Source of the DNA: Candidatus Cloacimonadota bacterium | Lineage (GTDB): Bacteria > Cloacimonadota > Cloacimonadia > Cloacimonadales > TCS61 | Direction of reading: 5' to 3' | DNA length: 64,000 nucleotides | Assembly: GCA_030600585.1 (NCBI GenBank) | Contig: JAUVLU010000001.1 | Coordinates: 57,071-121,070 of the forward strand | Shown here: positions 1 through 64,000 of the stretch, piece by piece | Position numbering within the stretch: the first letter of the stretch is position 1 | Layout of the letters: each line of letters starts with the position of its first letter | Made by a program: the position numbers and the translations under genes | Notes under the pieces: model-generated | Seen by the model: only the letters and a program-made list of their open reading frames with translations | Told to the model about the DNA's origin: nothing | Databases searched by the model: none

Positions 1-1485
1 AATATAAAAGGCTTCAGTAATATTTTCCAGATCATGCTGTTTAAGTTTCAATTTATCCAGAAATCCAATCTCTTTTGTGTTGAAATTCATTTCCATATGC
101 TGCTTTTTAGACATCCTAATCGCCTCTTTGGAAATTGCATGTTCAATCGCAATTTGCGGAGCAGCAGATGGATTGAAGGTAGGGTAGAGCATTTTGTTGG
201 CGATGTAATTGGTTATGTAGTTGTCATCTAATCCATTGGGAAGCCACTTTTTAATATTGGAATAACCGGTGTCTTTAAGCACATTGGAAATACTGTAGCT
301 CAAACCGTAATTTGCGCTCACAGTTCTGAAATATTCTCCCATTATATTGGAAAAAATATCGGTGGTAGCTCCTCCAATATCAACAGCCATTACATTTTCA
401 TCCAGTTTTTCACTTATAAGCTGCAATGAATTTATCACGCTCATCGGTGTAGGAATAATGTCGTCGTTCACGATTTTCTTCAGGTGGGAATATCCGGGAG
501 CCTGTTCCATCACATTATCCATAAAAAGTTGGTGGATCTTTTCTCTGGCTGGCTGAAGGTTCTCTTCTGTAAGTTTAGGTCGCAGATTTGGAACGATAAA
601 GAGGTCGAATTTTTTACTAAATAATCCTGCGATGAATGACCTTGCTTCAGTATTGCCGGCAAACACAAGCGGGATATTGGCTTTATCTCCAAATTTTGGA
701 CTGGGATTTGCTAATTGAAGGATTTCTCCAAGACGTAAAATGGATGAAATAGCTCCGCCGTCAATACCTCCGCACATGAGGATTATATCCGGGTGTAAAA
801 CGCTCATTGCCTGCATCTGTTCCAAGCTGCTGCGTTTGTCATCTATCGCAAATGTATCGAGGATCACTCCACCTGCTCCGAAGGCAGTTCTCTTACCGCT
901 GCTGGCAGAATCAAATAAAGTTAACCCGATCACCAATATCTGCAGTCCGCCCCCGGCACTGCTTGTTGTTAGATATAAAGTATCATCATTAAATATAATT
1001 TTAGATTCATTTGAATCGGGTGTCAAAAGGGGAATACCGGATTCTTTTTCAATATGTTTTATTGCCATATAAACACCAATATTAACATCTTCCAATGGCT
1101 TTTCCACCGTGGTGGCTGCATGATGCAAAGATTTTAATTTAAACTCATTACCGGTTTTTTGGAGCAGGATCGCTTTAGTTGTGGTGCTTCCCACATCGGT
1201 AATTACAATGTTCTTTTTGGAAGTGATAAGATTTCCCTGCTTTGCCCAATGTGGAATTTGTGAAACATTTTCCATTGCCATTTTTCCTGCTTCCTCCTCA
1301 GAGAGTGACATCTGCTTCATCAGCCTATTTTTGATCTCTTCAATGACCTGGGAATATCTTCTCATATATCCAAATTCATCTGTGCACTGGTTGCAGTAAT
1401 CACTACCGATCTTTCCATCAGCAAAGTCTTCAGCTTGTTTTAAAACTTTTCCACAACTTTTGCAAATATAAACTTTTTTCATCAT
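1..1485 (-). CDS. Glutamate mutase L (GlmL/MutL)-family ASKHA ATPase with N-terminal zinc-ribbon domain; runs off the left edge (absent from ORF track)
   Basis: Manual translation from ATG 1485/1482 (GGAGG upstream): MMKKVYICKSCGKVL...DYCNQC...IPHW, then TDVGSTTTKA, TTSSAGGGL, CGGIDGG, FAGN, PNLRP, VDIGGATTD; frame open to position 1. Confidence 0.85.
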   Translation of the reverse strand, partial: MMKKVYICKSCGKVLKQAEDFADGKIGSDYCNQCTDEFGYMRRYSQVIEEIKNRLMKQMSLSEEEAGKMAMENVSQIPHWAKQGNLITSKKNIVITDVGSTTTKAILLQKTGNEFKLKSLHHAATTVEKPLEDVNIGVYMAIKHIEKESGIPLLTPDSNESKIIFNDDTLYLTTSSAGGGLQILVIGLTLFDSASSGKRTAFGAGGVILDTFAIDDKRSSLEQMQAMSVLHPDIILMCGGIDGGAISSILRLGEILQLANPSPKFGDKANIPLVFAGNTEARSFIAGLFSKKFDLFIVPNLRPKLTEENLQPAREKIHQLFMDNVMEQAPGYSHLKKIVNDDIIPTPMSVINSLQLISEKLDENVMAVDIGGATTDIFSNIMGEYFRTVSANYGLSYSISNVLKDTGYSNIKKWLPNGLDDNYITNYIANKMLYPTFNPSAAPQIAIEHAISKEAIRMSKKQHMEMNFNTKEIGFLDKLKLKQHDLENITEAFYI

Positions 1486-1500
1486 TCCTCCCAAAAAGGG

Positions 1501-3606
1501 TTATTCTTCAGGAATTTTCATCCCGAGCATATTCATCAAGAAAGCCCAGGTATCCGCAACTCTTTCAATTTGCATCGAGAGAGTTGTGCCTCCGCCATGA
1601 CCGGCATTTTTGCTGATCATAAGCAGGATCGGTTCACCCTCCGGATTTGCTTCCTGCATGCGGGCAACCATCTTACGAGCATGCAAAGGATCGACACGGG
1701 CATCATTTTCTCCTGCTGAAATAATAATAGCCGGATAGTCTGTTCCATTTACGACATTGTGATATGGAGAATATTTATACAAATATTCAAACTGCTGCGA
1801 ATCTTCAGAACTGCCGTATTCATCTTTCCAATATCTGGCAGGACCAAATTTGTGATAGCGTATCATATCGAGAAGAGGAACACCACAATTTACAACCTTG
1901 AATAGTTCAGGTTTTTGCACTGTTACTGCTCCCACCAAAAGACCTCCATTACTTCCACCTGAAATTGCCAGTTTTTCGGGACTTGTATATTTATTTTTGA
2001 TAAGCCACTCGGCAGCAGCAATAAAGTCATCAAACACATTCTGCTTATTTTCCTTCATGCCTGCTTCATGCCATTTTTTTCCATATTCTCCACCTCCGCG
2101 CAAATTAGGAATCGCCAGCATTCCTCCAGCTTCAAGCCAGACAATATTCGATGTTGAAAAATAGGGAGTTTGGGAATAGTTGAATCCGCCATAACCCGAA
2201 AGTCTAACAGGATTATTTCCATCTTTTTTCAGATCTTTTCTATATATAAGAAACATTGAAATTGGTGTTCCATCTTTGGAATTATACCAGATTTGTTCGG
2301 AAGTATAATTCTCCACATCGATAGCGAGTGGAAATTCTTTATAAATATCTAACTTGTCATTTTGGAAATCATATTTGTAAGTAACACTTGGATAAATAAA
2401 GGAAGAGAAATTTACCCATACATCATCTTGCGACCAATAACCGCTTACATAGGCGGTTCCGAGTGTTGGGAAAGATAGATCCCTGATATAATTACCTTCC
2501 AAAGAATATATCTTGATAACCGTGTAAGCATTGTGTTGATAAACTGCATAAATATGACCGGCAATCGCATTGATATAATAGAGTTTATCTTTTTGTTCCG
2601 GTAAAAATTCTTGCCAGAATTCCCGCTGCGGATGATCAATATCAGTAATATAGACTTTCCCATTCGGAGCATCTTTATCTGTCTTTATCAGTATTTTGTC
2701 ATTCACAATATCTACGGAATAAGAGGCATCAAAACCGGTTGCGATCGAGATCAATTCTTCCTTTCCAAAATGTTTAAAATATATTTCATTCTTGTTGAAA
2801 AGACCTCGATAAAAAATAGTATATTTTCCACATTCAGAGATCCCAACACTATGATACATTTCCTTTTTATCTTTACTGTAATAGATTCTTTCGTCTTCAT
2901 CTGCAGAAGTTCCCAGTTTGTGAAGGTAAATCGAACCCCAATAATTTTCTTCTCCTTCGGGTACTTCACCTTTTAGGGGACAAGCTGAATAATAGAATCC
3001 GGAGTTATCCGGTAACCATGATGTTACATATTGTTTACGACCTCTCAAGGTATCAGGCAAAATTCTTTTAGTTTCAACTTCCATTATTTTTACAATAGGA
3101 TTCTCATTGCCTGCGACAGCTTTTCCAAAAGTATAATATTTTCCATCACGGGAAGAAGAAGTTCCACTCAAAGTTTCTTTAATATTCCAATTATTGGGAT
3201 CGATCAAAACTTCAGATTCCGCAGCTTCATTTTTTTTAGTTAGAATTCTCCATTTTTCATCATCTTTACGTTTTTCCCATAAGAAAATTCTCTCTCCATT
3301 TAATACCTTACTCGGTCTGCCGACATCGTCATAACGCCAAAGTTCATTAAATCTTTCTACCAGTTTTTCTCTTTGAGGAAGATTATCTAGAATCGATCTT
3401 GTAAATTTATCCTGTTCTTTTTCCCATTTGATTACTTCGGGATTTTCACCAGTTTCCAGCCAGCGGTAATTATCTGTAAGAACTGTGTTGTGAAGTGTGT
3501 CTTTTACCGCTATTATAGGAGTTTGGGGGTATTGCATTTGGGCTGAAACATTTTGGATTGAAATAGTTAAAGACAATATTAAAATAATTAAGTGGATTTT
3601 TTTCAT
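1501..3606 (-). CDS. Prolyl oligopeptidase (S9A), signal peptide
   Basis: DNYRWLE, GYGGFN, NLRGGGEYG, GGSNGGLL catalytic Ser, DARV Asp, GHG His. Confidence 0.95.
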   Translation of the reverse strand: MKKIHLIILILSLTISIQNVSAQMQYPQTPIIAVKDTLHNTVLTDNYRWLETGENPEVIKWEKEQDKFTRSILDNLPQREKLVERFNELWRYDDVGRPSKVLNGERIFLWEKRKDDEKWRILTKKNEAAESEVLIDPNNWNIKETLSGTSSSRDGKYYTFGKAVAGNENPIVKIMEVETKRILPDTLRGRKQYVTSWLPDNSGFYYSACPLKGEVPEGEENYWGSIYLHKLGTSADEDERIYYSKDKKEMYHSVGISECGKYTIFYRGLFNKNEIYFKHFGKEELISIATGFDASYSVDIVNDKILIKTDKDAPNGKVYITDIDHPQREFWQEFLPEQKDKLYYINAIAGHIYAVYQHNAYTVIKIYSLEGNYIRDLSFPTLGTAYVSGYWSQDDVWVNFSSFIYPSVTYKYDFQNDKLDIYKEFPLAIDVENYTSEQIWYNSKDGTPISMFLIYRKDLKKDGNNPVRLSGYGGFNYSQTPYFSTSNIVWLEAGGMLAIPNLRGGGEYGKKWHEAGMKENKQNVFDDFIAAAEWLIKNKYTSPEKLAISGGSNGGLLVGAVTVQKPELFKVVNCGVPLLDMIRYHKFGPARYWKDEYGSSEDSQQFEYLYKYSPYHNVVNGTDYPAIIISAGENDARVDPLHARKMVARMQEANPEGEPILLMISKNAGHGGGTTLSMQIERVADTWAFLMNMLGMKIPEE

Positions 3607-3670
3607 TTTTTCCTCCGATATATTTTTTTGAATTTCATTTTTTCAAATACCATTGTGCTGTTTTCATCCT

Positions 3671-3695
3671 CGTTCCCAAGTTTTTCTTGGGAATG
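3671..3695. repeat. REP-like palindrome (GTTCCCAAG...CTTGGGAAT family)
   Basis: cgttcccaag tttt tcttgggaatg; relatives at about 33801-33830, 47593-47630 and 60664-60869. Confidence 0.7.
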
Positions 3696-3765
3696 TCCCG
3701 AGCTTTCAAGAGGGTTACAAAGAAAAACTTCGTAACCAGTATTCATTTTCATTTTCCCTCCGGAA

Positions 3766-4353
3766 CTATTGTACGGGAAGCAGAAGATCTTTCATTGTTT
3801 TAATTATTGACGGTTTAAATTTTTCGATCACGCTTCCTTGTTGTACAAAACTTGTTTTCAGGCTTAAATAGTAATTGATAGTGCCGAATAAAAAAGTGAG
3901 TGCGCTTGGAATATCGACCTGAGCATAAATATTCTGCTCGATACCTTTTTCTATCACCTGATGAAAATGTTCTCTTATAAGAGATTCTCTAAACAATATT
4001 TTTCGACGCAGCTCATCTTTGTAGTTAGGCAATTCGCGGGCAAGTGATGAAAAAAATCCTTCTTCCGCTTGAATAATATCTAAATATTGGCTTAAAAGAA
4101 TATTAACATCGGCAGTTTCTACTATCAGTTGTTTTATGTTGTTGCTGAATTTTGATAATTCTGCATCGAGCAGTTCAACGACCAACGAATCTTTATTTGG
4201 AAAATGCAGGAATAGAGTGCCGTGAGCAATGCCAGCAGCTTCCGCTATCTGTGATGTGGCAGTATTTATGATTCCTTTCTCAATAAATATTTGTTTAGCA
4301 GCAGCTATAATTTTTTCTCGCGTAAACTGTTTCTGGGCTTGACGTTTATTCAT
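3766..4353 (-). CDS. TetR/AcrR-family transcriptional regulator
   Basis: HTH TREKIIAAAKQIFIEKGI...QIAEAAGIAHGTLFLHFPNKDSL; start moved to ATG 4353 behind GGAGG. Confidence 0.92.
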   Translation of the reverse strand: MNKRQAQKQFTREKIIAAAKQIFIEKGIINTATSQIAEAAGIAHGTLFLHFPNKDSLVVELLDAELSKFSNNIKQLIVETADVNILLSQYLDIIQAEEGFFSSLARELPNYKDELRRKILFRESLIREHFHQVIEKGIEQNIYAQVDIPSALTFLFGTINYYLSLKTSFVQQGSVIEKFKPSIIKTMKDLLLPVQ

Positions 4354-4368
4354 CCATCCTCCAATTAA

Positions 4369-4382
4369 TGAGTATGCACTCA
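4369..4382. promoter_or_regulatory. Probable TetR autoregulatory operator
   Basis: Palindrome TGAGT-ATGC-ACTCA between a minus-strand TTGACA (4408-4413) and the TetR RBS. Confidence 0.55.
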
Positions 4383-4539
4383 CCGAGCAAATGGTCAGTT
4401 GTATTTTTGTCAATTTATTTTTTTATTTTATTAGTAATTCGGCTATAACTTTATTTTTGGATAAATTAATATTTGTATAGCCAAATCACACGAATCTGTG
4501 ATGTTAAGAAATAAAAAAAAATGTACCTTTAGTTTCATC

Positions 4540-4567
4540 TTGACATAAAAAAAACAGGAGAAATATT
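4540..4567 (+). promoter_or_regulatory. Putative sigma70 promoter of dnaE
   Basis: TTGACA at 4540-4545, AATATT 16 nt downstream. Confidence 0.4.
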
Positions 4568-4631
4568 AACTTACAGATTTTGTTTTTAAAATGATTCTAA
4601 AATAAGAAAAATTCTAAAAAAAGGAATTTAA

Positions 4632-7600
4632 ATGGCGTTTATTCATCTGCACAATCACACTCAATACAGTCTTTTAGACGGTGCATGCCGTACAGATAAA
4701 ATGATTGCTAAGGCTAAAGAATTCGGGATGCCGGCAGTTGCCATGACCGATCATGGAAATATGTTCGGAGTTATCGACTTCTACAATAAAGCTAAGAAAG
4801 AAGGCATTAAACCTATTGTCGGCATTGAAACATATATAATAAATCACGAATTTGACGATACAAATGCTAAAAAAGATATTAGACATCATCTGGTTCTACT
4901 GGCTCAGAATTTGCAGGGTTATAAAAATCTGATTAAACTCTCCTCAAAGGCATATTTGAATGGTTTTTACTATAAACCCAGAATTAACAAACGTCTTATC
5001 GCTGAATACTCAGAAGGTATTATTTGCCTTTCCGCCTGTCTCAAGGGAGAGATCCCTCATTTGCTTCTAAGCGGAAACCGTCAGAAAGCTGAAGAAGTAG
5101 TAAATTTTTATAAAAATATTTTTCCACAGAAATTTTATCTCGAAATTCAGGATCACGGAATAGAAGAGGAAAAGATCGTAGCTCCGATGTTGATCGAACT
5201 TGCTAAGGACACAAATACACCACTTGTAGTAACAAATGATTGTCATTATATTAATAAAAAAGATGCGGAAGCTCACGATGTTCTTCTCTGTATCCAGACC
5301 GGCAAATCATTATCAGATTCTAATCGCATGAAATATAATACAAACCAGCTCTATTTCAAATCGGAAGAAGAGATGAGACAGCTTTTCCCAGATCAATCAG
5401 AAGCTTATGAGAACACCATGAAGATAGCTGATCAGATAGATATGGAACTTGATTACAATGATTTTCTATTTCCGAAGATCGACATTCCAGAAGGTTATGC
5501 AAATTCCAAAGAATATTTGAAATTTCTCTGCTATGAAGCTGCGGAGGTCAGGTATCCCGAAATTACAGATGAGGTAAAACAGAGGATAGATTATGAACTT
5601 TCAGTGATCAATAAAATGGGATACAATGAATATTTTCTGATCGTGAAAGATTTCTGTGACGCAGCAAGGGAAATGGGTGTTCCTGTTGGTCCCGGGCGTG
5701 GTTCTGCTGTAGGCAGCGTTGTATCTTATTTGCTGGGAATAACACAGATCGAGCCGATGAAATACGGACTCTTCTTTGAACGCTTTTTAAATCCCGATAG
5801 GATCGGAATGCCTGATATCGATATTGATTTCTGTGCTGAAGGCAGAAGTAAGATCATAGATTATGTAGTTAAAAAATATGGACGTAAAAGTGTAGCTCAG
5901 ATCATTACCTTTGGAACTTTAGGTGCTAAATCTGTTATTAAAGATGTTGCCAGAGTAATGGATCTTCCTGCAGCAACTGCCAATGAAATAACAAAACTTA
6001 TACCTTCAACCCCGCGTATCTCACTCGAAAAAGCGTTAAAACAATCTAAGGAATTTGCTGATAAAATGTCAGAGAACGATATTTATTCTTCAATCCTTAC
6101 ATATTCAAAAGTCTTGGAAGGATTGGTTCGTCATACCGGTGTTCATGCTGCCGGAGTGGTTATAGGTCCCGGAAATTTGAGCGATTATGTTCCACTTGCC
6201 ACCAGTAATCAGAAGGGAAGTGAACAAGCAGTTTTAGTTCAGTATGAAGGTAAATGGTTGGATGATCTAAAAATATTGAAAATGGATTTTTTAGGTTTAA
6301 AAACGCTTACACTGATAAAGAAAACAGTGCAGCTTATAAAAAATTCGCAAGGCATTGATGTCGATATAAATAATGTTGATATCTCTGATAAAAAGGCATA
6401 TGAATTGCTCTCTAACGGACAGACCGACGGAATTTTTCAATTTGAATCCGCCGGAATGAAAAAATATCTCTCTGCATTAAAACCCAATAAATTTGAAGAT
6501 CTTATTGCCATGGTAGCACTCTATCGTCCGGGCCCGATGCAGTTTATTGATAAATTTATAAACAGAAAACAAGGTAAAGAAAAAATATCTTTTGTTCATC
6601 AGCTTACAGAAAATTCACTTGAAGAGACATATGGTGTAACCGTTTATCAGGAACAGGTAATGCAGATCGCTCGTGAGATGGGCGGTTTGAGTGGAGCAGA
6701 AGCTGATACTCTCAGGAAGGCAATTAGTAAGAAAAAACTGAAAACGATGGAAAAACTAAAGGTCAAATTTGTTGAAGGAGCTTCCAAAAATGGAGTTAAA
6801 CCTCACGTTATTGAGACTATTTGGAATAACTGGCTTGAATTTGCCAACTACGCATTCAACAAGAGTCATGCCACAGCTTATGCCTACATTGCTTTCCAAA
6901 CTGCATATCTCAAAACACATCATCCGGTTGAATTTATGGCAGCTCTATTATCATTGGAAGATAATCCCTCCAAAATTCCTTATTTTGTGGATGAATGCAA
7001 GTCAATGGGAATTGAGGTAATTCCTCCCAATATTAATAAAAGCCAAAATGAATTTGTAGTTCAGGGAAAGAAGATCCTCTTTGGATTGCATGCGATAAAA
7101 AATGTGGGCAGCGCAGCTATAAATGCTATGGTAAAAGATAGGAATAAATCTGGAGAATATAAAACAATATTTGATTTCTGTTCACGTTCAGATACAATGT
7201 GTGTGAATAAATCTGTATTGGAGAGTCTGATCGGATCAGGCGCCATGGATGAATTGGAAGGAAACCGTGCGCAGAAATATCAGACAATTGAGAGTGCATT
7301 GGAATTTGGTATCGGTGTACAAACGGAAAAGAAACGGGGACAGATGATGTTTTTTGATGTTCTTAATGATGATGAGGAAGATGATAATTACCAACCGAAA
7401 TTACCTTCTATCCATGAATGGTCACTTCAAGAAAAACTCAAGCATGAAAAACAAGTGCTGGGTTATTACTGGTCTGGTCATCCGCTTAATCAATATCGTG
7501 AATTTATTAAACTATTTGCAAATACATCATCAAATGTTTCTGAACAAACTTTAGATAAAATTCCATCCAAGATAGCCATTGCCGGGGTAGTTTCTGAAAT

Positions 7601-8078
7601 TATCAAAAAAATGGATAAAAAAGGAAATCCCTTTGCCATTATCATAATGGAAGATCTGAACGGAAAATTTGAAGTGACTCTTTTTAGAGATGACTATATG
7701 AAATACATCAGAACTATGCAGGAGGGACAAGAACTTTTTATTATAGGTAAAAAATCAAACTATTCCAATGGCGGTGATAATGTCTTGCGTGTTATTCCTA
7801 TAAAGGTAATGCACTTTGATGAATTGCAAAAAGAGCTTACCGGAGAGGTTTATCTCAAATTGAAAGAAACAGATTTCAGCGAAGAATTTTCGAATAAACT
7901 AAAAAAATATATGAAAGAAAACAGGGGTAACTTTGGCATCCATATCACTTTGGAAACTTCTTCATTTAAAACATTGAACCTTCATCCCAAAGATATTAAG
8001 ATATTCCCGAATGTACAGTTGAAAGAACTTTGTGAGGATATTGAAGGATTACATCCAAAGCTTACTTTAAATTTTTGA
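4632..8078 (+). CDS. dnaE: DNA polymerase III alpha subunit
   Basis: PHP motifs HLHNHTQYSLLDG and TDHG, GPGRGSA, PDIDIDF, KMDFLGL, FNKSH, C-terminal OB fold. Confidence 0.98.
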   Translation: MAFIHLHNHTQYSLLDGACRTDKMIAKAKEFGMPAVAMTDHGNMFGVIDFYNKAKKEGIKPIVGIETYIINHEFDDTNAKKDIRHHLVLLAQNLQGYKNLIKLSSKAYLNGFYYKPRINKRLIAEYSEGIICLSACLKGEIPHLLLSGNRQKAEEVVNFYKNIFPQKFYLEIQDHGIEEEKIVAPMLIELAKDTNTPLVVTNDCHYINKKDAEAHDVLLCIQTGKSLSDSNRMKYNTNQLYFKSEEEMRQLFPDQSEAYENTMKIADQIDMELDYNDFLFPKIDIPEGYANSKEYLKFLCYEAAEVRYPEITDEVKQRIDYELSVINKMGYNEYFLIVKDFCDAAREMGVPVGPGRGSAVGSVVSYLLGITQIEPMKYGLFFERFLNPDRIGMPDIDIDFCAEGRSKIIDYVVKKYGRKSVAQIITFGTLGAKSVIKDVARVMDLPAATANEITKLIPSTPRISLEKALKQSKEFADKMSENDIYSSILTYSKVLEGLVRHTGVHAAGVVIGPGNLSDYVPLATSNQKGSEQAVLVQYEGKWLDDLKILKMDFLGLKTLTLIKKTVQLIKNSQGIDVDINNVDISDKKAYELLSNGQTDGIFQFESAGMKKYLSALKPNKFEDLIAMVALYRPGPMQFIDKFINRKQGKEKISFVHQLTENSLEETYGVTVYQEQVMQIAREMGGLSGAEADTLRKAISKKKLKTMEKLKVKFVEGASKNGVKPHVIETIWNNWLEFANYAFNKSHATAYAYIAFQTAYLKTHHPVEFMAALLSLEDNPSKIPYFVDECKSMGIEVIPPNINKSQNEFVVQGKKILFGLHAIKNVGSAAINAMVKDRNKSGEYKTIFDFCSRSDTMCVNKSVLESLIGSGAMDELEGNRAQKYQTIESALEFGIGVQTEKKRGQMMFFDVLNDDEEDDNYQPKLPSIHEWSLQEKLKHEKQVLGYYWSGHPLNQYREFIKLFANTSSNVSEQTLDKIPSKIAIAGVVSEIIKKMDKKGNPFAIIIMEDLNGKFEVTLFRDDYMKYIRTMQEGQELFIIGKKSNYSNGGDNVLRVIPIKVMHFDELQKELTGEVYLKLKETDFSEEFSNKLKKYMKENRGNFGIHITLETSSFKTLNLHPKDIKIFPNVQLKELCEDIEGLHPKLTLNF

Positions 8079-8094
8079 TGTGAGGATTCTATAT

Positions 8095-9420
8095 ATGAAA
8101 AAAGCCATAATAATTATATTTATAACATTATTTTTTGCATTGCTTTTTTCAGAGCAATTGCCTGTCTCAGTTGATCTCAATAGATTTTTGGATGATGCAA
8201 GTAATACGATCTTTGACATAAACTATCAACTTCCTTATAATTCTCTTGGTTTTGAAAAGACAGATTCAGGATTTGCTGCCGGTCTCAAAGTTGAGTATTC
8301 AATATCAAAAGATGGGAAAATAGTAAATCAGGGTGATTTTACAAATAAGCTTATTTTCCCGAATCAGGAAATGACAAGATCAGGAAAATTATTCAGGGAC
8401 AAGCTATCTGTTACTTTGCCAAGATCAGTTTATACAATGCATATTTCATTCACGGATATTCATTCATCAATAAATTCTTCATGGTCGAAGAAATTTGTAA
8501 TACTGCAGAAAGATTCTTTTCTGAGTGATCTGGAATTTTCTTCCAACATAGTGTCGGATACAACGAATTATCTGGAGAATTTCCATCGTGATGATCAGCT
8601 TTTCTTTGTTAACTGCAACCATATTTATACTAAAGGAGAAGTAGATTCATTATATCTTTATTATGAATTAGGGAATATGCGATTTCCGGTTGGAACACTC
8701 TATGAGAAGATCAATATCATCAAAGATGATGATACGGTAAAGGTAATAATTAATGAATTGAACTGTCGCGGGAGTAAGGTTCCGCAAATGCGGAAGATAG
8801 ATATCTCCTATCTGGGAGAAGGTTATCATAATATCATTATTGAAGTTACTGATCCAATCTCAAATGCTGTGAATAAGACAGAAGATTATTTCAGTATAAA
8901 GAAAAAAAATGCGAGTAATTACAGACTTTTCGTAAATTTGGAAGATGAGATCATGCTTCTGAAATATTTTCTGCCTTCAGCTAAAACAAAGATCTGGAAA
9001 GATCTTACCGATGAAGGTAAACTTAAATTTATCGATAAATTCTGGGAAATTAACGATTTGGATACTTTTCCTAAGAAAAATGAATTTTATGAACTGATCA
9101 GAAAGCGGATTCAATATTGTAATGAACATTATTCACATTTCAAAGATGGCTGGAATACTGATCGGGGAAGAATATATATCAAGTTTGGTAAACCGGATGA
9201 TATCTTGTGCTATGATACAGGGCTTACAACGAAGTATGCACAAAAAAAATATGAGATATGGAAATACAGAGTGCATTATAATTACACCTATCTTTTCCTT
9301 GATTTTCAGACAAATGGAAATTATAAATTGATCTATAGCGATAATGATCCTAATGAATCAAGTTCTCCACATATGGAAGATTATCTGGGTGAAGACTTTG
9401 ATATGGGCTTATTAGATTAA
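8095..9420 (+). CDS. GWxTD domain-containing exported protein
   Basis: Signal peptide MKKAII...; GWNTDRGRIYIKFGKPD, YEIWKY; start at ATG 8095 after GAGGA. Confidence 0.9.
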   Translation: MKKAIIIIFITLFFALLFSEQLPVSVDLNRFLDDASNTIFDINYQLPYNSLGFEKTDSGFAAGLKVEYSISKDGKIVNQGDFTNKLIFPNQEMTRSGKLFRDKLSVTLPRSVYTMHISFTDIHSSINSSWSKKFVILQKDSFLSDLEFSSNIVSDTTNYLENFHRDDQLFFVNCNHIYTKGEVDSLYLYYELGNMRFPVGTLYEKINIIKDDDTVKVIINELNCRGSKVPQMRKIDISYLGEGYHNIIIEVTDPISNAVNKTEDYFSIKKKNASNYRLFVNLEDEIMLLKYFLPSAKTKIWKDLTDEGKLKFIDKFWEINDLDTFPKKNEFYELIRKRIQYCNEHYSHFKDGWNTDRGRIYIKFGKPDDILCYDTGLTTKYAQKKYEIWKYRVHYNYTYLFLDFQTNGNYKLIYSDNDPNESSSPHMEDYLGEDFDMGLLD

Positions 9421-9577
9421 GAATAATAATGGACATAATAAAAACAAATTTAAAAAAAGTTTGACACAAAGATAATATTAAACATTTTAGTTTCGCGTAT
9501 TAGTTCAAATGAGAAAAGCATATAGTACAAAAGTGGATACTATATATTTGTAACTGATAAAATTGATATTAATTAAG

Positions 9578-9949
9578 TTAGTAAGTGGGGATGAATGCTT
9601 CTTTGATATGTTTTAATGATGTATAGGTTCTACTTGTAAGAATAACAATTACATCGAAACGTGAAAACATATCTTCGTAGTGATGGTTTTTTGAGAGGAA
9701 ATAGGAAGCTGTTTTGGATATTTTTTTTCTTTTAGAAATTGATATGCTGTTCAGGGCAGAATCCAGATCGGTGGATCGTGTTTTAACTTCGATGAATACT
9801 AAGGTTTCGTTGTCTATAGCAATGATATCGATCTCACCATAAGGAGAATGAAAATTTGTCTTTATAATTTCGTAATTATTTGAAATTAGAAATTTTTTAG
9901 CCTGTTTTTCTCCTTTGGAACCTATATGTTTTATATTAGTGTTTATCAT
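9578..9949 (-). CDS. yraN: YraN/UPF0102 family nuclease-like protein
   Basis: GEKQAKKFL, GEIDIIA, LVFIEVKTR, RFDVI. Confidence 0.92.
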   Translation of the reverse strand: MINTNIKHIGSKGEKQAKKFLISNNYEIIKTNFHSPYGEIDIIAIDNETLVFIEVKTRSTDLDSALNSISISKRKKISKTASYFLSKNHHYEDMFSRFDVIVILTSRTYTSLKHIKEAFIPTY

Positions 9950-10024
9950 AAATGTAAAAAAAATCTTGACGTATTAATTGTCAATAAGTTAAAAAGAGAG
10001 TTGTTTTAAGACTCGGGGGTTATT

Positions 10025-11017
10025 ATGAAAAAGAGGGTTTTATTATTTGTAAGCATTTCTTGCTTGTTCAATATAGCACTATTTTCCGTGCCATATACTA
10101 CTTTAGGAAATATCAACATACCGGATGCGTATGTATTACCACACAAAATGGTAGATATTTCCTATACTAACTATTTTGTTAATGATGGGAGGGTACCTGT
10201 TCATGGAATGATCGAAGACTATAACGAGTATGACTATGCAGGTTCGATCAGGTTCGGTCTCTTCGATCGTGGTGAACTTGGCATAGTCTATACCAGCACT
10301 GCTGGTGTTTTTGGTAATTTTAAGGTTCGTGTAATAAGTGAAACTGAGACATTACCGGCGATATCTTTTGGTCTGATAAATCTATTCTCAAGTGTCAGTG
10401 ACTATGAAAAAGAAGAATTAGGTTCATTAGGATATGAATTCACAGATCCTCAGGATTACATCAGCAATTCACCATTTCTGGTGATCAGTAAATCTTTGGT
10501 TATCATAACAGGAATTCCTGCTATGGATTATCTGGAAACTTCGTTCCATTTTGGTATGGGACAGAGAAGATTTCAGGGTAAGGGAGAAACTGTTAAGAGT
10601 TTTGCAGGTGTTTTCTGGGGTATGGATATTAAACCTTCACGCTATTGGGGTTTTGATCTCGAATGGGATAGCCAGAATATTAATGCCGGTTTAAACGGAT
10701 TTTATAAGAACTTTACCCTCAGAGCCGGAATGTACGAAGTTGAAGATTTTCTTGGTATCAAAGGAGATGAAGGTAGTAAAAAGTATGCTATTAATATAAA
10801 ATATACACTCGATAAATTTTCTGAATTGAAAGCTGCTGAAAAAAGAAAGAAAACAATAGGCATACAACAAAGAGCAATGCAAAAAGTATCACCAGCGGGT
10901 GAAGAAACCTATGATGAAGATTCTAACCCATTACGTGATGAACTTGAGCAGATCAGACAGAGAAGGAAGCAGGCAGAAAAAGAACTGGAAGAGATCAGAA
11001 AACTATTACAAGAATAG
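10025..11017 (+). CDS. Exported probable outer-membrane beta-barrel (YjbH-like) with C-terminal coiled coil
   Basis: Signal peptide, GNINIPDAYVL, amphipathic strands, LPAISFG, coiled tail ELEQIRQRRKQAEKELEEIRKLLQE. Confidence 0.55.
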   Translation: MKKRVLLFVSISCLFNIALFSVPYTTLGNINIPDAYVLPHKMVDISYTNYFVNDGRVPVHGMIEDYNEYDYAGSIRFGLFDRGELGIVYTSTAGVFGNFKVRVISETETLPAISFGLINLFSSVSDYEKEELGSLGYEFTDPQDYISNSPFLVISKSLVIITGIPAMDYLETSFHFGMGQRRFQGKGETVKSFAGVFWGMDIKPSRYWGFDLEWDSQNINAGLNGFYKNFTLRAGMYEVEDFLGIKGDEGSKKYAINIKYTLDKFSELKAAEKRKKTIGIQQRAMQKVSPAGEETYDEDSNPLRDELEQIRQRRKQAEKELEEIRKLLQE

Positions 11018-11028
11018 ATTCAGGGAAA

Positions 11029-13050
11029 ATGAAATATATATATATTGTCTTTATACTGCTGGTTTTGGGGTCATTGTTAGTTGCTCAGGGTGATACCACA
11101 TCCATTCTAAAACCTACAGAAAAAGAGGAATCTCTTATTGAACAATTGAAATCAGAAAAGAGAGAATTATCTATCTTGGAAGAAGAGATATCTTATTATT
11201 ACAATCTTCTGCAACAGAGATCTGCCGTAAGAGAGTTATACAAGAGAGGAAAAATTTCCAATTTGAAGAATGTTTTCTCTAAAACCGCAAAAATAATTGA
11301 CCGAATGTTCGAAGATAAATTGATTAAAAAGGTATCACTTAAAATAGGTGAACAAAAAGTAATTTATGGAGATATAGTTGAATTACAAGACCAACTTCTA
11401 TATTATCGTGCAAAGCTGGCATTTATAAAAGGTGACAATAAAAAAGCACAGGAATTGTTAGAGGAAATAGTTGTGAACTACCCCCGTTCTTCAATTATGA
11501 ATTTTACTATTCTGATTTTGGAAGAGATCTATTTTATTGTCGGATTTGATCAGAAGCTAATAAATATTTTTGACCAATATACTGCCGAAAAATCTTTGCA
11601 GCAAAATTTCTGGCTTGCTCAGGCTTATTACAATACAGGTAAGTACACAGAAGCAGAAACTTATTTCAATATTCTTAAGAAAGATAAAGAATATGCCTTC
11701 AGATCAAATGCAATGCTTGCTCTTATCTCATATTTTACAGAAGACTTGGAAAATTCGATCGGGAAATTTTCTGCATTAGAGAATAAATACAACAAAAAAA
11801 CAAATTATTATGAATATATATTGATCTGTTTAGCTAGATTGCACTTAGTAAATAATGATTTCGAAAAAGCACTAGCATATTACGACAAATATTATGAACA
11901 CACTCACAATGTTATTTCAGATGAAATAATATATGAAATAGCAATGCAGAACTACAATAGAAAAGAATATAAAAGAGCTATCGAATATTTCAGTATAATA
12001 ATTGATAGACCTATAAAAAGCCAGTATTTTGCTTCTGCAAAATTCTTTGTAGCTGTCTCTGAACAAGGTCGTGGTAACTATGATCAGGCTGAAAACACTC
12101 TTACCGAAATGATCACTCGTAATAATATTCTCATGGAAACTATGAACACCAAATACAACCTTCTGGAAAAATATAGTAAATTGAGAAGAAAACTTACACA
12201 AAAAGATATTTCTGATGGAGAGTGGAATAAATTAAAAACACAATCTAATAGTATTGAAAATGCACTTGTTAAAACTAATAATACATTAGGAGAATTATAT
12301 ACCGGGCTTGACATCAGGTCACTTCAAATGTTGCAAATTTTGGAAGAGGAGTATTTATCTTATAGTAGTACTATCGCGGATATGGATGCTGTAATTTTAT
12401 TGGCACAATCATTACCGAATACAAGAATTCCAGCCATTCTCGATCGTGAGATCGCCTCTTCAGATTCATCGATCGTAACTCTGCAGGTATTGAGCTATCT
12501 CGGGCACAGACCCAGATTTTCCAGCAAAGACTTTAATTTTGCAAAAGCTCTAGCTTCTGAGAAGATATATCAGGAGAATTTACTCAAAACCTGGGAAGAA
12601 ATTGAACAAATCGCTATCCAGAATGATCATGAAGAGATGTTGCCATCAATTCAAAATTCCCAAAAGAATATACATGAAAATCTTGAATCAATTGATGTTA
12701 TAGCTCAATATATGTTCAAGGGAAAACCATCTGATGATTTTCAGGATCTGATAAAAGACGAAGCATTTGCTATTGATAAAAATAAAAAGGAACTTCTGGA
12801 GTTGAAGAAAGATGTGATCAACAATTTCAATAAATTAATAGCTCAAAGATTAAGTAATGAAAAAGAGGTTCTGATTACAGAATTTAAAGAACTGCAATTC
12901 ATATACGATAACACATTAGCTGAATTAATTGGTGAAATAACCTTGGCAAATGAACAATATCAGTTTAGTTTACTCAGTATCCTGTTTAAACAGACTCAGA
13001 TAATGGATGATGAGTACAAAGAATTTCAGGAAAAAGTAAGAAATGAATAA
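11029..13050 (+). CDS. Exported TPR/coiled-coil protein (GltC-like position)
   Basis: Signal peptide; TPR motifs FWLAQAYYNTGKYTEAETYF, YEIAMQNYNRKEYKRAIEYF; long helical C-terminus. Confidence 0.75.
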   Translation: MKYIYIVFILLVLGSLLVAQGDTTSILKPTEKEESLIEQLKSEKRELSILEEEISYYYNLLQQRSAVRELYKRGKISNLKNVFSKTAKIIDRMFEDKLIKKVSLKIGEQKVIYGDIVELQDQLLYYRAKLAFIKGDNKKAQELLEEIVVNYPRSSIMNFTILILEEIYFIVGFDQKLINIFDQYTAEKSLQQNFWLAQAYYNTGKYTEAETYFNILKKDKEYAFRSNAMLALISYFTEDLENSIGKFSALENKYNKKTNYYEYILICLARLHLVNNDFEKALAYYDKYYEHTHNVISDEIIYEIAMQNYNRKEYKRAIEYFSIIIDRPIKSQYFASAKFFVAVSEQGRGNYDQAENTLTEMITRNNILMETMNTKYNLLEKYSKLRRKLTQKDISDGEWNKLKTQSNSIENALVKTNNTLGELYTGLDIRSLQMLQILEEEYLSYSSTIADMDAVILLAQSLPNTRIPAILDREIASSDSSIVTLQVLSYLGHRPRFSSKDFNFAKALASEKIYQENLLKTWEEIEQIAIQNDHEEMLPSIQNSQKNIHENLESIDVIAQYMFKGKPSDDFQDLIKDEAFAIDKNKKELLELKKDVINNFNKLIAQRLSNEKEVLITEFKELQFIYDNTLAELIGEITLANEQYQFSLLSILFKQTQIMDDEYKEFQEKVRNE

Positions 13051-16000
13051 TAATTATAGGCTTTTCATATTCTTCTTGGTTGTTATCTTCAGTATTTCTA
13101 CAATTAAAGCTCAAACTAATTTAGCGGCTTCATCAAGTATAAATAATAAACTGAAAGAAAAATATGAAAAAAAGGTCAACTATAAAAAGGAAGTGTATGA
13201 TCGTACTCTCAGGTTTGTTAATGATAATCTTGATTCTCCAGGAATAGCCACCTTATATTTTAACTTAGCCGAGATGAGTACTGAAATTAATATTACTGAC
13301 CCGGTGATCACAACTGAATTTTATCAGAAAGTATTGGTAGCTGATAATAATTTTCTTCATAAGGATGTTGTGTTATATAACATCGGTTTTTTTGGGTTTA
13401 AATCAGAAATTGATAAACGTAACCAAGCTAGACAAAATAATATAAAACTGGTTATGAACTGGCCGGACTCTTTGCGTTTAACTGAAAAAAATCTCGAATA
13501 TGTTATCAATTCTTATAAAGAATTAACGGAAACGTCTCCGGAATCAATATATTATACAGAAGCTTTCTATAGACTTGGTATAATTTACTTTGAATTGGCA
13601 TTGGATGCACGCACTCCTCAAAAGTATTTTCAAAAATCAGTAGAATATTTCGATAAGGTAACTTTACAAGAAAATGATAAACTGCAAAATTATGGTCTTT
13701 TCCAACGTGCTTGGACGAATTTTACCATGGGTGATTTTACTCGTGCAATAGAAGATTTTACCGCAATTCTGGAAATAATTAATACAGATTCCCTAAAGAT
13801 CGAAACAACATTTTTCAAAGCTGATGCGATTGAAAATATTGCATTCAGTCTTATTGAATATGATGGAACCGATTTTGTGCAATACTCAAAAGCAGCCGGT
13901 AAGGCAAAAGAAATATTCCATACGTTTATTTCCGACACTTATGCTAAAGAGATATTATTGAAATCAATTACTTTGAAGCACAGATATAATGCTCCCATGC
14001 AAGCTGCAGATCTCTACAATGCTTACATTACTTTATATCCCAGCAGTATAGAATGCCCTCTCATTGTAGATTCCATAGTTACTATTTACAAAAATAATCC
14101 AAACCGGACAAGAAAAGGTGTTGCGGCTGAGGAACTTATTGTTAATCAATATAAACGCCTAACAATGGAATTTAGAGCTGATTCGGTATGGTATCAAACC
14201 AACAAGGAAAAAGAAATCTCAGATCAACTTAATATCATAATGGCTGCCTATGAATTTCTGGAACCTAAATATTACAATGTTTTCGCAACATCAAAATCCG
14301 AAGAAGATTATATTAAATATAAAGAGTTGATAAATAATTACATAAAATTTGCTGAATTTGATACTGAAGAGTACACAAATAAAATCAATAAAAGTGTAGT
14401 GGATTTCAGTCAGGAGCTGGCGGAAAATTCACAGGATCCGAGATTATATTTTGAGACCATTGATAACATTAGCGATTTTATTAAGAATAATCCGGACTTT
14501 CCAAAAATCTTTAATTATCAAGAAACAAGGTTCTATAATTATGAAAGGATTTATACAATTTTAGATACTACAATCGAACAACATGTTTATATCGATACAA
14601 CAAGAAATCTTAATTTAGACCGCATGGGACTCGATTCCTTATTTATTACTGCAATAAACCAATACCAGGATTTTCTGGTAAATTATGATAGTAAGGGAAA
14701 TCAAGCTGAAAAAGAACTGATCAGGATCATTTATCAGCGTTCAGAATTACATTATAATAATGAAGATTATGACAAAGCCTTTATTGATTTTGAACAGTGT
14801 CTTCAATATCAAGTAGAAAATGATCTTAAAAAGATTATCTATTCTCGTTTGGCTGAGATAAGCCAAAATAGAAATAATTATAACGATGCTGAACGGTTCT
14901 ATCGCGAAGCTGCAAAATATGCTACTGCTGACGAAAAGGAAAACTTTAACAATAATATCCTTGCGACAATGCAGGCTAAAGCTACCACATTTGCCGATTC
15001 TGCAGACTTTACCACTGCAGCTCAAGAATATTTAAGATTGGCAAAGGAACTTGAAAAAATAGATCCAGATAAAAGTATTGGTTTTATGGTTAATGCTATC
15101 GAGAGCTATCAGAAAGCAGGACAGAATCAAACAGCAATCGATCTCTATCTGGATATTGCTTCCAGGAAAGAAAGCAAGAATGATGTTCTCGCTGCTTATA
15201 TCAGTGCTTGGACTATCACAGATTCCTTAAAAGACTGGAATCAGAGTGAAAGTCTGCGCAAACAGTTTATAAATAAATACAAAGATTCAAATGAAGCATA
15301 CAAATTAAGACTTCAAATCATTGGATTTTATGATGGAGAGCAGTTCAACGATAAAGAAAAAGCTGCACAAATGTATTTGCAACTTCACGATGATGCCGAC
15401 AAATTGGATATTGGAGAAGACAGCAAAGAGAGTATCTTCCTTAATGCATATAAGGTCTATGTTGAACTGGAAAATGAAAACAAACTTGTTGAATTAAGCC
15501 TGTTGTTCGATAAACTCTATCCGAGACATTCTAAAGCCAATGATTTTCTGATTAATGTCGCTAAGATCTATAACGATAGAGGTGAAGACAAAAAATTTGA
15601 AGAATTAGCTGCTTATCTCTATAAAAAAGATCCAACTATTGACCTGCTTGTAAAAGTTGCTGCTGATAAACTAAAAAAAGTTAATGCAGAAGTTGATGGC
15701 TTCTTTGTAGCTGAGCAGTATGAACTAATGTACAAGAAGATCAGAGAATTCGAAAACTTAGATAAACACTATTTGGCAGAAGGGCTTAACCTTCCTACGG
15801 ATGCAATTTATGATAACTTTGAGTATTACAATAATTATGCAACATTCAGAGAAAAATTCCATGCTGGAATTGATGTAGTACACCATGGTTTCCTCTCGAA
15901 AACTCCCGATGAACTAATCAGGATAAATGAACTTACCGAGTGGAAAAAACATCTGGTTGAAGGTAAAAGAAGAATTCCCAAACTAATGGAAATGGCAGAT

Positions 16001-17410
16001 GAAGAAACAGCGAAAATAATAGTACTGATTCAGGAAGGTAATCAATACGATCTTAAAACTGTGGATCGAACTGAGGCACTTTATATAGCAGCACAAACCT
16101 ATGATTACAGTGCAGAAGTCGTGCTTATACAAATTCAGAAATATCTTGATACTTCAGATCAGTTAAATAATGATCAGATGAAAGCCAATCCTGTTCAGCA
16201 ACAGCAGTACAAAAATACTATTATGAACAATGGAAATCAGCTCAGACTGGACTTCCTGAAAAAGGCTGTACAATTATATAAAACTGTTTTGAAAACTTTC
16301 TCTACAGGAAAAGATTATTCTGATGAATGGGTTGAGAAAACATATGAACGTTTGGTTGAACTTGGAATTGAAAAGCCTAAAATCCATGAATATTTCTATA
16401 CAAATTATGGTTGGAAAATTAATAAAAATCCTATTACTGATCTTTCTTCAGCCAAATATGATTATGGAGCATGGGAAAACGTAAACATTATAAATGAACA
16501 GGTAGTTTTTGGTTCTGCTTATGTGATAACACTCACAGATACATTTGTTACATATATAAAGAAAGATCTTGAAGCTGAGATCAAACCGGAATTACTCTAT
16601 ATTTCATATGCATTTAATCAACCATTAGAAGTGTATATAAATAATATTCTGGTCGAAAAAGAAGCAGAAATGAAAGAAGAACTTGTTCATGTTGGTGATG
16701 AATTATTACCTCAATATAATTTGTTCACTTCTATGCATCTCATTAATGGTAATAACAGTATTATCTTTAAAATGCCATCGGATGTTACTAAAGAGAAAAC
16801 TTCAATTTTTGCTGCAGAACTTTCTCTGCAATTTGATAAAGAGGAAATTGAATATCATAGAACTACAGAACAATTTACACTTGTCTCAGATTTTACATGG
16901 ATGACCAGAAAAGAGGGTTCTGAAGAAATAGAAATAAATGTTTCTCCTGATACATTGAATTATTCAGAAACCGCAGAAGATTCAACTGTAACCAGTACAA
17001 AGGGAGGATGGATTTCAGCTAATGGATCCAACTTCAAATTCTTTAAAGCACAAATGTACGGAATGGAAAACAGTGAAGCTGTTGGTATTTGGTATCCTGT
17101 AATAGACTCAAACAATGTTGAAACAGTGATTTTTAACAAGAATTTTGAAATATCAGGAAATGTTACCGATGCAACCCTGAAATGTATTGGTCAAAATACA
17201 ATAACGATCTGGATCAATAATCAATTGATAGTTGAGGATAAAGGTCTCATTATTGATGATCGGTTGAAAAAAGTTCAGCCATTTGAGTATGCTGTTGAAC
17301 AATTAGTGCCTGGAATGAATATCATTGAAATAGAAGTAAATGGTGGTAAGGAATACAAGGGTCTTATTTTTGAAATGAATTACCGGGCAAAAAAGAAGTT
17401 GACAGAGTAA
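13043..17410 (+). CDS. Very large exported TPR protein (GltD/AgmU-like) with C-terminal beta-sandwich domains
   Basis: Signal peptide, many TPRs (AFYRLGIIYF, LFQRAWTNFTMGDFTRAIEDF); C-terminal SDFTW...GIWYP...ITIWINNQ...GMNIIEIEV. Confidence 0.75.
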   Translation: MNNNYRLFIFFLVVIFSISTIKAQTNLAASSSINNKLKEKYEKKVNYKKEVYDRTLRFVNDNLDSPGIATLYFNLAEMSTEINITDPVITTEFYQKVLVADNNFLHKDVVLYNIGFFGFKSEIDKRNQARQNNIKLVMNWPDSLRLTEKNLEYVINSYKELTETSPESIYYTEAFYRLGIIYFELALDARTPQKYFQKSVEYFDKVTLQENDKLQNYGLFQRAWTNFTMGDFTRAIEDFTAILEIINTDSLKIETTFFKADAIENIAFSLIEYDGTDFVQYSKAAGKAKEIFHTFISDTYAKEILLKSITLKHRYNAPMQAADLYNAYITLYPSSIECPLIVDSIVTIYKNNPNRTRKGVAAEELIVNQYKRLTMEFRADSVWYQTNKEKEISDQLNIIMAAYEFLEPKYYNVFATSKSEEDYIKYKELINNYIKFAEFDTEEYTNKINKSVVDFSQELAENSQDPRLYFETIDNISDFIKNNPDFPKIFNYQETRFYNYERIYTILDTTIEQHVYIDTTRNLNLDRMGLDSLFITAINQYQDFLVNYDSKGNQAEKELIRIIYQRSELHYNNEDYDKAFIDFEQCLQYQVENDLKKIIYSRLAEISQNRNNYNDAERFYREAAKYATADEKENFNNNILATMQAKATTFADSADFTTAAQEYLRLAKELEKIDPDKSIGFMVNAIESYQKAGQNQTAIDLYLDIASRKESKNDVLAAYISAWTITDSLKDWNQSESLRKQFINKYKDSNEAYKLRLQIIGFYDGEQFNDKEKAAQMYLQLHDDADKLDIGEDSKESIFLNAYKVYVELENENKLVELSLLFDKLYPRHSKANDFLINVAKIYNDRGEDKKFEELAAYLYKKDPTIDLLVKVAADKLKKVNAEVDGFFVAEQYELMYKKIREFENLDKHYLAEGLNLPTDAIYDNFEYYNNYATFREKFHAGIDVVHHGFLSKTPDELIRINELTEWKKHLVEGKRRIPKLMEMADEETAKIIVLIQEGNQYDLKTVDRTEALYIAAQTYDYSAEVVLIQIQKYLDTSDQLNNDQMKANPVQQQQYKNTIMNNGNQLRLDFLKKAVQLYKTVLKTFSTGKDYSDEWVEKTYERLVELGIEKPKIHEYFYTNYGWKINKNPITDLSSAKYDYGAWENVNIINEQVVFGSAYVITLTDTFVTYIKKDLEAEIKPELLYISYAFNQPLEVYINNILVEKEAEMKEELVHVGDELLPQYNLFTSMHLINGNNSIIFKMPSDVTKEKTSIFAAELSLQFDKEEIEYHRTTEQFTLVSDFTWMTRKEGSEEIEINVSPDTLNYSETAEDSTVTSTKGGWISANGSNFKFFKAQMYGMENSEAVGIWYPVIDSNNVETVIFNKNFEISGNVTDATLKCIGQNTITIWINNQLIVEDKGLIIDDRLKKVQPFEYAVEQLVPGMNIIEIEVNGGKEYKGLIFEMNYRAKKKLTE

Positions 17411-17466
17411 CTAAAATGATATTTCATTTATTAAGGATAGAGATCAATTTAATATAAGGGAGAAAG

Positions 17467-17718
17467 ATGAAGAAATTTATTGTACTATTATTAATTCTTT
17501 TACTCATTTCCGTTTCACTATTTGGTCAAACATCTATGAAATCAGAGAAGTTCAACAAGGTCAAAACAGTAAAAAGTGAATTAGATGAAGAGACAAAAGT
17601 TGAGATCAGGAAACCGGATAATACTTCCATTATGCCACGTAAGAATACAGATCTGGAAACCGATATGAAATTAAATGTTATTGATAAATTCAAAAAATCA
17701 AATAAGTTATTATATTAA
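17467..17718 (+). CDS. Small exported protein resembling GltF/CglF
   Basis: Signal peptide, then E..K.EIRKPD..IMPRK......NVIDKFKKS; good RBS; lies between the TPR and motor genes. Confidence 0.6.
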   Translation: MKKFIVLLLILLLISVSLFGQTSMKSEKFNKVKTVKSELDEETKVEIRKPDNTSIMPRKNTDLETDMKLNVIDKFKKSNKLLY

Positions 17719-17732
17719 GGGGAGGTAGGAGA

Positions 17733-18461
17733 ATGAAAAATAATGTGTTAAAGGCTTTTTTGTTTGTCGTTTTGCTTTTTAGTGTAAGCAGTCTTTCGGC
17801 TGCTGTAAATGTTGTAGAGATGTTTATTGATGGTGGTTATTTTATGTACATCATCTCATTTTTGCTGGTCATTATGATAATCCTTGCGATCATCAAATAC
17901 TGGCAGCTTTCAATAAAAGAGAAATTGAACACACAGCAATTTTATCTCAAATTAAAAGGTTATATCAAAAATAACCAGATAGAAGAAGCAATTCGTATTT
18001 GTGCTCAATTCAAGAAGACTACACTCGGATTTATTTTCTGGAATGGTCTTTTAGGCTATAATGACGGTATTAAGTCCGGTAAGAAAGGGATGGAACTGAA
18101 ACAGCATTTACAAAACTCTTTTGATGAAGCCGGTCTGCAGGCAATCCCTAATATCGAAGGTGGGCTTTTCTGGTTCGATATTATTGCTCAAATTTCAACT
18201 CTTATAGGACTTCTTGGAACTATCTTCGGTTTGGTTGCTGCTTTTGATTCACTTGCCAACGCTCCCGAAGCTGATAAAAGTAGACTTCTTACAGAAGGTA
18301 TCTCTATGGCTATGGGAACTACGGCATATGGACTTATTGTTGCAATTCCAACGATGATTATCAAAGGAGCTCTTCAATCCCGAGCAGATAGAATTATCAA
18401 TGATATTGATGAATTCAGTGTAAAAACTATTAACCAAATTACTTATTCAATGAAGGATTAG
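17733..18461 (+). CDS. MotA/TolQ/ExbB proton channel (AglR-like)
   Basis: STLIGLLGTIFGLVAAF, GISMAMGTTAYGLIVAIP. Confidence 0.93.
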   Translation: MKNNVLKAFLFVVLLFSVSSLSAAVNVVEMFIDGGYFMYIISFLLVIMIILAIIKYWQLSIKEKLNTQQFYLKLKGYIKNNQIEEAIRICAQFKKTTLGFIFWNGLLGYNDGIKSGKKGMELKQHLQNSFDEAGLQAIPNIEGGLFWFDIIAQISTLIGLLGTIFGLVAAFDSLANAPEADKSRLLTEGISMAMGTTAYGLIVAIPTMIIKGALQSRADRIINDIDEFSVKTINQITYSMKD

Positions 18462-18465
18462 TCCT

Positions 18466-18975
18466 ATGGCTTACGGTCCATCCAAAAACAGATCACGTTC
18501 TCAAAATGAAGTTAGAGAACCGAATCTGATTCCAATAATGAATCTGTTTATAGTTATTATTCCAATGTTAATGACTATAATGGTAACAGTTCATCTGGCA
18601 ATGATTGAGATCACTCTCCCTACCGAATCTGCTGCTGGTGGTGGTGGTGGTGATGATGCACAAGAACAATTGGAGGATCTACCTAAAGTAATTACACTTG
18701 CCCTCTTACCCGACAGGTTTGAAATCATGGTAGAGGGTATTGATGACATCATCTCGATTCCTCAATTATCTACCGGTACATACGATTATTTTACTCTGGA
18801 TGAGAATATTGCCCGCTTAAAAGAAAATAACGAAAATCAGGGAACAATCGACCTCCTTCCCGATCCAACAGTAAAATTTGATACGTTGCTCAGATCGATT
18901 GATATCTGTAAAAGCAATAATTTTCCTAATATTAAATATCTGACATCATTAACAAAGTATTATAAAGCTAAATAG
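18466..18975 (+). CDS. ExbD/TolR family protein (AglQ/S-like), channel Asp replaced by Asn
   Basis: EPNLIPIMNLFIVIIPMLM TM motif, periplasmic PDPTVKFDTL...F.NI. Confidence 0.88.
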   Translation: MAYGPSKNRSRSQNEVREPNLIPIMNLFIVIIPMLMTIMVTVHLAMIEITLPTESAAGGGGGDDAQEQLEDLPKVITLALLPDRFEIMVEGIDDIISIPQLSTGTYDYFTLDENIARLKENNENQGTIDLLPDPTVKFDTLLRSIDICKSNNFPNIKYLTSLTKYYKAK

Positions 18976-18984
18976 GAGCAAATT

Positions 18985-19518
18985 ATGAATACACTATCAG
19001 TTAAGGTTAACCGATCTGGCGGAGGTAAATTCCAACACAGAAAAAGAGGTAATAAAACTAAAGACCTTAACATTACTTCATTGATCGATATCCTAACGAT
19101 CTTGCTTGTTTTTATGATAAAAAATATTTCAATGGATTCTACTCAGAAAAACGCTCCGGAAGGAATGATCCTGCCAACTACAGTTACAATAAATGATCTA
19201 ATGGAAAGTGGGAAGGCAGTGTACCTCAAAATATATCCCGACAGAATACTATATGGTACAGAGAGCATTGAGGTTGGTTCCCTTCAAGATTTCTTGAATA
19301 AATCTGAAATCAGAAATTCTCTTCTCAGGCTATTGCAAATGGAAGCAAAAGCAATTACTTCCGTTAACAGTAAGCCATGTTTGCTGATTCAGGCGGACAA
19401 GGAATTACCCTGTAGGTATATTACGGAGTTTATAAAATTTAGTGCCCAAGCTTCGTTTGCGAACATATATTTCTCTGCAATTCACACAGAGAATAAAAAT
19501 GAAGTTCTGGGATTATAA
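18985..19518 (+). CDS. ExbD/TolR family protein (AglQ/S-like), conserved Asp
   Basis: DLNITSLIDILTILLVFMI, IQADKELP. Confidence 0.9.
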   Translation: MNTLSVKVNRSGGGKFQHRKRGNKTKDLNITSLIDILTILLVFMIKNISMDSTQKNAPEGMILPTTVTINDLMESGKAVYLKIYPDRILYGTESIEVGSLQDFLNKSEIRNSLLRLLQMEAKAITSVNSKPCLLIQADKELPCRYITEFIKFSAQASFANIYFSAIHTENKNEVLGL

Positions 19519-19527
19519 GGGGTGTCT

Positions 19528-20967
19528 ATGGCTGATAAAGTATTGAATTTAAAATTGAAATACAAAGATAAAGTACTGGATATTGCAAGGCACAAACGTG
19601 ATTTTACAAAGAAATTCTATATTGGAAATGACAGAGATCTTTTCTGGCAGATCCTTGATAAAGCTTTTCCCAAAAGATATAAGCTGATATCTAAACATGG
19701 TTCATCTTTTAAAATGAGTCTGCGTGATGATATGAGCGTAACTGTTAGGAAAGATAACCAAGAATTGGGAATGGATGACTTAAGACGTGCAAATCTTATC
19801 AAAGGGAGAACTCTTACCCTTGATCCTTCTACTGTAGGCTCTATTGACTTTGGAGGTAACTGGGAAATTGAATATAGTTTTGGTAAACCATATCTTTATG
19901 TTCCCACTGCACAAGAGATAAGTATTGCTAAACAATTTGCAAAATTTTCACCTTCCACACCTCAACAAAAATTCACACGAATAATCGTTATCATGGGGCT
20001 TATTGCTACATGGATTGGTCTTTATATTGCAGAAAGTACCTATATTCCTCCTGTAAAAATAGATTTTACAGAACGTATGCAGCGTATTGAAGAATTTGCC
20101 ACTTTAATTCAACCGGAAGTAACGGAAGAAGTTGTTGAAGCAGAAGGAACTGCAGATGTGCAAGTTGGAAAATCACGCGAGGAAATGGAAGAAGAAATTA
20201 CGGAGCAAGTAGAATATGCTCAGGAAATGACTTCAGCTCAATTTGAACAGGAATTTGGACTTGCACTTAATGTTGGTGCCGGTATACAAGGTGGTACAGG
20301 TACAGGTGATTTCAGTAATGAGCTATTAGAGGTAACAGAAGTTAGTGAAATTGTTGCAGCAGGTTCCGGGGGACCAGGAGTTGGTACGGGTCCTAAAGCC
20401 AGACGTGGAGCAACTGATCTTGATGTTGTGGGTTCAGGTGGATTTGATCTGGAAGGATCAGGAGACGGTCTTGGCGGACTTGGTGATCTGGGAGGTCTTA
20501 ATCTTGGTGGAACAGGCGGTTTTGAAGAAGTTGATATGGCCAGTCTTGGTGGAGATGTCGGTAGCTATAATATTACCAAGATAGAAAGCAGAGCGCAATT
20601 TAAAGCTGTACAAAAACGTTTTGCCGGTATTAAGATGGTTAAAGAAGGCTCGATAGCAGTTAAACAAACAATATCTCCTCAAACAAAATCGATCGTTGCT
20701 GATATCGATAAGGTGGTTGCTACATACAAACCACAAATATCTAAGTTATTCGGTGTGGAATCTATGATGATGGATATGTATGGAACCATTGAGTTCTCGA
20801 TCATTATCAATAAAAGTGGCAAAGTAGAAGCTGTGGATATAGAAGCTGTTTCGGGCAGCTATTTTACAGATTCGTTTCTGTCAAAATGCCGCGAGATCAT
20901 CTTGAATTGGAAAATACCTGTGAAAAATCCGATCGGTTACAGTTTCAGAATGAAATTCTTGAAGTAA
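19528..20967 (+). CDS. AgmX/PglI (GltG)-like TonB-type energy transducer
   Basis: Cytoplasmic N-domain, single TM, acidic then Gly-rich linker, TonB_C-like end GTIEFSIIINKSGKV...WKIP....YSFRMKF. Confidence 0.75.
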   Translation: MADKVLNLKLKYKDKVLDIARHKRDFTKKFYIGNDRDLFWQILDKAFPKRYKLISKHGSSFKMSLRDDMSVTVRKDNQELGMDDLRRANLIKGRTLTLDPSTVGSIDFGGNWEIEYSFGKPYLYVPTAQEISIAKQFAKFSPSTPQQKFTRIIVIMGLIATWIGLYIAESTYIPPVKIDFTERMQRIEEFATLIQPEVTEEVVEAEGTADVQVGKSREEMEEEITEQVEYAQEMTSAQFEQEFGLALNVGAGIQGGTGTGDFSNELLEVTEVSEIVAAGSGGPGVGTGPKARRGATDLDVVGSGGFDLEGSGDGLGGLGDLGGLNLGGTGGFEEVDMASLGGDVGSYNITKIESRAQFKAVQKRFAGIKMVKEGSIAVKQTISPQTKSIVADIDKVVATYKPQISKLFGVESMMMDMYGTIEFSIIINKSGKVEAVDIEAVSGSYFTDSFLSKCREIILNWKIPVKNPIGYSFRMKFLK

Positions 20968-20982
20968 CAACAAATATTAAAC

Positions 20983-21012
20983 AGCCCTTCTCTTGCAGAA
21001 GGGCTATTTTTA
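20983..21012 (+). terminator. Intrinsic terminator of the Agl-Glt-like cluster
   Basis: agcccttct-cttgc-agaagggct followed by attttt. Confidence 0.75.
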
Positions 21013-21017
21013 TAGCT

Positions 21018-23405
21018 ATGAAATATTATCAAATTGCACTTCCTATTAATGTTGCTAAACTTTATACTTACAAAAGTGAGGAAAATATCATAGCTGGCTG
21101 TCGGGTATTGGTCTCTTTTAACAACACATTTCATACCGGTATTGTTTGGAAAGAGACACTTGCTATCGATAAAAAGATAAAGTATAAAGATATCCTTGAG
21201 ATCGTAGATGACGATCCTAAAATTTCTTCTGAGCTTTTAGAATTGGCTTTGTGGATCAGTAAGTATTATCACTGCAGTTTGGGACAGTCACTTTCGGCAA
21301 TGCTTCCTTCCGCTTTCAATATTCAACTGCAAAGAAAAGTGAGATTAACTGAATCCCTCAATCTGGAAATTAATGATGAGACAGCACAGAAAATAGTTAA
21401 AGAACTTAGCGAAGACTGGTACGATATTTCCAAACTGAAAGAAAAATTAAAGATCAAATCTTCAAAATTCAACACTTCGTTAGAAGAATTGGAGAATAGT
21501 GATGTTATTGAAATATCAAGAGTTTTTGATGAAAAAATTAAAAAGAAGATCGCTAATTTTGTGGTCTTATTACAGGTCGATACAATACCTTTCCTAACAG
21601 CAAAACAGACAGAAGCATATGAATATATGAAGAGCATCTCGACCGATTTTGCACTGGCAAAGATCGCTGACAGATATAGCTATTCAATAATCAAAGCACT
21701 AAGAAATAAGGGACTTCTTAATATCGAACCGCGGGAAGTAAAAAGGCAATATTTTACTTTCCCTCCAAAACGGATTTTAAAAAGTATTCAGCTAACCTTA
21801 GAACAGCAGACAGCAATTTCAACAATTAATGAGTATGTTCGATCAGGAAAATTTCATCCATTTTTGCTCTTTGGAATTACCGGCAGTGGTAAGACAGAAG
21901 TATATATTGAAATTATAAAATGTGCATTGAAGAAGAACAAGTCTGCTCTTATGCTGGTTCCTGAAATTGCGCTTACTCCACAAATGGTTGATAGGTTCTT
22001 CAACGCTTTTGGTGAAGACATAGCCATTTTGCACAGTCACTTGAATGACCGTCAGAGATGGGAACAATGGAACAAAATAAAATCCGGGAAAAGCAAGATC
22101 GTGATTGGCGCACGCAGTGCGATTTTTGCTCCGCTGGAAAATCTTGGTGTAATTATCGTTGATGAAGAACATGAGACAACTTACAAACAGGAAAATACTC
22201 CGCGTTACAATGGACGTGATCTTTCAATTCTACGAGCTAAAATGAACAATGCCGTTGTTATATTGGGAAGCGCAACTCCCTCTCTGGAAAGCTGGAATAA
22301 TGTGAAAACCGGTAAATACACTCTGCTTAAATTATCTCACCGTCCCCTCTCCTATGAACTTCCTACAGTTGATATTCTCGATATGAGAAAAGAGAAAGAT
22401 CCAAAACTTCTTATATCGGTTAAACTAAAAGCGAAAATTGAAGAGAAGCTAAAAGCAGATCAGCAGATAATCTTACTGCAGAACAGAAGAGGACATTCTT
22501 CATTTGTACAGTGTATCTCCTGTGGAAAATTATTTGAATGCCAAAATTGTGATATTTCCATGAAATTTCATAGTAATTCCCAGGAATTGATCTGTCATTA
22601 CTGCGGCAATAAAACGCATATGCCCAGAAAGTGTCCTAAGTGCGGGAGCTATATGTTTGCCTTTGGTGCTTCCGGTACACAGCAGATTGAAAAGCAGCTC
22701 AACATTCTCTTTCCCAAAGCCAGAATATTAAGAATGGATTCCGATAGTGCCGGTAAAAAAGACAGTTATGATTCCATGTTTAAAAGAATGCGTGACGGAA
22801 CTGTTGATATCCTTTTGGGAACGCAGATGATAGCAAAAGGACTCGACTTTGAAAACGTGACTCTGGTCGGTGTTATCTCAGCTGATATTGGTTTGAATGT
22901 TCCTGATTTCAGAGCTGCTGAAAGAACTTTTCAACTGCTTACTCAGGTGGCAGGAAGATCGGGACGAGGTGAGAAACCCGGTGAAGTAATAATCCAAACT
23001 TACAATCCTGAACATTATTCTATTACGAATGCAATGAAGCAGCACTTTGAATTATTTGCCGATAAAGAAATAAATATGCGAAAACATCTGAAATATCCAC
23101 CTGAATATAAACTTGCGCGATTTGTATTTTCCCACAAAAATGAAAAATATTTAAAAGAACAAATATCAAAAAATACTAAAGTGATCAATGAACTGAAGAA
23201 TCTTTTCAAAGCAGATCAGTTAAGAATTTTAGGTCCGATCGATGCCCCGATAGCGAGAATGCAGAATAATTACAGATACCATCTCATACTTAAAGCCGAT
23301 AGCGTTAAAGTGGTTTCAGCTTCAGTAAGTTTTTTAAAAGACAACCTCAAGATAGGCAGTACTATAAAACAGGTGATCGATATAGATCCGTATAGCCTGA
23401 TGTAA
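21018..23405 (+). CDS. priA: Primosomal protein N'
   Basis: GITGSGKTEVY, VPEIALTPQ, DEEH, four CxxC pairs, GTQMIAKGLDF, QVAGRSGR; start at ATG 21018. Confidence 0.97.
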   Translation: MKYYQIALPINVAKLYTYKSEENIIAGCRVLVSFNNTFHTGIVWKETLAIDKKIKYKDILEIVDDDPKISSELLELALWISKYYHCSLGQSLSAMLPSAFNIQLQRKVRLTESLNLEINDETAQKIVKELSEDWYDISKLKEKLKIKSSKFNTSLEELENSDVIEISRVFDEKIKKKIANFVVLLQVDTIPFLTAKQTEAYEYMKSISTDFALAKIADRYSYSIIKALRNKGLLNIEPREVKRQYFTFPPKRILKSIQLTLEQQTAISTINEYVRSGKFHPFLLFGITGSGKTEVYIEIIKCALKKNKSALMLVPEIALTPQMVDRFFNAFGEDIAILHSHLNDRQRWEQWNKIKSGKSKIVIGARSAIFAPLENLGVIIVDEEHETTYKQENTPRYNGRDLSILRAKMNNAVVILGSATPSLESWNNVKTGKYTLLKLSHRPLSYELPTVDILDMRKEKDPKLLISVKLKAKIEEKLKADQQIILLQNRRGHSSFVQCISCGKLFECQNCDISMKFHSNSQELICHYCGNKTHMPRKCPKCGSYMFAFGASGTQQIEKQLNILFPKARILRMDSDSAGKKDSYDSMFKRMRDGTVDILLGTQMIAKGLDFENVTLVGVISADIGLNVPDFRAAERTFQLLTQVAGRSGRGEKPGEVIIQTYNPEHYSITNAMKQHFELFADKEINMRKHLKYPPEYKLARFVFSHKNEKYLKEQISKNTKVINELKNLFKADQLRILGPIDAPIARMQNNYRYHLILKADSVKVVSASVSFLKDNLKIGSTIKQVIDIDPYSLM

Positions 23406-23604
23406 TATCAAAACCTTCTTAAAATATTCTAATAGAGAATAAACCGTAAATTCAGAATGAGTTATCATTAATAAATTGACTTAATATAGACATAATAAAA
23501 AATGAACTAAGATCATTTAAAGGTTTTATTATCAAGCTGTTAGTAGTTTTGCTTGACGTAAATCTTGAAGAAAAGAAGTAGTAAATATAAATTATGGAGG
23601 AAGA

Positions 23605-24750
23605 ATGGATTATTTCTTAACCGAAGAACAATTAGAAATAAAAGAAATAGCTCGTAAGGTTGCAGAAGAGAAGATCAAACCTGTAAGAGCGAAATATGAT
23701 GAAGGGCACGAATTCCCATGGGAGATCGTAGAAGTATTTAAACAGACAGATCTTTTTGCTGTTCTGGTTCCGGAAGAATATGACGGTATCAGCGGTAAAG
23801 TGGTAGATATTGCTATAGTCACAGAAGAACTTAGTCGTGTTTGCGGTGGTATCGGTCTTTCACTTGGTGGTTCTGGTTTGGGAATGTACCCGATCCTTAT
23901 CTCCGGAAGCGAAGAGCAGAAACAGAAATATTTGCCCAAAATTGCTAATGGAGAGATTCTGGCTGCTTTTGCATTAACAGAGGCAAATGCCGGATCTGAT
24001 GCCGGCGGTATGGAAACAACTGCTGTTAAAGATGGTGATCATTATATACTTAATGGTACAAAACAGTGGATAACTAATGGCGGAGAAGCTGATCTTTACA
24101 CAGTTTTTGTACTTACTGATAAATCAAAAGGAGCGCGTGGTGCTTCTTGTCTTATTGTAGAAAAAGGCACCGAAGGTTTTTCATTTGGGAAGAAAGAAGA
24201 TAAAATGGGTATTCGCGGTTCAGTAACGAGAGAACTGATCTTTGATAATTGCAGAATTCCGGTAGAAAATCTGGTTGGCCGTGAAGGAACAGGTTTTATG
24301 ATTGCTATGAAAACACTGGATAAATCACGTCCAATGGTTGCTGCGCAAGCTGTGGGGATTGCTCAAGGTGCTTATGAAGAAGCTGCAAAATATGCCAAAC
24401 AACGTATTCAGTTCGGGAAACCGATCTCAGCTTTCCAGGGTGTTCAGTTTATACTGGCAGATATGGCAACGCAGATCGAAGCAGCCAGAGCACTGATTAT
24501 GGCAACTGCAAAATTGATAGATTCCGGTGCGAAAAAATATGCTAAGGAATCTGCAATGTGCAAAGTATTTGCTTCAGATGTGGCAATGAAAGTTACAACC
24601 GATGCAGTTCAAATATTGGGTGGATACGGATATATGAAGGAATATCCGGTAGAAAAAATGATGCGTGATGCTAAGATCACTCAGATATATGAAGGAACAA
24701 ATCAAGTTCAAAGATCCGTGATAGCTTCCAACCTGTTAAAGGAATTTTAA
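23605..24750 (+). CDS. Acyl-CoA (butyryl-CoA-type) dehydrogenase
   Basis: FALTEANAGSD, GTKQWITNG, KMGIRGS, QILGGYGY, IYEGTNQVQR. Confidence 0.95.
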   Translation: MDYFLTEEQLEIKEIARKVAEEKIKPVRAKYDEGHEFPWEIVEVFKQTDLFAVLVPEEYDGISGKVVDIAIVTEELSRVCGGIGLSLGGSGLGMYPILISGSEEQKQKYLPKIANGEILAAFALTEANAGSDAGGMETTAVKDGDHYILNGTKQWITNGGEADLYTVFVLTDKSKGARGASCLIVEKGTEGFSFGKKEDKMGIRGSVTRELIFDNCRIPVENLVGREGTGFMIAMKTLDKSRPMVAAQAVGIAQGAYEEAAKYAKQRIQFGKPISAFQGVQFILADMATQIEAARALIMATAKLIDSGAKKYAKESAMCKVFASDVAMKVTTDAVQILGGYGYMKEYPVEKMMRDAKITQIYEGTNQVQRSVIASNLLKEF

Positions 24751-24763
24751 TCAGAAAAAAATC

Positions 24764-25291
24764 ATGAAATTACTTTTTCATATATGTTGTGCACCGTGTT
24801 TTGCGGCGCCTTATTTTCATTTGAAAGCAGAAGGTCATGATGTCCATGGATTCTGGTATAATCATAATATACACCCCTATACAGAATATAGGAAACGATT
24901 GGAAACTTTGCAGGAATTTGCAGGAAAAGAAAATTTTCCGCTTATCGTAAAAGATGAATACGAATTGGAAAAATTCCTGCGTAAAACTGCATTCCGTGAA
25001 CAAGAGCGCTGTAGAATTTGTTATTATGACCGCCTGAAATATTCTGCTATAATTGCCAAGAAGGGCAACTTCGATGCTTTTACCACAACACTTCTTTATA
25101 GCAAATTCCAAAAGCACGATCTCATAAAAGAAATTGGTGAATCACTTGCTAAAGAATACGGCATAAAATTTTATTATCAGGATTTCAGGGAGTATTGGCA
25201 AGAAGGGATAAAGATTTCCAAAGAAAAGAAGATGTACCGTCAGCAATATTGCGGATGTGTATATAGTGAACGGGACAGGTATCTGAAATGA
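24764..25291 (+). CDS. queH: Epoxyqueuosine reductase QueH
   Basis: HICCAPC, YNHNIHPYTEY, RCRICY, YRQQYCGC. Confidence 0.9.
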   Translation: MKLLFHICCAPCFAAPYFHLKAEGHDVHGFWYNHNIHPYTEYRKRLETLQEFAGKENFPLIVKDEYELEKFLRKTAFREQERCRICYYDRLKYSAIIAKKGNFDAFTTTLLYSKFQKHDLIKEIGESLAKEYGIKFYYQDFREYWQEGIKISKEKKMYRQQYCGCVYSERDRYLK

Positions 25292-25299
25292 TTGTCGAC

Positions 25300-25680
25300 C
25301 TCACCCTCAGGCTTCGCCAAGGCTACGCCCCAACAGGTCTGTTCCTCTCCTGTCCAGTAGAGGGATGTCGGAGAAAATGAAATTTTGAAAATGTTGAGTT
25401 TTGAGTGTTGAATTGTAAGTTATCGTCATCCTGCCTGCCGTGGCGTATCCAGCTTTAGCTGGAGAAGACTGGACGTTTACCAGCAAACCAATAGCTTGTC
25501 CGCCTCTGGCGTGGCTTGTAAACCTCAGGCTGGAATTTTGCACGTTGTTCTCTTTAGGAAGGAGAATTAATACAATAAATTTTCTCCTTATTCTTCGTTA
25601 AAAGTAACGGAAGAAAGATTCCATGCCTTCGGCAGGTAAACCTCAGATTTATCAGCCTATGGCTGATTGACGGGAATAAA
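25300..25680. repeat. Cluster of nested REP-like palindromes
   Basis: cttcgccaaggctacgcc; ggcgtatccagctttagctggagaag; ccgcctctggcg; ccatgccttcggcaggtaaacc; atcagcctatggctgat; heptamer-like run ttgagtt/ttgagtg/ttgaatt. Confidence 0.7.
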
Positions 25681-25831
25681 TTATTTGTACTAATAATATT
25701 ATCAGCGTTTATCCGTGTTCATCTGTGGTAAAATTTTGTATGAGATAGGTTCACAAATTGTATAATAAAAAACTCTTGCTTTATTTGGATGTAAATAGAA
25801 ATTGTAAAAAAAACAAAAAAGGAAGAAAAAT

Positions 25832-26044
25832 ATGAAGGGAACTGTAAAGTGGTTTGATGAAGGAAAGGGTTATGGTTTTGTCATTACGGCTGAAGGAAAA
25901 GAATTTTTCGTTCACTGGAAATCAATAGTAACAGTATCAGAATTGGGTAGAAAAATACTTATTCCTGATGAAGAAGTAGAATTTGATACAATTGAAACGG
26001 ATAGAGGAATTCAGGCGATTAATATTATCAGATTAAATCCATGA
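25832..26044 (+). CDS. Cold-shock domain protein
   Basis: MKGTVKWFDEGKGYGFV, FFVH, RGIQAINI. Confidence 0.92.
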   Translation: MKGTVKWFDEGKGYGFVITAEGKEFFVHWKSIVTVSELGRKILIPDEEVEFDTIETDRGIQAINIIRLNP

Positions 26045-26064
26045 TCTGCTAATTGCAATTTCAA

Positions 26065-26088
26065 CGGCGTATATACGTCGCTTTTTTT
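26065..26088 (+). terminator. Intrinsic terminator after csp
   Basis: cggcgta-ta-tacgtcg hairpin followed by a T run. Confidence 0.6.
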
Positions 26089-27864
26089 ATGAACAGTTTT
26101 TTACCAACATTCTTGCAAGACCTTAAAGAAAGAGGTTGGAAACAACTTGATATTATTATCATTTCAGGTGATGCTTATATCGATCATCCCAGCTTTGGTC
26201 CTATCATCATTGCCAGATCTCTGGAAGCTGAAGGTTACAAAGTCGGCATAATTTCCCAACCTGATTGGAAAAGTGATAAAGACTTCAAGAAGCTAGGGCG
26301 TCCCAGATTATTTTTTGGAGTGTCTTCCGGGAATATGGATTCGATGATAAATCACTATACTGCACTTCGCAAGATTCGTTCGGAAGATGCATATTCACCC
26401 GGTGGGAAAAGTGGTTTGCGTCCGAATAGGGCTGCAATTGTCTATACCCAGAAAGTTAGATCGATCTACAAAGATACACCTGTTATTCTTGGTGGAGTTG
26501 AAGCCAGTATGCGCCGTCTGCCGCATTACGATTACTGGAGCGATAAACTGTGCAATTCCATCCTCTTCGATTCCAGAGCAGATATACTTGTTTACGGAAT
26601 GGGGGAAAGAACTATTAATACGATCGCCGAAAGAATAAATAACGATGAAGATATTAAGGCGATGAACAATATCCCCGGAACTGTGGTGATGGGAAAAGAG
26701 ATTGAAAGTGCAGTTTCTTTACCGAAATTTTCATCTAATCTTTCTAAAGATAATTTCTTGAAAATGCATAAAATATTCTGGGATAGTTTCCGTGATAAAG
26801 TTCTCATTCAAAAATTCGGGAAGAGTTACCTCATTCACAATCCACCGGCAAAACCATTATCTACAAAAGAGCTTGATAAAGTTTATGATCTTGGTTTTAT
26901 CCGTCAACCGCATCCTGATTATAAAGGAAAGAAAATACCTGCTTTTACTCAGATCAAGGATTCTGTAACAGCACATCGTGGTTGTTTTGGCGGTTGTCAT
27001 TTTTGTGCAATTGGATCACATCAGGGCAAAACGATCAGGTCGCGCAGTATTGGATCGATCATAAACGAAATTAGACACATTGCCGCAGATAAGAATTTTA
27101 AGGGTACGATCAGCGATATTGGCGGTCCTTCTGCAAATATGTATGGAATGAGCTGTAAACTGGGAATTAGTGAAACATGTAAAATAACTTCCTGCCTTTT
27201 CCCTGAGATATGTTCCCATTTGGATACTTCTCACCTTGAACAGAAAAAACTATTAAATGAAGTTCGAAAACTCCGGAAGATCAAACATTCATTTATTTCA
27301 TCCGGTATCAGATTTGATCTTGCATTAAAAGATATTGATTATATAAAAACGGTTGCTAAATATCATACCAGCGGACTCCTAAAGCTTGCACCGGAACATA
27401 TCAGCCCTGAAGTTTTACAATATATGAATAAACCTTCCATCACGCTTTATGAAAGATTCCACGATATCTACAGTTCATATTGCGATAAGATCGGCAAAAG
27501 GCAGTTTATCGTTCCATACATTATTGTAGGGCATCCGGGATCCAGTTTAAAAGAGACGATCAAACTGGCGACTTACTTAAAGAAAAATGGGATCAAATTG
27601 AAACAGGTCCAGCAATTTACACCAACTCCAATGACGCAAAGTACAATGATGTATTATACAGGACTCGACATTGATGGAAAGAAGGTCAATATTCCAAAAG
27701 GCAGGGAGATCAGATTGCAGAAAGCGCTTGTTCAGTGGTTTGTACCGCAAAACAAAAAGCTGATCATTGAAGCTTTGAAGAATGCCGGCAGAAAAGACCT
27801 GATCGATTTCTTTTTGGATAATGAACAGAGAGCAATAACTAATAAACGTAAGAGAAAGAGATAA
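26089..27864 (+). CDS. YgiQ (UPF0313) family radical SAM protein
   Basis: GDAYIDHPSFG, GNMDSM, HRGCFGGCHFC, DIGGPSANMY, KLAPEH, GHPG, FTPTP. Confidence 0.95.
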   Translation: MNSFLPTFLQDLKERGWKQLDIIIISGDAYIDHPSFGPIIIARSLEAEGYKVGIISQPDWKSDKDFKKLGRPRLFFGVSSGNMDSMINHYTALRKIRSEDAYSPGGKSGLRPNRAAIVYTQKVRSIYKDTPVILGGVEASMRRLPHYDYWSDKLCNSILFDSRADILVYGMGERTINTIAERINNDEDIKAMNNIPGTVVMGKEIESAVSLPKFSSNLSKDNFLKMHKIFWDSFRDKVLIQKFGKSYLIHNPPAKPLSTKELDKVYDLGFIRQPHPDYKGKKIPAFTQIKDSVTAHRGCFGGCHFCAIGSHQGKTIRSRSIGSIINEIRHIAADKNFKGTISDIGGPSANMYGMSCKLGISETCKITSCLFPEICSHLDTSHLEQKKLLNEVRKLRKIKHSFISSGIRFDLALKDIDYIKTVAKYHTSGLLKLAPEHISPEVLQYMNKPSITLYERFHDIYSSYCDKIGKRQFIVPYIIVGHPGSSLKETIKLATYLKKNGIKLKQVQQFTPTPMTQSTMMYYTGLDIDGKKVNIPKGREIRLQKALVQWFVPQNKKLIIEALKNAGRKDLIDFFLDNEQRAITNKRKRKR

Positions 27865-28070
27865 AGTAACGCAAACATTCAGCACTAGAAAATTCGGTGG
27901 ATAAATATGTTTGCGAAAAAATCCTTGCAAAAAAAAATGCTTATATTTAAATGAATCGTGAATAAGAAATTGATACAAATTCTAATTTTTACAATAAATT
28001 ATTACGGGAGTTGCTAAACTATATTGATAGCTTCATTATCTTTGCAAAAAATTAATAAGGGTGGTTTTTT

Positions 28071-29903
28071 ATGGCAAAGCGTATTACACTAATCGGAATG
28101 ATGATCTTAGTATTAATAGGATTAAAGGCAATAAATTCAAAACAACAAAAACACATTGAAAGAGCTCGTGATGGGCAGCACATTATTATCGCACCAGAAG
28201 AGTTCTTAACTCAAGCAAATCTATTAGCAGATTTCTATTGGAATGAATTTCAAATTGCACGTACTGTAGTAGACCAGCAGGATATATTTGATCAAATGAG
28301 CGGAGGAGTAGAAGATCCGGAAGCGATTCGAGATTATCTCATTGAATTTTTCGATGACCCATCTATCTGGATGGATAGTTCTGTTCTTTTGATGGGAAGT
28401 GGTACTGAAGAATGGAATACTCCCAGTGATAAAAACCGGATAGTTGTAATTGGATATACTGATGATGAATTTGTCATGCTGGATACAGATATTTACCCAG
28501 ATGTCCCTATCGGTAGGTATCCTGCTCAGAATATTGAACAATTAGAGCTTATTATCAATAGAAATATTCAGTATATCACAAATCCTACACTTGATTGGTG
28601 GAGAAATAAAATGCTCATCGTTGCAGATGATGAACATAAAGCAGGAAATTTAGAGGGATTAACTCCCACAAGTGGCTTAAATCATACAGCTAGAGCTCAA
28701 GAATTAGCAGAGACGTTATCTGATGCAGTTTGGATAGATCGTGTAATAGGTATAGAATATGAAATGAATACAAATGGAAATAAACCAGAAGCTGCGCATG
28801 ACGTAATTTATAATGTAAATGAAGGTAGATTGATTTGGCACTATATTGGTCATGGAAACGAAGATGTACTAGGTGATGAGGACTATTTCAGAGCTTCTAC
28901 TCAACTTCAATTATTACAAAATACCGATCATCTTTCTCTATTCACTGCAGCTTCAAGTAGAGTTGGAAATTTTACTTCTTTGGAGTTTGATTGTATGGCA
29001 GAACAATTCCTTACCTATGAGGATGGTGGAGTAATTGCAGCTATTACACCAAGAGAATGCGCAAGTGGTAGTAGTAATTGTATTCTATTTCTAGCGTTTT
29101 TCCAGAATATTATAAATGATTATCAATATCTGGGTGCTGCTCTTCTTGATGCTAAAATAAATAGTGGAACATCAATTATTAATAGCAAGTTGTATAATAT
29201 ATTAGGTGATCCATTACTTTTTGTGAATCCTCCACAACGTGATGAGAATATTACAATTACTGGAAATCCTGAGATATTGTTTTATAATGATGATATTTCA
29301 ATTTTCGGACAGCTTCCTTTCATTGATTATTCTCAATGTGAATTTAAGGCATTTGAATCAGAATATGACTGTTTTTATACAAATACATTAAATGGAGCAA
29401 CTTATGAAGTAGACTATACAAAATTTGGTGAGCCTTATTTTGAAGAAGAAATTACAATTGCTGGTGATTATTATGAAACATCATTCACTGTTACATCTGA
29501 TATTCAAACCGGTGAAGAAGCTAGAATGATTAGCTATGTTAATGGAGTAGAAGGTGATTTTGTTCAATATTTATACCCAATAACAATCTCAGATGGAACA
29601 TCATCACCAGATTTACCGGAATTGCCACCCAGTTTAGTTGCTTCCAATTATCCCAACCCATTTAATCCAACGACTACAATTGCATATTCTCATCCAAATG
29701 ATTGTAACATTGAACTTAAAGTTTATAACAATAAAGGACAAATAGTAAAAATTTTAGTTAAGGAAGAGCAACTTGCAGGATTATATGAAACTGTTTGGAA
29801 TGGTACGGATGAAAATAATCACCCAGTTGCTAGTGGAATATATTTCTATAGATTAGAAACTGAAAGCAAAACTGTAACAAAAAAAATGCTGTTGTTAAAA
29901 TAG
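28071..29903 (+). CDS. C25 (gingipain/PorU-like) domain protein with C-terminal sorting domain; catalytic Cys apparently replaced by Ser
   Basis: IGRYP, WRNKMLIVADD, HYIGHG, TAASSRVGNF, ILGDP; CTD NYPNPFNPTTTI...KMLLLK. Confidence 0.85.
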   Translation: MAKRITLIGMMILVLIGLKAINSKQQKHIERARDGQHIIIAPEEFLTQANLLADFYWNEFQIARTVVDQQDIFDQMSGGVEDPEAIRDYLIEFFDDPSIWMDSSVLLMGSGTEEWNTPSDKNRIVVIGYTDDEFVMLDTDIYPDVPIGRYPAQNIEQLELIINRNIQYITNPTLDWWRNKMLIVADDEHKAGNLEGLTPTSGLNHTARAQELAETLSDAVWIDRVIGIEYEMNTNGNKPEAAHDVIYNVNEGRLIWHYIGHGNEDVLGDEDYFRASTQLQLLQNTDHLSLFTAASSRVGNFTSLEFDCMAEQFLTYEDGGVIAAITPRECASGSSNCILFLAFFQNIINDYQYLGAALLDAKINSGTSIINSKLYNILGDPLLFVNPPQRDENITITGNPEILFYNDDISIFGQLPFIDYSQCEFKAFESEYDCFYTNTLNGATYEVDYTKFGEPYFEEEITIAGDYYETSFTVTSDIQTGEEARMISYVNGVEGDFVQYLYPITISDGTSSPDLPELPPSLVASNYPNPFNPTTTIAYSHPNDCNIELKVYNNKGQIVKILVKEEQLAGLYETVWNGTDENNHPVASGIYFYRLETESKTVTKKMLLLK

Positions 29904-29996
29904 TGACATATGTTCTTGTATCCAAGCTTCAGCTTGGATACAAATAATCAATGTGATGAGAAGGTTTCCAAGCTGGGGCTTGGAAACCAGAATATT
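29904..29996 (+). repeat. About 93-bp double-hairpin element, copy 1
   Basis: gtatccaagc-ttca-gcttggatac ... ggtttccaagc-tggg-gcttggaaacc; near-identical inverted copy at 47447-47539. Confidence 0.9.
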
Positions 29997-30264
29997 AAAA
30001 CATCGTTGCTTTAAACGACATATTCTTTTCCAGTTGGCTTTGCGTTCCATAGGATAAAAGAAACTCCGCAAAAACAGTAAGACCTTTCCGAAATCTAACT
30101 TCTATGAAAATTCTATCGAAAGAGATTCAGAAAAGTTTGAACTGTTTTGTTCTTTCAAAAACAATTTTTATCTTGACCTTAAAAAAAAGATTAAATTATT
30201 CATATTATAGAAGTTATATTCAGATATAGAGTGTTCTAAATTTAGTTTAAGAAGGAGTTGAGCT

Positions 30265-31539
30265 ATGAATATTGGGATTATTATCGGACGGATAGGAGAT
30301 ATCGACGGTGTAGCTTTGGAAACTGAAAAGTGGATCAGGGTCCTAAAAAAGTTGGGGTATAAAATATTTATTCTTTCCGGTCAGTTCAAAAAAAGCATTG
30401 TTGGCAAGAAAAACGAAAGTATATGGCGTGCTCTTTCTTTCTTTTCGCCTGAATGTGAATGGGAACAGAACCGTGCCTTCTTCTTCCCTGAATTTGAACA
30501 ACAGGAATTGATAGATCATCTTGTTGATACTTCCAACGAAATTGCTGCACATATTTTCAAATGGATGTTAAAGAAAAAAATCGATGTGTTGCTAACAGAG
30601 AATAGCACTTCACTTCCTTGTCATCTTTCCATGGGCATGGCTATTAAAAAAGTAGCGGAATTTGGATGCAAGCCGGTTGTATCACATAATCACGATTTCT
30701 ACTGGGAACGGGGTAACAGGTATAAAACACCGCATAAAAAAGTAAAAGAAATTGTAAAAACCACATTTCCTCTGAATTTGCCAAACATACATCATGCGGT
30801 TATAAATAGTTATTCTAGAGATGTTCTAAAAAAAAAATACAATATTGATGCAGTTGTAGTTCCAAACGTAATGGATTTTGATAAACCTTTTGCTCGTAAA
30901 AGTCAGTATAATCGTTCCATGCTTTCCGAAATAGGATTGGAGAAAACAGATATCCCGCTATTTCAGGTTACCCGCATTGTGCGTAGAAAGGGAATTGAGA
31001 CTGCTATCGAAATGGTTCATCGTTTGCAGGATAAACGTATTAAATTGATCGTTACGGGTAGTGCTGCTGATGATTCCAGGAAAGGTTACTATAAAGAACT
31101 GTTGGAAACCATCAAAAAACGCAAGTTGGATAAACAGGTTGTATTTGGTCATAGACATATCCTGAATGAACGTGGAAAAGGTTGGCGAGGCCGTAAAATA
31201 TACAATCTTTCCGATGCTTACGCCAATGCAGTTGCCTGTACGTATTTCAGTACTTACGAAGGGTTTGGTAATGCATTTATGGAATGTGTACTGGCAAAGA
31301 AACCTGTCTTTGTGAATAATTACAAACCTGTTTTTTGGCCGGATATAGGAAGTAAGGGTTTTAAAACCGTGATGTTAGAAGATAACGTTCTTACCGATGA
31401 TGCTTTGGTAAAAATGGAAAAAATCATCCATAATACAGATTTGCAAAAAGAAATAGCAGAATATAATTACGAACTTGGCAGGAAATATTTCTCTTTTGCA
31501 ATTCTACAAAATAAATTGGAAGAGCTTTTTCGATTTTAA
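30265..31539 (+). CDS. GT4 glycosyltransferase, mannosylglucosylglycerate synthase (MggS)-like
   Basis: DGVALETEKW, HNHDFYWER, FPLNLPNIHHAVIN, VVPNVMDF, TRIVRRKGIE, YEGFGN; motifs recalled from Thermotoga MggS. Confidence 0.75.
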   Translation: MNIGIIIGRIGDIDGVALETEKWIRVLKKLGYKIFILSGQFKKSIVGKKNESIWRALSFFSPECEWEQNRAFFFPEFEQQELIDHLVDTSNEIAAHIFKWMLKKKIDVLLTENSTSLPCHLSMGMAIKKVAEFGCKPVVSHNHDFYWERGNRYKTPHKKVKEIVKTTFPLNLPNIHHAVINSYSRDVLKKKYNIDAVVVPNVMDFDKPFARKSQYNRSMLSEIGLEKTDIPLFQVTRIVRRKGIETAIEMVHRLQDKRIKLIVTGSAADDSRKGYYKELLETIKKRKLDKQVVFGHRHILNERGKGWRGRKIYNLSDAYANAVACTYFSTYEGFGNAFMECVLAKKPVFVNNYKPVFWPDIGSKGFKTVMLEDNVLTDDALVKMEKIIHNTDLQKEIAEYNYELGRKYFSFAILQNKLEELFRF

Positions 31540-31551
31540 GCTTATTTAACA

Positions 31552-33264
31552 ATGTTTGAAGATTTCAAAAATCTGAAGTTCACATCATGGTTTGAACTGA
31601 ATGATTTTTTAGAAAACTTACAGAACAAACAATTAATAAAAGATCGAAAGGAAAGCTATAAGGCTTTCCTGCAAAAGATTGAACATAGCGGAATTGTCTT
31701 CATTACTTTCGAATACGGTATCGATGGTGTCTCCACAGAAATTGCCAAATATATCACGATGTTTCACAAAATACTTCCCAAAGTTGATATTCATCTTATC
31801 GGTGGAGAATTTGACGAAAGATTTGATATGGCAATCAAAGAAAAATGTCAGCATTTTACAGTACAGGGAATGGCAGGATTCGCCAAATGGAAACTGTTCG
31901 ACCTGTTTTTTCATACTAAACTGCAACGAGGTGAAAAACAGTATAACTATCTTTTAAATGAGTTCTGGGAAGATACACTATACTTGTTAATGCAGATAGG
32001 AACCTATATTGCTCAACATGGTATTAAATTGCTGTACGTAGTTAATACAAATTCCAATCCGGGTAATGTATCTCTTGCACTGGCTCTGGTTCTAATCTCA
32101 TCGTATCTTGATGTACCGGTCATTTCCAATAATCACGATTTCTATTGGGAAGCAGGGAAAAGTGAAGTAGATATAAAATATCAAGGTACTAAACATGGAC
32201 CTCGAGATCATTTTTTTACTAACTCACACCTTCCAGAGATTTTCGCTATCATCGAAATGCTCTATCCATGGAAAGCGAAAAACTGGCTGGCAATGAATAT
32301 TAATTATCAACAATCTGATCTACTGGTGAAAAAGTTCAATTACGATCCTGCTGCTATATGTGTTATTGGCACTGCTATCGATACACAGAAATTCAAATCA
32401 CTTGACGATGAAGAAAAAAAAAGAAATATATTCTTCCTGATTAAGCGGCTTATTGCCGGTAAGAAAAACAAATTACACTCGATTTCTATCGAGAAGGCAA
32501 TTAAAAACAAAAAATTGCAGAAAACACCTTATCCATTTGTTACCAGCTTAGAAGATAACATAAATTTTAACTTTTGTGCTAATAATCTGCTCATCTTGCA
32601 GCCAACCCGAATTATAGAAAGAAAGAGAATCGAATTGGATTTTCTCTTGATAAGTGCATTATTAGAAAATTCCCGGTTTAATAACTGGATGAGAAGCGGT
32701 AAAATAGAGAACATCGTGCTGATGATTACCGGTCCCATTCTGAAGGGGCATGAGGGATATTTCACTTTTTTACTTAAGGAATTTCAAAGAATGCTTCTGG
32801 CAATAAAGCCTGAGTTCAGTTCCAAAATATTTCTCTCATTTTTATTCAGTAAATTCGATAAGCCGGATTATATTAGAAAAGAGATAAAACCATTAAAAAT
32901 ACAAGATCTGTTCCAATTAGCATCACTGGTTACATTGCCCAGTAAAACTGAGGGGAGGGGGCTGCCCATTATAGAAGCTTGTGCCTGTGAAACTCCCATA
33001 ATTACCAACAGGTATTATCCTGAAAGCATTTATGCATGGCTGGTGGGAGAACACTTATCCTCAAAATTCAGATTGTATCCTATTGAATTTGAGGACAGGT
33101 TGGATACAAGAGTTATTGACGAGGTTGTGGAACATTTGGCAAAATGTAGGAAATGGCAATTGCGACATAACAGACTGATCATTAAGAAAAGATACAGTTT
33201 TCCGTTATTACAAAACGACATGGAAGCTGCTTTGCAGAAATTATACCAACAACTGCAAGGATGA
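31552..33264 (+). CDS. GT4 glycosyltransferase, longer paralog of the upstream gene
   Basis: DGVSTEIAKY, NNHDFYWE, LQPTRIIERKRIE, PSKTEGRGLPIIE. Confidence 0.75.
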   Translation: MFEDFKNLKFTSWFELNDFLENLQNKQLIKDRKESYKAFLQKIEHSGIVFITFEYGIDGVSTEIAKYITMFHKILPKVDIHLIGGEFDERFDMAIKEKCQHFTVQGMAGFAKWKLFDLFFHTKLQRGEKQYNYLLNEFWEDTLYLLMQIGTYIAQHGIKLLYVVNTNSNPGNVSLALALVLISSYLDVPVISNNHDFYWEAGKSEVDIKYQGTKHGPRDHFFTNSHLPEIFAIIEMLYPWKAKNWLAMNINYQQSDLLVKKFNYDPAAICVIGTAIDTQKFKSLDDEEKKRNIFFLIKRLIAGKKNKLHSISIEKAIKNKKLQKTPYPFVTSLEDNINFNFCANNLLILQPTRIIERKRIELDFLLISALLENSRFNNWMRSGKIENIVLMITGPILKGHEGYFTFLLKEFQRMLLAIKPEFSSKIFLSFLFSKFDKPDYIRKEIKPLKIQDLFQLASLVTLPSKTEGRGLPIIEACACETPIITNRYYPESIYAWLVGEHLSSKFRLYPIEFEDRLDTRVIDEVVEHLAKCRKWQLRHNRLIIKKRYSFPLLQNDMEAALQKLYQQLQG

Positions 33265-33359
33265 TAGCAGCAAGTATGTATCCGGTGGGTGTGTATTTTT
33301 ATTAGTTTATTATAACATTCATGGTTACAAGTAGGGTCAATTTCTCGAATTTACCGATA

Positions 33360-34000
33360 AACTCGTTCGCAAGTTGAACTTGCGAATGCAATTGTGTTGA
33401 TAAGTTCAACTTATCAACAAGAAAATATGAAAAGATTTTCAGACGATTAAGGATAAGCGTCCCTAATTTTTTTTGTTCCCCTTCGTAAGGGGAATGCAAG
33501 GGGTTCTTATGCTTCACAAAACCGTCATCCTGACGTTTAGCAGCAAACCACGTCTCGAGCAAGGTTACCGTAAATCAGCAATAAACATTTTAGCCCTTCA
33601 GTGTAAACTGAGGGGCTTTTTTTGTACCACGTTCATCCTGAACGTGTTTAAACGATCGGAACGATCGTTTTACTTCTTTCGCTCACTCTCTTTCAACTTA
33701 GCACAAGATCATTCTGACTTGTGCCAAGTTTCTGATAGTTCTCGTTCCCAAAGCTTTAGGACGTTAAATGCGAAGCATATTTAACCGTTCCCTCTTGTAC
33801 TCTCGTTCCCAAAGCTCTCTTTGGGAACGCAATTTGGTAACCAGAATATTAACTATGAGAGTGATGGGCATGTTGTCATTCTCGACCAGATCAGGGATCT
33901 GTAAGATCCCCAGTCAAGCTGAGGATAACATAAAAACAATAATTCAACACGAGTTTTCTTTAAGCCCCTCTCTTGGTTTGAAGAGAGGGGTTTGGGGTGA
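33360..34000. repeat. Patchwork of REP-like palindromes with an orphan terminator-like hairpin
   Basis: ttcgcaagttgaacttgcgaa; tgttgataagttcaacttatcaaca; ttccccttcgtaaggggaa; agcccttcagtgtaaactgaggggcttttttt (from 33592); gttcccaaagctctctttgggaac; cccctctcttggtttgaagagagggg. Confidence 0.75.
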
Positions 34001-34072
34001 GTTCAAAAATAACTTGCCTATAATTTCTTTAAAATAAACTTAACACAAAAATAAATCACTGGAGGCTTAGTA

Positions 34073-35152
34073 ATGAGAGTTCACAATTTTAGTGCAGGAC
34101 CGGCAGTTTTACCGGAAGAAGTATTAAAAGATATTCAAAAAAATTTAGTAGATTACAAAGGTAATGGATTATCAGTTTTAGAGATGAGTCATCGTTCGGC
34201 ACAATATATGGAAATAATCGAAGGTGCACGTGCCAGATTATTAAAGATCATGGGCTTAGGTGATGATTATGAAGCTTTATTTCTTCAAGGTGGAGCAAGC
34301 ACACAATTCTTTATGATCCCGCTTAATTTTTGTGATGATGATAAAGTAGCTAACTATATTGATACAGGTGCTTGGAGTACAAAAGCAATTAAGGAAGTTA
34401 AAATATTAGGTAAGAAATTGCATATTGCTGCCACATCCGAAGATAAAGAATTCACTTATATTCCCAAGAAATGGAAATTGTCTGAAAATGTTGCCTATCT
34501 TCACATAACAACTAATAACACAATTCGTGGAACAGAATGGAAGATAAATCCCGATGTCCCTGCTGATGTTCTATTGATTGCAGATATGTCTTCGAACTTT
34601 CTTAGCAAACCACTTGATTTCAGTAAATATGATATGATCTATGGTGGAGCTCAGAAAAATATTGGACCGGCTGGTGCTACATTTGTGGTTCTTAAAAAAT
34701 CTATGCTGGAAAAGATCAATCCCAACCTTCCTTCAATGATGAACTACAATACTCACGTAAGTAAAGATTCCATGTTCAATACACCACCAACATTTTCTAT
34801 CTATGTAATTGGCGAGATTCTGAAATGGATCGAGGGTAATGGCGGCTTAGAAGGTATGCAGAAGATCAATGAAGAAAAAGCTGCTTATATTTATGATGTT
34901 ATAGACAATTCAGATTTCTACACCGGAACTGTTGTAAAGGAAGATCGCTCTTTAATGAATATTCCATTCCGCTTACCAACTGAAGATCTGGAAAAGAAAT
35001 TTGTAGCAGAAGCTGCCGCAAATAATATGTTTAATCTTAAGGGACATAGAAGTGTAGGCGGCTGCAGAGCTTCCGTTTATAATTCTCTTCCAATGGATTC
35101 AGCAAAAGCTCTTTCTCAATTTATGCTCGATTTCGAGAAAGCGAATAAATAG
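34073..35152 (+). CDS. serC: Phosphoserine aminotransferase
   Basis: NFSAGPA, EMSHRS, QGGAS, NNTIRG, DMSS, GAQKN, NTPP, GHRSVGG.RAS.YN. Confidence 0.97.
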   Translation: MRVHNFSAGPAVLPEEVLKDIQKNLVDYKGNGLSVLEMSHRSAQYMEIIEGARARLLKIMGLGDDYEALFLQGGASTQFFMIPLNFCDDDKVANYIDTGAWSTKAIKEVKILGKKLHIAATSEDKEFTYIPKKWKLSENVAYLHITTNNTIRGTEWKINPDVPADVLLIADMSSNFLSKPLDFSKYDMIYGGAQKNIGPAGATFVVLKKSMLEKINPNLPSMMNYNTHVSKDSMFNTPPTFSIYVIGEILKWIEGNGGLEGMQKINEEKAAYIYDVIDNSDFYTGTVVKEDRSLMNIPFRLPTEDLEKKFVAEAAANNMFNLKGHRSVGGCRASVYNSLPMDSAKALSQFMLDFEKANK

Positions 35153-35169
35153 TACAAAAATTATATCTT

Positions 35170-35211
35170 ATGCGGGTTTTCCAATAATTAACGGGAATCC
35201 CGCATTTATTT
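35170..35211 (+). terminator. Hairpin/terminator after serC
   Basis: atgcgggttttcc...gggaatcccgcat followed by ttattt. Confidence 0.55.
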
Positions 35212-35766
35212 ATGAAAGAAACAAAAATTCAGGTAGAACAACATACGATAGATCTTTCTGATCTCAGATTGATCCATCTTGCTTTTTTCACAGCATTTGC
35301 CATTGCCATTTATGTGGTAGAAAGCTTCATTCCAAAACCTTTCCCATTTATGAAGCTTGGACTGGCAAATATCGTTGTTTTATTATTGCTGGTTTCCGGT
35401 AATGTGCGATATGCACTTATTGTAATAATTGGAAAGACGGTTGCAGGCGGATTTTTTACCGGCTTATTCCTTAGCCCGACAACACTTCTTTCTATCAGCG
35501 GCAGTCTTTGTTCGCTCTGTGTGATGACGCTATTCATAAAAAGTAAAATCCGTTTCAGCATGATCGGAATAAGCATTTTGGGAGCGGTAACACACAATTT
35601 TGCTCAAATAGCGGTTGTCCGTTTGATACTCATAAAAGAAAATACAATATTTTATTTGACGCCGCTTCTAATTATTATGGGAATAGTTACTGGAATTATA
35701 ATAGGTTATATAGCTAAAATGTTTTTGGATAGGATAAATGGAGATTATGAAAAAAGAAGTAATTAA
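35212..35766 (+). CDS. Gx transporter / heptaprenyl-diphosphate synthase component I family membrane protein
   Basis: ES.IPKP.P.MKLGLANIV, S.IGISILGAVTHN.AQ. Confidence 0.88.
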   Translation: MKETKIQVEQHTIDLSDLRLIHLAFFTAFAIAIYVVESFIPKPFPFMKLGLANIVVLLLLVSGNVRYALIVIIGKTVAGGFFTGLFLSPTTLLSISGSLCSLCVMTLFIKSKIRFSMIGISILGAVTHNFAQIAVVRLILIKENTIFYLTPLLIIMGIVTGIIIGYIAKMFLDRINGDYEKRSN

Positions 35767-38137
35767 ATATTTATTTATTATATTAATGATAATAATTTTT
35801 TTTATGGGAATAGGATTCGGTCTGTTCCGATATTATAGTAGAGAGCTTCCACCGCTTTCTGAACTGCAAAGTTATGAAATGAAAGTAGGTTCCGAAGTTT
35901 ATGACCGTAATGATAATTTGATCCATATTTTCTATGTGGAGAAGAGACAGCTTACGCATTTAAAAGAATTACCCGATTACATTACCAAAGGTATCATGGC
36001 TGTTGAAGATAAGAATTTCTATAAACATTGGGGTATGGATCAGTTAGGTCTTATTCGAGCAATTATTATTGATATCAGTAAGGGAGATTTTTCTCAGGGA
36101 GCAAGCACGATAACTCAACAGCTTGCGCGAAATATGTTTCTTTCACTTGATAAAAAAATACCACGAAAGATCAAGGAACTTATACTTGCGATCCGCATTG
36201 AAAAGAATTTCTCTAAAGATGAAATATTAGAAATGTATCTCAATAAATCTCCTTTCGGTCCCGGATTATATGGTATTGAAGTGGGATCAAAGAAGTATTT
36301 TGGAAAGGATGCTAAAGATCTTTCAATTCCGGAAGCAGCACTTCTTATTGGGATGCCGCAACTACCCAGTGCCTATTATCCTTTCCGTTATCCTCAGCGC
36401 GCAATTCTTAGAAGAAATACTGTTTTAAAACGGATGTATGAAGAAAAGGTAATTACTAATGAAGAATATACCGAGGCTCTTGATACTGAATTGGAATTAT
36501 TTGAACAAAGCGGAGATTTCGAGGCGAAAGATTATTTCGTAGAATACATTCGTATAAAACTTGAACGTGAATTCGGTACTACTCAACTTTTCACAGGTGG
36601 ACTTAAAATTTATACGACTCTTGATATGGAGCTTCAGGAATATGCCGATTCCGTATTGAATATGAATCTTAAAAAATTCGAGAAGAAAAACGATTATGAA
36701 TTTCAATATGATGATTTTCCGGCTGATACGATTAACATTGTAACACCCTATGTTCAAGGTGGTGTGTTCTCAATTGAACCGGAAACAGGTTATGTGCGGG
36801 TGATGATAGGTGGAAGGAATTTCAATCATAGTAAATTGAATCGTGTGATGCAGTCGATACGGCAGCCCGGCTCTTCCTTCAAACCGATATTGTATTCTAC
36901 TGCTCTTGTAAACGGCTACACCCCTGCTACCATAATTGAGGATGAGCCTTTCTCTTTTATCCAGAATGATACACTTTTCTGGAGTCCGAAAAACTACTCG
37001 AATCGAAATTTCGGATATACTCGATTGCGTACCGGATTAAAAAAATCCAGAAATATTTATGCAGCCAAAACAATATTTGATCTTGGACCCAGAAAGGTAA
37101 TGGAATTTACCGAACGATTTGGAATTACAACTCCGGTTTATCCGTTCTATACTCTTGCAGTTGGCAGCATGGAAGTTAAACCTTTTGAATTGATAACTGC
37201 TTACACAACATTCCCAAATGGCGGTGAACGGGTGAAACCAATATTTATCAGACGAGTTGAAGATAAATATGGTAAGATCATGAAAACAAATGAGCCGGAA
37301 AAGATCAGGGTTATAAATGAACAGGCAGCTTATATTATGGCTAACTTGATGAAATCGGTTTGTGAAGATGGAACAGGTGTAGGAATTCGCTGGCAATCCG
37401 GTTATGAGACACTTGGTTCGATAAGCTATAAATGGAATGCTGCCGGTAAAACAGGAACTACGGATGACTTCAGGGATGCCTGGTTCATTGGATATAATAA
37501 AAAACTTGTTACAGGTATCTGGATTGGTTTTGATGATAATTCAAGTTTGGGGAAAGGGCAATCTGGTGCTACAGCAGCACTGCCATCATGGCCTTATATA
37601 ATGAAAAAAGCAGTTTATCTGGATTCACCCAAAAACAGTAAGGGAAATCCGATCGTGAACGGAGACGAACTGCAGTTTAAAAAACCTGATGGCATTATTA
37701 CTGTGGAAATTTCCAAAGAGACAGGATTGCTTCCAAAAAATGACTACGAAGAAACAATGCAGGAAATTTTTATTGCAGGAACAGAACCAACACCGCTTAG
37801 CGATAGCTTGAATTACAATTTCTATCCAACATTCTACCGTGAGCATAATATGGATTCTCTCGTTGTTGATCTGGGTGGAGTTGCTTATGTATGGCCGGAT
37901 TCAATTATTTTTGAACCTACTTATCCCGATACAACACGACCGGATTATATGGAAATGGCACCTCGGCATGAACCGGATCCAATTGATTTAAGAGGCGCAC
38001 TGATCTTAAAGCATAAGAAAATTGTAGAAAGACCCGACAGCTTGTTGTGGAAAGGACCTGAATGGCTGAACCCTGTGCAGGACTCTCTTGATGCATTGGA
38101 TAAACTTATAGAATCATTGATCAAGGCGGAAAGGTGA
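35747..38137 (+). CDS. Class A penicillin-binding protein (PBP1A family)
   Basis: EDKNFYKHWG, GASTITQQL, RKIKE, GSSFKP (SxxK), SRN, KTGT. Confidence 0.95.
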   Translation: MKKEVIKYLFIILMIIIFFMGIGFGLFRYYSRELPPLSELQSYEMKVGSEVYDRNDNLIHIFYVEKRQLTHLKELPDYITKGIMAVEDKNFYKHWGMDQLGLIRAIIIDISKGDFSQGASTITQQLARNMFLSLDKKIPRKIKELILAIRIEKNFSKDEILEMYLNKSPFGPGLYGIEVGSKKYFGKDAKDLSIPEAALLIGMPQLPSAYYPFRYPQRAILRRNTVLKRMYEEKVITNEEYTEALDTELELFEQSGDFEAKDYFVEYIRIKLEREFGTTQLFTGGLKIYTTLDMELQEYADSVLNMNLKKFEKKNDYEFQYDDFPADTINIVTPYVQGGVFSIEPETGYVRVMIGGRNFNHSKLNRVMQSIRQPGSSFKPILYSTALVNGYTPATIIEDEPFSFIQNDTLFWSPKNYSNRNFGYTRLRTGLKKSRNIYAAKTIFDLGPRKVMEFTERFGITTPVYPFYTLAVGSMEVKPFELITAYTTFPNGGERVKPIFIRRVEDKYGKIMKTNEPEKIRVINEQAAYIMANLMKSVCEDGTGVGIRWQSGYETLGSISYKWNAAGKTGTTDDFRDAWFIGYNKKLVTGIWIGFDDNSSLGKGQSGATAALPSWPYIMKKAVYLDSPKNSKGNPIVNGDELQFKKPDGIITVEISKETGLLPKNDYEETMQEIFIAGTEPTPLSDSLNYNFYPTFYREHNMDSLVVDLGGVAYVWPDSIIFEPTYPDTTRPDYMEMAPRHEPDPIDLRGALILKHKKIVERPDSLLWKGPEWLNPVQDSLDALDKLIESLIKAER

Positions 38138-39246
38138 TCTTTCAAATCATTTATGCTGTAACATTCGTATTTCTGCTGATCTACCTGTTTTATTTGCGTT
38201 TATTTTATATTGGTTTAAAGAATAGAAATGTAAATTTTAAGTATTCCAAACCTTTTGTCTCTGTAGTTGTTGCAGCCAGAAATGAAGAGAATAATATTGC
38301 CCGCTTGCTTACAACTTTGGTAAATCAGAGTTATCCGGCAGATCAATTTCAAATAATTATAGCTAACGATGATTCTACCGATGGAACGATTTCAATCGTG
38401 AATCAATTTGCTGATAAATGGGATAATATAAAGTTATTAAATGTAACCGGAAGAGATAAGGCAATTTCCGCTAAAAAGAATGCTCTTTCTCAGGCTATAG
38501 AAATGGCGGAAGGTGAGATAATCCTTTCAACAGATGCCGATTGTCTGGTAGGAAAATATTGGATAGAATCTATGGTTGCTTGTTTTGATGATAACGAAAT
38601 GGTTATTGGTTTTTCACGCACGCAATTAACAAATTGGAGAAAAACCGGTTTTATCAGGAAATTTGAGCATTTCGATTTTTTAGCGATGCTATTTGCTGCT
38701 GCGGGTGCAATTTCATCCGGGAAATATTTCTCTTGCTCGGGGCAGAATATTGCCTATACAAAAGAAGCTTTTAATAAAGTTGGTGGTTTTAAAAAGATCA
38801 AGCATCTCATCTCCGGTGATGATGTAAATCTTATGCAGCTTTTTCGTAAAAGCGGGATGAAAGTAGGTTTTGCTTTTACCGATCACAGTTATGTTTATAC
38901 TCAACCAATAAAGAATATCGGGAAATTCTTAAGTCAGCGAAGTAGATGGACTTCCAACATGAAATGGCAGATACTGCTTAATCCTGAGTTTTTTATTTAC
39001 CTGTTAAGTGTATTCTTCATTACTTTCCTGCCGATAGTTATTCTGTTTGATGTTTGGAAATTGGGAATTGGAGTGATCTTATTAAGGATATTCTTAGAAC
39101 TCATTTTCCTTAAATATGGATATGAAGTTTTTGGCGAAGATAAAAAAAAGTTGATGTTTTATCCTGTATGGTTTATCGTGCAGCCGTTCTATATTATTGC
39201 TGTTGCTGTAATGGGTGGCTTGAATATATTTTCATGGAAGAAATAA
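38134..39246 (+). CDS. GT2 glycosyltransferase with TM helices
   Basis: VAARNEE, DDSTDGT, TDADC, SGDD, QRSRW. Confidence 0.9.
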   Translation: MIFQIIYAVTFVFLLIYLFYLRLFYIGLKNRNVNFKYSKPFVSVVVAARNEENNIARLLTTLVNQSYPADQFQIIIANDDSTDGTISIVNQFADKWDNIKLLNVTGRDKAISAKKNALSQAIEMAEGEIILSTDADCLVGKYWIESMVACFDDNEMVIGFSRTQLTNWRKTGFIRKFEHFDFLAMLFAAAGAISSGKYFSCSGQNIAYTKEAFNKVGGFKKIKHLISGDDVNLMQLFRKSGMKVGFAFTDHSYVYTQPIKNIGKFLSQRSRWTSNMKWQILLNPEFFIYLLSVFFITFLPIVILFDVWKLGIGVILLRIFLELIFLKYGYEVFGEDKKKLMFYPVWFIVQPFYIIAVAVMGGLNIFSWKK

Positions 39247-39262
39247 CAAATAGGAGGTTACT

Positions 39263-40720
39263 ATGATTTTATTTAAAAGAGTATTATTTGCAGTTTTATG
39301 TATTTCAATGTTATCGGTGCTTTCGGCGCAGGATGATTATGAAACCTGGAAATCACAGCAGAAAACGGAAATGGTTAAATACATAAGTGAACAGGATAAA
39401 GCTTTTGCAAGTTTTCTGGAAAAGAACTGGGAACAATTTGAAGCTTTTAAAGGGAACGTGAAAGATACTACACCAAAACCAAAAGAAATACCGGAAGTTG
39501 AACCAAGAAAGATCGAAGAATTAGAAGTTACGAATAAGATAAAAGAAATCAAAATTCCTCCTAAAATGCAAATAGAAGAAAAAGAGCAGAAAGATTGCAT
39601 GGTGAAGGTTGAAATGACAGAAGATCCAAGAGTAACAATTAATTATCTGGGCTTACCATTAGAATTAAATTATCAGCAGCAGGTTGATATTCAACTGCAA
39701 AGCCCTATTAATGAAAAAGGTATTGCCGATTTCTGGTATTCCATAAGTAATATTGATCACACTACTTTCTTTGCTCAAACAAGCGATTATAGAGAACAGC
39801 TCAGGTTAAATGATTGGGGATACTGCTTACTGCTTAATGAGATCACAAATCAGGTTTCCGGCGGTTCACAGAATTTATCTAGACTTTTATTGTGGTTCAT
39901 GCTCACAAAATCAGGATATGAAGCTAAAGTTGGATTTGCAGAAGATAATGTATATTTGCTTTTGCCCTGTAAAAATACAATTTATGGAGTTTCTTATATT
40001 ATTATAGATGATAAAAGATTTTATACATTATCATTTGATAAAGAAGAGCAGCTTAATATTTCGATAAATACATACAATGGGAAATATCCTGATGCAGATG
40101 ATCTTATTGATCTTAGCGTAAACGAAACTCCGAAAATTAAAAATACTTTAATTGAAAAAGAATTGAAGTTCAAATATGAAAATCAAGAATATACTATTCC
40201 TGTAACTTATAATCAGACAACTGCAGAATATTTCAAGAATTACCCGCAGACAGATCTGGAAGTATATTTCAAAGCTCCGCTTTCTGAGGAAGCAACTTAT
40301 TCGCTTACTATAGGATTGAAACCAATTTTGGACGGCAGGACAGAAGCAGATGCAGCAAATGTGCTGCTAAGATTTGTACAAACTGCGTTCCAATATAAAA
40401 CAGATGGAGATCAATTTGGTAGTGAGAAAAGTCTGTTCTCAGATGAAACATTATTCTATCCTTACTCAGATTGTGAGGATAGATCAATAATCTTTGCTTA
40501 TTTAATAAGTAATATTTTAGATTTGAATGTGATCGGATTAGATTATCCGGGGCATATTTCAACTGCTGTTCATTTTCAGAATGAATTAAGCGGAGATAAA
40601 GTTAATTATCATTCTACAAACTTCGTGATCTGTGATCCGACCTATATAAATGCAAATGTTGGGATGGCTATGCCGAAGTTCAAAGAAGTTGAACCAAAGA
40701 TAATAGACCTTAATAAATAA
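39263..40720 (+). CDS. Exported protein with C-terminal transglutaminase-like Cys-His-Asp domain
   Basis: Signal peptide; SDCEDRS, YPGHIS, ICDPTY. Confidence 0.7.
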   Translation: MILFKRVLFAVLCISMLSVLSAQDDYETWKSQQKTEMVKYISEQDKAFASFLEKNWEQFEAFKGNVKDTTPKPKEIPEVEPRKIEELEVTNKIKEIKIPPKMQIEEKEQKDCMVKVEMTEDPRVTINYLGLPLELNYQQQVDIQLQSPINEKGIADFWYSISNIDHTTFFAQTSDYREQLRLNDWGYCLLLNEITNQVSGGSQNLSRLLLWFMLTKSGYEAKVGFAEDNVYLLLPCKNTIYGVSYIIIDDKRFYTLSFDKEEQLNISINTYNGKYPDADDLIDLSVNETPKIKNTLIEKELKFKYENQEYTIPVTYNQTTAEYFKNYPQTDLEVYFKAPLSEEATYSLTIGLKPILDGRTEADAANVLLRFVQTAFQYKTDGDQFGSEKSLFSDETLFYPYSDCEDRSIIFAYLISNILDLNVIGLDYPGHISTAVHFQNELSGDKVNYHSTNFVICDPTYINANVGMAMPKFKEVEPKIIDLNK

Positions 40721-40732
40721 GCAGGTAAAAAA

Positions 40733-41053
40733 ATGAACTTTGTTATTTTTGATGATGAGAAAAGAAGCAATTTTTTTCCCATCACTTTAACACGTTCTAC
40801 AGGTGATATAAGAGTTGGAATCCTCAAATTACGACAGAGAATTTCAAGTTATTTTGATTTATCTGAGACTAATGATCATTCTAAAACAGGGATTAATTCA
40901 ACAATTGATGCCGGAACGGTTATCGGTATCGGGTGTAATCTGTTTGAATTAGGCATGATAAAGAAACATATATCTTCTTTTAATTTTGGAACAGAATCGG
41001 AAAAAGAGCTTTACAGTAAAATCTATAAGAAAGTTTTTCGATCAATATCTTAA
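40733..41053 (+). pseudogene. Internally deleted GlmU-like putative sugar nucleotidyltransferase
   Basis: N-terminal FFPITLTRSTGDIRVGILKLRQR joined directly to C-terminal DHSKTGINSTIDAGTVIG.GCNLF; only 106 aa. Confidence 0.65.
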
Positions 41054-41083
41054 TAAAATAGATTGGTTTATAATGGAGTTATA

Positions 41084-41920
41084 ATGCAGGAATATATAAA
41101 AATATTGTTTCGAACGGGAAGAGAGGGTTACTATCTTAATAATAAAGAATATAATATTCAACCCGATATGGATGTAATTGTTAAAGTTGAACGTGGTGAA
41201 GATATTGGGCAAATAGTGAACTGTGCAGTGCAGCTTGACCAGATAGATAATAAACCTGAGGAAAAAGAAATAACATCGATCAAACGTATTGCAACCGAAG
41301 CAGATATTAAGCAATTGGAAATTGTAAAAAAGAAAGAACTAGAGACTGAAAAAAAATTCCGTGAAATGTTAATAAAACAGCCATTCACAATGAAACTCCT
41401 GCAGACAATCTATCAACTTGATGGAAATAAACTTACGTTTTTCTTTTCAGCAGATGGCAGGATCGATTTCAGAGATTTTGTTAGAGAGCTTGCATCCGAG
41501 TTTAAAACAAGAATTGAATTACACCAAACATCAGGCAGGGAAGATGCCCGTAGATTGGGTGGACTGGGAATGTGCGGTAAAACCTACTGCTGTGTAACTT
41601 TCCTGAAAAAATTCAATCAAGTTACAATTCAAATGGCAAAAGATCAAAATTTATTAAGTAATCTTTCAAAAATATCAGGACCATGCGGCAGATTGCTCTG
41701 CTGCCTGCATTATGAAGAAGATTTCTATTTAAAGAAATCGGAGGATTTTCCTGAGTTGGGACAGGTAGTTAGATATAATAATAAAAAAATGTATGTGGAA
41801 AAGAATGATTATTACAATAATCGCATTAACTTAATAGATGAGGACCATGAGCGTTTTATTGTTACTTTGGAAGAATTTAATAAAATAGAACAACAAAATA
41901 ATGATAAGAAACGTTCTTGA
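41084..41920 (+). CDS. ricT: PSP1-domain regulatory Fe-S protein RicT/YaaT
   Basis: FSADGRIDFRDFVREL, TRIEL, GGLGMCGKTYCC, KISGPCGRLLCCL.YE. Confidence 0.9.
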   Translation: MQEYIKILFRTGREGYYLNNKEYNIQPDMDVIVKVERGEDIGQIVNCAVQLDQIDNKPEEKEITSIKRIATEADIKQLEIVKKKELETEKKFREMLIKQPFTMKLLQTIYQLDGNKLTFFFSADGRIDFRDFVRELASEFKTRIELHQTSGREDARRLGGLGMCGKTYCCVTFLKKFNQVTIQMAKDQNLLSNLSKISGPCGRLLCCLHYEEDFYLKKSEDFPELGQVVRYNNKKMYVEKNDYYNNRINLIDEDHERFIVTLEEFNKIEQQNNDKKRS

Positions 41921-42929
41921 TCTATTACCCGAAGAGTTAAACCAGTGTTTGTTAGATATTGGAGAGAAAGAATATAGGGCAAAGCAGATCCTTAACTGGG
42001 TCTATAATAATTATACTACAGATTTTAATGAGATGACATCTCTCTCAGAAACACTCAGAAATAAGCTTCAAAATATTCTGAGCAATTCAATTCCTACAAT
42101 TATTACAAAAAAAAGTTCTAATGATGGAACTACAAAATATCTACTTTCTCTGCAAGATGAAAATAACATCGAAATGGTTATAATTCCTAATGAGAAAAAA
42201 AATACGCTTTGCATTTCATCACAAGTTGGATGTGCCAGAAAATGTAAGTTCTGCGCAACAGCTAAACTTGGCTTAGAACGTAATCTAAAAACGCATGAGA
42301 TCACGTCACAAGTATTTCTTGCTATCAAAGAATTGGGTGACGATAAGCTTACTAATATCGTTTTCATGGGGATGGGTGAACCGCTGGATAATTTTGAAAA
42401 TGTGGTTAAAGCTATTAGAATTTTGCAGCATGATCTCTGTTTTAATTTCAGTCCGAGAAGAATTACTGTTTCAACCTCAGGTGTAATACCACAAATAGCA
42501 AAGCTTGCTGATACAGGATTAAAACTTAAGTTAGCAGTCTCCCTTAATTCTGCAATTCAATCCAAAAGAGAAATACTAATGCCGATCAGCAAGACCTTTC
42601 CATTATCCGAACTAAAAAAAACCTTGATAGATTTCAGAAAAAAAACACCTTATCGTATTACGTTCGAGTATGTGATGATAAAGGATTTTAATATTGGACG
42701 TAAAGACGTGAAAGCACTTTTGAAATATCTCGGTGATATTTCGTGTAAATTGAACGTGATAAAATGGAATAAAGTTGATGACCTTCCCTATGAGACACCT
42801 TCAACGCGGGAGATCGATAGATTTATAAATTCGATGAATATTCTGAGTTCTGCCGTAACTTTTAGAAAAAGCAGGGGTGCTGATATAGATGCAGCCTGCG
42901 GACAATTAGCAGCAAAAAATGTTCATTGA
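41901..42929 (+). CDS. rlmN: 23S rRNA/tRNA m2A methyltransferase RlmN
   Basis: CISSQVGCARKCKFC, FMGMGEPL, STSG, DAACGQL. Confidence 0.97.
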   Translation: MIRNVLDLLPEELNQCLLDIGEKEYRAKQILNWVYNNYTTDFNEMTSLSETLRNKLQNILSNSIPTIITKKSSNDGTTKYLLSLQDENNIEMVIIPNEKKNTLCISSQVGCARKCKFCATAKLGLERNLKTHEITSQVFLAIKELGDDKLTNIVFMGMGEPLDNFENVVKAIRILQHDLCFNFSPRRITVSTSGVIPQIAKLADTGLKLKLAVSLNSAIQSKREILMPISKTFPLSELKKTLIDFRKKTPYRITFEYVMIKDFNIGRKDVKALLKYLGDISCKLNVIKWNKVDDLPYETPSTREIDRFINSMNILSSAVTFRKSRGADIDAACGQLAAKNVH

Positions 42930-42943
42930 AATAAGGAGTGATC

Positions 42944-43774
42944 ATGAAGAATTTTGACATCGGTAAACTTGCTAAAATGATCGATCATACTGAATTAAAA
43001 TCTAGTTCAGGAGAGAAGAAGATCAAGAACCTGTGCGATGAAGCTAAGCAGTATGGATTTATCTCAGTATGCATAAATCCGGCAAACGTGAAATATGCAA
43101 AAGAGCAATTGGAGGGAAGTGAAGTTATAGTTTGCAGTGTTGTTGGTTTTCCCCTGGGAATGAATACGAGCGGGATAAAGGCATTAGAAGCTAAAAAAGC
43201 TGTTGAACAAGGTGCATCTGAAATCGATATGGTAATTAATGTCGGCGCACTGCGTGACGGCAAATACGATTATGTTCGAGATGATATAAAACAGGTTGTT
43301 CAGGCAAGTGCTCCTGCTCATGTAAAAGTAATTTTAGAAACATGTTATCTTACTGATGAAGAAATTGTAAAAGCTTGTGAGCTTTCGGTTGAAGCAGGTG
43401 CACATTTTGTAAAAACATCAACCGGATTTGGAGCCTTTGGTGCTTTTGAACATCATGTTAAACTAATGCGCAAAACTGTAGTACCGGATATTGGAGTAAA
43501 AGCGTCGGGAGGCGTTTCCAACTTTAAAGATGCAATGAGAATGGTAAATGCAGGTGCAACAAGATTGGGAACAAGTGCGGGAATCGTAATTCTGGAAGGA
43601 GCTAAATTATTTAAATATGCTCCCGATGCGTGGCTTGAACCGGAAATCCCATGTCATATCTGTCCTGCCCGAAGTGCAAATATGGCGAAATTACCTAAAG
43701 CATTATATCAATATTATAATAAGATGTGTATGAATTGTGAACACCGTGAAAAATATAATAGATTCTACGAATAG
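42944..43774 (+). CDS. deoC: Deoxyribose-phosphate aldolase with Cys-rich C-terminal extension
   Basis: IDHTEL, VGFPLG, EIDMV, KVILET, FVKTSTGF, VKASGG, RLGTS; tail CHIC...CMNC. Confidence 0.95.
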   Translation: MKNFDIGKLAKMIDHTELKSSSGEKKIKNLCDEAKQYGFISVCINPANVKYAKEQLEGSEVIVCSVVGFPLGMNTSGIKALEAKKAVEQGASEIDMVINVGALRDGKYDYVRDDIKQVVQASAPAHVKVILETCYLTDEEIVKACELSVEAGAHFVKTSTGFGAFGAFEHHVKLMRKTVVPDIGVKASGGVSNFKDAMRMVNAGATRLGTSAGIVILEGAKLFKYAPDAWLEPEIPCHICPARSANMAKLPKALYQYYNKMCMNCEHREKYNRFYE

Positions 43775-43785
43775 GAGGTCGGAAT

Positions 43786-45555
43786 ATGAATGGATGGATG
43801 AATAAAATAGTTGAAATAAACCTCAGCACGGGAAAACAGAAGACCTTGATAATAGATGATGATGTAAGAAGAAAATTTATCGGAGGAAGAGGTCTTGCCC
43901 TGAAATTATATACCGATATGTGTTCAGTAGATATTGATGCATTTGATGAAGATAATGCACTGATATTATTAACCGGACCATTAACTGGAATAATACAAAC
44001 AGCAGGACGCTATCAGGTTACTTCCCGTTCTCCACTTACCGGAACAATTATGGATTCAAGTTCCGGCGGATTTTTCGGTGCAAACCTGAAAAAAGCGGGA
44101 TTCGATGGACTGGTTATAACCGGAAAAGCAGATAAACCTGTTTACCTTAAAATAACAGAAGAAGGTATCGAGATCAAAAGTGCCGAACATATTTGGGGAA
44201 AAAATACGCACGAGACTATGAAGATGCTGCATGATACATCATCTTCTAATATTTCTGTAGCTTGTATTGGACCTGCCGGAGAGAATCTGGTTCCATTCGC
44301 CTCTATTATGAATGACAAAGATAGAGCTGCCGGTCGCGGCGGGATGGGTGCTGTGATGGGATCTAAGAATTTAAAAGCTATTACTGCTTTTGGGGAAAAA
44401 GAGGTTTCGGTCAGTGATCCTGAAGGGTTAAAAAAAATAATCTCAACCATAAATACATTAATAGATAAAAATCCTGTTACCGGAAAATCATTACAACTAT
44501 TGGGAACTGCCGGATTAGTGAATGTTATCAATGCTTTCGGGATGTTCCCAACCGAAAACTTTAAACGTGGAGTTTTTAATGATGCTGAAGGCATAAGCGG
44601 AGAGAAGATAGCCGAAACGATCTGTACCGGCAGAAGTGCCTGCTTCAAATGTCCTATTGCTTGCGGAAGAAAAACCAAAACCGAAAACCGAGAAGGTGAG
44701 GGTCCCGAATATGAAACAATATGGGCATTTGGTGCGCAATTAGGCATTAATGATCTGGAAGCCATAACCGAAGCAAATTATACATGTAATGAATTAGGTA
44801 TAGATACAATAACAACCGGAAGCACGATTGGGTGCGCAATGGAACTTTATGAAAAAGGAGTTTTCCCCGAGAAACTTGAATGGGGAGATTCTTCCAACCT
44901 GGTAAAGCTTGTGGAAGATATTGCCTATAAAAGAGGTATTGGGAAAGATCTGGCACTTGGTTCTAAGAAGTTAGCTGAGAAGTATGGAAAACCAGAACTG
45001 GCAATGCAAATTAAAGGTATGGAAATTCCTGCTTACGATCCGCGTGGAGCGCAAGGGCAAGCTTTGTCTTATGCTACTTCAAACAGGGGTGGTTGTCATA
45101 TGCAGGGTTATTTAATTTCACCGGAAGTACTCGGATCACCAGCTTTTATGGATAGATATTCAATTGAAGGAAAAGCTGAGATCGTCGCTTTGTTCCAGGA
45201 TATTTCTGCTGCTGTCGATACGCTTGTACTCTGCCGATTCCTGCAATTTGCCATTAGTATCGATACCTTTAAGGATATATTGAATATCGTTACCGGATTG
45301 GATTACACAGAAAATGAACTACTTAAAGTTGGAACAAGGATCTATAATCTAGAAAGAAAATTAAATTCAGAAGCCGGTTTCTCGCGTAAAGATGATATGC
45401 TGCCTTCCAGATTTTTGAAAGAAAAATTAACTGAAGGCGCTTCAAGAAACAGAGTTGTGCAGATCGATGAAATGCTGGATAGATATTACAAACTTCGCGG
45501 TTGGGATGAAAATGGAATTCCCAAAGATGAAACGTTGAAGAAACTAGAAATTTAA
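43786..45555 (+). CDS. aor: Tungsten aldehyde:ferredoxin oxidoreductase
   Basis: SPLTG, IGPAGE, AGRGGMGAVMGSKNLK, CFKCPIAC, PEYET, DPRG, RGGCH, YY.LRGWD..GIP. Confidence 0.93.
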   Translation: MNGWMNKIVEINLSTGKQKTLIIDDDVRRKFIGGRGLALKLYTDMCSVDIDAFDEDNALILLTGPLTGIIQTAGRYQVTSRSPLTGTIMDSSSGGFFGANLKKAGFDGLVITGKADKPVYLKITEEGIEIKSAEHIWGKNTHETMKMLHDTSSSNISVACIGPAGENLVPFASIMNDKDRAAGRGGMGAVMGSKNLKAITAFGEKEVSVSDPEGLKKIISTINTLIDKNPVTGKSLQLLGTAGLVNVINAFGMFPTENFKRGVFNDAEGISGEKIAETICTGRSACFKCPIACGRKTKTENREGEGPEYETIWAFGAQLGINDLEAITEANYTCNELGIDTITTGSTIGCAMELYEKGVFPEKLEWGDSSNLVKLVEDIAYKRGIGKDLALGSKKLAEKYGKPELAMQIKGMEIPAYDPRGAQGQALSYATSNRGGCHMQGYLISPEVLGSPAFMDRYSIEGKAEIVALFQDISAAVDTLVLCRFLQFAISIDTFKDILNIVTGLDYTENELLKVGTRIYNLERKLNSEAGFSRKDDMLPSRFLKEKLTEGASRNRVVQIDEMLDRYYKLRGWDENGIPKDETLKKLEI

Positions 45556-45577
45556 TTTATTATGAATTATTTATTCT

Positions 45578-45690
45578 TTGTCATGGTGAGCCCTTCGACT
45601 CTGCTCAGGACAGGCTTGGACGAACCATATTGATGATAATTTTGCCCTTCGTCCTTCCCCGATAAATCGAGGCTCAGGATGACACAAGCT
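45578..45690. repeat. REP-like inverted pair (TGTCAT..TGAGC / GCTCAGGATGACA) with nested inserts
   Basis: tgtcatggtgagcccttcgactctgctcaggacagg ... cccttcg...gctcaggatgaca. Confidence 0.65.
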
Positions 45691-45734
45691 CATGACAAAA
45701 ATAATTATAATATTGTTAACAAAAAGGGAAAAAG

Positions 45735-47372
45735 ATGAAAATTATTTTAGCCGGATATAACATAGATAAAAGTTTAATCGATAAACTTCCAAAACAAGAT
45801 ATAGCCACACCGGAAACTATATCTGCTGCTTATGCGCGAATAAGCCGCGACCCTCGAGATGTTCCCGAACTTAGAGCAGAAGCACGAGATCAGGTAAAAA
45901 AAGCACGCAGATCGAATAAGGCTATTGTATTTGGAATGAGCCATCATTCTGTAGCGGAACATGCCTATTTTAATTTTGATATTCTTCAAATTTCGCGTTT
46001 GGCATTGGAAGAATTAGAAGCACGCCGGATAGGGGCTGCTTACACAGAAAAATCTCAAAGATACATTACATTGCAGGGTGATTTCGTGATTCCAAAAGAA
46101 TTTAATGAAGAAGATGCGAAGAAATTCCGTAAACTTGTGGAATTCCAGAATGATTTCTATTTACAGAACCTCCAAAAACTAACTGATCATCAATTTACTT
46201 CCAATCCTAACTTAGCAGCAAATGCCCGTATAGCAACTGAAAAAGGTACTTCCGATAAAATGAACCGCGACAAAAATACGTTGGAAGGTTGGGCAAAAGA
46301 AGATGCGCGATATGCTCTCAGTTTAGCAACTCAGGCACAACTCGGCTTGTCATTCAATGCCCGGACCTTGGAACATGCAATTCGCACAATGCGGCATTCC
46401 GAATTAATCGAGTGCCGTGAACTATCCCAAAAATTATATAATGTTACAAAAGATGTTGCTCCATCCCTTATAATTCTAACTGATCCTGATGAATTCAGGA
46501 AAGCTTTTAAAACAGATCTCCATGACGATAATTTCAAATTTACAAAATCTAACTTGAGAATATTAGTTAAAGAAATAATGAATAAATATTCAGGAAAATC
46601 ATTACAGAAACAACCTGAAATTATTGCAGACACTTTTGAGAAATTAATTATAGAAAATGATGTGGATAAGAATATATTAACTGCAATAATTCATAATAAT
46701 TCAAAGCTTTCCATTGATAAATCTTACCGGATTGCAATTGAGATATTATCAATGAAAGATGAAGGAAAAAAATTCTTTGAAGAAGTACTAAAGTACATCT
46801 CTGCCTTCGATCCAATACCTCGTGAATTTGAATTTACCGGTGATCTTAAGTTTGAACTTGTGGTAAGTGCCAGCAATTTCGCTCAGTTAAAACGTCACAG
46901 ACTAATGACCCTTCTATCTCAGGATTATGATCCAACTTTGGGAATTACCATGCCTGCTTCCATCAAAGCAATTGGAGCTGAAAATGGTTTAAATGATGTG
47001 TGCAGTAGAAGTGAAGAATTATATAATGAGTTTTTACCAAAATATGGGAAAGCTGCTGAATACTGCCTTACCAATGCTAATCGACGTAGAGTGTTGATAG
47101 CCGCTAATCCGCGAGAACTTTATCATTTTTCACGCCTGCGGGAAGATGCTCATGCCCAATGGGATATAAAAGAAACAGCCGGCAGAATGATGAAACTGGC
47201 AAAAAAAGCTGCGCCGCTTTCGTTTATGTATTCTGGTGGAAAAGATACGTTTGAGAAGGTGAAGAAAGAAACAAACTTAACACAGAGACATCAGTCTTCG
47301 TCCCGAATAGCGGGACTACGCCCTGACAGGCAGAGACATCAGAGAAGTAAAGAGACAAAGAAAAAGAAATAA
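45735..47372 (+). CDS. thyX: FAD-dependent thymidylate synthase, tandem ThyX-domain form
   Basis: YARISR, HHSVAEHA, EKSQRY, EDARY; second half QLKRHR, RELYHFSRLR...AQWDI. Confidence 0.88.
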   Translation: MKIILAGYNIDKSLIDKLPKQDIATPETISAAYARISRDPRDVPELRAEARDQVKKARRSNKAIVFGMSHHSVAEHAYFNFDILQISRLALEELEARRIGAAYTEKSQRYITLQGDFVIPKEFNEEDAKKFRKLVEFQNDFYLQNLQKLTDHQFTSNPNLAANARIATEKGTSDKMNRDKNTLEGWAKEDARYALSLATQAQLGLSFNARTLEHAIRTMRHSELIECRELSQKLYNVTKDVAPSLIILTDPDEFRKAFKTDLHDDNFKFTKSNLRILVKEIMNKYSGKSLQKQPEIIADTFEKLIIENDVDKNILTAIIHNNSKLSIDKSYRIAIEILSMKDEGKKFFEEVLKYISAFDPIPREFEFTGDLKFELVVSASNFAQLKRHRLMTLLSQDYDPTLGITMPASIKAIGAENGLNDVCSRSEELYNEFLPKYGKAAEYCLTNANRRRVLIAANPRELYHFSRLREDAHAQWDIKETAGRMMKLAKKAAPLSFMYSGGKDTFEKVKKETNLTQRHQSSSRIAGLRPDRQRHQRSKETKKKK

Positions 47373-47396
47373 AAAACGCCCCGGTAACGGGGCGTT
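47371..47396. terminator. Probably bidirectional intrinsic terminator
   Basis: aaaaaacgccccg-gtaa-cggggcgtt. Confidence 0.75.
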
Positions 47397-47446
47397 AAAG
47401 AATATTCATGCAAAATTAAAGTCACTATTTAGTACCAAATATCCCA

Positions 47447-47539
47447 AATATTCTGGTTTCCAAGCCCCAGCTTGGAAACCTTCTCATTACGTTGATTATT
47501 TGTATCCAAGCTGGGGCTTGGATACAAGAGCATATGACA
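47447..47539 (-). repeat. About 93-bp double-hairpin element, copy 2 (inverted relative to 29904-29996)
   Basis: Reverse complement matches copy 1 with a few substitutions. Confidence 0.9.
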
Positions 47540-47731
47540 TTACTTCATCAACAGCATTTGGATATTTAACAAGTACGTGGCGGGAATAAATTGCGTTCCC
47601 AATATCCCGAAAATTTCGGGAGGAACGAGAAATGATTCACCAATTTACCAACCTTGAAAGTGTCAAGCGAGGAGAAAATTTGAAAGAAACATTTTCAAGG
47701 TTTATTCGCCTTGGAGGAGTGAACGAGCTAC

Positions 47732-47766
47732 AAAAATAGCCCCTCAGTTTGCACCGAAGGGCTAAA
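47732..47766 (-). terminator. Intrinsic terminator of the minus-strand C25 gene
   Basis: Minus strand tagcccttcggtgcaaactgaggggctattttt; near-identical to about 33590-33625. Confidence 0.75.
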
Positions 47767-47779
47767 TCGTTCGCAAGAT

Positions 47780-50700
47780 TTACTTCATTAGTAGCATTTT
47801 TTTCTGATATTCTTTTGTGTTTGTAATGAGTTTGTAGAAGTAAACACCAGAAGATACTTGTTTACCATTTGCATCTTTTCCATTCCAGACTATTGAATGA
47901 TTACCTTTTTGAAAATGATTTTTTGTAAGTGACTTAATGTGTTGACCTTTGATGTTATAAATTATAATTTCAATTTCATTTTCTTCAAGAATAGAAAAAG
48001 ATATTGTAGTAGTCGGATTAAACGGATTTGGATGATTACTTAGAAGAAATTTAGTTGAAACAATTTCATTATCATCAATTCCGTCTCTTGTTCCTCCACC
48101 AGTATTAATAATACTAATATCATCGAATGCAAATCCATCCCTATCGAGATATCCGCTAATCGGATAGTTATCGTACTGCTGAAATTTAATGACGAAATGA
48201 GATGATAAATTCAAATTGTAGGTTGAAGCTAAATCTGTGATATTTAATTCAATTTCTTGCCATGTTGTTGAGCCTTCACACAATGAATGAACTTTTGTGA
48301 AATTTGCACCAGCATCATCTGAGAAATAGACTCCATCGGTTGAGTGAGTTTCATCGTTGAATTCTTTCCACCAGAATGACATTTCCGGTGAATTATATTG
48401 AGAAAGGTTAAGATGGAGCATAGCCGAGTTTGTAACAAATTGCATTGCTGTACTGGAATCCATTGTTAAATGACCACGGCCTTCATAAGGTAAAAACTCA
48501 CTTGTACAGTGAATCCTGCCATAACTATTGCTAGATTCTGTTGTCCAATATTCATCTAAGCTACTATTGAAATCAATGGCATACGGCAAATTATCATAAT
48601 AAACCGAATAAACAGATATATCATCAAAAGCAAATCCATCATTTGTAATTGAGCAATTATCATATTGTTGAAATTTTATCACAAAGTTACTTGTGTAGTC
48701 TAAACTATAATATGTACTTAATGTATCGACATCAAGTGTGATCTCTTGCCAGGTTGACGATCCTTCGGTCAAGGAGTAGACTTTTGTGAAGTTTGTACCA
48801 CCATCATCTGAAAAGTAAACACCATCAATAGCGTGAGTTTCATCGTTGAATTCTTTCCACCAGAAATTTAGTTCAACTCGATCCTCATCAGTTAAATCTA
48901 AATGCAACCAAGCTTCATTTGTTACGTATATACCTGTTGTATCACAATCCATGATCAGATGCTTACATCCACCATGAGGTGAATATTGATCTGTGACTAA
49001 AGTTCTACCATAATTATTACTGGAGTGCATTTCCCAATTATAATCAATACCGTTTTCGAAAGTCATTGAATAGGGTAATCCTGTATAATCTTTTAGCTCA
49101 GAGTAAGTGTTTCTTGCCTGAATGAAATTGGGCGCATTTGATGTAATTACCGAAGTGGATTCGATCCTGCCGCTATAAGTATATGGTGATGCACCTTTTC
49201 CCATGATTGTACCTGAAGAACTTGTAACTACAATTTCTGCATCTACCTCAACACCGGAAGAATTTAAGGATGTAAATGTATATCCAAGTTGAATACTACC
49301 ATGAGCTAATATCGTTACAAGTTGCTCAGCTTCAGCGGACCAAACATCCATACTGGGATCACCAAAAAGTGTGTAACCAAAATACAATTCTCGCAGGACT
49401 CTGGAAGTATCTAACCAATTAGATACTCTATCCCAGCTTTCTCTCGTAAGATAACCAAGCTTACTAAAACCATTATCAAATTGCAGATCAAAGTATTCTT
49501 CTACTATTCTATTACTGAAATATGGATAATCTAATGTGGAAGATGTATTGATGGCTATAGGACCACCAAGCTCATTAAAAAAAACTTCCGAGATGCAATT
49601 CTCATCATTATATACTGTGTCTGGTATTGAATTAGCCCAGTACGGATATCGTTCACCAGAAATATCATAATTCATAACTATAGTATCTCCTATACCTCTT
49701 TGAACTGGAATCGTAGAACTCCACCGCTCAGTCTCTAAGTTACCTGAATGACATGCACCAATCCATGCGACATAGGAGGGTCCTAAACTAGTATATAACT
49801 CATCCTCGAGCTGATAATAATTTTCTGCAGGTCTACTATAATAATATTTATATTGATTTATATGTGGTCCCGACAGGATTTTATCCGAATACCAACATCT
49901 TCCTTCATCCACTGCAATATTGATTATGGTAATACATTGATTATGATTATCAAAATTATTCTCAAACCATTCGTTATTCCTATCATATTCCGAATCAAAA
50001 ATAGCATACTGTGATGCACCCGCATGCCACATTCCATAAAGGAAACTGTAATCACGATCATAAAACATATCAAGGATCGGTTGACCACAACCATTAACCT
50101 CATCTACCAAATCGTAATTATAAAGGACATCGGTTTCAATATTTGCATCAAGATTATCCATTATCTGATCGATACAATAATTATCTGCCATTGCTCCTGG
50201 ATATTTTTGGACATTTGTAGCAATAAAAGCCATTCTATCTGTATTCTCAGTACAGTTTGTTCGATAATTCTTATACTTGTTATAGAATTTAAAAATCTCA
50301 TATGCATTCCTGACCGGTACTCTGCCAACATAAAGATCAGGTTCTAATTCAATTTCCATAATGTCATTATCTGCAGGCCAGGTGGAAAGAACATTACTGT
50401 AATAAAAATCTGTAGTTGCAGGATAACTTTCACCGTTTTCAATATATTCAAAGCTCCAAATAGGAACTATATTCTCGTCACCACCGATCAGAACGTAAGT
50501 TAATGCCGGAAAATATAATTTTTGGATTGTTAACCAATTACGGATTTGGGAAGCAGTTAAACCTGTAGTAGTAGTTGATACAATTTTGGTTACGATACCT
50601 TCTTCATTTTTGAGTTGGGCAAAATTTTCAAAATCGTCCACAAATTCTTCACTTGTTATGATCACCATCTCCGTATCTAAGTTGCGATTTGGAAGCGGTT

Positions 50701-50911
50701 CTTCACTTACAATCGGTTTTCTTATTTTCATATCTTCTAAAAATTGTTCCACTATTTTCTCATCATTAAAAACTTTCATCAATTCTTTTTTCTCCACTTC
50801 TTCATAACTATCATAATTTATTGCCATAATCAGGTTTGCCACTAACATACAAACCAGTAATATCAATATCTTTTTTCCCGATATATCGGGATTAATCATA
50901 GATTTAAACAT
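47780..50911 (-). CDS. C25 gingipain-like cysteine peptidase with two tandem beta-sandwich repeats and C-terminal sorting domain
   Basis: VLIGGD, TDFYYS, DLYVGRVP, WHAG (His), GACHSG (Cys), LFGDPSM; repeat FWWKEFNDETH..DGVYFSDD.G.NFTKV twice; CTD NHPNPFNPTTTI...KMLLMK. Confidence 0.85.
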   Translation of the reverse strand: MFKSMINPDISGKKILILLVCMLVANLIMAINYDSYEEVEKKELMKVFNDEKIVEQFLEDMKIRKPIVSEEPLPNRNLDTEMVIITSEEFVDDFENFAQLKNEEGIVTKIVSTTTTGLTASQIRNWLTIQKLYFPALTYVLIGGDENIVPIWSFEYIENGESYPATTDFYYSNVLSTWPADNDIMEIELEPDLYVGRVPVRNAYEIFKFYNKYKNYRTNCTENTDRMAFIATNVQKYPGAMADNYCIDQIMDNLDANIETDVLYNYDLVDEVNGCGQPILDMFYDRDYSFLYGMWHAGASQYAIFDSEYDRNNEWFENNFDNHNQCITIINIAVDEGRCWYSDKILSGPHINQYKYYYSRPAENYYQLEDELYTSLGPSYVAWIGACHSGNLETERWSSTIPVQRGIGDTIVMNYDISGERYPYWANSIPDTVYNDENCISEVFFNELGGPIAINTSSTLDYPYFSNRIVEEYFDLQFDNGFSKLGYLTRESWDRVSNWLDTSRVLRELYFGYTLFGDPSMDVWSAEAEQLVTILAHGSIQLGYTFTSLNSSGVEVDAEIVVTSSSGTIMGKGASPYTYSGRIESTSVITSNAPNFIQARNTYSELKDYTGLPYSMTFENGIDYNWEMHSSNNYGRTLVTDQYSPHGGCKHLIMDCDTTGIYVTNEAWLHLDLTDEDRVELNFWWKEFNDETHAIDGVYFSDDGGTNFTKVYSLTEGSSTWQEITLDVDTLSTYYSLDYTSNFVIKFQQYDNCSITNDGFAFDDISVYSVYYDNLPYAIDFNSSLDEYWTTESSNSYGRIHCTSEFLPYEGRGHLTMDSSTAMQFVTNSAMLHLNLSQYNSPEMSFWWKEFNDETHSTDGVYFSDDAGANFTKVHSLCEGSTTWQEIELNITDLASTYNLNLSSHFVIKFQQYDNYPISGYLDRDGFAFDDISIINTGGGTRDGIDDNEIVSTKFLLSNHPNPFNPTTTISFSILEENEIEIIIYNIKGQHIKSLTKNHFQKGNHSIVWNGKDANGKQVSSGVYFYKLITNTKEYQKKMLLMK

Positions 50912-50979
50912 TTTTTACCTCCGTAAATTTGTTTTGTCTTTCTGAGGAATTCTTCATAGAATGATCATATGAAGAATCT

Positions 50980-51201
50980 TCATTTCATAAATTTTCTTAA
51001 GTAAATCATAATTATGTTTTCTCGATAAGAAACTAATCTCAAAGCTTGGAACATATTTGATTTCCTTTTGAAAACCCCTTTTGAATAAGCCAAAGGTTTA
51101 CCTATCTTAGGCTGGCTTATAAATCTCCCATTATAAAAGGGAGCAAATTGGAATTTGAAATCAAATACATTTTCCATTAACGATTTAAAATTAATTTTCA
51201 T
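50980..51201 (-). other. Small ORF of doubtful coding status, containing nested palindromes
   Basis: GGAG upstream, but no recognisable domain; contains ctccctttt..aatgggag and ataagcc[..]tttggcttat palindromes. Confidence 0.25.
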
Positions 51202-51235
51202 TTGCCAATAACTCCATAATGATTAAGTTGTAAAC

Positions 51236-51308
51236 AGCGGAAGGTGGGAAGAAGCCAGGGTGCAAGCGGCGGTCAACCAACGTGCCTTTAGCCAAATCCC
51301 TTTCCGCT
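51236..51308. other. GC-rich long imperfect hairpin overlapping a stop codon
   Basis: agcggaa...ttccgct outer stem with ggga/tccc and gca/tgc inner pairings. Confidence 0.6.
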
Positions 51309-52947
51309 ATTTTATCATTAACATTTTTCGTGATTGCACTGTCTCTCCCCCATTTACTAATCTATAGAAATATACACCGCTACTAATAGATTTATCATTA
51401 GCATCCTTTCCATTCCAGATTATAGAATTTTCTCCGATTATATCTTCAAGTTGATAGCTTTTCACCTTTTGCCCTTTTACATTGTATATTTCTATTTGGG
51501 GATCAATAATGTCATCTGCCAAAGAATAAGATATGGTTGTGGATGGATTGAAGGGATTAGGGTGATTTTGTTTAAGAGAAGACATTATGCTTGGACCAAG
51601 ACTGATATTTCCAGTTGAGGAGATAAGAAGAATTTCACTATTATTTGATTCATTCCATTCATCCCAATTTTGTTCAGCAAGAAAATCATCACCATTCCCA
51701 GAATCCAATATGATTTCAATTGTTACTTCTTCATTCAACCAGGTAAAAGTAACATTATCTTCTCTATCCATTGTACTAACAAATACATCTCCATCAAGTA
51801 TCCCATTATATTGATGAGTTGCCAATTCAACATCATTTTTTTTTATGCTTACCTGGAAATTATCAAGAATCATTATATTGCTATCATTTGTAAAAGAGTA
51901 AAATATATATACGGTTTCACCGTATTCAAAATCGGAGTATTGATGAGGGTACAGTTCGTTCGGATTATCTGTTACTATGATAGATGCCCCAATTTGCATA
52001 TATTCATTCCAACATAGATCTGGTTCTTCAATAAAAGTATAAAACATATCAAAAAACTCAGCTCTTTGGTAATAAGTTGGATACCAACCATTATATTGAC
52101 TATCATGACGATCGGAGCTATGCGTACTAAAATTAGGACCGTCAGCAGTACAAATTACTGCATGTTCGTCTGGATCTGATTCCGATCCCAGAATCATAAC
52201 ATCACCTGGTGAAAAGTTATAAGGAACGGTCTGGGCTGTACGCCATTTATATTGATCAATTTCATAACCCCAGCGAACCTCAGTTTCATCTGAATCAAAT
52301 TCAAAATACACAGCATTTCCACTAAATGGTTCTTCATCCCACCAATTAGATGGGAAATTCTCACCTGAATAATAATAAGTGGTCTCATCATCTGTGGCAT
52401 ATAAGAAATCATAACCTGCTTCAATTTCCAAATCGGTGAAATGTAAACAAATTTCATCAGCTTCTGGTGGTGCATAAAGATCAAACCAATACTCTTCGTT
52501 ATTATAATATGGATGATTTGTTGATTGGAATGTTGGAGATATAGTTTCCCAATTCCACCAAGAGGCAGTATATCCTTGAGACCATCCTTGATTTATAAAA
52601 TAACTTCTCATATTATCAGATAATATAAAGAAATTCATATAAGCTGAACTCGAACCAGTTAATTGATCCTCTGATATTGGCACTCCTCCGGCTTCCAGGC
52701 ATTGTGAAACAAAATGAGTGCAGTCGTTGCCATCTATGTAACCTGCATTTGTTGGATTTCCAGTAGGATCTTCGTGATTATAAATAAATTTTGAAATATT
52801 ATCCCATTGTATTCCTTCATTGGCACCAATGGATCTCCCCGCATATTTTTCGGCATATCTATCCATTTGGTCAACATTCAACCATGCCTGACAGGTTAAT
52901 GCATAACATACAATTAGACAGGAAATTAATACTTTAATAAGCTTCAT
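51307..52947 (-). CDS. Secreted amidase_6-like Cys-His protein with inserted CUB-like domain and C-terminal sorting domain
   Basis: GNDCTHFVSQCLEAGG; CUB-like STNHPYYNN...LHFTDLEIEAGYDFLY...FDSD; PGDV...EHAVI...HSSDR; E.NESNN; CTD. Confidence 0.75.
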   Translation of the reverse strand: MKLIKVLISCLIVCYALTCQAWLNVDQMDRYAEKYAGRSIGANEGIQWDNISKFIYNHEDPTGNPTNAGYIDGNDCTHFVSQCLEAGGVPISEDQLTGSSSAYMNFFILSDNMRSYFINQGWSQGYTASWWNWETISPTFQSTNHPYYNNEEYWFDLYAPPEADEICLHFTDLEIEAGYDFLYATDDETTYYYSGENFPSNWWDEEPFSGNAVYFEFDSDETEVRWGYEIDQYKWRTAQTVPYNFSPGDVMILGSESDPDEHAVICTADGPNFSTHSSDRHDSQYNGWYPTYYQRAEFFDMFYTFIEEPDLCWNEYMQIGASIIVTDNPNELYPHQYSDFEYGETVYIFYSFTNDSNIMILDNFQVSIKKNDVELATHQYNGILDGDVFVSTMDREDNVTFTWLNEEVTIEIILDSGNGDDFLAEQNWDEWNESNNSEILLISSTGNISLGPSIMSSLKQNHPNPFNPSTTISYSLADDIIDPQIEIYNVKGQKVKSYQLEDIIGENSIIWNGKDANDKSISSGVYFYRLVNGGETVQSRKMLMIK

Positions 52948-54182
52948 TATTCACCTCCTATTTTTCTAAATAAGGGTTCATCGAGTTTATACTTCTCATG
53001 ATCTACTTTTTGATTATAAGGATAAAATCTTGCTCGTTCATAAAAATAAATTCTTTCTTCTCTGCTTATCCTGTCTTCTTTAATTTCACTATTCTCAAGA
53101 TCATACACTATTGGTTCTCCAGTTATTATGAAAGGATTAGCTAATTCCTCAAGGTATATTGACATTTTCTGCCATTGTAAATCTGGTTTGTATTGTGCAG
53201 GATATCGACTGACATTTAGCATTTTGTATGCAGTTAATTCATAAAAAGCATCAAGATATTCTCTACGTGAATAGGACGGATCATTTATGATGTTCCACAA
53301 TTCACTTATCCTTTTTTCTATTTCATTTGGTGGAATTAACCCTACAAATTGTATATTAACGTAATCTTGAATACCTTTACACTTGGATTTCATTAATAAA
53401 CCGATTAATTCTAGGATATCATCATATTCTTGATCATTATCATATCTTCGGACTTGGATTCCTCCAACCCAATTAAAAATCATACTCTCTATTGGTGAAT
53501 AAAATGCTACATCCGTTGTTTCAATATCCTGTGCTTGGATTATTTGATTTTTTAGGAATTCATAACTTCTTAGATTTTTCCCGAATGACAGATTAATAGC
53601 ATGCAGATGAATCTGAAAACGGAGATTTTGATTGGTATCATTAAGCTTGTTTTGCAAATAATACTTTGCTCCTTCATGTCCATTCCATGCATAGAGTTTT
53701 ATGGAATCCAGATATTTATTTGCTAATTTTATGCAAGGTTCATTTTCAACGATATAAATTAGAAAATTATACAAGTTCTCATCATATTTGGCAGGATAGG
53801 CGTAACCTGTCAGCGCAAATGCCTCGATCAATCTTGATCGGAAACCAGCTTTACCGGCATCAGTAAAATCATACTCGTTTCTGTTTCGATGACTTTCATA
53901 TTGCATTTCTTCGAATTCTTCTTTCGTAGGATTCAATAGTTTTATGTAATTAAATTTGATCTCCTCTCCCCTTTTCCACCACCTAGTTAAACCACTATTT
54001 GCTTTATCTAAATACCCAAGCATAATCTGATCGACGTTTTTTCCTTGTTTTTGTTTAGCCTTGTTGTATTCGAAATATGTTTCAAATTTCGAATAGTTTT
54101 TTTCATCATTTTCTATTGAAAATAATGGGATATTGCATACTAAAACAATAAGCACACTTATTATAATCCATTTTGTTTTCAT
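52947..54182 (-). CDS. Exported helical hypothetical protein, translationally coupled to the amidase-like gene
   Basis: Signal peptide, 411 aa; stop overlaps next start (TAATG); RBS AGGAG. Confidence 0.7.
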   Translation of the reverse strand: MKTKWIIISVLIVLVCNIPLFSIENDEKNYSKFETYFEYNKAKQKQGKNVDQIMLGYLDKANSGLTRWWKRGEEIKFNYIKLLNPTKEEFEEMQYESHRNRNEYDFTDAGKAGFRSRLIEAFALTGYAYPAKYDENLYNFLIYIVENEPCIKLANKYLDSIKLYAWNGHEGAKYYLQNKLNDTNQNLRFQIHLHAINLSFGKNLRSYEFLKNQIIQAQDIETTDVAFYSPIESMIFNWVGGIQVRRYDNDQEYDDILELIGLLMKSKCKGIQDYVNIQFVGLIPPNEIEKRISELWNIINDPSYSRREYLDAFYELTAYKMLNVSRYPAQYKPDLQWQKMSIYLEELANPFIITGEPIVYDLENSEIKEDRISREERIYFYERARFYPYNQKVDHEKYKLDEPLFRKIGGE

Positions 54183-54407
54183 GTTTTCTCCTAATTATTT
54201 GTTTAAGTTAACAGTTTCCAGCCAATAAATAGATCGGCTTTGTTTAATTATCGAAATTATTTTTCTAATCCCCTTAATAAGCCAAAGGCTTACAAGTCCC
54301 CTTTGTGAAGGGGGACATGACAATAAACTTCTAACTCATAACTTCTAATTCCTCACTGTTAAGATTCATGCATGATTACCTCCTAATAAATAATTTTGCA
54401 TATCAAT

Positions 54408-54433
54408 ACATTAAACATTAAACATTAAACATT
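54408..54433. repeat. Heptamer tandem repeat (ACATTAA, about 3.7 copies)
   Basis: acattaa acattaa acattaa acatt. Confidence 0.8.
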
Positions 54434-54600
54434 CATTCATTTTGTCACTATTAATTTAAATTGCATATAGTAAATGCCGAACTGATTGCTTCAGTCCTAC
54501 AATAATTTACACTTCATTCACAATTCGTTAAGATTCCTCTTTGTATAAGACTGACAAGTGCACAAGAAAATCTTCTGTTGATAAATTAAATATCAACAGT

Positions 54601-55212
54601 TTATTTTATGAAAAGGTTATAGCCAATATAAATTTGGGCATTTGTGAAAGTCCAATTTTCATCATAATCAGGGGTGGCGAATATATCAAATGATGTACCA
54701 ACTTCAAATTTACCAAGCTTAATACCAATTTTAATTGGTGTTCGAAAGTAAAAATTCGAATCAGAGTTCCCGAATACTTCAAAATTCATACCAGGATTTA
54801 TCGAACCCTCAGCATAGAAATAGTTAAATAGACTCAATGTTTGTTCTAAAATGGATAATTCGAACATATTGAAACAATAACCATTTGAATTATCTTCTGT
54901 TACTTCAAAAATTGTATCTTCCGGATATTTGAGTGGATTTAAACTATTATAAAACCCAAATTTGCCAATTTTACCAATCTTCTTTTTTATTGAAACTTCA
55001 AAATTGGTATAACTTGAAAAATAGAAATTATATCCAACTCCTATGGATTTGTACCAATTCCCATCATTCCAAAAAACTGTAATTCCATTAGGAACAGGAA
55101 TTATAATATCAGTACTGCAATATTTTAATTCTACCTTATAATTTGTTGAAGCAAAAGAATTTCCTGTTAATACAATTAGAAGGATAGATAAAAGCATGAT
55201 TTTTTTTAACAT
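54601..55212 (-). CDS. Exported probable small outer-membrane beta-barrel
   Basis: Signal peptide, alternating aromatic strands, terminal QIYIGYNLF. Confidence 0.6.
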   Translation of the reverse strand: MLKKIMLLSILLIVLTGNSFASTNYKVELKYCSTDIIIPVPNGITVFWNDGNWYKSIGVGYNFYFSSYTNFEVSIKKKIGKIGKFGFYNSLNPLKYPEDTIFEVTEDNSNGYCFNMFELSILEQTLSLFNYFYAEGSINPGMNFEVFGNSDSNFYFRTPIKIGIKLGKFEVGTSFDIFATPDYDENWTFTNAQIYIGYNLFIK

Positions 55213-55287
55213 AATTAAATCTCCTTATGATTTATTAGTTTTTATGATTCACATTACCTGTCTATCATAAATATATTTCTCATTCAT

Positions 55288-56430
55288 TCATTCAGTTGGT
55301 GGCACATATTCAAATTCATAATCACATCTGATATAAGAGCCACACCAATAATAGCTTCCTCTATTATAACTTTCTACCGTCAATCCATAACCACCCTCTT
55401 CAAAACCAACATTGTAAAGGAACCCATTTTCTATTATTTCTTCATTGTTTGAAGTCCAATCCCACTCAAAAACCTCTATAGCACAATAATTATGATAACC
55501 ATTCATTTGTTCATGGCAGTTACTAGTAATTAATTTATTTGTAGTTTTTTCGCGAGATATGCTACAATAACTTTTGCGTCTAAATCGTTTATAATTATGA
55601 GAAGATGAACCTAATCTTCTTACAACCATTTCAGCTTTTCCACCTAACCAAGATTCTAAACTTTTTGGTCTTCTTACACATATTTTTGTTAAGTATATTC
55701 TCCCAGTTGTACTACGATTATTATTTAAAGTATTAAATTTGTTCAAATCATAATTATCCATAGATAATTCTTCGAATAGAAGTAACTCATTAATACCAAC
55801 TACTGCTAAAGGATATTCTGGTTCATAATCACTGTCAGATATATCCATAATTATATTGTTACCTTCATTATCATATACATTAATATTTTGGATATCCATA
55901 TCGTCAACTAGTTTGCCATTCTCAAATATAGGTATATAAGTTACTTGTATTGGAATATTAGGATCGTATTCTTTAAAACAATGCATATACAACTGTAAAT
56001 AACAGATTTCATCTAATGCTCTTATGAATTCCTCAGGTGATTCACCATCAGGAGGTAAATTTTCAACTTCTACTTCAACTAATTCTCTAATAGATAAACT
56101 ATCAACTTGATAATATGAAATTGTTGACCATAATACAAAGGCTTCACCATTTACATCTCCATCGGCATCTACTATTTCTAAATTTGTATTCATCTCATTG
56201 TAGAGAATAGTAGCAAAGTTCTCATTTTCAAACAAGTATGGTAAAACTGATGCAAATTTTTTCATAGTTTTTTCAGTTTTAACTAAATCAATACTGAATC
56301 TTCCAAAACTATACAGAAACTCATTCTCCTCATCAACAATTTCAGTAATTGTTTTACTTGAGCAACTTATTAATAATATGCCCCCACTAATAATTGTCCC
56401 CATAACGATTAATGTGAATATTTTTCTCAT
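55288..56430 (-). CDS. Lipoprotein, possibly DUF3103-like, with Cys-rich C-terminal domain
   Basis: Lipobox LLISC; P.YPLAVVG.NE; ESWLGGKAEM; FEWDW. Confidence 0.6.
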   Translation of the reverse strand: MRKIFTLIVMGTIISGGILLISCSSKTITEIVDEENEFLYSFGRFSIDLVKTEKTMKKFASVLPYLFENENFATILYNEMNTNLEIVDADGDVNGEAFVLWSTISYYQVDSLSIRELVEVEVENLPPDGESPEEFIRALDEICYLQLYMHCFKEYDPNIPIQVTYIPIFENGKLVDDMDIQNINVYDNEGNNIIMDISDSDYEPEYPLAVVGINELLLFEELSMDNYDLNKFNTLNNNRSTTGRIYLTKICVRRPKSLESWLGGKAEMVVRRLGSSSHNYKRFRRKSYCSISREKTTNKLITSNCHEQMNGYHNYCAIEVFEWDWTSNNEEIIENGFLYNVGFEEGGYGLTVESYNRGSYYWCGSYIRCDYEFEYVPPTE

Positions 56431-56449
56431 TTTTGTCTCCTCTTTTTTT

Positions 56450-56659
56450 TTATTTCAATGGAATAATATACAATACTCCATCAATTCTTATTGCTTGATA
56501 TTCTATACTTTCACAAATGATTATGATTTTTTCATATTCGATTCCCAAAAGTTCTTTGTAAGTTATTATAGGATATGAGGAATCATTTATAGAATTTAAT
56601 TGACTAATAAGGAATGTTGATAAACTTAACAAAATTAAACATGAGAATTTTCTTATCAT
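56450..56659 (-). CDS. Small exported hypothetical protein
   Basis: RBS GAGGGG, hydrophobic N-terminus, co-oriented with the lipoprotein gene. Confidence 0.5.
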   Translation of the reverse strand: MIRKFSCLILLSLSTFLISQLNSINDSSYPIITYKELLGIEYEKIIIICESIEYQAIRIDGVLYIIPLK

Positions 56660-56750
56660 GTCCTAGCCCCTCTATTATAAAGACAAAAAAAGATAATATT
56701 TGGGACGAAATGATGGCTAACTTATATAAGACTAAGTAATTGGAGATAGT

Positions 56751-57722
56751 ATGAAAAAAAATGATCGTATTTATACAGATATAATTAATTCAGCCTTTCA
56801 TTATTCTAAAATGATTTTAAAGAATGATGATGAAGCCAGAGATATATCTCAAGCTGTAGCTATAGAATATTTTATGAATATTAACAAATGTAATATCAAT
56901 AATTTGAATGGTTGGATATTTATAATAACTAGAAATAAATGTTACAACTATATCAAGAAAAATAAAAGAAATATTATTTCCGGTTCAATTGAATTTAATG
57001 AAAAGACATATGTTGAGCCTAATTTTGAAGAGAACAATTGCAACAATGATGATATGACCGAGATGATCAAAGCACTTCCATCAGATGTATTAAAGGTAAA
57101 AGAAAAGATGATGTTAATAAAATATTATAACAATAACTGTGAATATAAAAAATTATGTGCAAGATATTCAATTAAAATCGATTCAATGAGAAAGAAAATA
57201 TATCGATTAAAAAATGAAGTAATTGCATATAATAAAAGAAAGAATGGATACAATAATACAATAAAAATTGTTGGACCACGTTTAAGAGAAAATATTATGA
57301 ATTTTGTACGAAAATTTAATAATTGTTGCAGAAATGATGATTTTTCAAATATGCAGCAATACTTAATTGAATGTATAATGCCTTCTAAAATTCCAAGTAT
57401 TTGTATAAAAAAAATTATTCATATTAACATTGAATATATAGAAGTTAAAAAGTATGATCTTTGTATAATCTACTATGATAATTTCGGGAAAGTAAATAGC
57501 TTTTCAACCATTTTCAAAATTTCAAAATCCAATATTATTCATATACTTGAATTTCCAAAGCTAAGTAAAAAAATATTTAAAGCGAATGTTAAAGCTTTAC
57601 CTAAAGAAGTATTGGGAAAAATCCTTCCGGATAAAAAAGGAAAATATCATTATACTTTTGATGAAATTATTGGAATGATAAAAGAACATACAGAATTAAC
57701 AACAGTAACGAATAGTTACTGA
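56751..57722 (+). CDS. ECF-type sigma-70 factor with C-terminal extension
   Basis: Region 2 DEARDISQ...NGWIFIITRNKCYN; region 4 YKKLC...SMRKKIYRLK; about 150-aa extension. Confidence 0.75.
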   Translation: MKKNDRIYTDIINSAFHYSKMILKNDDEARDISQAVAIEYFMNINKCNINNLNGWIFIITRNKCYNYIKKNKRNIISGSIEFNEKTYVEPNFEENNCNNDDMTEMIKALPSDVLKVKEKMMLIKYYNNNCEYKKLCARYSIKIDSMRKKIYRLKNEVIAYNKRKNGYNNTIKIVGPRLRENIMNFVRKFNNCCRNDDFSNMQQYLIECIMPSKIPSICIKKIIHINIEYIEVKKYDLCIIYYDNFGKVNSFSTIFKISKSNIIHILEFPKLSKKIFKANVKALPKEVLGKILPDKKGKYHYTFDEIIGMIKEHTELTTVTNSY

Positions 57723-57749
57723 AATCTATAAAGAATTTGGCTTCAAAAT

Positions 57750-57776
57750 AAAAAAGCGGGGAAATTGTTTCCCCGC
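57750..57776 (-). terminator. Intrinsic terminator between convergent genes
   Basis: aaaaaa gcggggaaa-ttg-tttccccgc. Confidence 0.8.
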
Positions 57777-57795
57777 ATAAAAACCTATATGAAAT

Positions 57796-59763
57796 TTACT
57801 TCATCAACAACATTTTCTTTGAAACTTCAGAAGAAACTGTCTTCATTTTAACAAAGTACATTCCGCTGGAAGTAGAATTGTCATTGTTGTCTTTTCCATT
57901 CCAGACAAAGTTTGTATTTTGCACAATTTCGTTATTCACAATTGTTTTAACAAGCTGTCCCTTTATGTTGAATATCTTAACCGATACAGGTTGCTGAATA
58001 TCATTCTCATTAATAGAAAGAGCAATATTAGCTGTCGGATTGAATGGATTTGGATAAACAGAGATAGAGTTAACAGCAATCACATTAACTGTGTTATCAT
58101 CAGAATCTGTTGGTCCCATTCCATTAGGACCGCCATAAGCACCCATATCATTTCTTGTTCCATCGATGTCGTTGTATATAGCATCAGGATTACCGGTATC
58201 TATACAAGGTGAACCTTCTTGCAGCCACCACGATGCAGTAAGTCCGTTATATCCTGTTCCATCTCCGGCAGTCGGTGCAACAAAGAGCGGGTCTGCATCG
58301 ATATTACCCTCACCTGCAAATCCACCTGTTACGCAACTATATGTAATTATCGGTGTACTTTGTATGAAATGGATCTCACCATTATCAATAATGATAGAGT
58401 TAGTTATTATTGGAACTGAATTTAAAAGGAACATCAGATATGATGTTGAATTAGTTGATAAATTATTCGCTATAGTATTGTTAGTTAAAATTGCATTAGA
58501 ATCATTTTTGAAACTGAATGCTCCCCACTGTCCTGTGTTATTTACAATAGCATTGTTTACTATCTCTATAGTAGATGCAGTACATCTTATACCACCTGCA
58601 CAGCCTGAACTTGTATTATTGGAAATAATGTTTTGTGAAATCAGAACATTATCAGATCCTACGATCTCAAATGCTGCGGCAAGTGAAGAACTATTATTAT
58701 CAAATATCTTACATCCGATAATATCAACTTTGGAATTACCTTCTACTTTAATTGCAGAAAGATTGGCGTTGGATATCTCGCAGTTAGCAAGAAGATTATC
58801 TTCTTGAGTATTAAAGAATCTTATACCATTCCATGAAGTTTCTGAATCGAAAATAATAGGTTCACTTCTTGTAGATGATGCATCTGCAATTAGAAGTCCG
58901 TTAACTGTGAATTGTACATCTGCAGCAAATTGTAATTCAACACCTTCGTTGATTATTAGTGCATCACCTTCAGCAATAACAATATCACCGGAAATTATAT
59001 AAGGGCTAAAATCTGATACCCAAGTACCGGAAAGATTTCCGCTGACTGAAGAGCCATCAGTAACCGTGATGTAATCCTCAATAGTAATTTCAGCGAATTC
59101 TCCATCAACCTCAATTTTAAGAGTTACATCAAATACTCCAGGCTCTGTATAGACATGGAAAGGATTTTCCTGAGTACTGTCAAAAATCCCATCACCATCA
59201 AAATCCCATTCCCAGGCATCAATTACTCCTGTTGGTGAACTTGACATACTTGTAAACTGTACACCGAGATTTAAAGGACCAATTTGTACATTAGATGCTA
59301 TACCAGCACTAAGCCCGAAATTTGCAATAGCATTATCAAGCGGACCTGAAATTCCACTAACGTTATTGTTACCATAATAAAGTTCATTTTCTGGTCCTAC
59401 CACTGCAAAAAATGGGACATATCCATTTCCCCAATCCCAATATATCGCTCCAAGACCTGACCAATTTGGATGTGTATGTGTTGCTCCCCAATCAGTTTCC
59501 GATAAGAAATACGCCTGTCCACCTATTTCATATTGTTCCCATAAAGATTGATAAGTCGGCGCCGCCGATATACAGCCACCTCAACCAGAACTTCCCCAAA
59601 AGAAAACAACTGCTTTTCCAGAAGCAGTTAATTCATAAATTGAATGATTCTCACCATTACTATCAATCCAACTGACATCATTTACAATGTCTCCAACCTG
59701 ATATTGTGCGAACACACTAACAGAAAGGATTACTAAAAAAAACACTACTAATATCTTTTTCAT
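57796..59763 (-). CDS. Predicted secreted selenoprotein, 655 aa: signal peptide, thioredoxin/peroxiredoxin-like domain with UxxC (Sec61), PKD, right-handed beta-helix, C-terminal sorting domain
   Basis: ORFs 59581-59763 and 57796-59403 share a frame separated only by TGA 59581-59583: YQVGDIVND.SW.D..G...SIYEL...GKAVVFFWGSSG-U-GGC-ISAAP...GYVPFFAVVGP; PKD WEWDFDGDG..DST.ENPFHVY..PG; CTD VYPNPFNP...KMLLMK. Confidence 0.85.
59551..59571 (-). promoter_or_regulatory. Candidate bacterial SECIS hairpin
   Basis: Minus strand ATA-TCGGC-GGC-GCCGA-CT-TAT; G-starting apical loop 17 nt after the UGA. Confidence 0.65.
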
Positions 59764-59855
59764 TTTTCTCTCCTTTTAAGAGTCGGCTTTCGGGTATCCG
59801 AAAAACGATCTCCATTTTTTATTTAATTAATATCTGTCCCATGAAGTGCGTAAGC

Positions 59856-60632
59856 CTATTTCATCAGGATCATTTTTTTTATTTCCGAAAATTTTGAGTT
59901 ATTCAATTTATAGAAATAGACACCTGAAGAAACCGGTTGATTGCTTTCATCGGTACCGTTCCAGATTATGGAGTAGCCGACTCCGTCGGCAAAAAGCGGC
60001 GAGGGACTCGCCGACTCCAAAATATCCAAAGTTTTTACTTTCTGCCCTTTAAGATTATAAATTTCGAGATTCACAAAATCGGAATTTTGTGGTACAGAGA
60101 AAGAAATCGTTGTTCCAGGACTGCGACCGGCTCCTGACGGCTTAAATGGATTCGGATAGTTTTGCATGAGTTTATTAGCGTAAACAATCTCATCATCCGC
60201 GCTTACATTATCAGCAGTATTAAATGTGAAATCTAAACTGATAGGTTCAATAAGATCACCTTCATCCAGAATTATACTAAATGGAAATCCACCGGTACTG
60301 GTAACTGTCACAAGGATATGGATCTCTTCAAATTCTCCTGGTGCAAGTGGTAACGGAACCGCCCAATTTGCCATGAAACACGCACCGGATGAATTACATA
60401 TACTCAAATTCCAGTCGTTGGGTACGTTCTCATCGGAATAAAACAGAGTATAGGTTTCAGTAGTAGAACCAATGTTTGTAATTGTGATCCATTCCGATTC
60501 ATAAACATAAGAACCATTTGTAGCAAATGAATCTCCAATGATATCCATGTCGAATGGGATATCAACTTCCAATTCTGCAAAGACAAGGCTTATACTCATT
60601 ACTAAAAATGTGAATAGGATTATTTTTTTCAT
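59856..60632 (-). CDS. Secreted Ig-like domain protein with C-terminal sorting domain carrying two palindromic in-frame inserts
   Basis: Signal peptide; ITNIG, WNLSICNSSGACF; CTD NYPNPFKP[SGAGRSP]GTTISF...[ESASPSPLFADGVG]YSIIWNG...KMILMK. Confidence 0.85.
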   Translation of the reverse strand: MKKIILFTFLVMSISLVFAELEVDIPFDMDIIGDSFATNGSYVYESEWITITNIGSTTETYTLFYSDENVPNDWNLSICNSSGACFMANWAVPLPLAPGEFEEIHILVTVTSTGGFPFSIILDEGDLIEPISLDFTFNTADNVSADDEIVYANKLMQNYPNPFKPSGAGRSPGTTISFSVPQNSDFVNLEIYNLKGQKVKTLDILESASPSPLFADGVGYSIIWNGTDESNQPVSSGVYFYKLNNSKFSEIKKMILMK

Positions 60633-60663
60633 TATTTTTATCTCCTTTTTTCAACGGTTTTCC

Positions 60664-60869
60664 ATTCCCAACTGGAAAGTTAGGAATGAGAACGAAAGAA
60701 AACCCTGCGATCGCTTCTCTCAATTTATCATCTATTTAGCAATTATTCAACTCCTTCCTAAGCTTCTGCTTGGGAAGGAAATAAAACATGAAGCTTTTGC
60801 TTCATAACGAAATAGAAATTTCGTTTAATATTCTATTCCCAACTGGAAAGTTAGGAATGAGAACGAAAG
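60664..60869. repeat. 35-bp exact direct repeat (60664-60698, 60835-60869) within a REP cluster extending to about 61000
   Basis: attcccaactggaaagttaggaatgagaacgaaag twice; also ccttcctaagcttctgcttgggaagg and tgtctttctga...tcagaatgaca. Confidence 0.85.
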
Positions 60870-61067
60870 TTGTCTTTCTGAGGAATCTTATAGCTTTACC
60901 CTCGAAGAATCTAATGAAATTCTTTTTGCTTTTCTCCCTTTCCTTTCGATTGAGATTCTTCCTGAGAACTACGTGCATGATACGTCAGAATGACAATTTA
61001 TTTTCCTTTCCACTTCTATATTCCAAACCATTCGCAAGGTTCATTAACCATTGCGGAGGTCGAATTT

Positions 61068-62480
61068 TCAAAACGATGTTACAATATCGAGGCGAACTCC
61101 ATCAAATTCTGCCTGATTTTTACAAACACCATTACGACAAACTAAACCGCCCTTTTCTTTTCCAATAAAAATTCGAACATCGGTATTCCATAAAATAGAA
61201 GCTGCAAATTCACCACCAATCCAGAATTCTCCATCGTTGCCTTCATTTGATTCGCCGAGTTGATTTTCTACAGTTATGGAAGCTGAATAATTTCCAATAG
61301 AAACATCGGTTTGCAATCTTGGTTCGAAGTGAGAAATATTCTCAGCACCGTTATCTTCTTCTTTATATTGATATTCTACTTTTATCATAACTGGAATATT
61401 TTTCAACATAAAATCAAGGCTCACGGCAGGTGTAAGTTCCTGATACCAGTTGTTTCCACTTTCGGTATTGATCTGCTCGAGAGCACCGTATTCTGATTTT
61501 ATAGAAAGATTATCAAAATCGTGTTTGAATTCACAATAAAGGTCAGATTGACGAACCTTGAAATTACTGTTCCAGCCTTCTGCATAATTTAATACAAATT
61601 CATTTTCATAGTTTGGAAGGAAGCGGATCTCGCCCATAAGTCCTTCTTCATCTTTGCCCGGATCCCATCCGTGTTCAAGCTGCTGTCCGCTATGATTTGC
61701 CATAGGCAGATCGGTAATTTTCGTATCAAAATTCTCATATTTTTTATAAACGGTTAGAAGTGTAAATTTACCAAGATAAGCAGTAGCGTTGGAATATATC
61801 CCTGTTCCACTCACATTATTTTCATCATTGCTTTTTGCGTACTCGGCATTGAGATCAAGCATATCATTGAAATAGTTCACTCTTCCTGTAAAAATATCAC
61901 ATTGATTATCTTCAAATTGCTGCTGCATTATATAACCACCACCAATTCTGAGATTATCTTTCAGGTTAAGATCAGCATCGACAGCAGCGATTTTGTCATT
62001 CTCATTTTCATCATCTACGTTTTTCATCAGTCCGTAAAAAATTTGAGCCTGCACTTTATCGAAGAAAGCTTGTGCATATCCGCCGGTGAGCCGAGAATCA
62101 TCCTCAAAATCGGTATCAAAATAATTATGCATTACCATTCCGCTGCCGATAACAGCATCGTAAGTTCCTGCTTTAAGGAAGAAATGATCAGATTCAAATT
62201 GCAGGAAATATTCATCGAAATAATTCTCATCTTCTTCAATACCTGTTTGCTCTGCGCTAAGGAAACGATCATATTTTGGTTTGTAATAATTGTATTTTAC
62301 ACCGGCAGACAGGTTATTATAAAATATTTGAAGTTGGAGTTTATCGGAGAAATAGTTTTGATATTCTTCACCAATATCACGTGTAATAGTTTGGAATTCA
62401 TTTAATATTGAGTAAGATATTTCTGCAAAAGCTGATGCAATAACCAGAAGAAAGAAAGCTGTTAATAATAATTTTTTCAT
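61068..62480 (-). CDS. DUF6029-like outer-membrane beta-barrel with C-terminal Cys pair
   Basis: Signal peptide, KAGTYDAVIGSGM, DEEGLMGE, GKEKGGLVCRNGVC...F.GVRLDIVTSF (terminal Phe). Confidence 0.75.
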   Translation of the reverse strand: MKKLLLTAFFLLVIASAFAEISYSILNEFQTITRDIGEEYQNYFSDKLQLQIFYNNLSAGVKYNYYKPKYDRFLSAEQTGIEEDENYFDEYFLQFESDHFFLKAGTYDAVIGSGMVMHNYFDTDFEDDSRLTGGYAQAFFDKVQAQIFYGLMKNVDDENENDKIAAVDADLNLKDNLRIGGGYIMQQQFEDNQCDIFTGRVNYFNDMLDLNAEYAKSNDENNVSGTGIYSNATAYLGKFTLLTVYKKYENFDTKITDLPMANHSGQQLEHGWDPGKDEEGLMGEIRFLPNYENEFVLNYAEGWNSNFKVRQSDLYCEFKHDFDNLSIKSEYGALEQINTESGNNWYQELTPAVSLDFMLKNIPVMIKVEYQYKEEDNGAENISHFEPRLQTDVSIGNYSASITVENQLGESNEGNDGEFWIGGEFAASILWNTDVRIFIGKEKGGLVCRNGVCKNQAEFDGVRLDIVTSF

Positions 62481-62488
62481 ATCTATCC

Positions 62489-62998
62489 TTACTCTTCGCT
62501 TTCTTCATTTTCTTCAGAAAATGTTTCCAACCATTTTATTATTATTTCTTTATAATGTTCTTCATCACCGCGTTTGTAACCGGTGTGATCATAAAGTATC
62601 TCGCCGTCCGGTGCGATTATTAAAGTGCGTGGGATATTCACGATATTGAATTGCTTTTGCACAACTTTTTTAGAATCAAAGAGAGTATGGAATTCATATT
62701 TATGTGATTTCACTTCAGCTATTGCTTTCCGTTTGGTTCTTGGTTTATCGGTGCAGATGGTTACAACATTCACATTTTCATATTCTTTATGTAATTCATC
62801 AAGTTTTGGCAATGCCTTTTTACATGGAACACACCAGCTTGCCCAAAAATCTAAAATTACAAGTCCTTCCTGCTGAAAATCAGAAAGCTTAACCATCTTG
62901 CCTTTCATATTTTCCAATTGGAAATCTTGTACTTTTTCTGCTGCAAAAAGTGATGCAGCAAACAGCACAATTAGTATTAAAGAAAAAAATCTGTTCAT
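62489..62998 (-). CDS. TlpA/ResA-like periplasmic thiol-disulfide oxidoreductase
   Basis: Signal peptide, DFQL, LDFWASWCVPC, cis-Pro NIPRT. Confidence 0.92.
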   Translation of the reverse strand: MNRFFSLILIVLFAASLFAAEKVQDFQLENMKGKMVKLSDFQQEGLVILDFWASWCVPCKKALPKLDELHKEYENVNVVTICTDKPRTKRKAIAEVKSHKYEFHTLFDSKKVVQKQFNIVNIPRTLIIAPDGEILYDHTGYKRGDEEHYKEIIIKWLETFSEENEESEE

Positions 62999-63011
62999 TA
63001 TTAATTCCTTA

Positions 63012-64000
63012 TTATCTTATAATATTTATTTCAATTACATTATATATTGTACAAGTATCGCCATTATAATGATCTTCTAAAGTTTGTATCCAGAGAACGA
63101 GAATCAAGTCATCAGGAAGCTGCTGATAACCCGATGCAAGTTGATCAAGACCGGAAATAGTGAACGTAACAAGTTCTTGCCGATTTAATGAAGATATATC
63201 AACGGTTTCACGCTTGAGTTCAATATTATGAAGATTTTCTCCGCTGTGATTTTGATGTTCCGTACTTAATTCTTCCATTAACACAGCCACAAGTTTTAAG
63301 TTATTTGTAGAAATTGATCCATCCAGTTCGATCTGCACGGAACCATTTAAAGTAGTACCGTTAATATCGGCTTGTGCATCTAAAAACTTAGCCGTTAACG
63401 GCTGTTCCATTAGTGGAACTATAACATCTTCAATATCCTGCTGGATAGTTACGGAAGAACCTGTGATAATTTCAGCATTACCATTTATTACAGTATAAGG
63501 CAGGTAACCATGATTTTCATAATATATAAGCAAAGGTGTGTTCCCGGGGTCTAAAATATCATTAATATGATATTCTACATAAGAGAATCTACTGCCGTAT
63601 TCTTCTTTAAGATTGTGAAGAGCTTCTTCAACGATCGGGCAGTTTACACAGGACATTGCTGTAAACATTTCGACCACTACATTACGCATATTAGCCTGAT
63701 TTCCATAAAACATATAGGAATTATCAGTTTCGATTAAAACATCAGATATGATAGTATCCATAAATGTTGTTTCTGAATCCGGGCTTGTAACCAGCAATCG
63801 CCAATCTATTGCAAAAGCATTTGTATCAATTATTACAGCTTCAAATGTTAAAGGCATATTTACATAAGAAAAAGCTTTATAAAAGTTTTCAACATCAGAT
63901 TTAATTAAGCCGTTGTTACTGTAATTATCGTGAAAGAATTCCATTATGTTAGTAACATCTTCTTTTGGCAGAATGGTTTCAATGGAATCTGCAAAAGTAT
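63012..64000 (-). CDS. Omp28-related thioredoxin-fold protein with an N-terminal NTF2-like segment; starts beyond the right edge
   Basis: RNVVVEMFTAMSCVNCP, VEYH, LPYTVING, LKLVAVLME, ILVLWIQ; frame open from 63944 to the window end. Confidence 0.8.
   Translation of the reverse strand, partial: TFADSIETILPKEDVTNIMEFFHDNYSNNGLIKSDVENFYKAFSYVNMPLTFEAVIIDTNAFAIDWRLLVTSPDSETTFMDTIISDVLIETDNSYMFYGNQANMRNVVVEMFTAMSCVNCPIVEEALHNLKEEYGSRFSYVEYHINDILDPGNTPLLIYYENHGYLPYTVINGNAEIITGSSVTIQQDIEDVIVPLMEQPLTAKFLDAQADINGTTLNGSVQIELDGSISTNNLKLVAVLMEELSTEHQNHSGENLHNIELKRETVDISSLNRQELVTFTISGLDQLASGYQQLPDDLILVLWIQTLEDHYNGDTCTIYNVIEINIIR

Follow-up and report, generated by a model that had tools for sequence, protein, structure and literature searches.

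Surface-carried thioredoxin-fold proteins and selenoproteins beyond the inner membrane are both represented among described systems. HBP35 of Porphyromonas gingivalis is carried on the cell surface, where it is bound to anionic polysaccharide. Insulin disulfides are reduced by its recombinant form, and mutation of the two Cys residues abolishes this activity (PMC2907840). Its structure is 5Y1A (PMC11285876). Among selenoproteins, Table 1 of PMC13188914 lists several predicted to reside in the outer membrane or to be extracytoplasmic, namely an FCYXU-type TonB-dependent receptor, the MtrB/PioB-like barrel GSU2204, the ExtKL cytochrome and an Omp28-related selenoprotein. According to the initial annotation of the locus described here, selenoproteins characterised so far are for the most part not cargo of the cell surface, which agrees with this 2026 review table, although some outer-membrane ones are listed in it (PMC13188914). 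The same source states the four constraints of the bacterial SECIS model used below.

The gene investigated is located in a 64,000-nt stretch of a Candidatus Cloacimonadota genome (contig JAUVLU010000001.1), hereafter called the window. The host genome comprises 2.58 Mb with a GC content of 34.4 %. The sequencing runs found to contain the stretch were cold-seep and marine-sediment metagenomes, with no RNA run among them. Comparative analysis supported the prediction that a gene split by an in-frame TGA encodes one selenocysteine (Sec)-containing redox protein of 655 residues. We consider it likely that this is an intact selenoprotein gene, the product of which would be made by Sec decoding, exported by a secretion system of type IX (T9SS) and active in thiol/selenol redox chemistry. 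The features of the locus are collected in Table 1.

Table 1. Features of the selenoprotein gene and its neighbours. Positions are those of the window unless a locus name is given; (-) is the reverse strand, and residues are numbered in the 655-residue product.
Feature	Position	Strand	Remarks
Whole predicted selenoprotein gene	57796..59763	(-)	ATG 59763..59761; Sec codon 61; TAA 57798..57796; 655 residues
60-aa ORF	59763..59581	(-)	ends in TGA after FFWGSSG, before GGC
In-frame TGA, predicted Sec codon, residue 61	59583..59581	(-)	aligned conservation, TGA in 34/34 rows
535-aa ORF	57796..59403	(-)	opened by GTG at 59403 under table 11
Shine-Dalgarno-like AGGAG	59770..59774	(-)	6 nt 5' of ATG; direct sequence reading
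Intrinsic-terminator-like hairpin and T-run	57756..57776	(-)	20 nt 3' of stop; 9 base pairs including 6 G-C; tail TTTTTTATTT
Putative signal peptide, residues 1-20	59704..59763	(-)	N-terminus of the 60-aa ORF, MKKILVVFFLVILSVSVFAQ; by inspection; cleavage after VFA is a guess
TlpA/ResA-like thioredoxin-fold domain, residues 21-135	59359..59703	(-)	predicted active site U61-G-G-C64; profile and model
YVPF, residues 115-118	59410..59421	(-)	P117 is the predicted cis-Pro of the thioredoxin fold
SECIS apical hairpin (predicted) UCGGC-GGC-GCCGA	59568..59556	(-)	within codons for S/A-A-A-P
PKD domain, residues about 160-234	59062..59286	(-)	Pfam PKD_4, 39.5 bits (cut-off 27)
Right-handed beta-helix, residues about 240-470	58354..59046	(-)	Pfam Beta_helix, 33.4 bits against 25.9, residues 289-410
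T9SS type A C-terminal sorting domain, residues 569-655	57799..58059	(-)	PF18962 Por_Secre_tail, 36.3 bits against 27
258-aa protein with T9SS CTD	59856..60632	(-)	upstream neighbour; syntenic with the Sec gene in orthologous loci
DUF6029 protein, 470 aa	61068..62480	(-)	Pfam DUF6029, 62.3 bits; signal peptide; C-terminus ...VTSF
Cys-type TlpA/ResA-like thiol-disulfide oxidoreductase, 169 aa	62489..62998	(-)	WCVPC; Pfam AhpC-TSA, 79.8 bits
Omp28-like lipoprotein gene, 3' part, about 367 aa	63012..64000	(-)	SCVNCP; start lies beyond the window end
dsbD, full-length, 559 aa	L072:928-2607		directly precedes the Omp28-like lipoprotein gene, beyond the window

When TGA was read as U, a single 655-codon frame with no further stop was obtained, differing from the table 11 translation only at U61. 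Table 11 itself yields exactly the 60-aa and 535-aa ORFs, and public gene calls list these parts separately, as would be expected for a pseudogene, an assembly error or two genes, one for a peptide of 60 aa and one for a protein of 535 aa with its start at GTG 59403. One NCBI protein begins after the TGA, and 14 of the best 150 library matches were stumps of 51-64 aa ending just before it. The public databases thus contain both stumps and headless fragments, and the expectation that standard annotation would split the gene proved correct. We regard the pseudogene, assembly-error and two-gene explanations together as extremely unlikely. The 535-aa ORF begins with MVGPENELYYGNN, which is not hydrophobic by inspection; as the initial annotation had noted, it has no signal peptide of its own, yet it carries a T9SS C-terminal sorting domain (CTD). 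The frame also remains open for the 59 codons between the TGA and GTG 59403, as claimed earlier, and this stretch holds the invariant residues W92, N113, G114, P117 and F119. The frame was conserved in a comparison of synonymous and amino-acid differences across the TGA, the counts of which add little. Among contigs of four DNA runs, one of 536 nt from a second study bridges 59269..59800, including the TGA region, with one differing letter somewhere along it, and it therefore speaks very weakly, if at all, against an assembly error.

Conservation of the TGA across related genomes argues against the same explanations. The TGA stood at the aligned place in 20 of 20 related loci and in all 33 related loci from named MAGs, the latter of which must have been retrieved via the GNGYVPFF pattern, since Cys is back-translated in the other search pattern, so that a TGA would be missed by it. 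In 61 related genomes, exactly one TGA was present in each of the 29 matches at E <= 2.1e-21 and none in the 14 weaker matches, while in 232 Cloacimonadota genomes one TGA was present in 62 of the 66 matches listed; related genomes are not independent, so these and the preceding counts overstate replication. A TGA with the frame continuing through it was retained down to about 35 % identity, and the conservation that had been called for as a check holds across genera and families. Overall, the family was found in 55 of the 232 Cloacimonadota genomes searched, distributed over 22 of 66 genera, and also in two Delongbacteria MAGs.

TGA is reassigned in some uncultured bacterial lineages, and the frame would likewise be open under such codes, in which the TGA would be an ordinary amino acid (Trp or Gly) read via a changed code or a suppressor tRNA. 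We give this explanation hardly any weight. There is a single TGA in 655 codons, and by a crude count 211 of 1096 long ORFs in the genome end in TGA. In the conserved Trp columns, each covering 31-34 rows, every aligned Trp codon was TGG, and TGA is therefore not a Trp codon here. In alignments with homologues that have CxxC, the TGA stands opposite their catalytic Cys, consistent with the earlier claim that the 60-aa ORF stops exactly where the first Cys of a CxxC motif belongs. The homologue P0002 reads GCGGC at the site, and CxxC was found there in 12 of the 13 aligned database homologues (P0007 has SxxS); P0006 reads CxxS. In the phylogenetic tree, a clade with 100/99 support comprised all 34 Sec forms together with five secondary non-Sec forms, and 10 of the 15 Cys forms, which were hand-picked from the best 150 hits listed, formed an outgroup to the clade with the Sec forms.

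A GC-rich hairpin with a G-starting loop had been reported 17 nt after the UGA, and it was located at the position given in Table 1. Its GGC loop (59563..59561) starts exactly at this distance. With a 3-nt loop starting GG, a 5-bp stem and -10.1 kcal/mol over 44 nt, the hairpin satisfies the constraints on loop, stem, spacing and energy of the bacterial SECIS model (PMC13188914). The folding energy was no different from that of shuffled sequences (z -0.63 and -0.59), and because it is unremarkable alone, the significance of the hairpin was taken from comparison. The 11-nt hairpin core occurs once in the 2.58-Mb genome when both strands are considered. Within it, A67 and A68 were encoded by GCG in 34/34 rows, a codon used for only 7.9 % of Ala genome-wide, and P69 by CCG, likewise a rare codon, in 31/34. 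At pair 29-39, CG occurred in 31 rows and was replaced by AU in 3, and the three rows with CCT at P69 were exactly those having GAG opposite; the observed covariation score was reached by none of 500 shuffles. Conserved four-fold residues outside the hairpin vary freely, as seen for P117 (CCA 12, CCT 13, CCC 4, CCG 5). Furthermore, the selD gene of the host has a UGA followed after 17 nt by GGC closed by C-G, thus matching the hairpin in loop and spacing, and in relatives GUCCG[GU]CGGAC was found 3' of the selD UGA in 12 of 17 selD-TGA loci. The match to selD is also difficult to reconcile with a reassigned TGA. The proposal of an adjacent SECIS is accordingly borne out by the published model, the covariation and the frozen synonymous sites, and SelB/SECIS-dependent insertion of Sec at UGA-61 is a strongly supported prediction. 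In this process, SelB with Sec-tRNA(Sec) would bind the small hairpin through its C-GGC-G triloop and place Sec at UGA-61; without Sec insertion, the 60-residue stump would be the sole product.

The Sec machinery expected in the host was largely recovered. SelB was detected with 339 bits against a cut-off of 242, SelD with 352 bits, its gene containing one TGA, and tRNA-Sec with 54.6 bits (gathering score 47), the latter in agreement with ARAGORN (tRNA-SeC, anticodon TCA). The presence of these three components speaks further against reassignment of TGA. The remaining component, selA, was represented only by a C-terminal fragment of 100 residues (54 bits) at the start of contig C45, so the check asked for by the initial annotation came out positive for selB, selC and selD and partial for selA. 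In the other genomes of the genus, selA was full-length or near full-length in 13 of 13, and its incompleteness in this assembly is likely due to a contig break. Separately, a de novo scan of the genome for selenoproteins (TGA in a CxxU, UxxC or CU context plus a fold) returned 116 candidates that look like noise. The top candidate, C49:36428, was rejected as a further selenoprotein since it translates to low-quality sequence.

The predicted product starts with a putative signal peptide, followed by a TlpA/ResA-like UxxC thioredoxin fold, a PKD domain, a beta-helix and a T9SS CTD. The proposed fusion of these domains is corroborated by Pfam, TIGR04183 and structural models, which place them in this order. 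The hydrophobic N-terminus shows n-, h- and c-regions that are conserved in homologues by eye, and it forms a helix (residues 2-19) in the AF2 model. The thioredoxin-fold assignment was obtained from profiles and models. In hhalign, the domain matched the neighbouring TlpA-like protein at 96.1 % (E 3.3e-9, 129 columns), with U61 aligned to the first Cys, and YVPFF to the cis-Pro loop, IP(R/T). A PDB profile search returned the TlpA-like 3hcz, tryparedoxins and ResA, again with U on the first Cys. In the AF2 model of the domain (pLDDT 87.3, pTM 0.78), U61 lies at the N-terminus of helix 62-78, and the beta-alpha-beta order fits a thioredoxin fold with an N-terminal hairpin. YVPF, described initially as cis-Pro-like, fits this picture: P117 was invariant in 34/34 rows, and strand 118-122 comes next in the model. 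The Pfam models AhpC-TSA (19.3 bits, cut-off 26) and Redoxin (16.4 bits, cut-off 26.6) stayed under their cut-offs for the N-terminal domain and were below cut-off or absent in 10 homologues too, and no NCBIfam selenoprotein model fitted this domain. The PKD domain matched that of collagenase ColH at E 7e-13 and was modelled with a pLDDT of 82-92 in the full-length model, where short strands run throughout residues 240-474 with a pLDDT of mostly 86-95. A role as cis-acting foldase for the disulfides of its own passenger was considered and rejected, since some family members have just one or two Cys in total.

The C-terminal sorting domain was also recognised by TIGR04183 (35.4 bits against a cut-off of 23). 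In a set of 10 diverse family members, Por_Secre_tail was listed for all 10 and reached the cut-off in 9, and a tail of the ...KKMILMK type ends 27 of 28 complete homologues. In the same 10 members, the Sec domain was always N-terminal on long stalk-like passengers (PKD, fn3, Cleaved_Adhesin, MAM). Regarding the secretion machinery, SprA scored above cut-off in the genome (206.8 bits, or 505.5 with neighbouring pieces), the best PorU-like frame reached 385 bits, below the cut-off of 420, and 47 further frames matched just the CTD part of the PorU model. Because of these protein domains and the T9SS genes in the genome, the protein is probably exported to the cell surface by T9SS. It would be exported by the Sec pathway, fold in the periplasm and then pass the outer membrane through T9SS, which would remove the CTD and tether or release the protein. 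The selenol domain would then be located at the tip farthest from the cell.

Upstream, the Sec gene is accompanied by redox genes. A one-strand gene string consists of dsbD, the Omp28-like CxxC lipoprotein gene, TlpA, DUF6029, the 258-aa cargo and the Sec gene. DsbD was recognised with 178.7 bits over residues 65-536, below the cut-off of 330. The TlpA-like neighbour matched the NCBIfam ResA subfamily model at 1.1e-22, and the lipoprotein matched the Omp28 family at 7e-9 and the Omp28-related selenoprotein at 9e-5, all three below cut-off. No PDB or NCBIfam match was obtained for the DUF6029 protein; its C-terminal F prompts the guess that it may form a barrel in the outer membrane. Searches with defence-system models gave no match. 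The string is kept in loci L039-L042 and L044, and also in L073 (from another family, f17), L086 and L087. Of 15 extra loci, 3 had the redox cluster next to the Sec gene, 1 had it close by, 1 had part of it and 10 lacked it; these 10 hold paralogues with other passengers.

From homology, we infer that U61 carries out disulfide-type redox chemistry. The U61 selenolate would attack an external disulfide or some other sulfur species in oxidised form, and C64 would resolve the Se-S intermediate. Re-reduction of the Se-S bond might come either from the DsbD/TlpA pathway, the genes of which lie just upstream, or from sulfidic surroundings. How a surface redox enzyme might be recharged is suggested by the conserved dsbD/TlpA link. 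As a tentative extension, which we think unlikely, the Sec protein could be the outermost member of an envelope-spanning thiol/selenol relay. Electrons would pass from cytoplasmic thioredoxin to DsbD, then to the TlpA-like and/or Omp28-like CxxC lipoprotein and finally to the T9SS-displayed selenol domain, perhaps with the DUF6029 protein as outer-membrane partner. To our knowledge, no route has been described by which electrons would cross the outer membrane. If the relay is true, cytoplasmic reducing power would reach extracellular disulfides or oxidised sulfur species in an anaerobe, one use being the opening of proteins held by disulfide bonds for peptidases at the cell surface, those of family C25 among them. 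Selenium could in that case have been chosen because a surface selenol stays nucleophilic and escapes irreversible over-oxidation.

The position of the dsbD/TlpA cluster directly upstream would also suit a real selenoprotein with its redox work in the periplasm, as a reductase or isomerase fed by DsbD. It might act prior to export or in place of it, other T9SS cargo being one possible target, or it might be a domain that is removed after secretion. T9SS cargo folds in the periplasm, which is compatible with such a role. Moreover, HBP35 complements an E. coli dsbA mutant (PMC2907840). We nevertheless judge a periplasmic function unlikely: the CTD is kept throughout the diverse members, the constant N-terminal place on stalk-like passengers fits display, and the cluster already encodes a separate periplasmic TlpA.

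The sediment origin of the stretch would fit a UxxC site that binds or transforms polysulfide or elemental sulfur, metals or metalloids (Cu, Hg, As, Se) or peroxide in sulfidic sediment. A weak match to NosD, a copper-binding beta-helix (21.7 bits against a cut-off of 23.6), points in the same direction, peroxidases also belong to the AhpC/TSA family, and many selenoproteins in Table 1 of PMC13188914 handle metals. This seems improbable to us, as the UxxC and cis-Pro loop are those of TlpA/ResA reductases and not the TxxU of peroxiredoxins. In addition, the passengers differ while the Sec domain is constant, so that a metal role specific to the beta-helix would not generalise.

If correct, a selenol catalyst would sit outside the cells of strict anaerobes from sulfidic sediments, and selenium enzymes would extend to T9SS cargo. 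Within the literature searched, they would be the first selenoproteins predicted as T9SS cargo. Literature on selenoproteins or selenocysteine in Cloacimonadota yielded tRNA-Sec only, and literature on selenoproteins and type IX secretion, in a search of paper texts, yielded no selenoprotein T9SS cargo; the text of the paper describing two carrier MAGs does not mention "selen". Gene callers miss a whole lineage-specific family of predicted selenoproteins. The invariant 11-nt hairpin, shared with selD, probably represents a minimal natural SECIS for the phylum and could improve selenoprotein prediction there.

Compared with known systems, HBP35 combines a signal peptide with a CxxC domain of thioredoxin type at the N-terminus and a T9SS CTD, an arrangement like the one predicted here, but it has Cys instead of Sec, comprises 344 residues, binds haemin and is described without a PKD domain or beta-helix (PMC2907840). 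Its structure 5Y1A was absent from the 14 PDB matches at E <= 0.001 of the Sec-domain profile A3, and from the best 60 of 72 PDB matches of P0037, a Cys-type T9SS relative. HBP35 can accordingly be regarded as the closest working analogue in architecture, with no detectable sequence relationship. The Cys-type TlpA-like proteins with a T9SS CTD (for example P0005, P0014, P0036, P0037 and P0140) have the same domain order, and their CxxC aligns with the UxxC; their passengers are Ig-like or other, and they match the TIGR04183 and ResA models. They differ in having Cys for Sec, mostly as WCGPC, and none is characterised. The TlpA-like UxxC selenoproteins in Table 1 of PMC13188914 share the fold class, the position of Sec as first residue of UxxC and a predicted redox function, whereas the 119-family table of that source, compared by description, names no fusion to T9SS, PKD or beta-helix domains and no Cloacimonadota family; one of its entries, with MGB1650493.1 and HEU0032618.1 as candidates, may nevertheless belong to the present family. 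The extracytoplasmic selenoproteins tabulated there provide precedent for Sec beyond the inner membrane, but with other folds and export routes, and none of them is listed as T9SS cargo with a distal thioredoxin fold (PMC13188914). Both TlpA-like selenoproteins with UxxC and a T9SS-exported thioredoxin of Cys type, HBP35, are known, and their combination in a predicted Sec-containing T9SS cargo is, as far as our searches reach, new.

Under translation table 11 the gene is called as two ORFs of 60 and 535 amino acids, which share a common frame and are separated only by a TGA and 59 open codons. With the TGA read as selenocysteine (U61, in the context FFWGSSG-U-GGC-ISAAP), they form a single 655-residue protein. 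An AGGAG is located 6 nt upstream of the ATG, and the stop is followed 20 nt further on by a strong hairpin with a T-run that resembles a terminator. The initial annotation had described the two ORFs, the TGA, the open frame and a hairpin loop starting 17 nt past the UGA exactly, and the split call that it foresaw is what table 11 makes of this one selenoprotein gene. A 323-aa protein, whose sole match is Sigma-70 region 2 (24.2 bits), is encoded convergently, and the terminator region is common to both genes.

Coordinates of the selenoprotein gene, its upstream neighbours and other features of the window
Feature	Coordinates	Strand	Remarks
60-aa ORF	59763..59581	-	translation table 11
TGA (U61)	59583..59581	-
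535-aa ORF	GTG start 59403, end 57796	-	translation table 11
Upstream 1: 258-aa T9SS cargo		-	function unassigned; nearest the selenoprotein gene
Upstream 2: DUF6029 protein		-	next beyond the 258-aa cargo
Upstream 3: Cys-type TlpA-like protein		-	next beyond the DUF6029 protein
Upstream 4: Omp28-like lipoprotein with CxxC		-	next beyond the TlpA-like protein
Upstream 5: full-length DsbD, 559 aa	L072:928-2607	-	all three DsbD parts; just outside the window
dsbD / Omp28-like / TlpA-like / DUF6029 string	61068-64000 and L072:1-2607	-	L072, contig piece continuing beyond the window end
323-aa protein	56751-57722	+	Sigma-70 region 2
1043-aa protein	47780-50911	-	Peptidase_C25 (gingipain-like), T9SS sorting domain
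546-aa protein	51307-52947	-	putative amidase domain, weak CUB match, T9SS sorting domain

The TGA, proposed in the initial annotation to encode selenocysteine, is conserved. Whole genomes were searched with stops read through, using the N-terminal 133 residues as query. The listing for 61 related genomes comprised 43 matches. Each of the 29 at E <= 2.1e-21 had a single TGA, and there was none in the remaining 14, which were weaker and mostly represented ordinary TlpA-like genes of 160-220 aa. In 20/20 fetched loci the TGA occupied the identical alignment column. A separate scan of named species genomes gave 33 loci with a TGA at the site in 33/33. This two-pattern scan could not favour TGA: one of its patterns back-translates Cys, so the 33 loci must stem from the other pattern, GNGYVPFF. 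Across the phylum (232 genomes), matches at E <= 1e-10 were found in 55 genomes from 22 of 66 genera, and 62 of the 66 listed matches carried one TGA. It was retained down to ~35 % identity among the aligned homologues, related genomes being non-independent samples. According to record titles, the family occurs in Candidatus Cloacimonadota, two Delongbacteria MAGs and one MAG labelled Armatimonadota. The 552-aa member in the last of these (L047) forms a sister pair with the one from a Cloacimonadota MAG (L048), both branches being very short (0.06 and 0.12), which is probably explained by mis-binning of the L047 contig or by a recent gene transfer.

The hairpin with a G-starting loop 17 nt past the UGA, previously read as a SECIS element, fits that reading in its dimensions, its frozen synonymous codons and its covariation. 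The published bacterial model (PMC13188914) specifies a loop of 3-9 nt with G first, a stem of 4-16 bp, a spacing of 16-37 nt and an MFE <= -7.5, and the hairpin (loop GGC, 5 bp, 17 nt, -10.1 kcal/mol) lies within all four limits; by folding energy alone it was not significant. Downstream of the UGA, the 11-nt CGGCGGCGCCG, coding for A-A-P, is almost invariant and occurs only once in the entire 2.58-Mb genome. A67 and A68 were GCG in 34/34 aligned genes, a codon chosen at just 7.9 % of Ala positions in this genome of 34.4 % GC, and P69 was CCG in 31 and CCT in 3. These three CCT rows are the same rows that show the opposite-base change GCG -> GAG, so that a C-G pair becomes A-U in them (pair 29-39: CG in 31 rows, AU in 3). 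The next outward pair also covaries (GC 12, GU 6, AU 2, UA 2, UG 1, unpaired 11), and the observed covariation score was matched by 0/500 column shuffles, a control that is generous toward related sequences. Conserved Gly, Pro, Ala, Val and Thr columns elsewhere in the 34 genes use all codons, as at P117 (CCA 12, CCT 13, CCC 4, CCG 5) and A138 (GCT 8, GCC 4, GCA 18, GCG 1).

The selD gene of G000, the genome carrying the window, belongs to an established selenoprotein family and contains one TGA (KAAG-U-AGK; G000:C15:7530). Its UGA is followed after 17 nt by a GGC loop closed by C-G, equal in loop and spacing to the hairpin described here, and GUCCG[GU]CGGAC (GGC or GUC loop) was present downstream of the UGA in 12/17 selD-TGA loci of relatives. 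The lineage's SelB may recognise the C-GGC-G triloop. As for the decoding genes named in the initial annotation, selB and selD were found above cut-off in G000, and a tRNA-Sec adjoins selB (ARAGORN call tRNA-SeC, anticodon TCA); a tRNA-Sec of Cloacimonetes type is mentioned in PMC5330540. Only selA was incomplete, with a C-terminal fragment (last ~100 residues) at a contig start (G000:C45:5-304) in an assembly that is 96.8 % complete. It was found in 13/13 other genomes of the genus and matched in 24 of the 25 genomes with the TGA form among the 61 related ones, the exception being 61 % complete. Sequence comparison shows the UGA to be a conserved codon accompanied by a selected RNA hairpin, in a predicted selenocysteine-decoding organism. 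This is a real selenoprotein family, mis-annotated until now.

The proposed domain order of thioredoxin fold, PKD, beta-helix and T9SS-like sorting domain was supported, the last three by matches above cut-offs (Pfam, NCBIfam) and the first by profile, AhpC-TSA and Redoxin scores being under their cut-offs. A profile of 34 N-terminal domains matched the neighbouring Cys-type TlpA-like protein at 96.1 % probability, with U opposite the leading Cys of WCVPC, and YVPFF opposite the cis-Pro loop; its PDB matches were TlpA-like, tryparedoxin and ResA structures. An AF2 model of residues 1-138 (pLDDT 87.3) had the element order of a thioredoxin fold, with U61 starting helix 62-78. In the full-length model PKD and beta-helix were confident and residues 475-564 poor. 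Ten diverse family members all have the sorting domain (10/10), and their passengers vary (Cleaved_Adhesin, CarboxypepD_reg, proprotein-convertase P domain, MAM, fn3). The typical C-terminal tail was seen in 27/28 complete genes. The constant parts are therefore the N-terminal selenocysteine domain and the C-terminal sorting domain (CTD).

G000 encodes SprA and a PorU-like frame slightly under cut-off. Fifty-one frames match the PorU model, 47 of them to its CTD part alone, which points to an extensive set of T9SS cargo proteins in view of the genome size of 2.6 Mb. A T9SS in Cloacimonadota is compatible with published work (PMC11285876). Two further proteins of the window, of 1043 and 546 aa, carry the sorting domain. 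The former, a Peptidase_C25 protein, might be acted on by, or cooperate with, a disulfide reductase at the surface.

The gene order of the upstream redox cluster was kept in five close loci and in 3 of 15 further ones, including one that belongs to a different family (f17). In a fourth of the 15 the cluster adjoins a paralogue, and in a fifth it is partly kept. The other 10 lack it and hold paralogues with other passengers, so the link belongs to the 640-655-aa PKD/beta-helix orthologues. The redox partners were Cys forms throughout the loci inspected. This arrangement suggests that DsbD-derived electrons may reach the selenocysteine domain. Judging from its domains, the protein would be exported via the Sec pathway and the T9SS and would carry its selenol domain at the end away from the anchor; by homology, U61 would attack a disulfide or similar substrate and C64 would resolve the intermediate. 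An envelope-spanning relay, from DsbD via the periplasmic TlpA-like protein and/or the Omp28-like CxxC lipoprotein to an outermost selenoprotein, is a bolder reading that we consider unlikely.

Homologues with Cys aligned to the TGA exist, as anticipated. A 650-aa JGI protein has GCGGC at this site, and 12 of 13 aligned database homologues have CxxC and one SxxS. In a tree of 34 selenocysteine rows and 15 Cys-type rows, the latter hand-picked from the 150 best library hits, every selenocysteine form fell into a single clade (support 100/99), with 5 of the 15 non-selenocysteine forms nested within it and the remaining 10 outside. The simplest reading of this tree, which is midpoint-rooted only, would be a single gain of selenocysteine and then several reversions. 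Two database proteins placed inside the clade retain the CTD, P0006 (2260 aa), a further homologue with CxxS at the site, and P0007 (659 aa, SxxS); they are predicted monothiol and redox-dead derivatives. The gene at L055:3001-4968 has a passenger 76 % identical to that of the window gene and an N-terminal domain of a different subtype (FWGESW-U), with amino-acid differences at 37/58 aligned codons over codons 62-120. An exchange of the selenocysteine module between passengers seems to have taken place.

In the main texts searched, nothing relevant turned up on selenoproteins in combination with Cloacimonadota or type IX secretion, and selenium goes unmentioned in the publication on two of the carrier MAGs. 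TlpA-like UxxC selenoproteins are already included in a 119-family inventory, and none of the entries in its Table 1 is labelled a T9SS protein or a multidomain protein of the cell surface (PMC13188914). HBP35 of P. gingivalis, a T9SS cargo of the Cys type that has thioredoxin activity (PMC2907840), showed no detectable sequence relationship in PDB profile searches. Databases contain many Cys-type TlpA-CTD proteins, which are uncharacterised. The family is a variation on these known kinds, not a kind of its own.

Follow-up and report, generated by a model that had tools for sequence, protein, structure and literature searches.

A conserved cluster of DsbD, TlpA and cysteine-hairpin barrel genes in Cloacimonadota suggests a thiol relay toward the cell surface

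What joins a series of exported proteins that each carry a pair of cysteines, or a selenocysteine and a cysteine, and that are encoded side by side? This question is raised by the end of a 64,000-nucleotide stretch of a Candidatus Cloacimonadota genome (the window), for which the initial annotation had proposed a trans-envelope thiol/selenol relay encoded by five co-oriented genes. All five were indeed found on the minus strand with their Cys or Sec motifs present and, judging from relatives in which the Cys pairs are invariant or nearly so, these motifs are not due to chance.

The suggested search for dsbD beyond position 64000 was successful, since a three-domain DsbD gene adjoins the Omp28-like gene directly upstream (G000:C19:121186-122865, beyond the window; 559 aa). 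Its product matches Pfam DsbD_N, DsbD_TM and Thioredoxin_7 with all three Cys pairs present and is single-copy, with one DsbD_TM match across the whole genome. The genes for DsbD, the Omp28-like protein, TlpA and the DUF6029 barrel are tightly packed with intergenic gaps of 0, 13 and 8 nt. The TlpA/ResA-type periplasmic thiol-disulfide reductase (62489..62998, minus strand; 169 aa) has a signal peptide and a WCVPC motif and matches Pfam AhpC-TSA (2e-22) and Redoxin (2e-17). No DsbA, DsbB or VKOR and no Cytochrom_C_asm match (CcmC/CcmF/CcsA) was found in this genome, which is 96.8% complete, so that with a single DsbD the usual jobs of DsbD and TlpA are unavailable here.

The Omp28-like thioredoxin-fold lipoprotein (63012..64000 in the window, minus strand, running on to window-equivalent position 64115, G000:C19:121185; 367 aa) has DRF after its lipobox Cys and a CVNC active-site motif within its thioredoxin-like domain, and C17, R19, F20, C156 and C159 are invariant among 20 orthologues. 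The scores behind its Omp28-like label stay under the curated cut-offs (34.9 bits versus 150 for NF033782), and Pfam Omp28 gave no match at E <= 0.01. A profile of the family matched thioredoxins in the PDB with E-values down to 8e-6 and, weakly, the structure of Porphyromonas gingivalis HBP35 (5Y1A, E 0.02). The CxxC is kept in 73 of 79 Omp28-like ORFs and is evidently catalytic, given the interchange of Cys and Sec at its first position in the Omp28-like heads of neighbouring beta-helix proteins (UGYC, UGYC and UPTC versus CxxC). Its loss from the Omp28-like domain in five of ten long-form surface proteins counts against a relay.

The DUF6029 outer-membrane beta-barrel (61068..62480, minus strand; 470 aa) scores 62.3 bits against Pfam PF19494 (cut-off 27) and belongs to a family present in 177 of 201 Cloacimonadota genomes. 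Its amphipathic strands, variable loops and final F fit a many-stranded barrel, and the only invariant columns among 109 full-length homologues are G105, G114, G440, C448, C453 and G461. The two cysteines lie in a glycine-flanked hairpin, GKEKGGLVCRNGVCKNQAEFDG, spanning residues 440-461 (codons at 61098..61163, minus strand) and forming the C-terminal CRNGVC motif. Non-conservation of these cysteines had been set beforehand as evidence against the proposed relay; a Cys pair is present in all 135 homologues that include the C-terminus, 134 of them in the form CxxGxC, the hallmark of the family. In the sequence-derived topology, the hairpin falls between the final two predicted strands and shares its side with the long variable loops; it is predicted to face the cell exterior or to fold into the barrel lumen, and periplasmic TlpA would not obviously reach it. 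Selenocysteine variants do appear among the thioredoxin-type partners, but a search of the genomes bearing the barrel motif, 174 from Cloacimonadota and 105 from Bacteroidota, found no such variant of a barrel cysteine, which again counts against a relay.

Downstream of the barrel, a highly structured intergenic gap of 435 nt (60633..61067, minus strand; fold z = -6.15) contains a 39-nt hairpin repeat twice, at 60660-60698 and at 60831-60869, together with a hairpin resembling a terminator at 60787-60806. Its description as REP-filled proved wrong: with up to five mismatches allowed, the repeat was not found elsewhere in the 2.58-Mb genome and, being confined to this one gap, is therefore not a dispersed REP element. 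Among relatives, the DUF6029 and beta-sandwich genes are 11-36 nt apart, versus 435 nt here. The secreted beta-sandwich protein beyond the gap (59856..60632, minus strand; 258 aa) carries C79 and C85 (CNSSGACFM) and a T9SS type A C-terminal sorting domain (TIGR04183, 31.5 bits versus a cut-off of 23). Its Cys pair is invariant among 17 orthologous domains, and it matches the DsbD-alpha active site in hhalign (E 4e-4 to 6e-4); this likeness is one of motif only (17-36 columns, probability 29-36%), which weighs against a relay.

The last gene (57796..59763, minus strand, as a read-through open frame; 655 aa) encodes a signal peptide, a TlpA/AhpC-like head with UGGC (Sec61) that is similar to the TlpA encoded in the window (BLASTP E 4e-7), a PKD domain, a right-handed beta-helix and a T9SS type A tail. 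Its single in-frame TGA, read as selenocysteine (59581..59583, minus strand), recurs in 51 of the 52 matches at E <= 1e-18, and each of the 51 homologues at E <= 2e-21 has one such codon and no more. It is followed by a SECIS-like hairpin with an 8-bp stem and an apical GGC loop (59553..59571, minus strand), the invariant core of which, CGGCGGCGCC, begins 13 nt past the UGA and has the same sequence in all 30 homologous loci despite its coding position in a low-GC genome. Of the cells in the proposed stem, 84% are paired, and its covariation score is 0.176, a value reached by 1 of 500 shuffles, which score 0.116; RNAalifold favoured another stem, of 5 bp and without covariation. The genome carries SelB (339 bits), SelD (352 bits) and tRNA-SeC, and a SelA fragment was found at a contig edge. 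From the conserved TGA, the conserved hairpin that follows it and the presence of SelB, SelD and tRNA-Sec, we judge the UGGC protein to be a genuine selenoprotein. In relatives, its redox head is exchanged for an Omp28-like head bearing CxxC or UxxC.

The arrangement of these genes is conserved. DsbD, the Omp28-like CxxC lipoprotein, TlpA and DUF6029 follow one another in 19 of 20 loci from a range of Cloacimonadota families (in the twentieth, the Omp28-like gene is missing and the rest of the order is intact), a TlpA orthologue is directly upstream of DUF6029 in all 20, and a homologue of the 258-aa protein is directly downstream in 16. Both the beta-sandwich gene, previously described as Ig-like, and the selenoprotein gene recur in the same neighbourhood among relatives. 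The pairing of TlpA and barrel extends to several lineages of the FCB group: among 75 loci outside Cloacimonadota with upstream sequence (Calditrichota, KSB1, Ignavibacteria, Gemmatimonadota, Eisenbacteria, WOR-3 and others), TlpA is directly upstream of the barrel in 56 and within its cluster in 62. Within 6 kb of the barrel and on the same strand, 65 of 80 loci outside the phylum have an Omp28-family gene and 56 of 80 a gene for a Cys-pair beta-sandwich. In Bacteroidia-type loci, a canonical Omp28 lipoprotein (CVNC or CINC) directly follows the barrel in eight of ten; there, TlpA is not adjacent to the barrel and, moreover, DsbD adjacency is confined to Cloacimonadota, both of which count against a relay. 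Natural fusions also link these proteins: TlpA::DUF6029 fusions with both Cys motifs intact occur in three separate 50%-identity clusters (P0015, P0026 and P0027) and five genomes (L175-L179), and fusions of Omp28-like domain, Cys-pair beta-sandwich and T9SS tail in ten Cloacimonadota loci and one Ignavibacteria locus.

We tentatively favor, at somewhat less than even confidence, a DsbD-fed thiol relay that would reach the outer membrane and the cell surface through the barrel, a passage that we infer. Apart from the REP elements, the original interpretation is borne out in part by DsbD, gene order, the TlpA-barrel pairing with its fusions, the invariant barrel cysteines and the neighborhood of the downstream genes. 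It is well supported that the genome's only DsbD carries electrons over the inner membrane, that a TlpA-type reductase, adjacent to the barrel and in some genomes fused to its periplasmic N-terminus, acts there, and that the other partners are modules of thioredoxin fold with a (C/U)xxC motif, together with a Cys-pair beta-sandwich. The glycine-hinged Cys hairpin of the barrel would then accept reducing equivalents from TlpA within the lumen and pass them on to the outer face, where Omp28-type thioredoxin modules, the selenocysteine head and the DsbD-alpha-like beta-sandwich would receive them, so that thioredoxin folds would alternate with hairpin Cys pairs along the chain as they do within DsbD. 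Since the hairpin is predicted to be extracellular and TlpA is periplasmic, such a relay would work only if the hairpin folded into the lumen. We know of no precedent for thiol-disulfide exchange across an outer membrane, which counts against the relay.

Alternatively, the barrel could serve the Omp28-family lipoprotein and the neighboring surface proteins as their dedicated translocon, dock or anchor, with DsbD and TlpA reducing or "charging" cargo and barrel in the periplasm before export and no electrons crossing the outer membrane afterwards. Barrels encoded next to their cognate surface cargo are known from the Slam and SprF/PorP types, the pair of barrel and Omp28-family lipoprotein is the most widespread association and holds in Bacteroidia-type loci even without adjacent TlpA, and the fused TlpA would sit at the channel entrance. 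We nevertheless consider this rather unlikely: many thioredoxin-type partners remain in the cluster yet bear T9SS tails and therefore have their own export route, a surface redox enzyme that has selenocysteine in its head would, unless recharged, turn over only once, no oxidizing Dsb system was found that periplasmic reduction would counteract, and nothing in this scheme explains why the barrel's only invariant residues are the Cys pair and flanking glycines. A purely periplasmic pathway from DsbD over TlpA to thioredoxin-like clients, of the ScsB/TlpA/peroxiredoxin type, would leave the barrel and T9SS genes co-regulated and outside the electron flow. The known roles of the DsbD and TlpA families are periplasmic, and oxidant defense is plausible because the organism is apparently an anaerobe without an oxidative Dsb system, but the cluster has no peroxiredoxin or methionine sulfoxide reductase genes, and the fusions of TlpA to the barrel and of thioredoxin modules to T9SS tails make this very unlikely.

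We regard it as improbable, too, that the Cys pair is a structural staple of an external loop in a non-redox barrel (a porin or a Wzi-like, polysaccharide-associated protein), matured with the aid of TlpA among neighbors that are merely thiol-rich. The predicted extracellular position of the hairpin and the lack of Sec variants speak for this reading, as does a reported HHpred similarity of Wzi-like proteins, which are 18-stranded barrels, to DUF6029, in a study that suggests a role in polysaccharide secretion (PMC9603273). No polysaccharide export genes were found in the window's cluster or among the scanned Melioribacter cluster genes, and none of the DsbA, DsbB and VKOR proteins that could form a disulfide was detected. 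To our knowledge, a Cys hairpin and an association with TlpA are not Wzi features. Furthermore, permanent fusion of a reductase to a one-time substrate is unlikely, and four kinds of Cys/Sec-pair proteins together across distant lineages are well past coincidence. A thiol pathway for cytochrome c maturation or copper-center assembly (ResA/CcmG/TlpA-Sco type) is hardly credible: among NCBIfam models, the TlpA-like protein is matched best by ResA, StoA, TlpA and DsbE, all under their cut-offs (equivalog ones for ResA, TlpA and DsbE), but the genome gave no Cytochrom_C_asm match and the cluster has no heme-handling or Sco gene.

The favored relay resembles periplasmic reducing pathways that depend on DsbD (DsbD to CcmG, ResA, TlpA or DsbC) in its three-domain DsbD, its TlpA/ResA-type WCxxC reductase with signal peptide and its thioredoxin folds alternating with Ig-like Cys-pair modules, but its conserved partners are a Cys-pair outer-membrane barrel, Omp28-type thioredoxin lipoproteins and T9SS-displayed proteins, and this genome yielded neither of the usual clients, cytochrome c maturation and disulfides made by DsbA. 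In envelope reducing systems of the ScsB/TlpA/PprX type, a DsbD-family transporter likewise feeds a TlpA-like protein for envelope protection, though we know of no outer-membrane barrel, surface-displayed modules or selenocysteine in them. MtrCAB-type porin-cytochrome conduits are encoded as a periplasmic redox protein, a barrel and a surface redox lipoprotein together, and the same logic of electrons crossing the outer membrane would apply to the relay that we propose from its genes, albeit with thiol/selenol chemistry instead of heme, no sequence relation and a redox center held by the barrel itself.

Of the T9SS machinery, the genome encodes the translocon SprA (505 bits) as well as a PorU-like protein, and the partner modules have T9SS tails in many lineages and are therefore surface-displayed. 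HBP35 is a P. gingivalis thioredoxin-motif protein that is exported to the cell surface by its C-terminal domain, binds hemin and needs both Cys for its in vitro insulin-reducing activity (PMC2907840). Thioredoxin activity has thus already been measured for one T9SS protein at the cell surface, which supports the relay; HBP35 is a lone protein with no described surface electron supply, whereas the cluster here adds DsbD, TlpA and a Cys-pair barrel. Taken as a whole, the cluster suggests that reducing power is carried out to the cell surface, where it would most likely reach extracellular disulfides or oxidants, the candidate terminal acceptors, via the PKD/beta-helix surface protein.

The five genes with Cys or Sec motifs from which the initial annotation had composed a trans-envelope redox relay are real, and the evidence for them is stronger than was visible from the sequence alone. 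All cluster genes are encoded on the minus strand and are transcribed in the order Omp28-like lipoprotein, TlpA, DUF6029 protein, 258-aa protein and selenoprotein, with a 435-nt gap (60633-61067) between the genes of the DUF6029 and 258-aa proteins. The Omp28-like gene (63012 to beyond 64000) is cut by the window end; its complete product measures 367 aa and has a lipobox Cys that precedes DRF, besides CVNC in a thioredoxin-like segment. Behind it lie a TlpA/ResA-type protein of 169 aa with a signal peptide and WCVPC (62489-62998) and the 470-aa DUF6029 protein (61068-62480), a putative outer-membrane beta-barrel whose C-terminal end reads ...GGLVCRNGVCKNQAEFDGVRLDIVTSF. The 258-aa protein (59856-60632) comprises a signal peptide, a beta-sandwich with CNSSGAC (C79/C85) and a T9SS type A tail, and the 655-aa open frame that begins 92 nt after its gene (57796-59763) contains one TGA, read as the U of UGGC in a TlpA/AhpC-like head, followed by PKD, a right-handed beta-helix and a T9SS tail.

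The contig runs 5.5 kb past the window end, and a search for dsbD beyond 64000, as proposed initially, was successful: a 559-aa DsbD is encoded there (G000:C19:121186-122865 in contig coordinates), and its stop codon abuts the start of the Omp28-like gene. It matches the Pfam models DsbD_N (26.5 bits, cut-off 25), DsbD_TM (81.5 bits) and Thioredoxin_7 (65.2 bits) and shows all three Cys pairs of a DsbD, in the motifs FCDEGGTC, MPCVLP, TPCTAP and WCLTC. From dsbD through the Omp28-like gene and tlpA to the DUF6029 gene, the successive intergenic distances are 0, 13 and 8 nt. The TlpA-like protein belongs to the TlpA/ResA/DsbE superfamily by its WCVPC motif and its Pfam matches to AhpC-TSA (79.8 bits, 2e-22) and Redoxin (64.1 bits), and it is assigned at this level only because the named NCBIfam equivalogs stay below cut-off (ResA 80.8 vs 170, TlpA 58 vs 230). 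The DUF6029 protein scores 62.3 bits with PF19494 (cut-off 27), and the match covers chiefly profile positions 1-285 of 538. Pfam Omp28 (PF11551) gave no match to the Omp28-like protein at E <= 0.01, and NF033782 (34.9 vs 150 bits) and NF045500 (24.8 vs 200) also fell below their cut-offs, so that we call it "Omp28-like" and claim no certified membership; it has the lipobox, the thioredoxin-like CVNC segment and DUF6029 as genomic partner in common with canonical Omp28 lipoproteins. These scores below the model cut-offs count among the points against the relay.

The genome is 96.8% complete and contains a single DsbD_TM match. DsbA, DsbB, VKOR and Cytochrom_C_asm were not matched in it by searches that were positive in control genomes, and the classical tasks of DsbD and TlpA, i.e., correction of DsbA-made disulfides and cytochrome c maturation, were thus not found here; the latter is rejected as a reading of the cluster on account of the missing Cytochrom_C_asm match. 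Both downstream proteins are T9SS type A cargo according to TIGR04183 (31.5 and 35.4 bits, cut-off 23), and the genome encodes the T9SS translocon SprA (505 bits in total) and a PorU-like protein just short of its cut-off (385 vs 420 bits), with at least 47 further matches to the PorU model that are restricted to its C-terminal-tail part. We note that the contig also carries sprA, located before the window (C19:34578-39005), and that a 614-aa open frame at window positions 28143-29537 (G000:C19:85213-86607) matches the middle of the PorU sortase model with 176 bits. The Sec machinery is represented by SelB (339 bits), SelD (352 bits), tRNA-SeC and a fragment of SelA at a contig edge; the SelD match (G000:C15:7500-8423) carries one in-frame TGA of its own.

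Of the 201 Cloacimonadota genomes sampled across the phylum, 177 contain PF19494; among the 151 of high quality, the number is 139. We compared 18-kb regions around it from 20 genomes of eight family codes (f1-f7 and f12/f14), and the one-strand order of DsbD-family protein, Omp28-like protein, TlpA and DUF6029 is kept in all but one of these loci (19/20), the exception (L057) lacking only the Omp28-like gene; three loci have a DsbD-like protein of shorter length or greater divergence. A beta-sandwich homologue of the 258-aa protein directly follows the barrel in 16 of the 20 loci, either in a short form of ca. 245 aa, which is separated from the barrel gene by 11-36 nt, or in a long form of ca. 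450 aa with an additional N-terminal Omp28-like domain. Invariant residues comprise C17, R19, F20, C156 and C159 of the Omp28-like protein (20 sequences), N31, C57, C63 and F113 of the beta-sandwich (17 sequences) and 28 columns of the barrel (21 sequences), among them C448 and C453. Against a relay speaks that, among the ten long-form proteins, five have lost the CxxC motif of their Omp28-like domain. Beyond the window, the gene of a TrmB-family regulator lies upstream of the cluster (L009:11378-12259, on the contig under study), and orthologues stand directly upstream of dsbD or a DsbD-alpha-like gene in three related loci (L056, L175 and L176), whereas a search of 22 other loci gave no orthologue.

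A single barrel protein used as locus query retrieved one close locus. For the view beyond the phylum, a sub-alignment of 13 barrel sequences retrieved more than 558 related loci, the best 80 of which we scanned with HMMs built from the Cloacimonadota proteins (those for Omp28 and the beta-sandwich iterated locally). These best 80 loci come from Calditrichaceae, KSB1, Gemmatimonadota, Ignavibacteria/Melioribacteraceae, Eisenbacteria, Glassbacteria, WOR-3, Edwardsbacteria, Bacteroidia, Chitinophagales and Saprospiraceae. Upstream sequence of 700 nt or more is available for 75 of them, and TlpA lies directly upstream of the barrel in 56 of these and, upon inspection, inside the cluster in six more (L070, L088, L112, L123, L127 and L133; 62/75). 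An Omp28-family gene is found on the same strand within 6 kb in 65 of these best 80 loci. Within the same distance and again on the same strand, 56 of the best 80 have a beta-sandwich gene that encodes the motif W-x-S-S-L-C-F-x(2,3)-C-[FY]-[AP]-P, and all five such proteins that we checked have T9SS tails. The CxxC motif is kept in 73 of 79 Omp28-like ORFs and WCxxC in 70 of 71 TlpA-like ORFs; DsbD is adjacent in none of these best 80 loci. Melioribacter roseus has a full set, composed of a CDPC lipoprotein, a CSPC protein with Omp28 domain and T9SS tail, a CFTFC beta-sandwich with T9SS tail, a WCKPC TlpA and a DUF6029 protein with a full-length Pfam match (198 bits). The lack of an adjacent TlpA in Bacteroidia-type loci is a second point against the relay; in eight of ten such Bacteroidia/Chitinophagia-type loci, a canonical Omp28 lipoprotein (PF11551 E 1e-19 to 1e-24; CVNC or CINC) directly follows the barrel. 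All four loci of this type that were scanned with Pfam carry a DUF1684 gene (E 1e-42 to 1e-48) after the DUF6029-Omp28 pair (L139:10413-11015, L135:10421-11032, L140:10316-10954 and L121:10423-11022), and in one KSB1 record (L063:7944-9347) the DUF6029 gene appears as two ORFs (169 aa and 289 aa), broken up through a frameshift, a stop codon or an error of assembly. Altogether, parts of the cluster with the barrel occur in 105 of 401 sampled Bacteroidota genomes besides the 177 Cloacimonadota and in several other FCB-group lineages.

The barrel itself is marked by a Cys pair shortly before its last strand. When 1.84 billion representatives were scanned in full with HMMER, 200 barrel matches came up at E <= 1e-3; 15 of the 150 matches listed are fragments without the C-terminus, and each of the remaining 135 has the pair, as CxxGxC in 134 cases and as CAGRVC in one. 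From these we derive GG-x-x-C-x-x-G-x-C as the hallmark of the DUF6029 C-terminal hairpin, which the barrel of the window shows with CRNGVC. In 109 full-length members with a mean column identity of 17%, the sole invariant columns are G105, G114, G440, C448, C453 and G461, four of which lie in this glycine-flanked hairpin. It is basic, held between invariant glycines and the only loop of fixed length, and the barrel ends in the usual C-terminal aromatic residue. Patterns of amphipathic strands and indels put the hairpin between the penultimate and the last strand, with the long variable loops on its side of the barrel, and it is therewith predicted to be extracellular unless folded back into the lumen. 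The barrel profile met only spurious RecA hits among PDB sequences.

As alternatives, the Cys pair could form a structural disulfide, or the barrel could be a dock or translocon for its own lipoprotein. One paper reports an HHpred likeness of DUF6029 to Wzi-like polysaccharide barrels (PMC9603273), and a further point against the relay is that no Sec variant of the barrel Cys was found in the 174 Cloacimonadota and 105 Bacteroidota genomes with the motif; two barrel hits with stops that came up in this search, one from Bacteroidota with several stops and one from Cloacimonadota with a TAA, look like pseudogenes or fragments. On the other side stand gene fusions of TlpA and DUF6029, of which we found three representatives (641-648 aa) in different 50%-identity clusters, laid out as signal peptide, TlpA domain (WCVPC or WCAPC), a linker of ca. 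20 residues and a barrel with CRNGVC. The fused gene sits in the usual context in five genomes. TlpA is thereby physically tied to the barrel N-terminus, and it is because of these fusions that we place this terminus in the periplasm; they are also the one line of evidence that supports a contact between TlpA and the barrel. A second fusion joins Omp28-like domain, beta-sandwich and T9SS tail in ten Cloacimonadota loci and one from Ignavibacteria. Resting on synteny, fusions and invariant residues, the relay appears to us as a well-motivated hypothesis.

In two genomes with the TlpA::DUF6029 fusion, three genes (L175:4399-6473 and L176:4444-6434) replace the three-domain DsbD next to the cluster, encoding a DsbD-alpha-like protein that stands alone (141-148 aa), a membrane protein of 290 aa that contains 4Fe-4S (Fer4_5) domains and a second TlpA (with a lipobox in L175). 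They may be an alternative electron input; L176 also retains a full DsbD farther upstream.

The beta-sandwich of the 258-aa protein has homologues annotated solely as T9SS-tail or hypothetical proteins. The Cys motif of the beta-sandwich (examples being CNSSGACFM and NYCDETGNCYPG) aligns specifically with the DsbD-alpha active site (FCDEGGTCFMP in the DsbD next to the window), with hhalign E-values of 5.8e-4 over 36 columns and 3.8e-4 over 17 columns at a probability of 29-36%, compared to E-values of 0.2-0.6 for four control profiles. Pfam DsbD_N is not matched by the beta-sandwich, its profile found nothing meaningful in the PDB, and the motif lies mid-domain as opposed to near the domain end in DsbD; the likeness would hold at the level of the motif only. 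The T9SS tail (window 59856-60230) contains an unusual insertion, DILESASPSPLFADGVGYS, and is ca. 60% identical to the tail (L009:9392-9745) of a CarboxypepD_reg/T9SS protein of 660 aa, the gene of which lies upstream of dsbD; this suggests a recent exchange between the two.

Since relatives have 11-36 nt in the position of the 435-nt gap, it represents a local insertion in this genome. The gap had initially been described as filled with REP elements, a view that we do not uphold: its two hairpin-forming repeats of 39 nt (60660-60698 and 60831-60869, 171 nt apart) are confined to 60633-61067 and occur nowhere else in the genome, which rules out a REP identity. The fold is very stable (z = -6.15), and a terminator-like hairpin lies at 60787-60806. 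An Rfam scan at gathering thresholds found nothing in the window.

We searched the 135-aa head of the selenoprotein in the 201 Cloacimonadota genomes with stops read through. At E <= 2e-21 there are 51 matches, distributed over 45 genomes, and every one of them contains a single in-frame TGA; one further match (E 1e-18) without in-frame TGA, within a 2266-aa open frame (G122:C145:17314-17703), may represent a Cys form. All 30 loci that we fetched encode a signal peptide and the motif FWG-x-U-x-x-C-x-x-AAP, and they share the ten bases CGGCGGCGCC, located 13 nt after the UGA and identical throughout despite a coding context of low GC. For an 8-bp hairpin with an apical GGC loop, 84% of the cells across loci are paired, and its covariation score is modest (0.176 vs 0.116 in shuffles, 1 of 500 as high) and exceeds all slid controls; RNAalifold picked a different stem, without covariation, and the single-sequence fold of the region is unexceptional (z = -1.3). 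The hallmarks of bacterial selenoproteins are thus all present, with a conserved UGA in a redox motif, a hairpin that follows it and the machinery for Sec. The UGGC head resembles the window's own TlpA (BLASTP E 4e-7) and represents a new surface selenoprotein head, matched by none of the curated NCBIfam selenoprotein models. A low-GC block (window 52947-57722; 23-30% compared to 33-40% in the cluster) adjoins the end of the selenoprotein gene, with three ORFs without Pfam match and a 323-aa protein that matches Sigma70_r2 only.

The T9SS passengers that bear this head vary (PKD/beta-helix, CarboxypepD_reg, fn3 and P-domain). According to a hand comparison of coordinates, 17 of the 45 genomes carry a head copy on the contig of the barrel and within 12 kb of it; in the remaining genomes, a closed one included, it is on another contig or far off. 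PKD/beta-helix/T9SS proteins are encoded near the cluster in 9 of the 20 Cloacimonadota loci and in two of five TlpA::DUF6029 fusion loci. Eight of nine PKD/beta-helix proteins read upstream, the ninth being the copy at 4916-7159 in L041, have a head that is Omp28/DUF1223-like and not TlpA-like, with the motif VVGEVFT-x-TW-[C/U]-x-Y-CP. This head appears as CxxC in L041 (copy 2576-4870), L043, L052, L056 and L060 and as UxxC with an in-frame TGA in L051, L055 and L175, an interchange of Cys and Sec at the first position that marks the motif as catalytic. The three of these heads that we scanned (L051, L055 and L056) match NF045500, "Omp28-related selenoprotein", with E 1e-17 to 1e-23, below its cut-off; L050 has the TlpA-like Sec head of the window. 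One type of surface protein is thus found with two different (seleno)thiol heads in the same position.

Regarding the working of such a relay, we infer that the Cys hairpin of the barrel would be a mobile or lumen-inserted redox center that TlpA reduces at the periplasmic mouth and Omp28-type modules oxidize outside. If the likeness of beta-sandwich and DsbD-alpha is meaningful, thioredoxin folds and hairpin Cys pairs would alternate along the chain as they do within DsbD. Tentatively, and as a possibility that we consider less likely than not, DUF6029 might be the outer-membrane counterpart of the DsbD membrane domain, with a glycine-hinged Cys-pair hairpin that would take electrons from TlpA at the periplasmic mouth and pass them on to surface-displayed Omp28-type modules, the DsbD-alpha-like beta-sandwich and (seleno)thiol heads of T9SS proteins. 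A trans-outer-membrane electron conduit of Mtr-like logic would call for a barrel in physical complex with periplasmic and surface redox partners. The nearest experimental precedent that we found for a surface protein of thioredoxin type is HBP35 of P. gingivalis, which is exported by T9SS and whose insulin-reducing activity needs its CxxC (PMC2907840). By title and abstract, the papers that our literature searches returned contained no account of this cluster or of T9SS-displayed selenoproteins and no function of DUF6029 other than the Wzi link.

To the best of our knowledge, no thiol pathway across an outer membrane has been described, and we know of no explanation for how Bacteroidota-type surface thioredoxin proteins such as HBP35 stay reduced. 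With its widespread and fusion-linked parts, the cluster is a concrete candidate for this task that would give DUF6029 and the Omp28 family a testable role, and cultivable carriers of the same gene set such as M. roseus exist. If the relay is true, a thiol electron path would run from cytoplasmic thioredoxin to the cell exterior in many bacteria of the FCB group.
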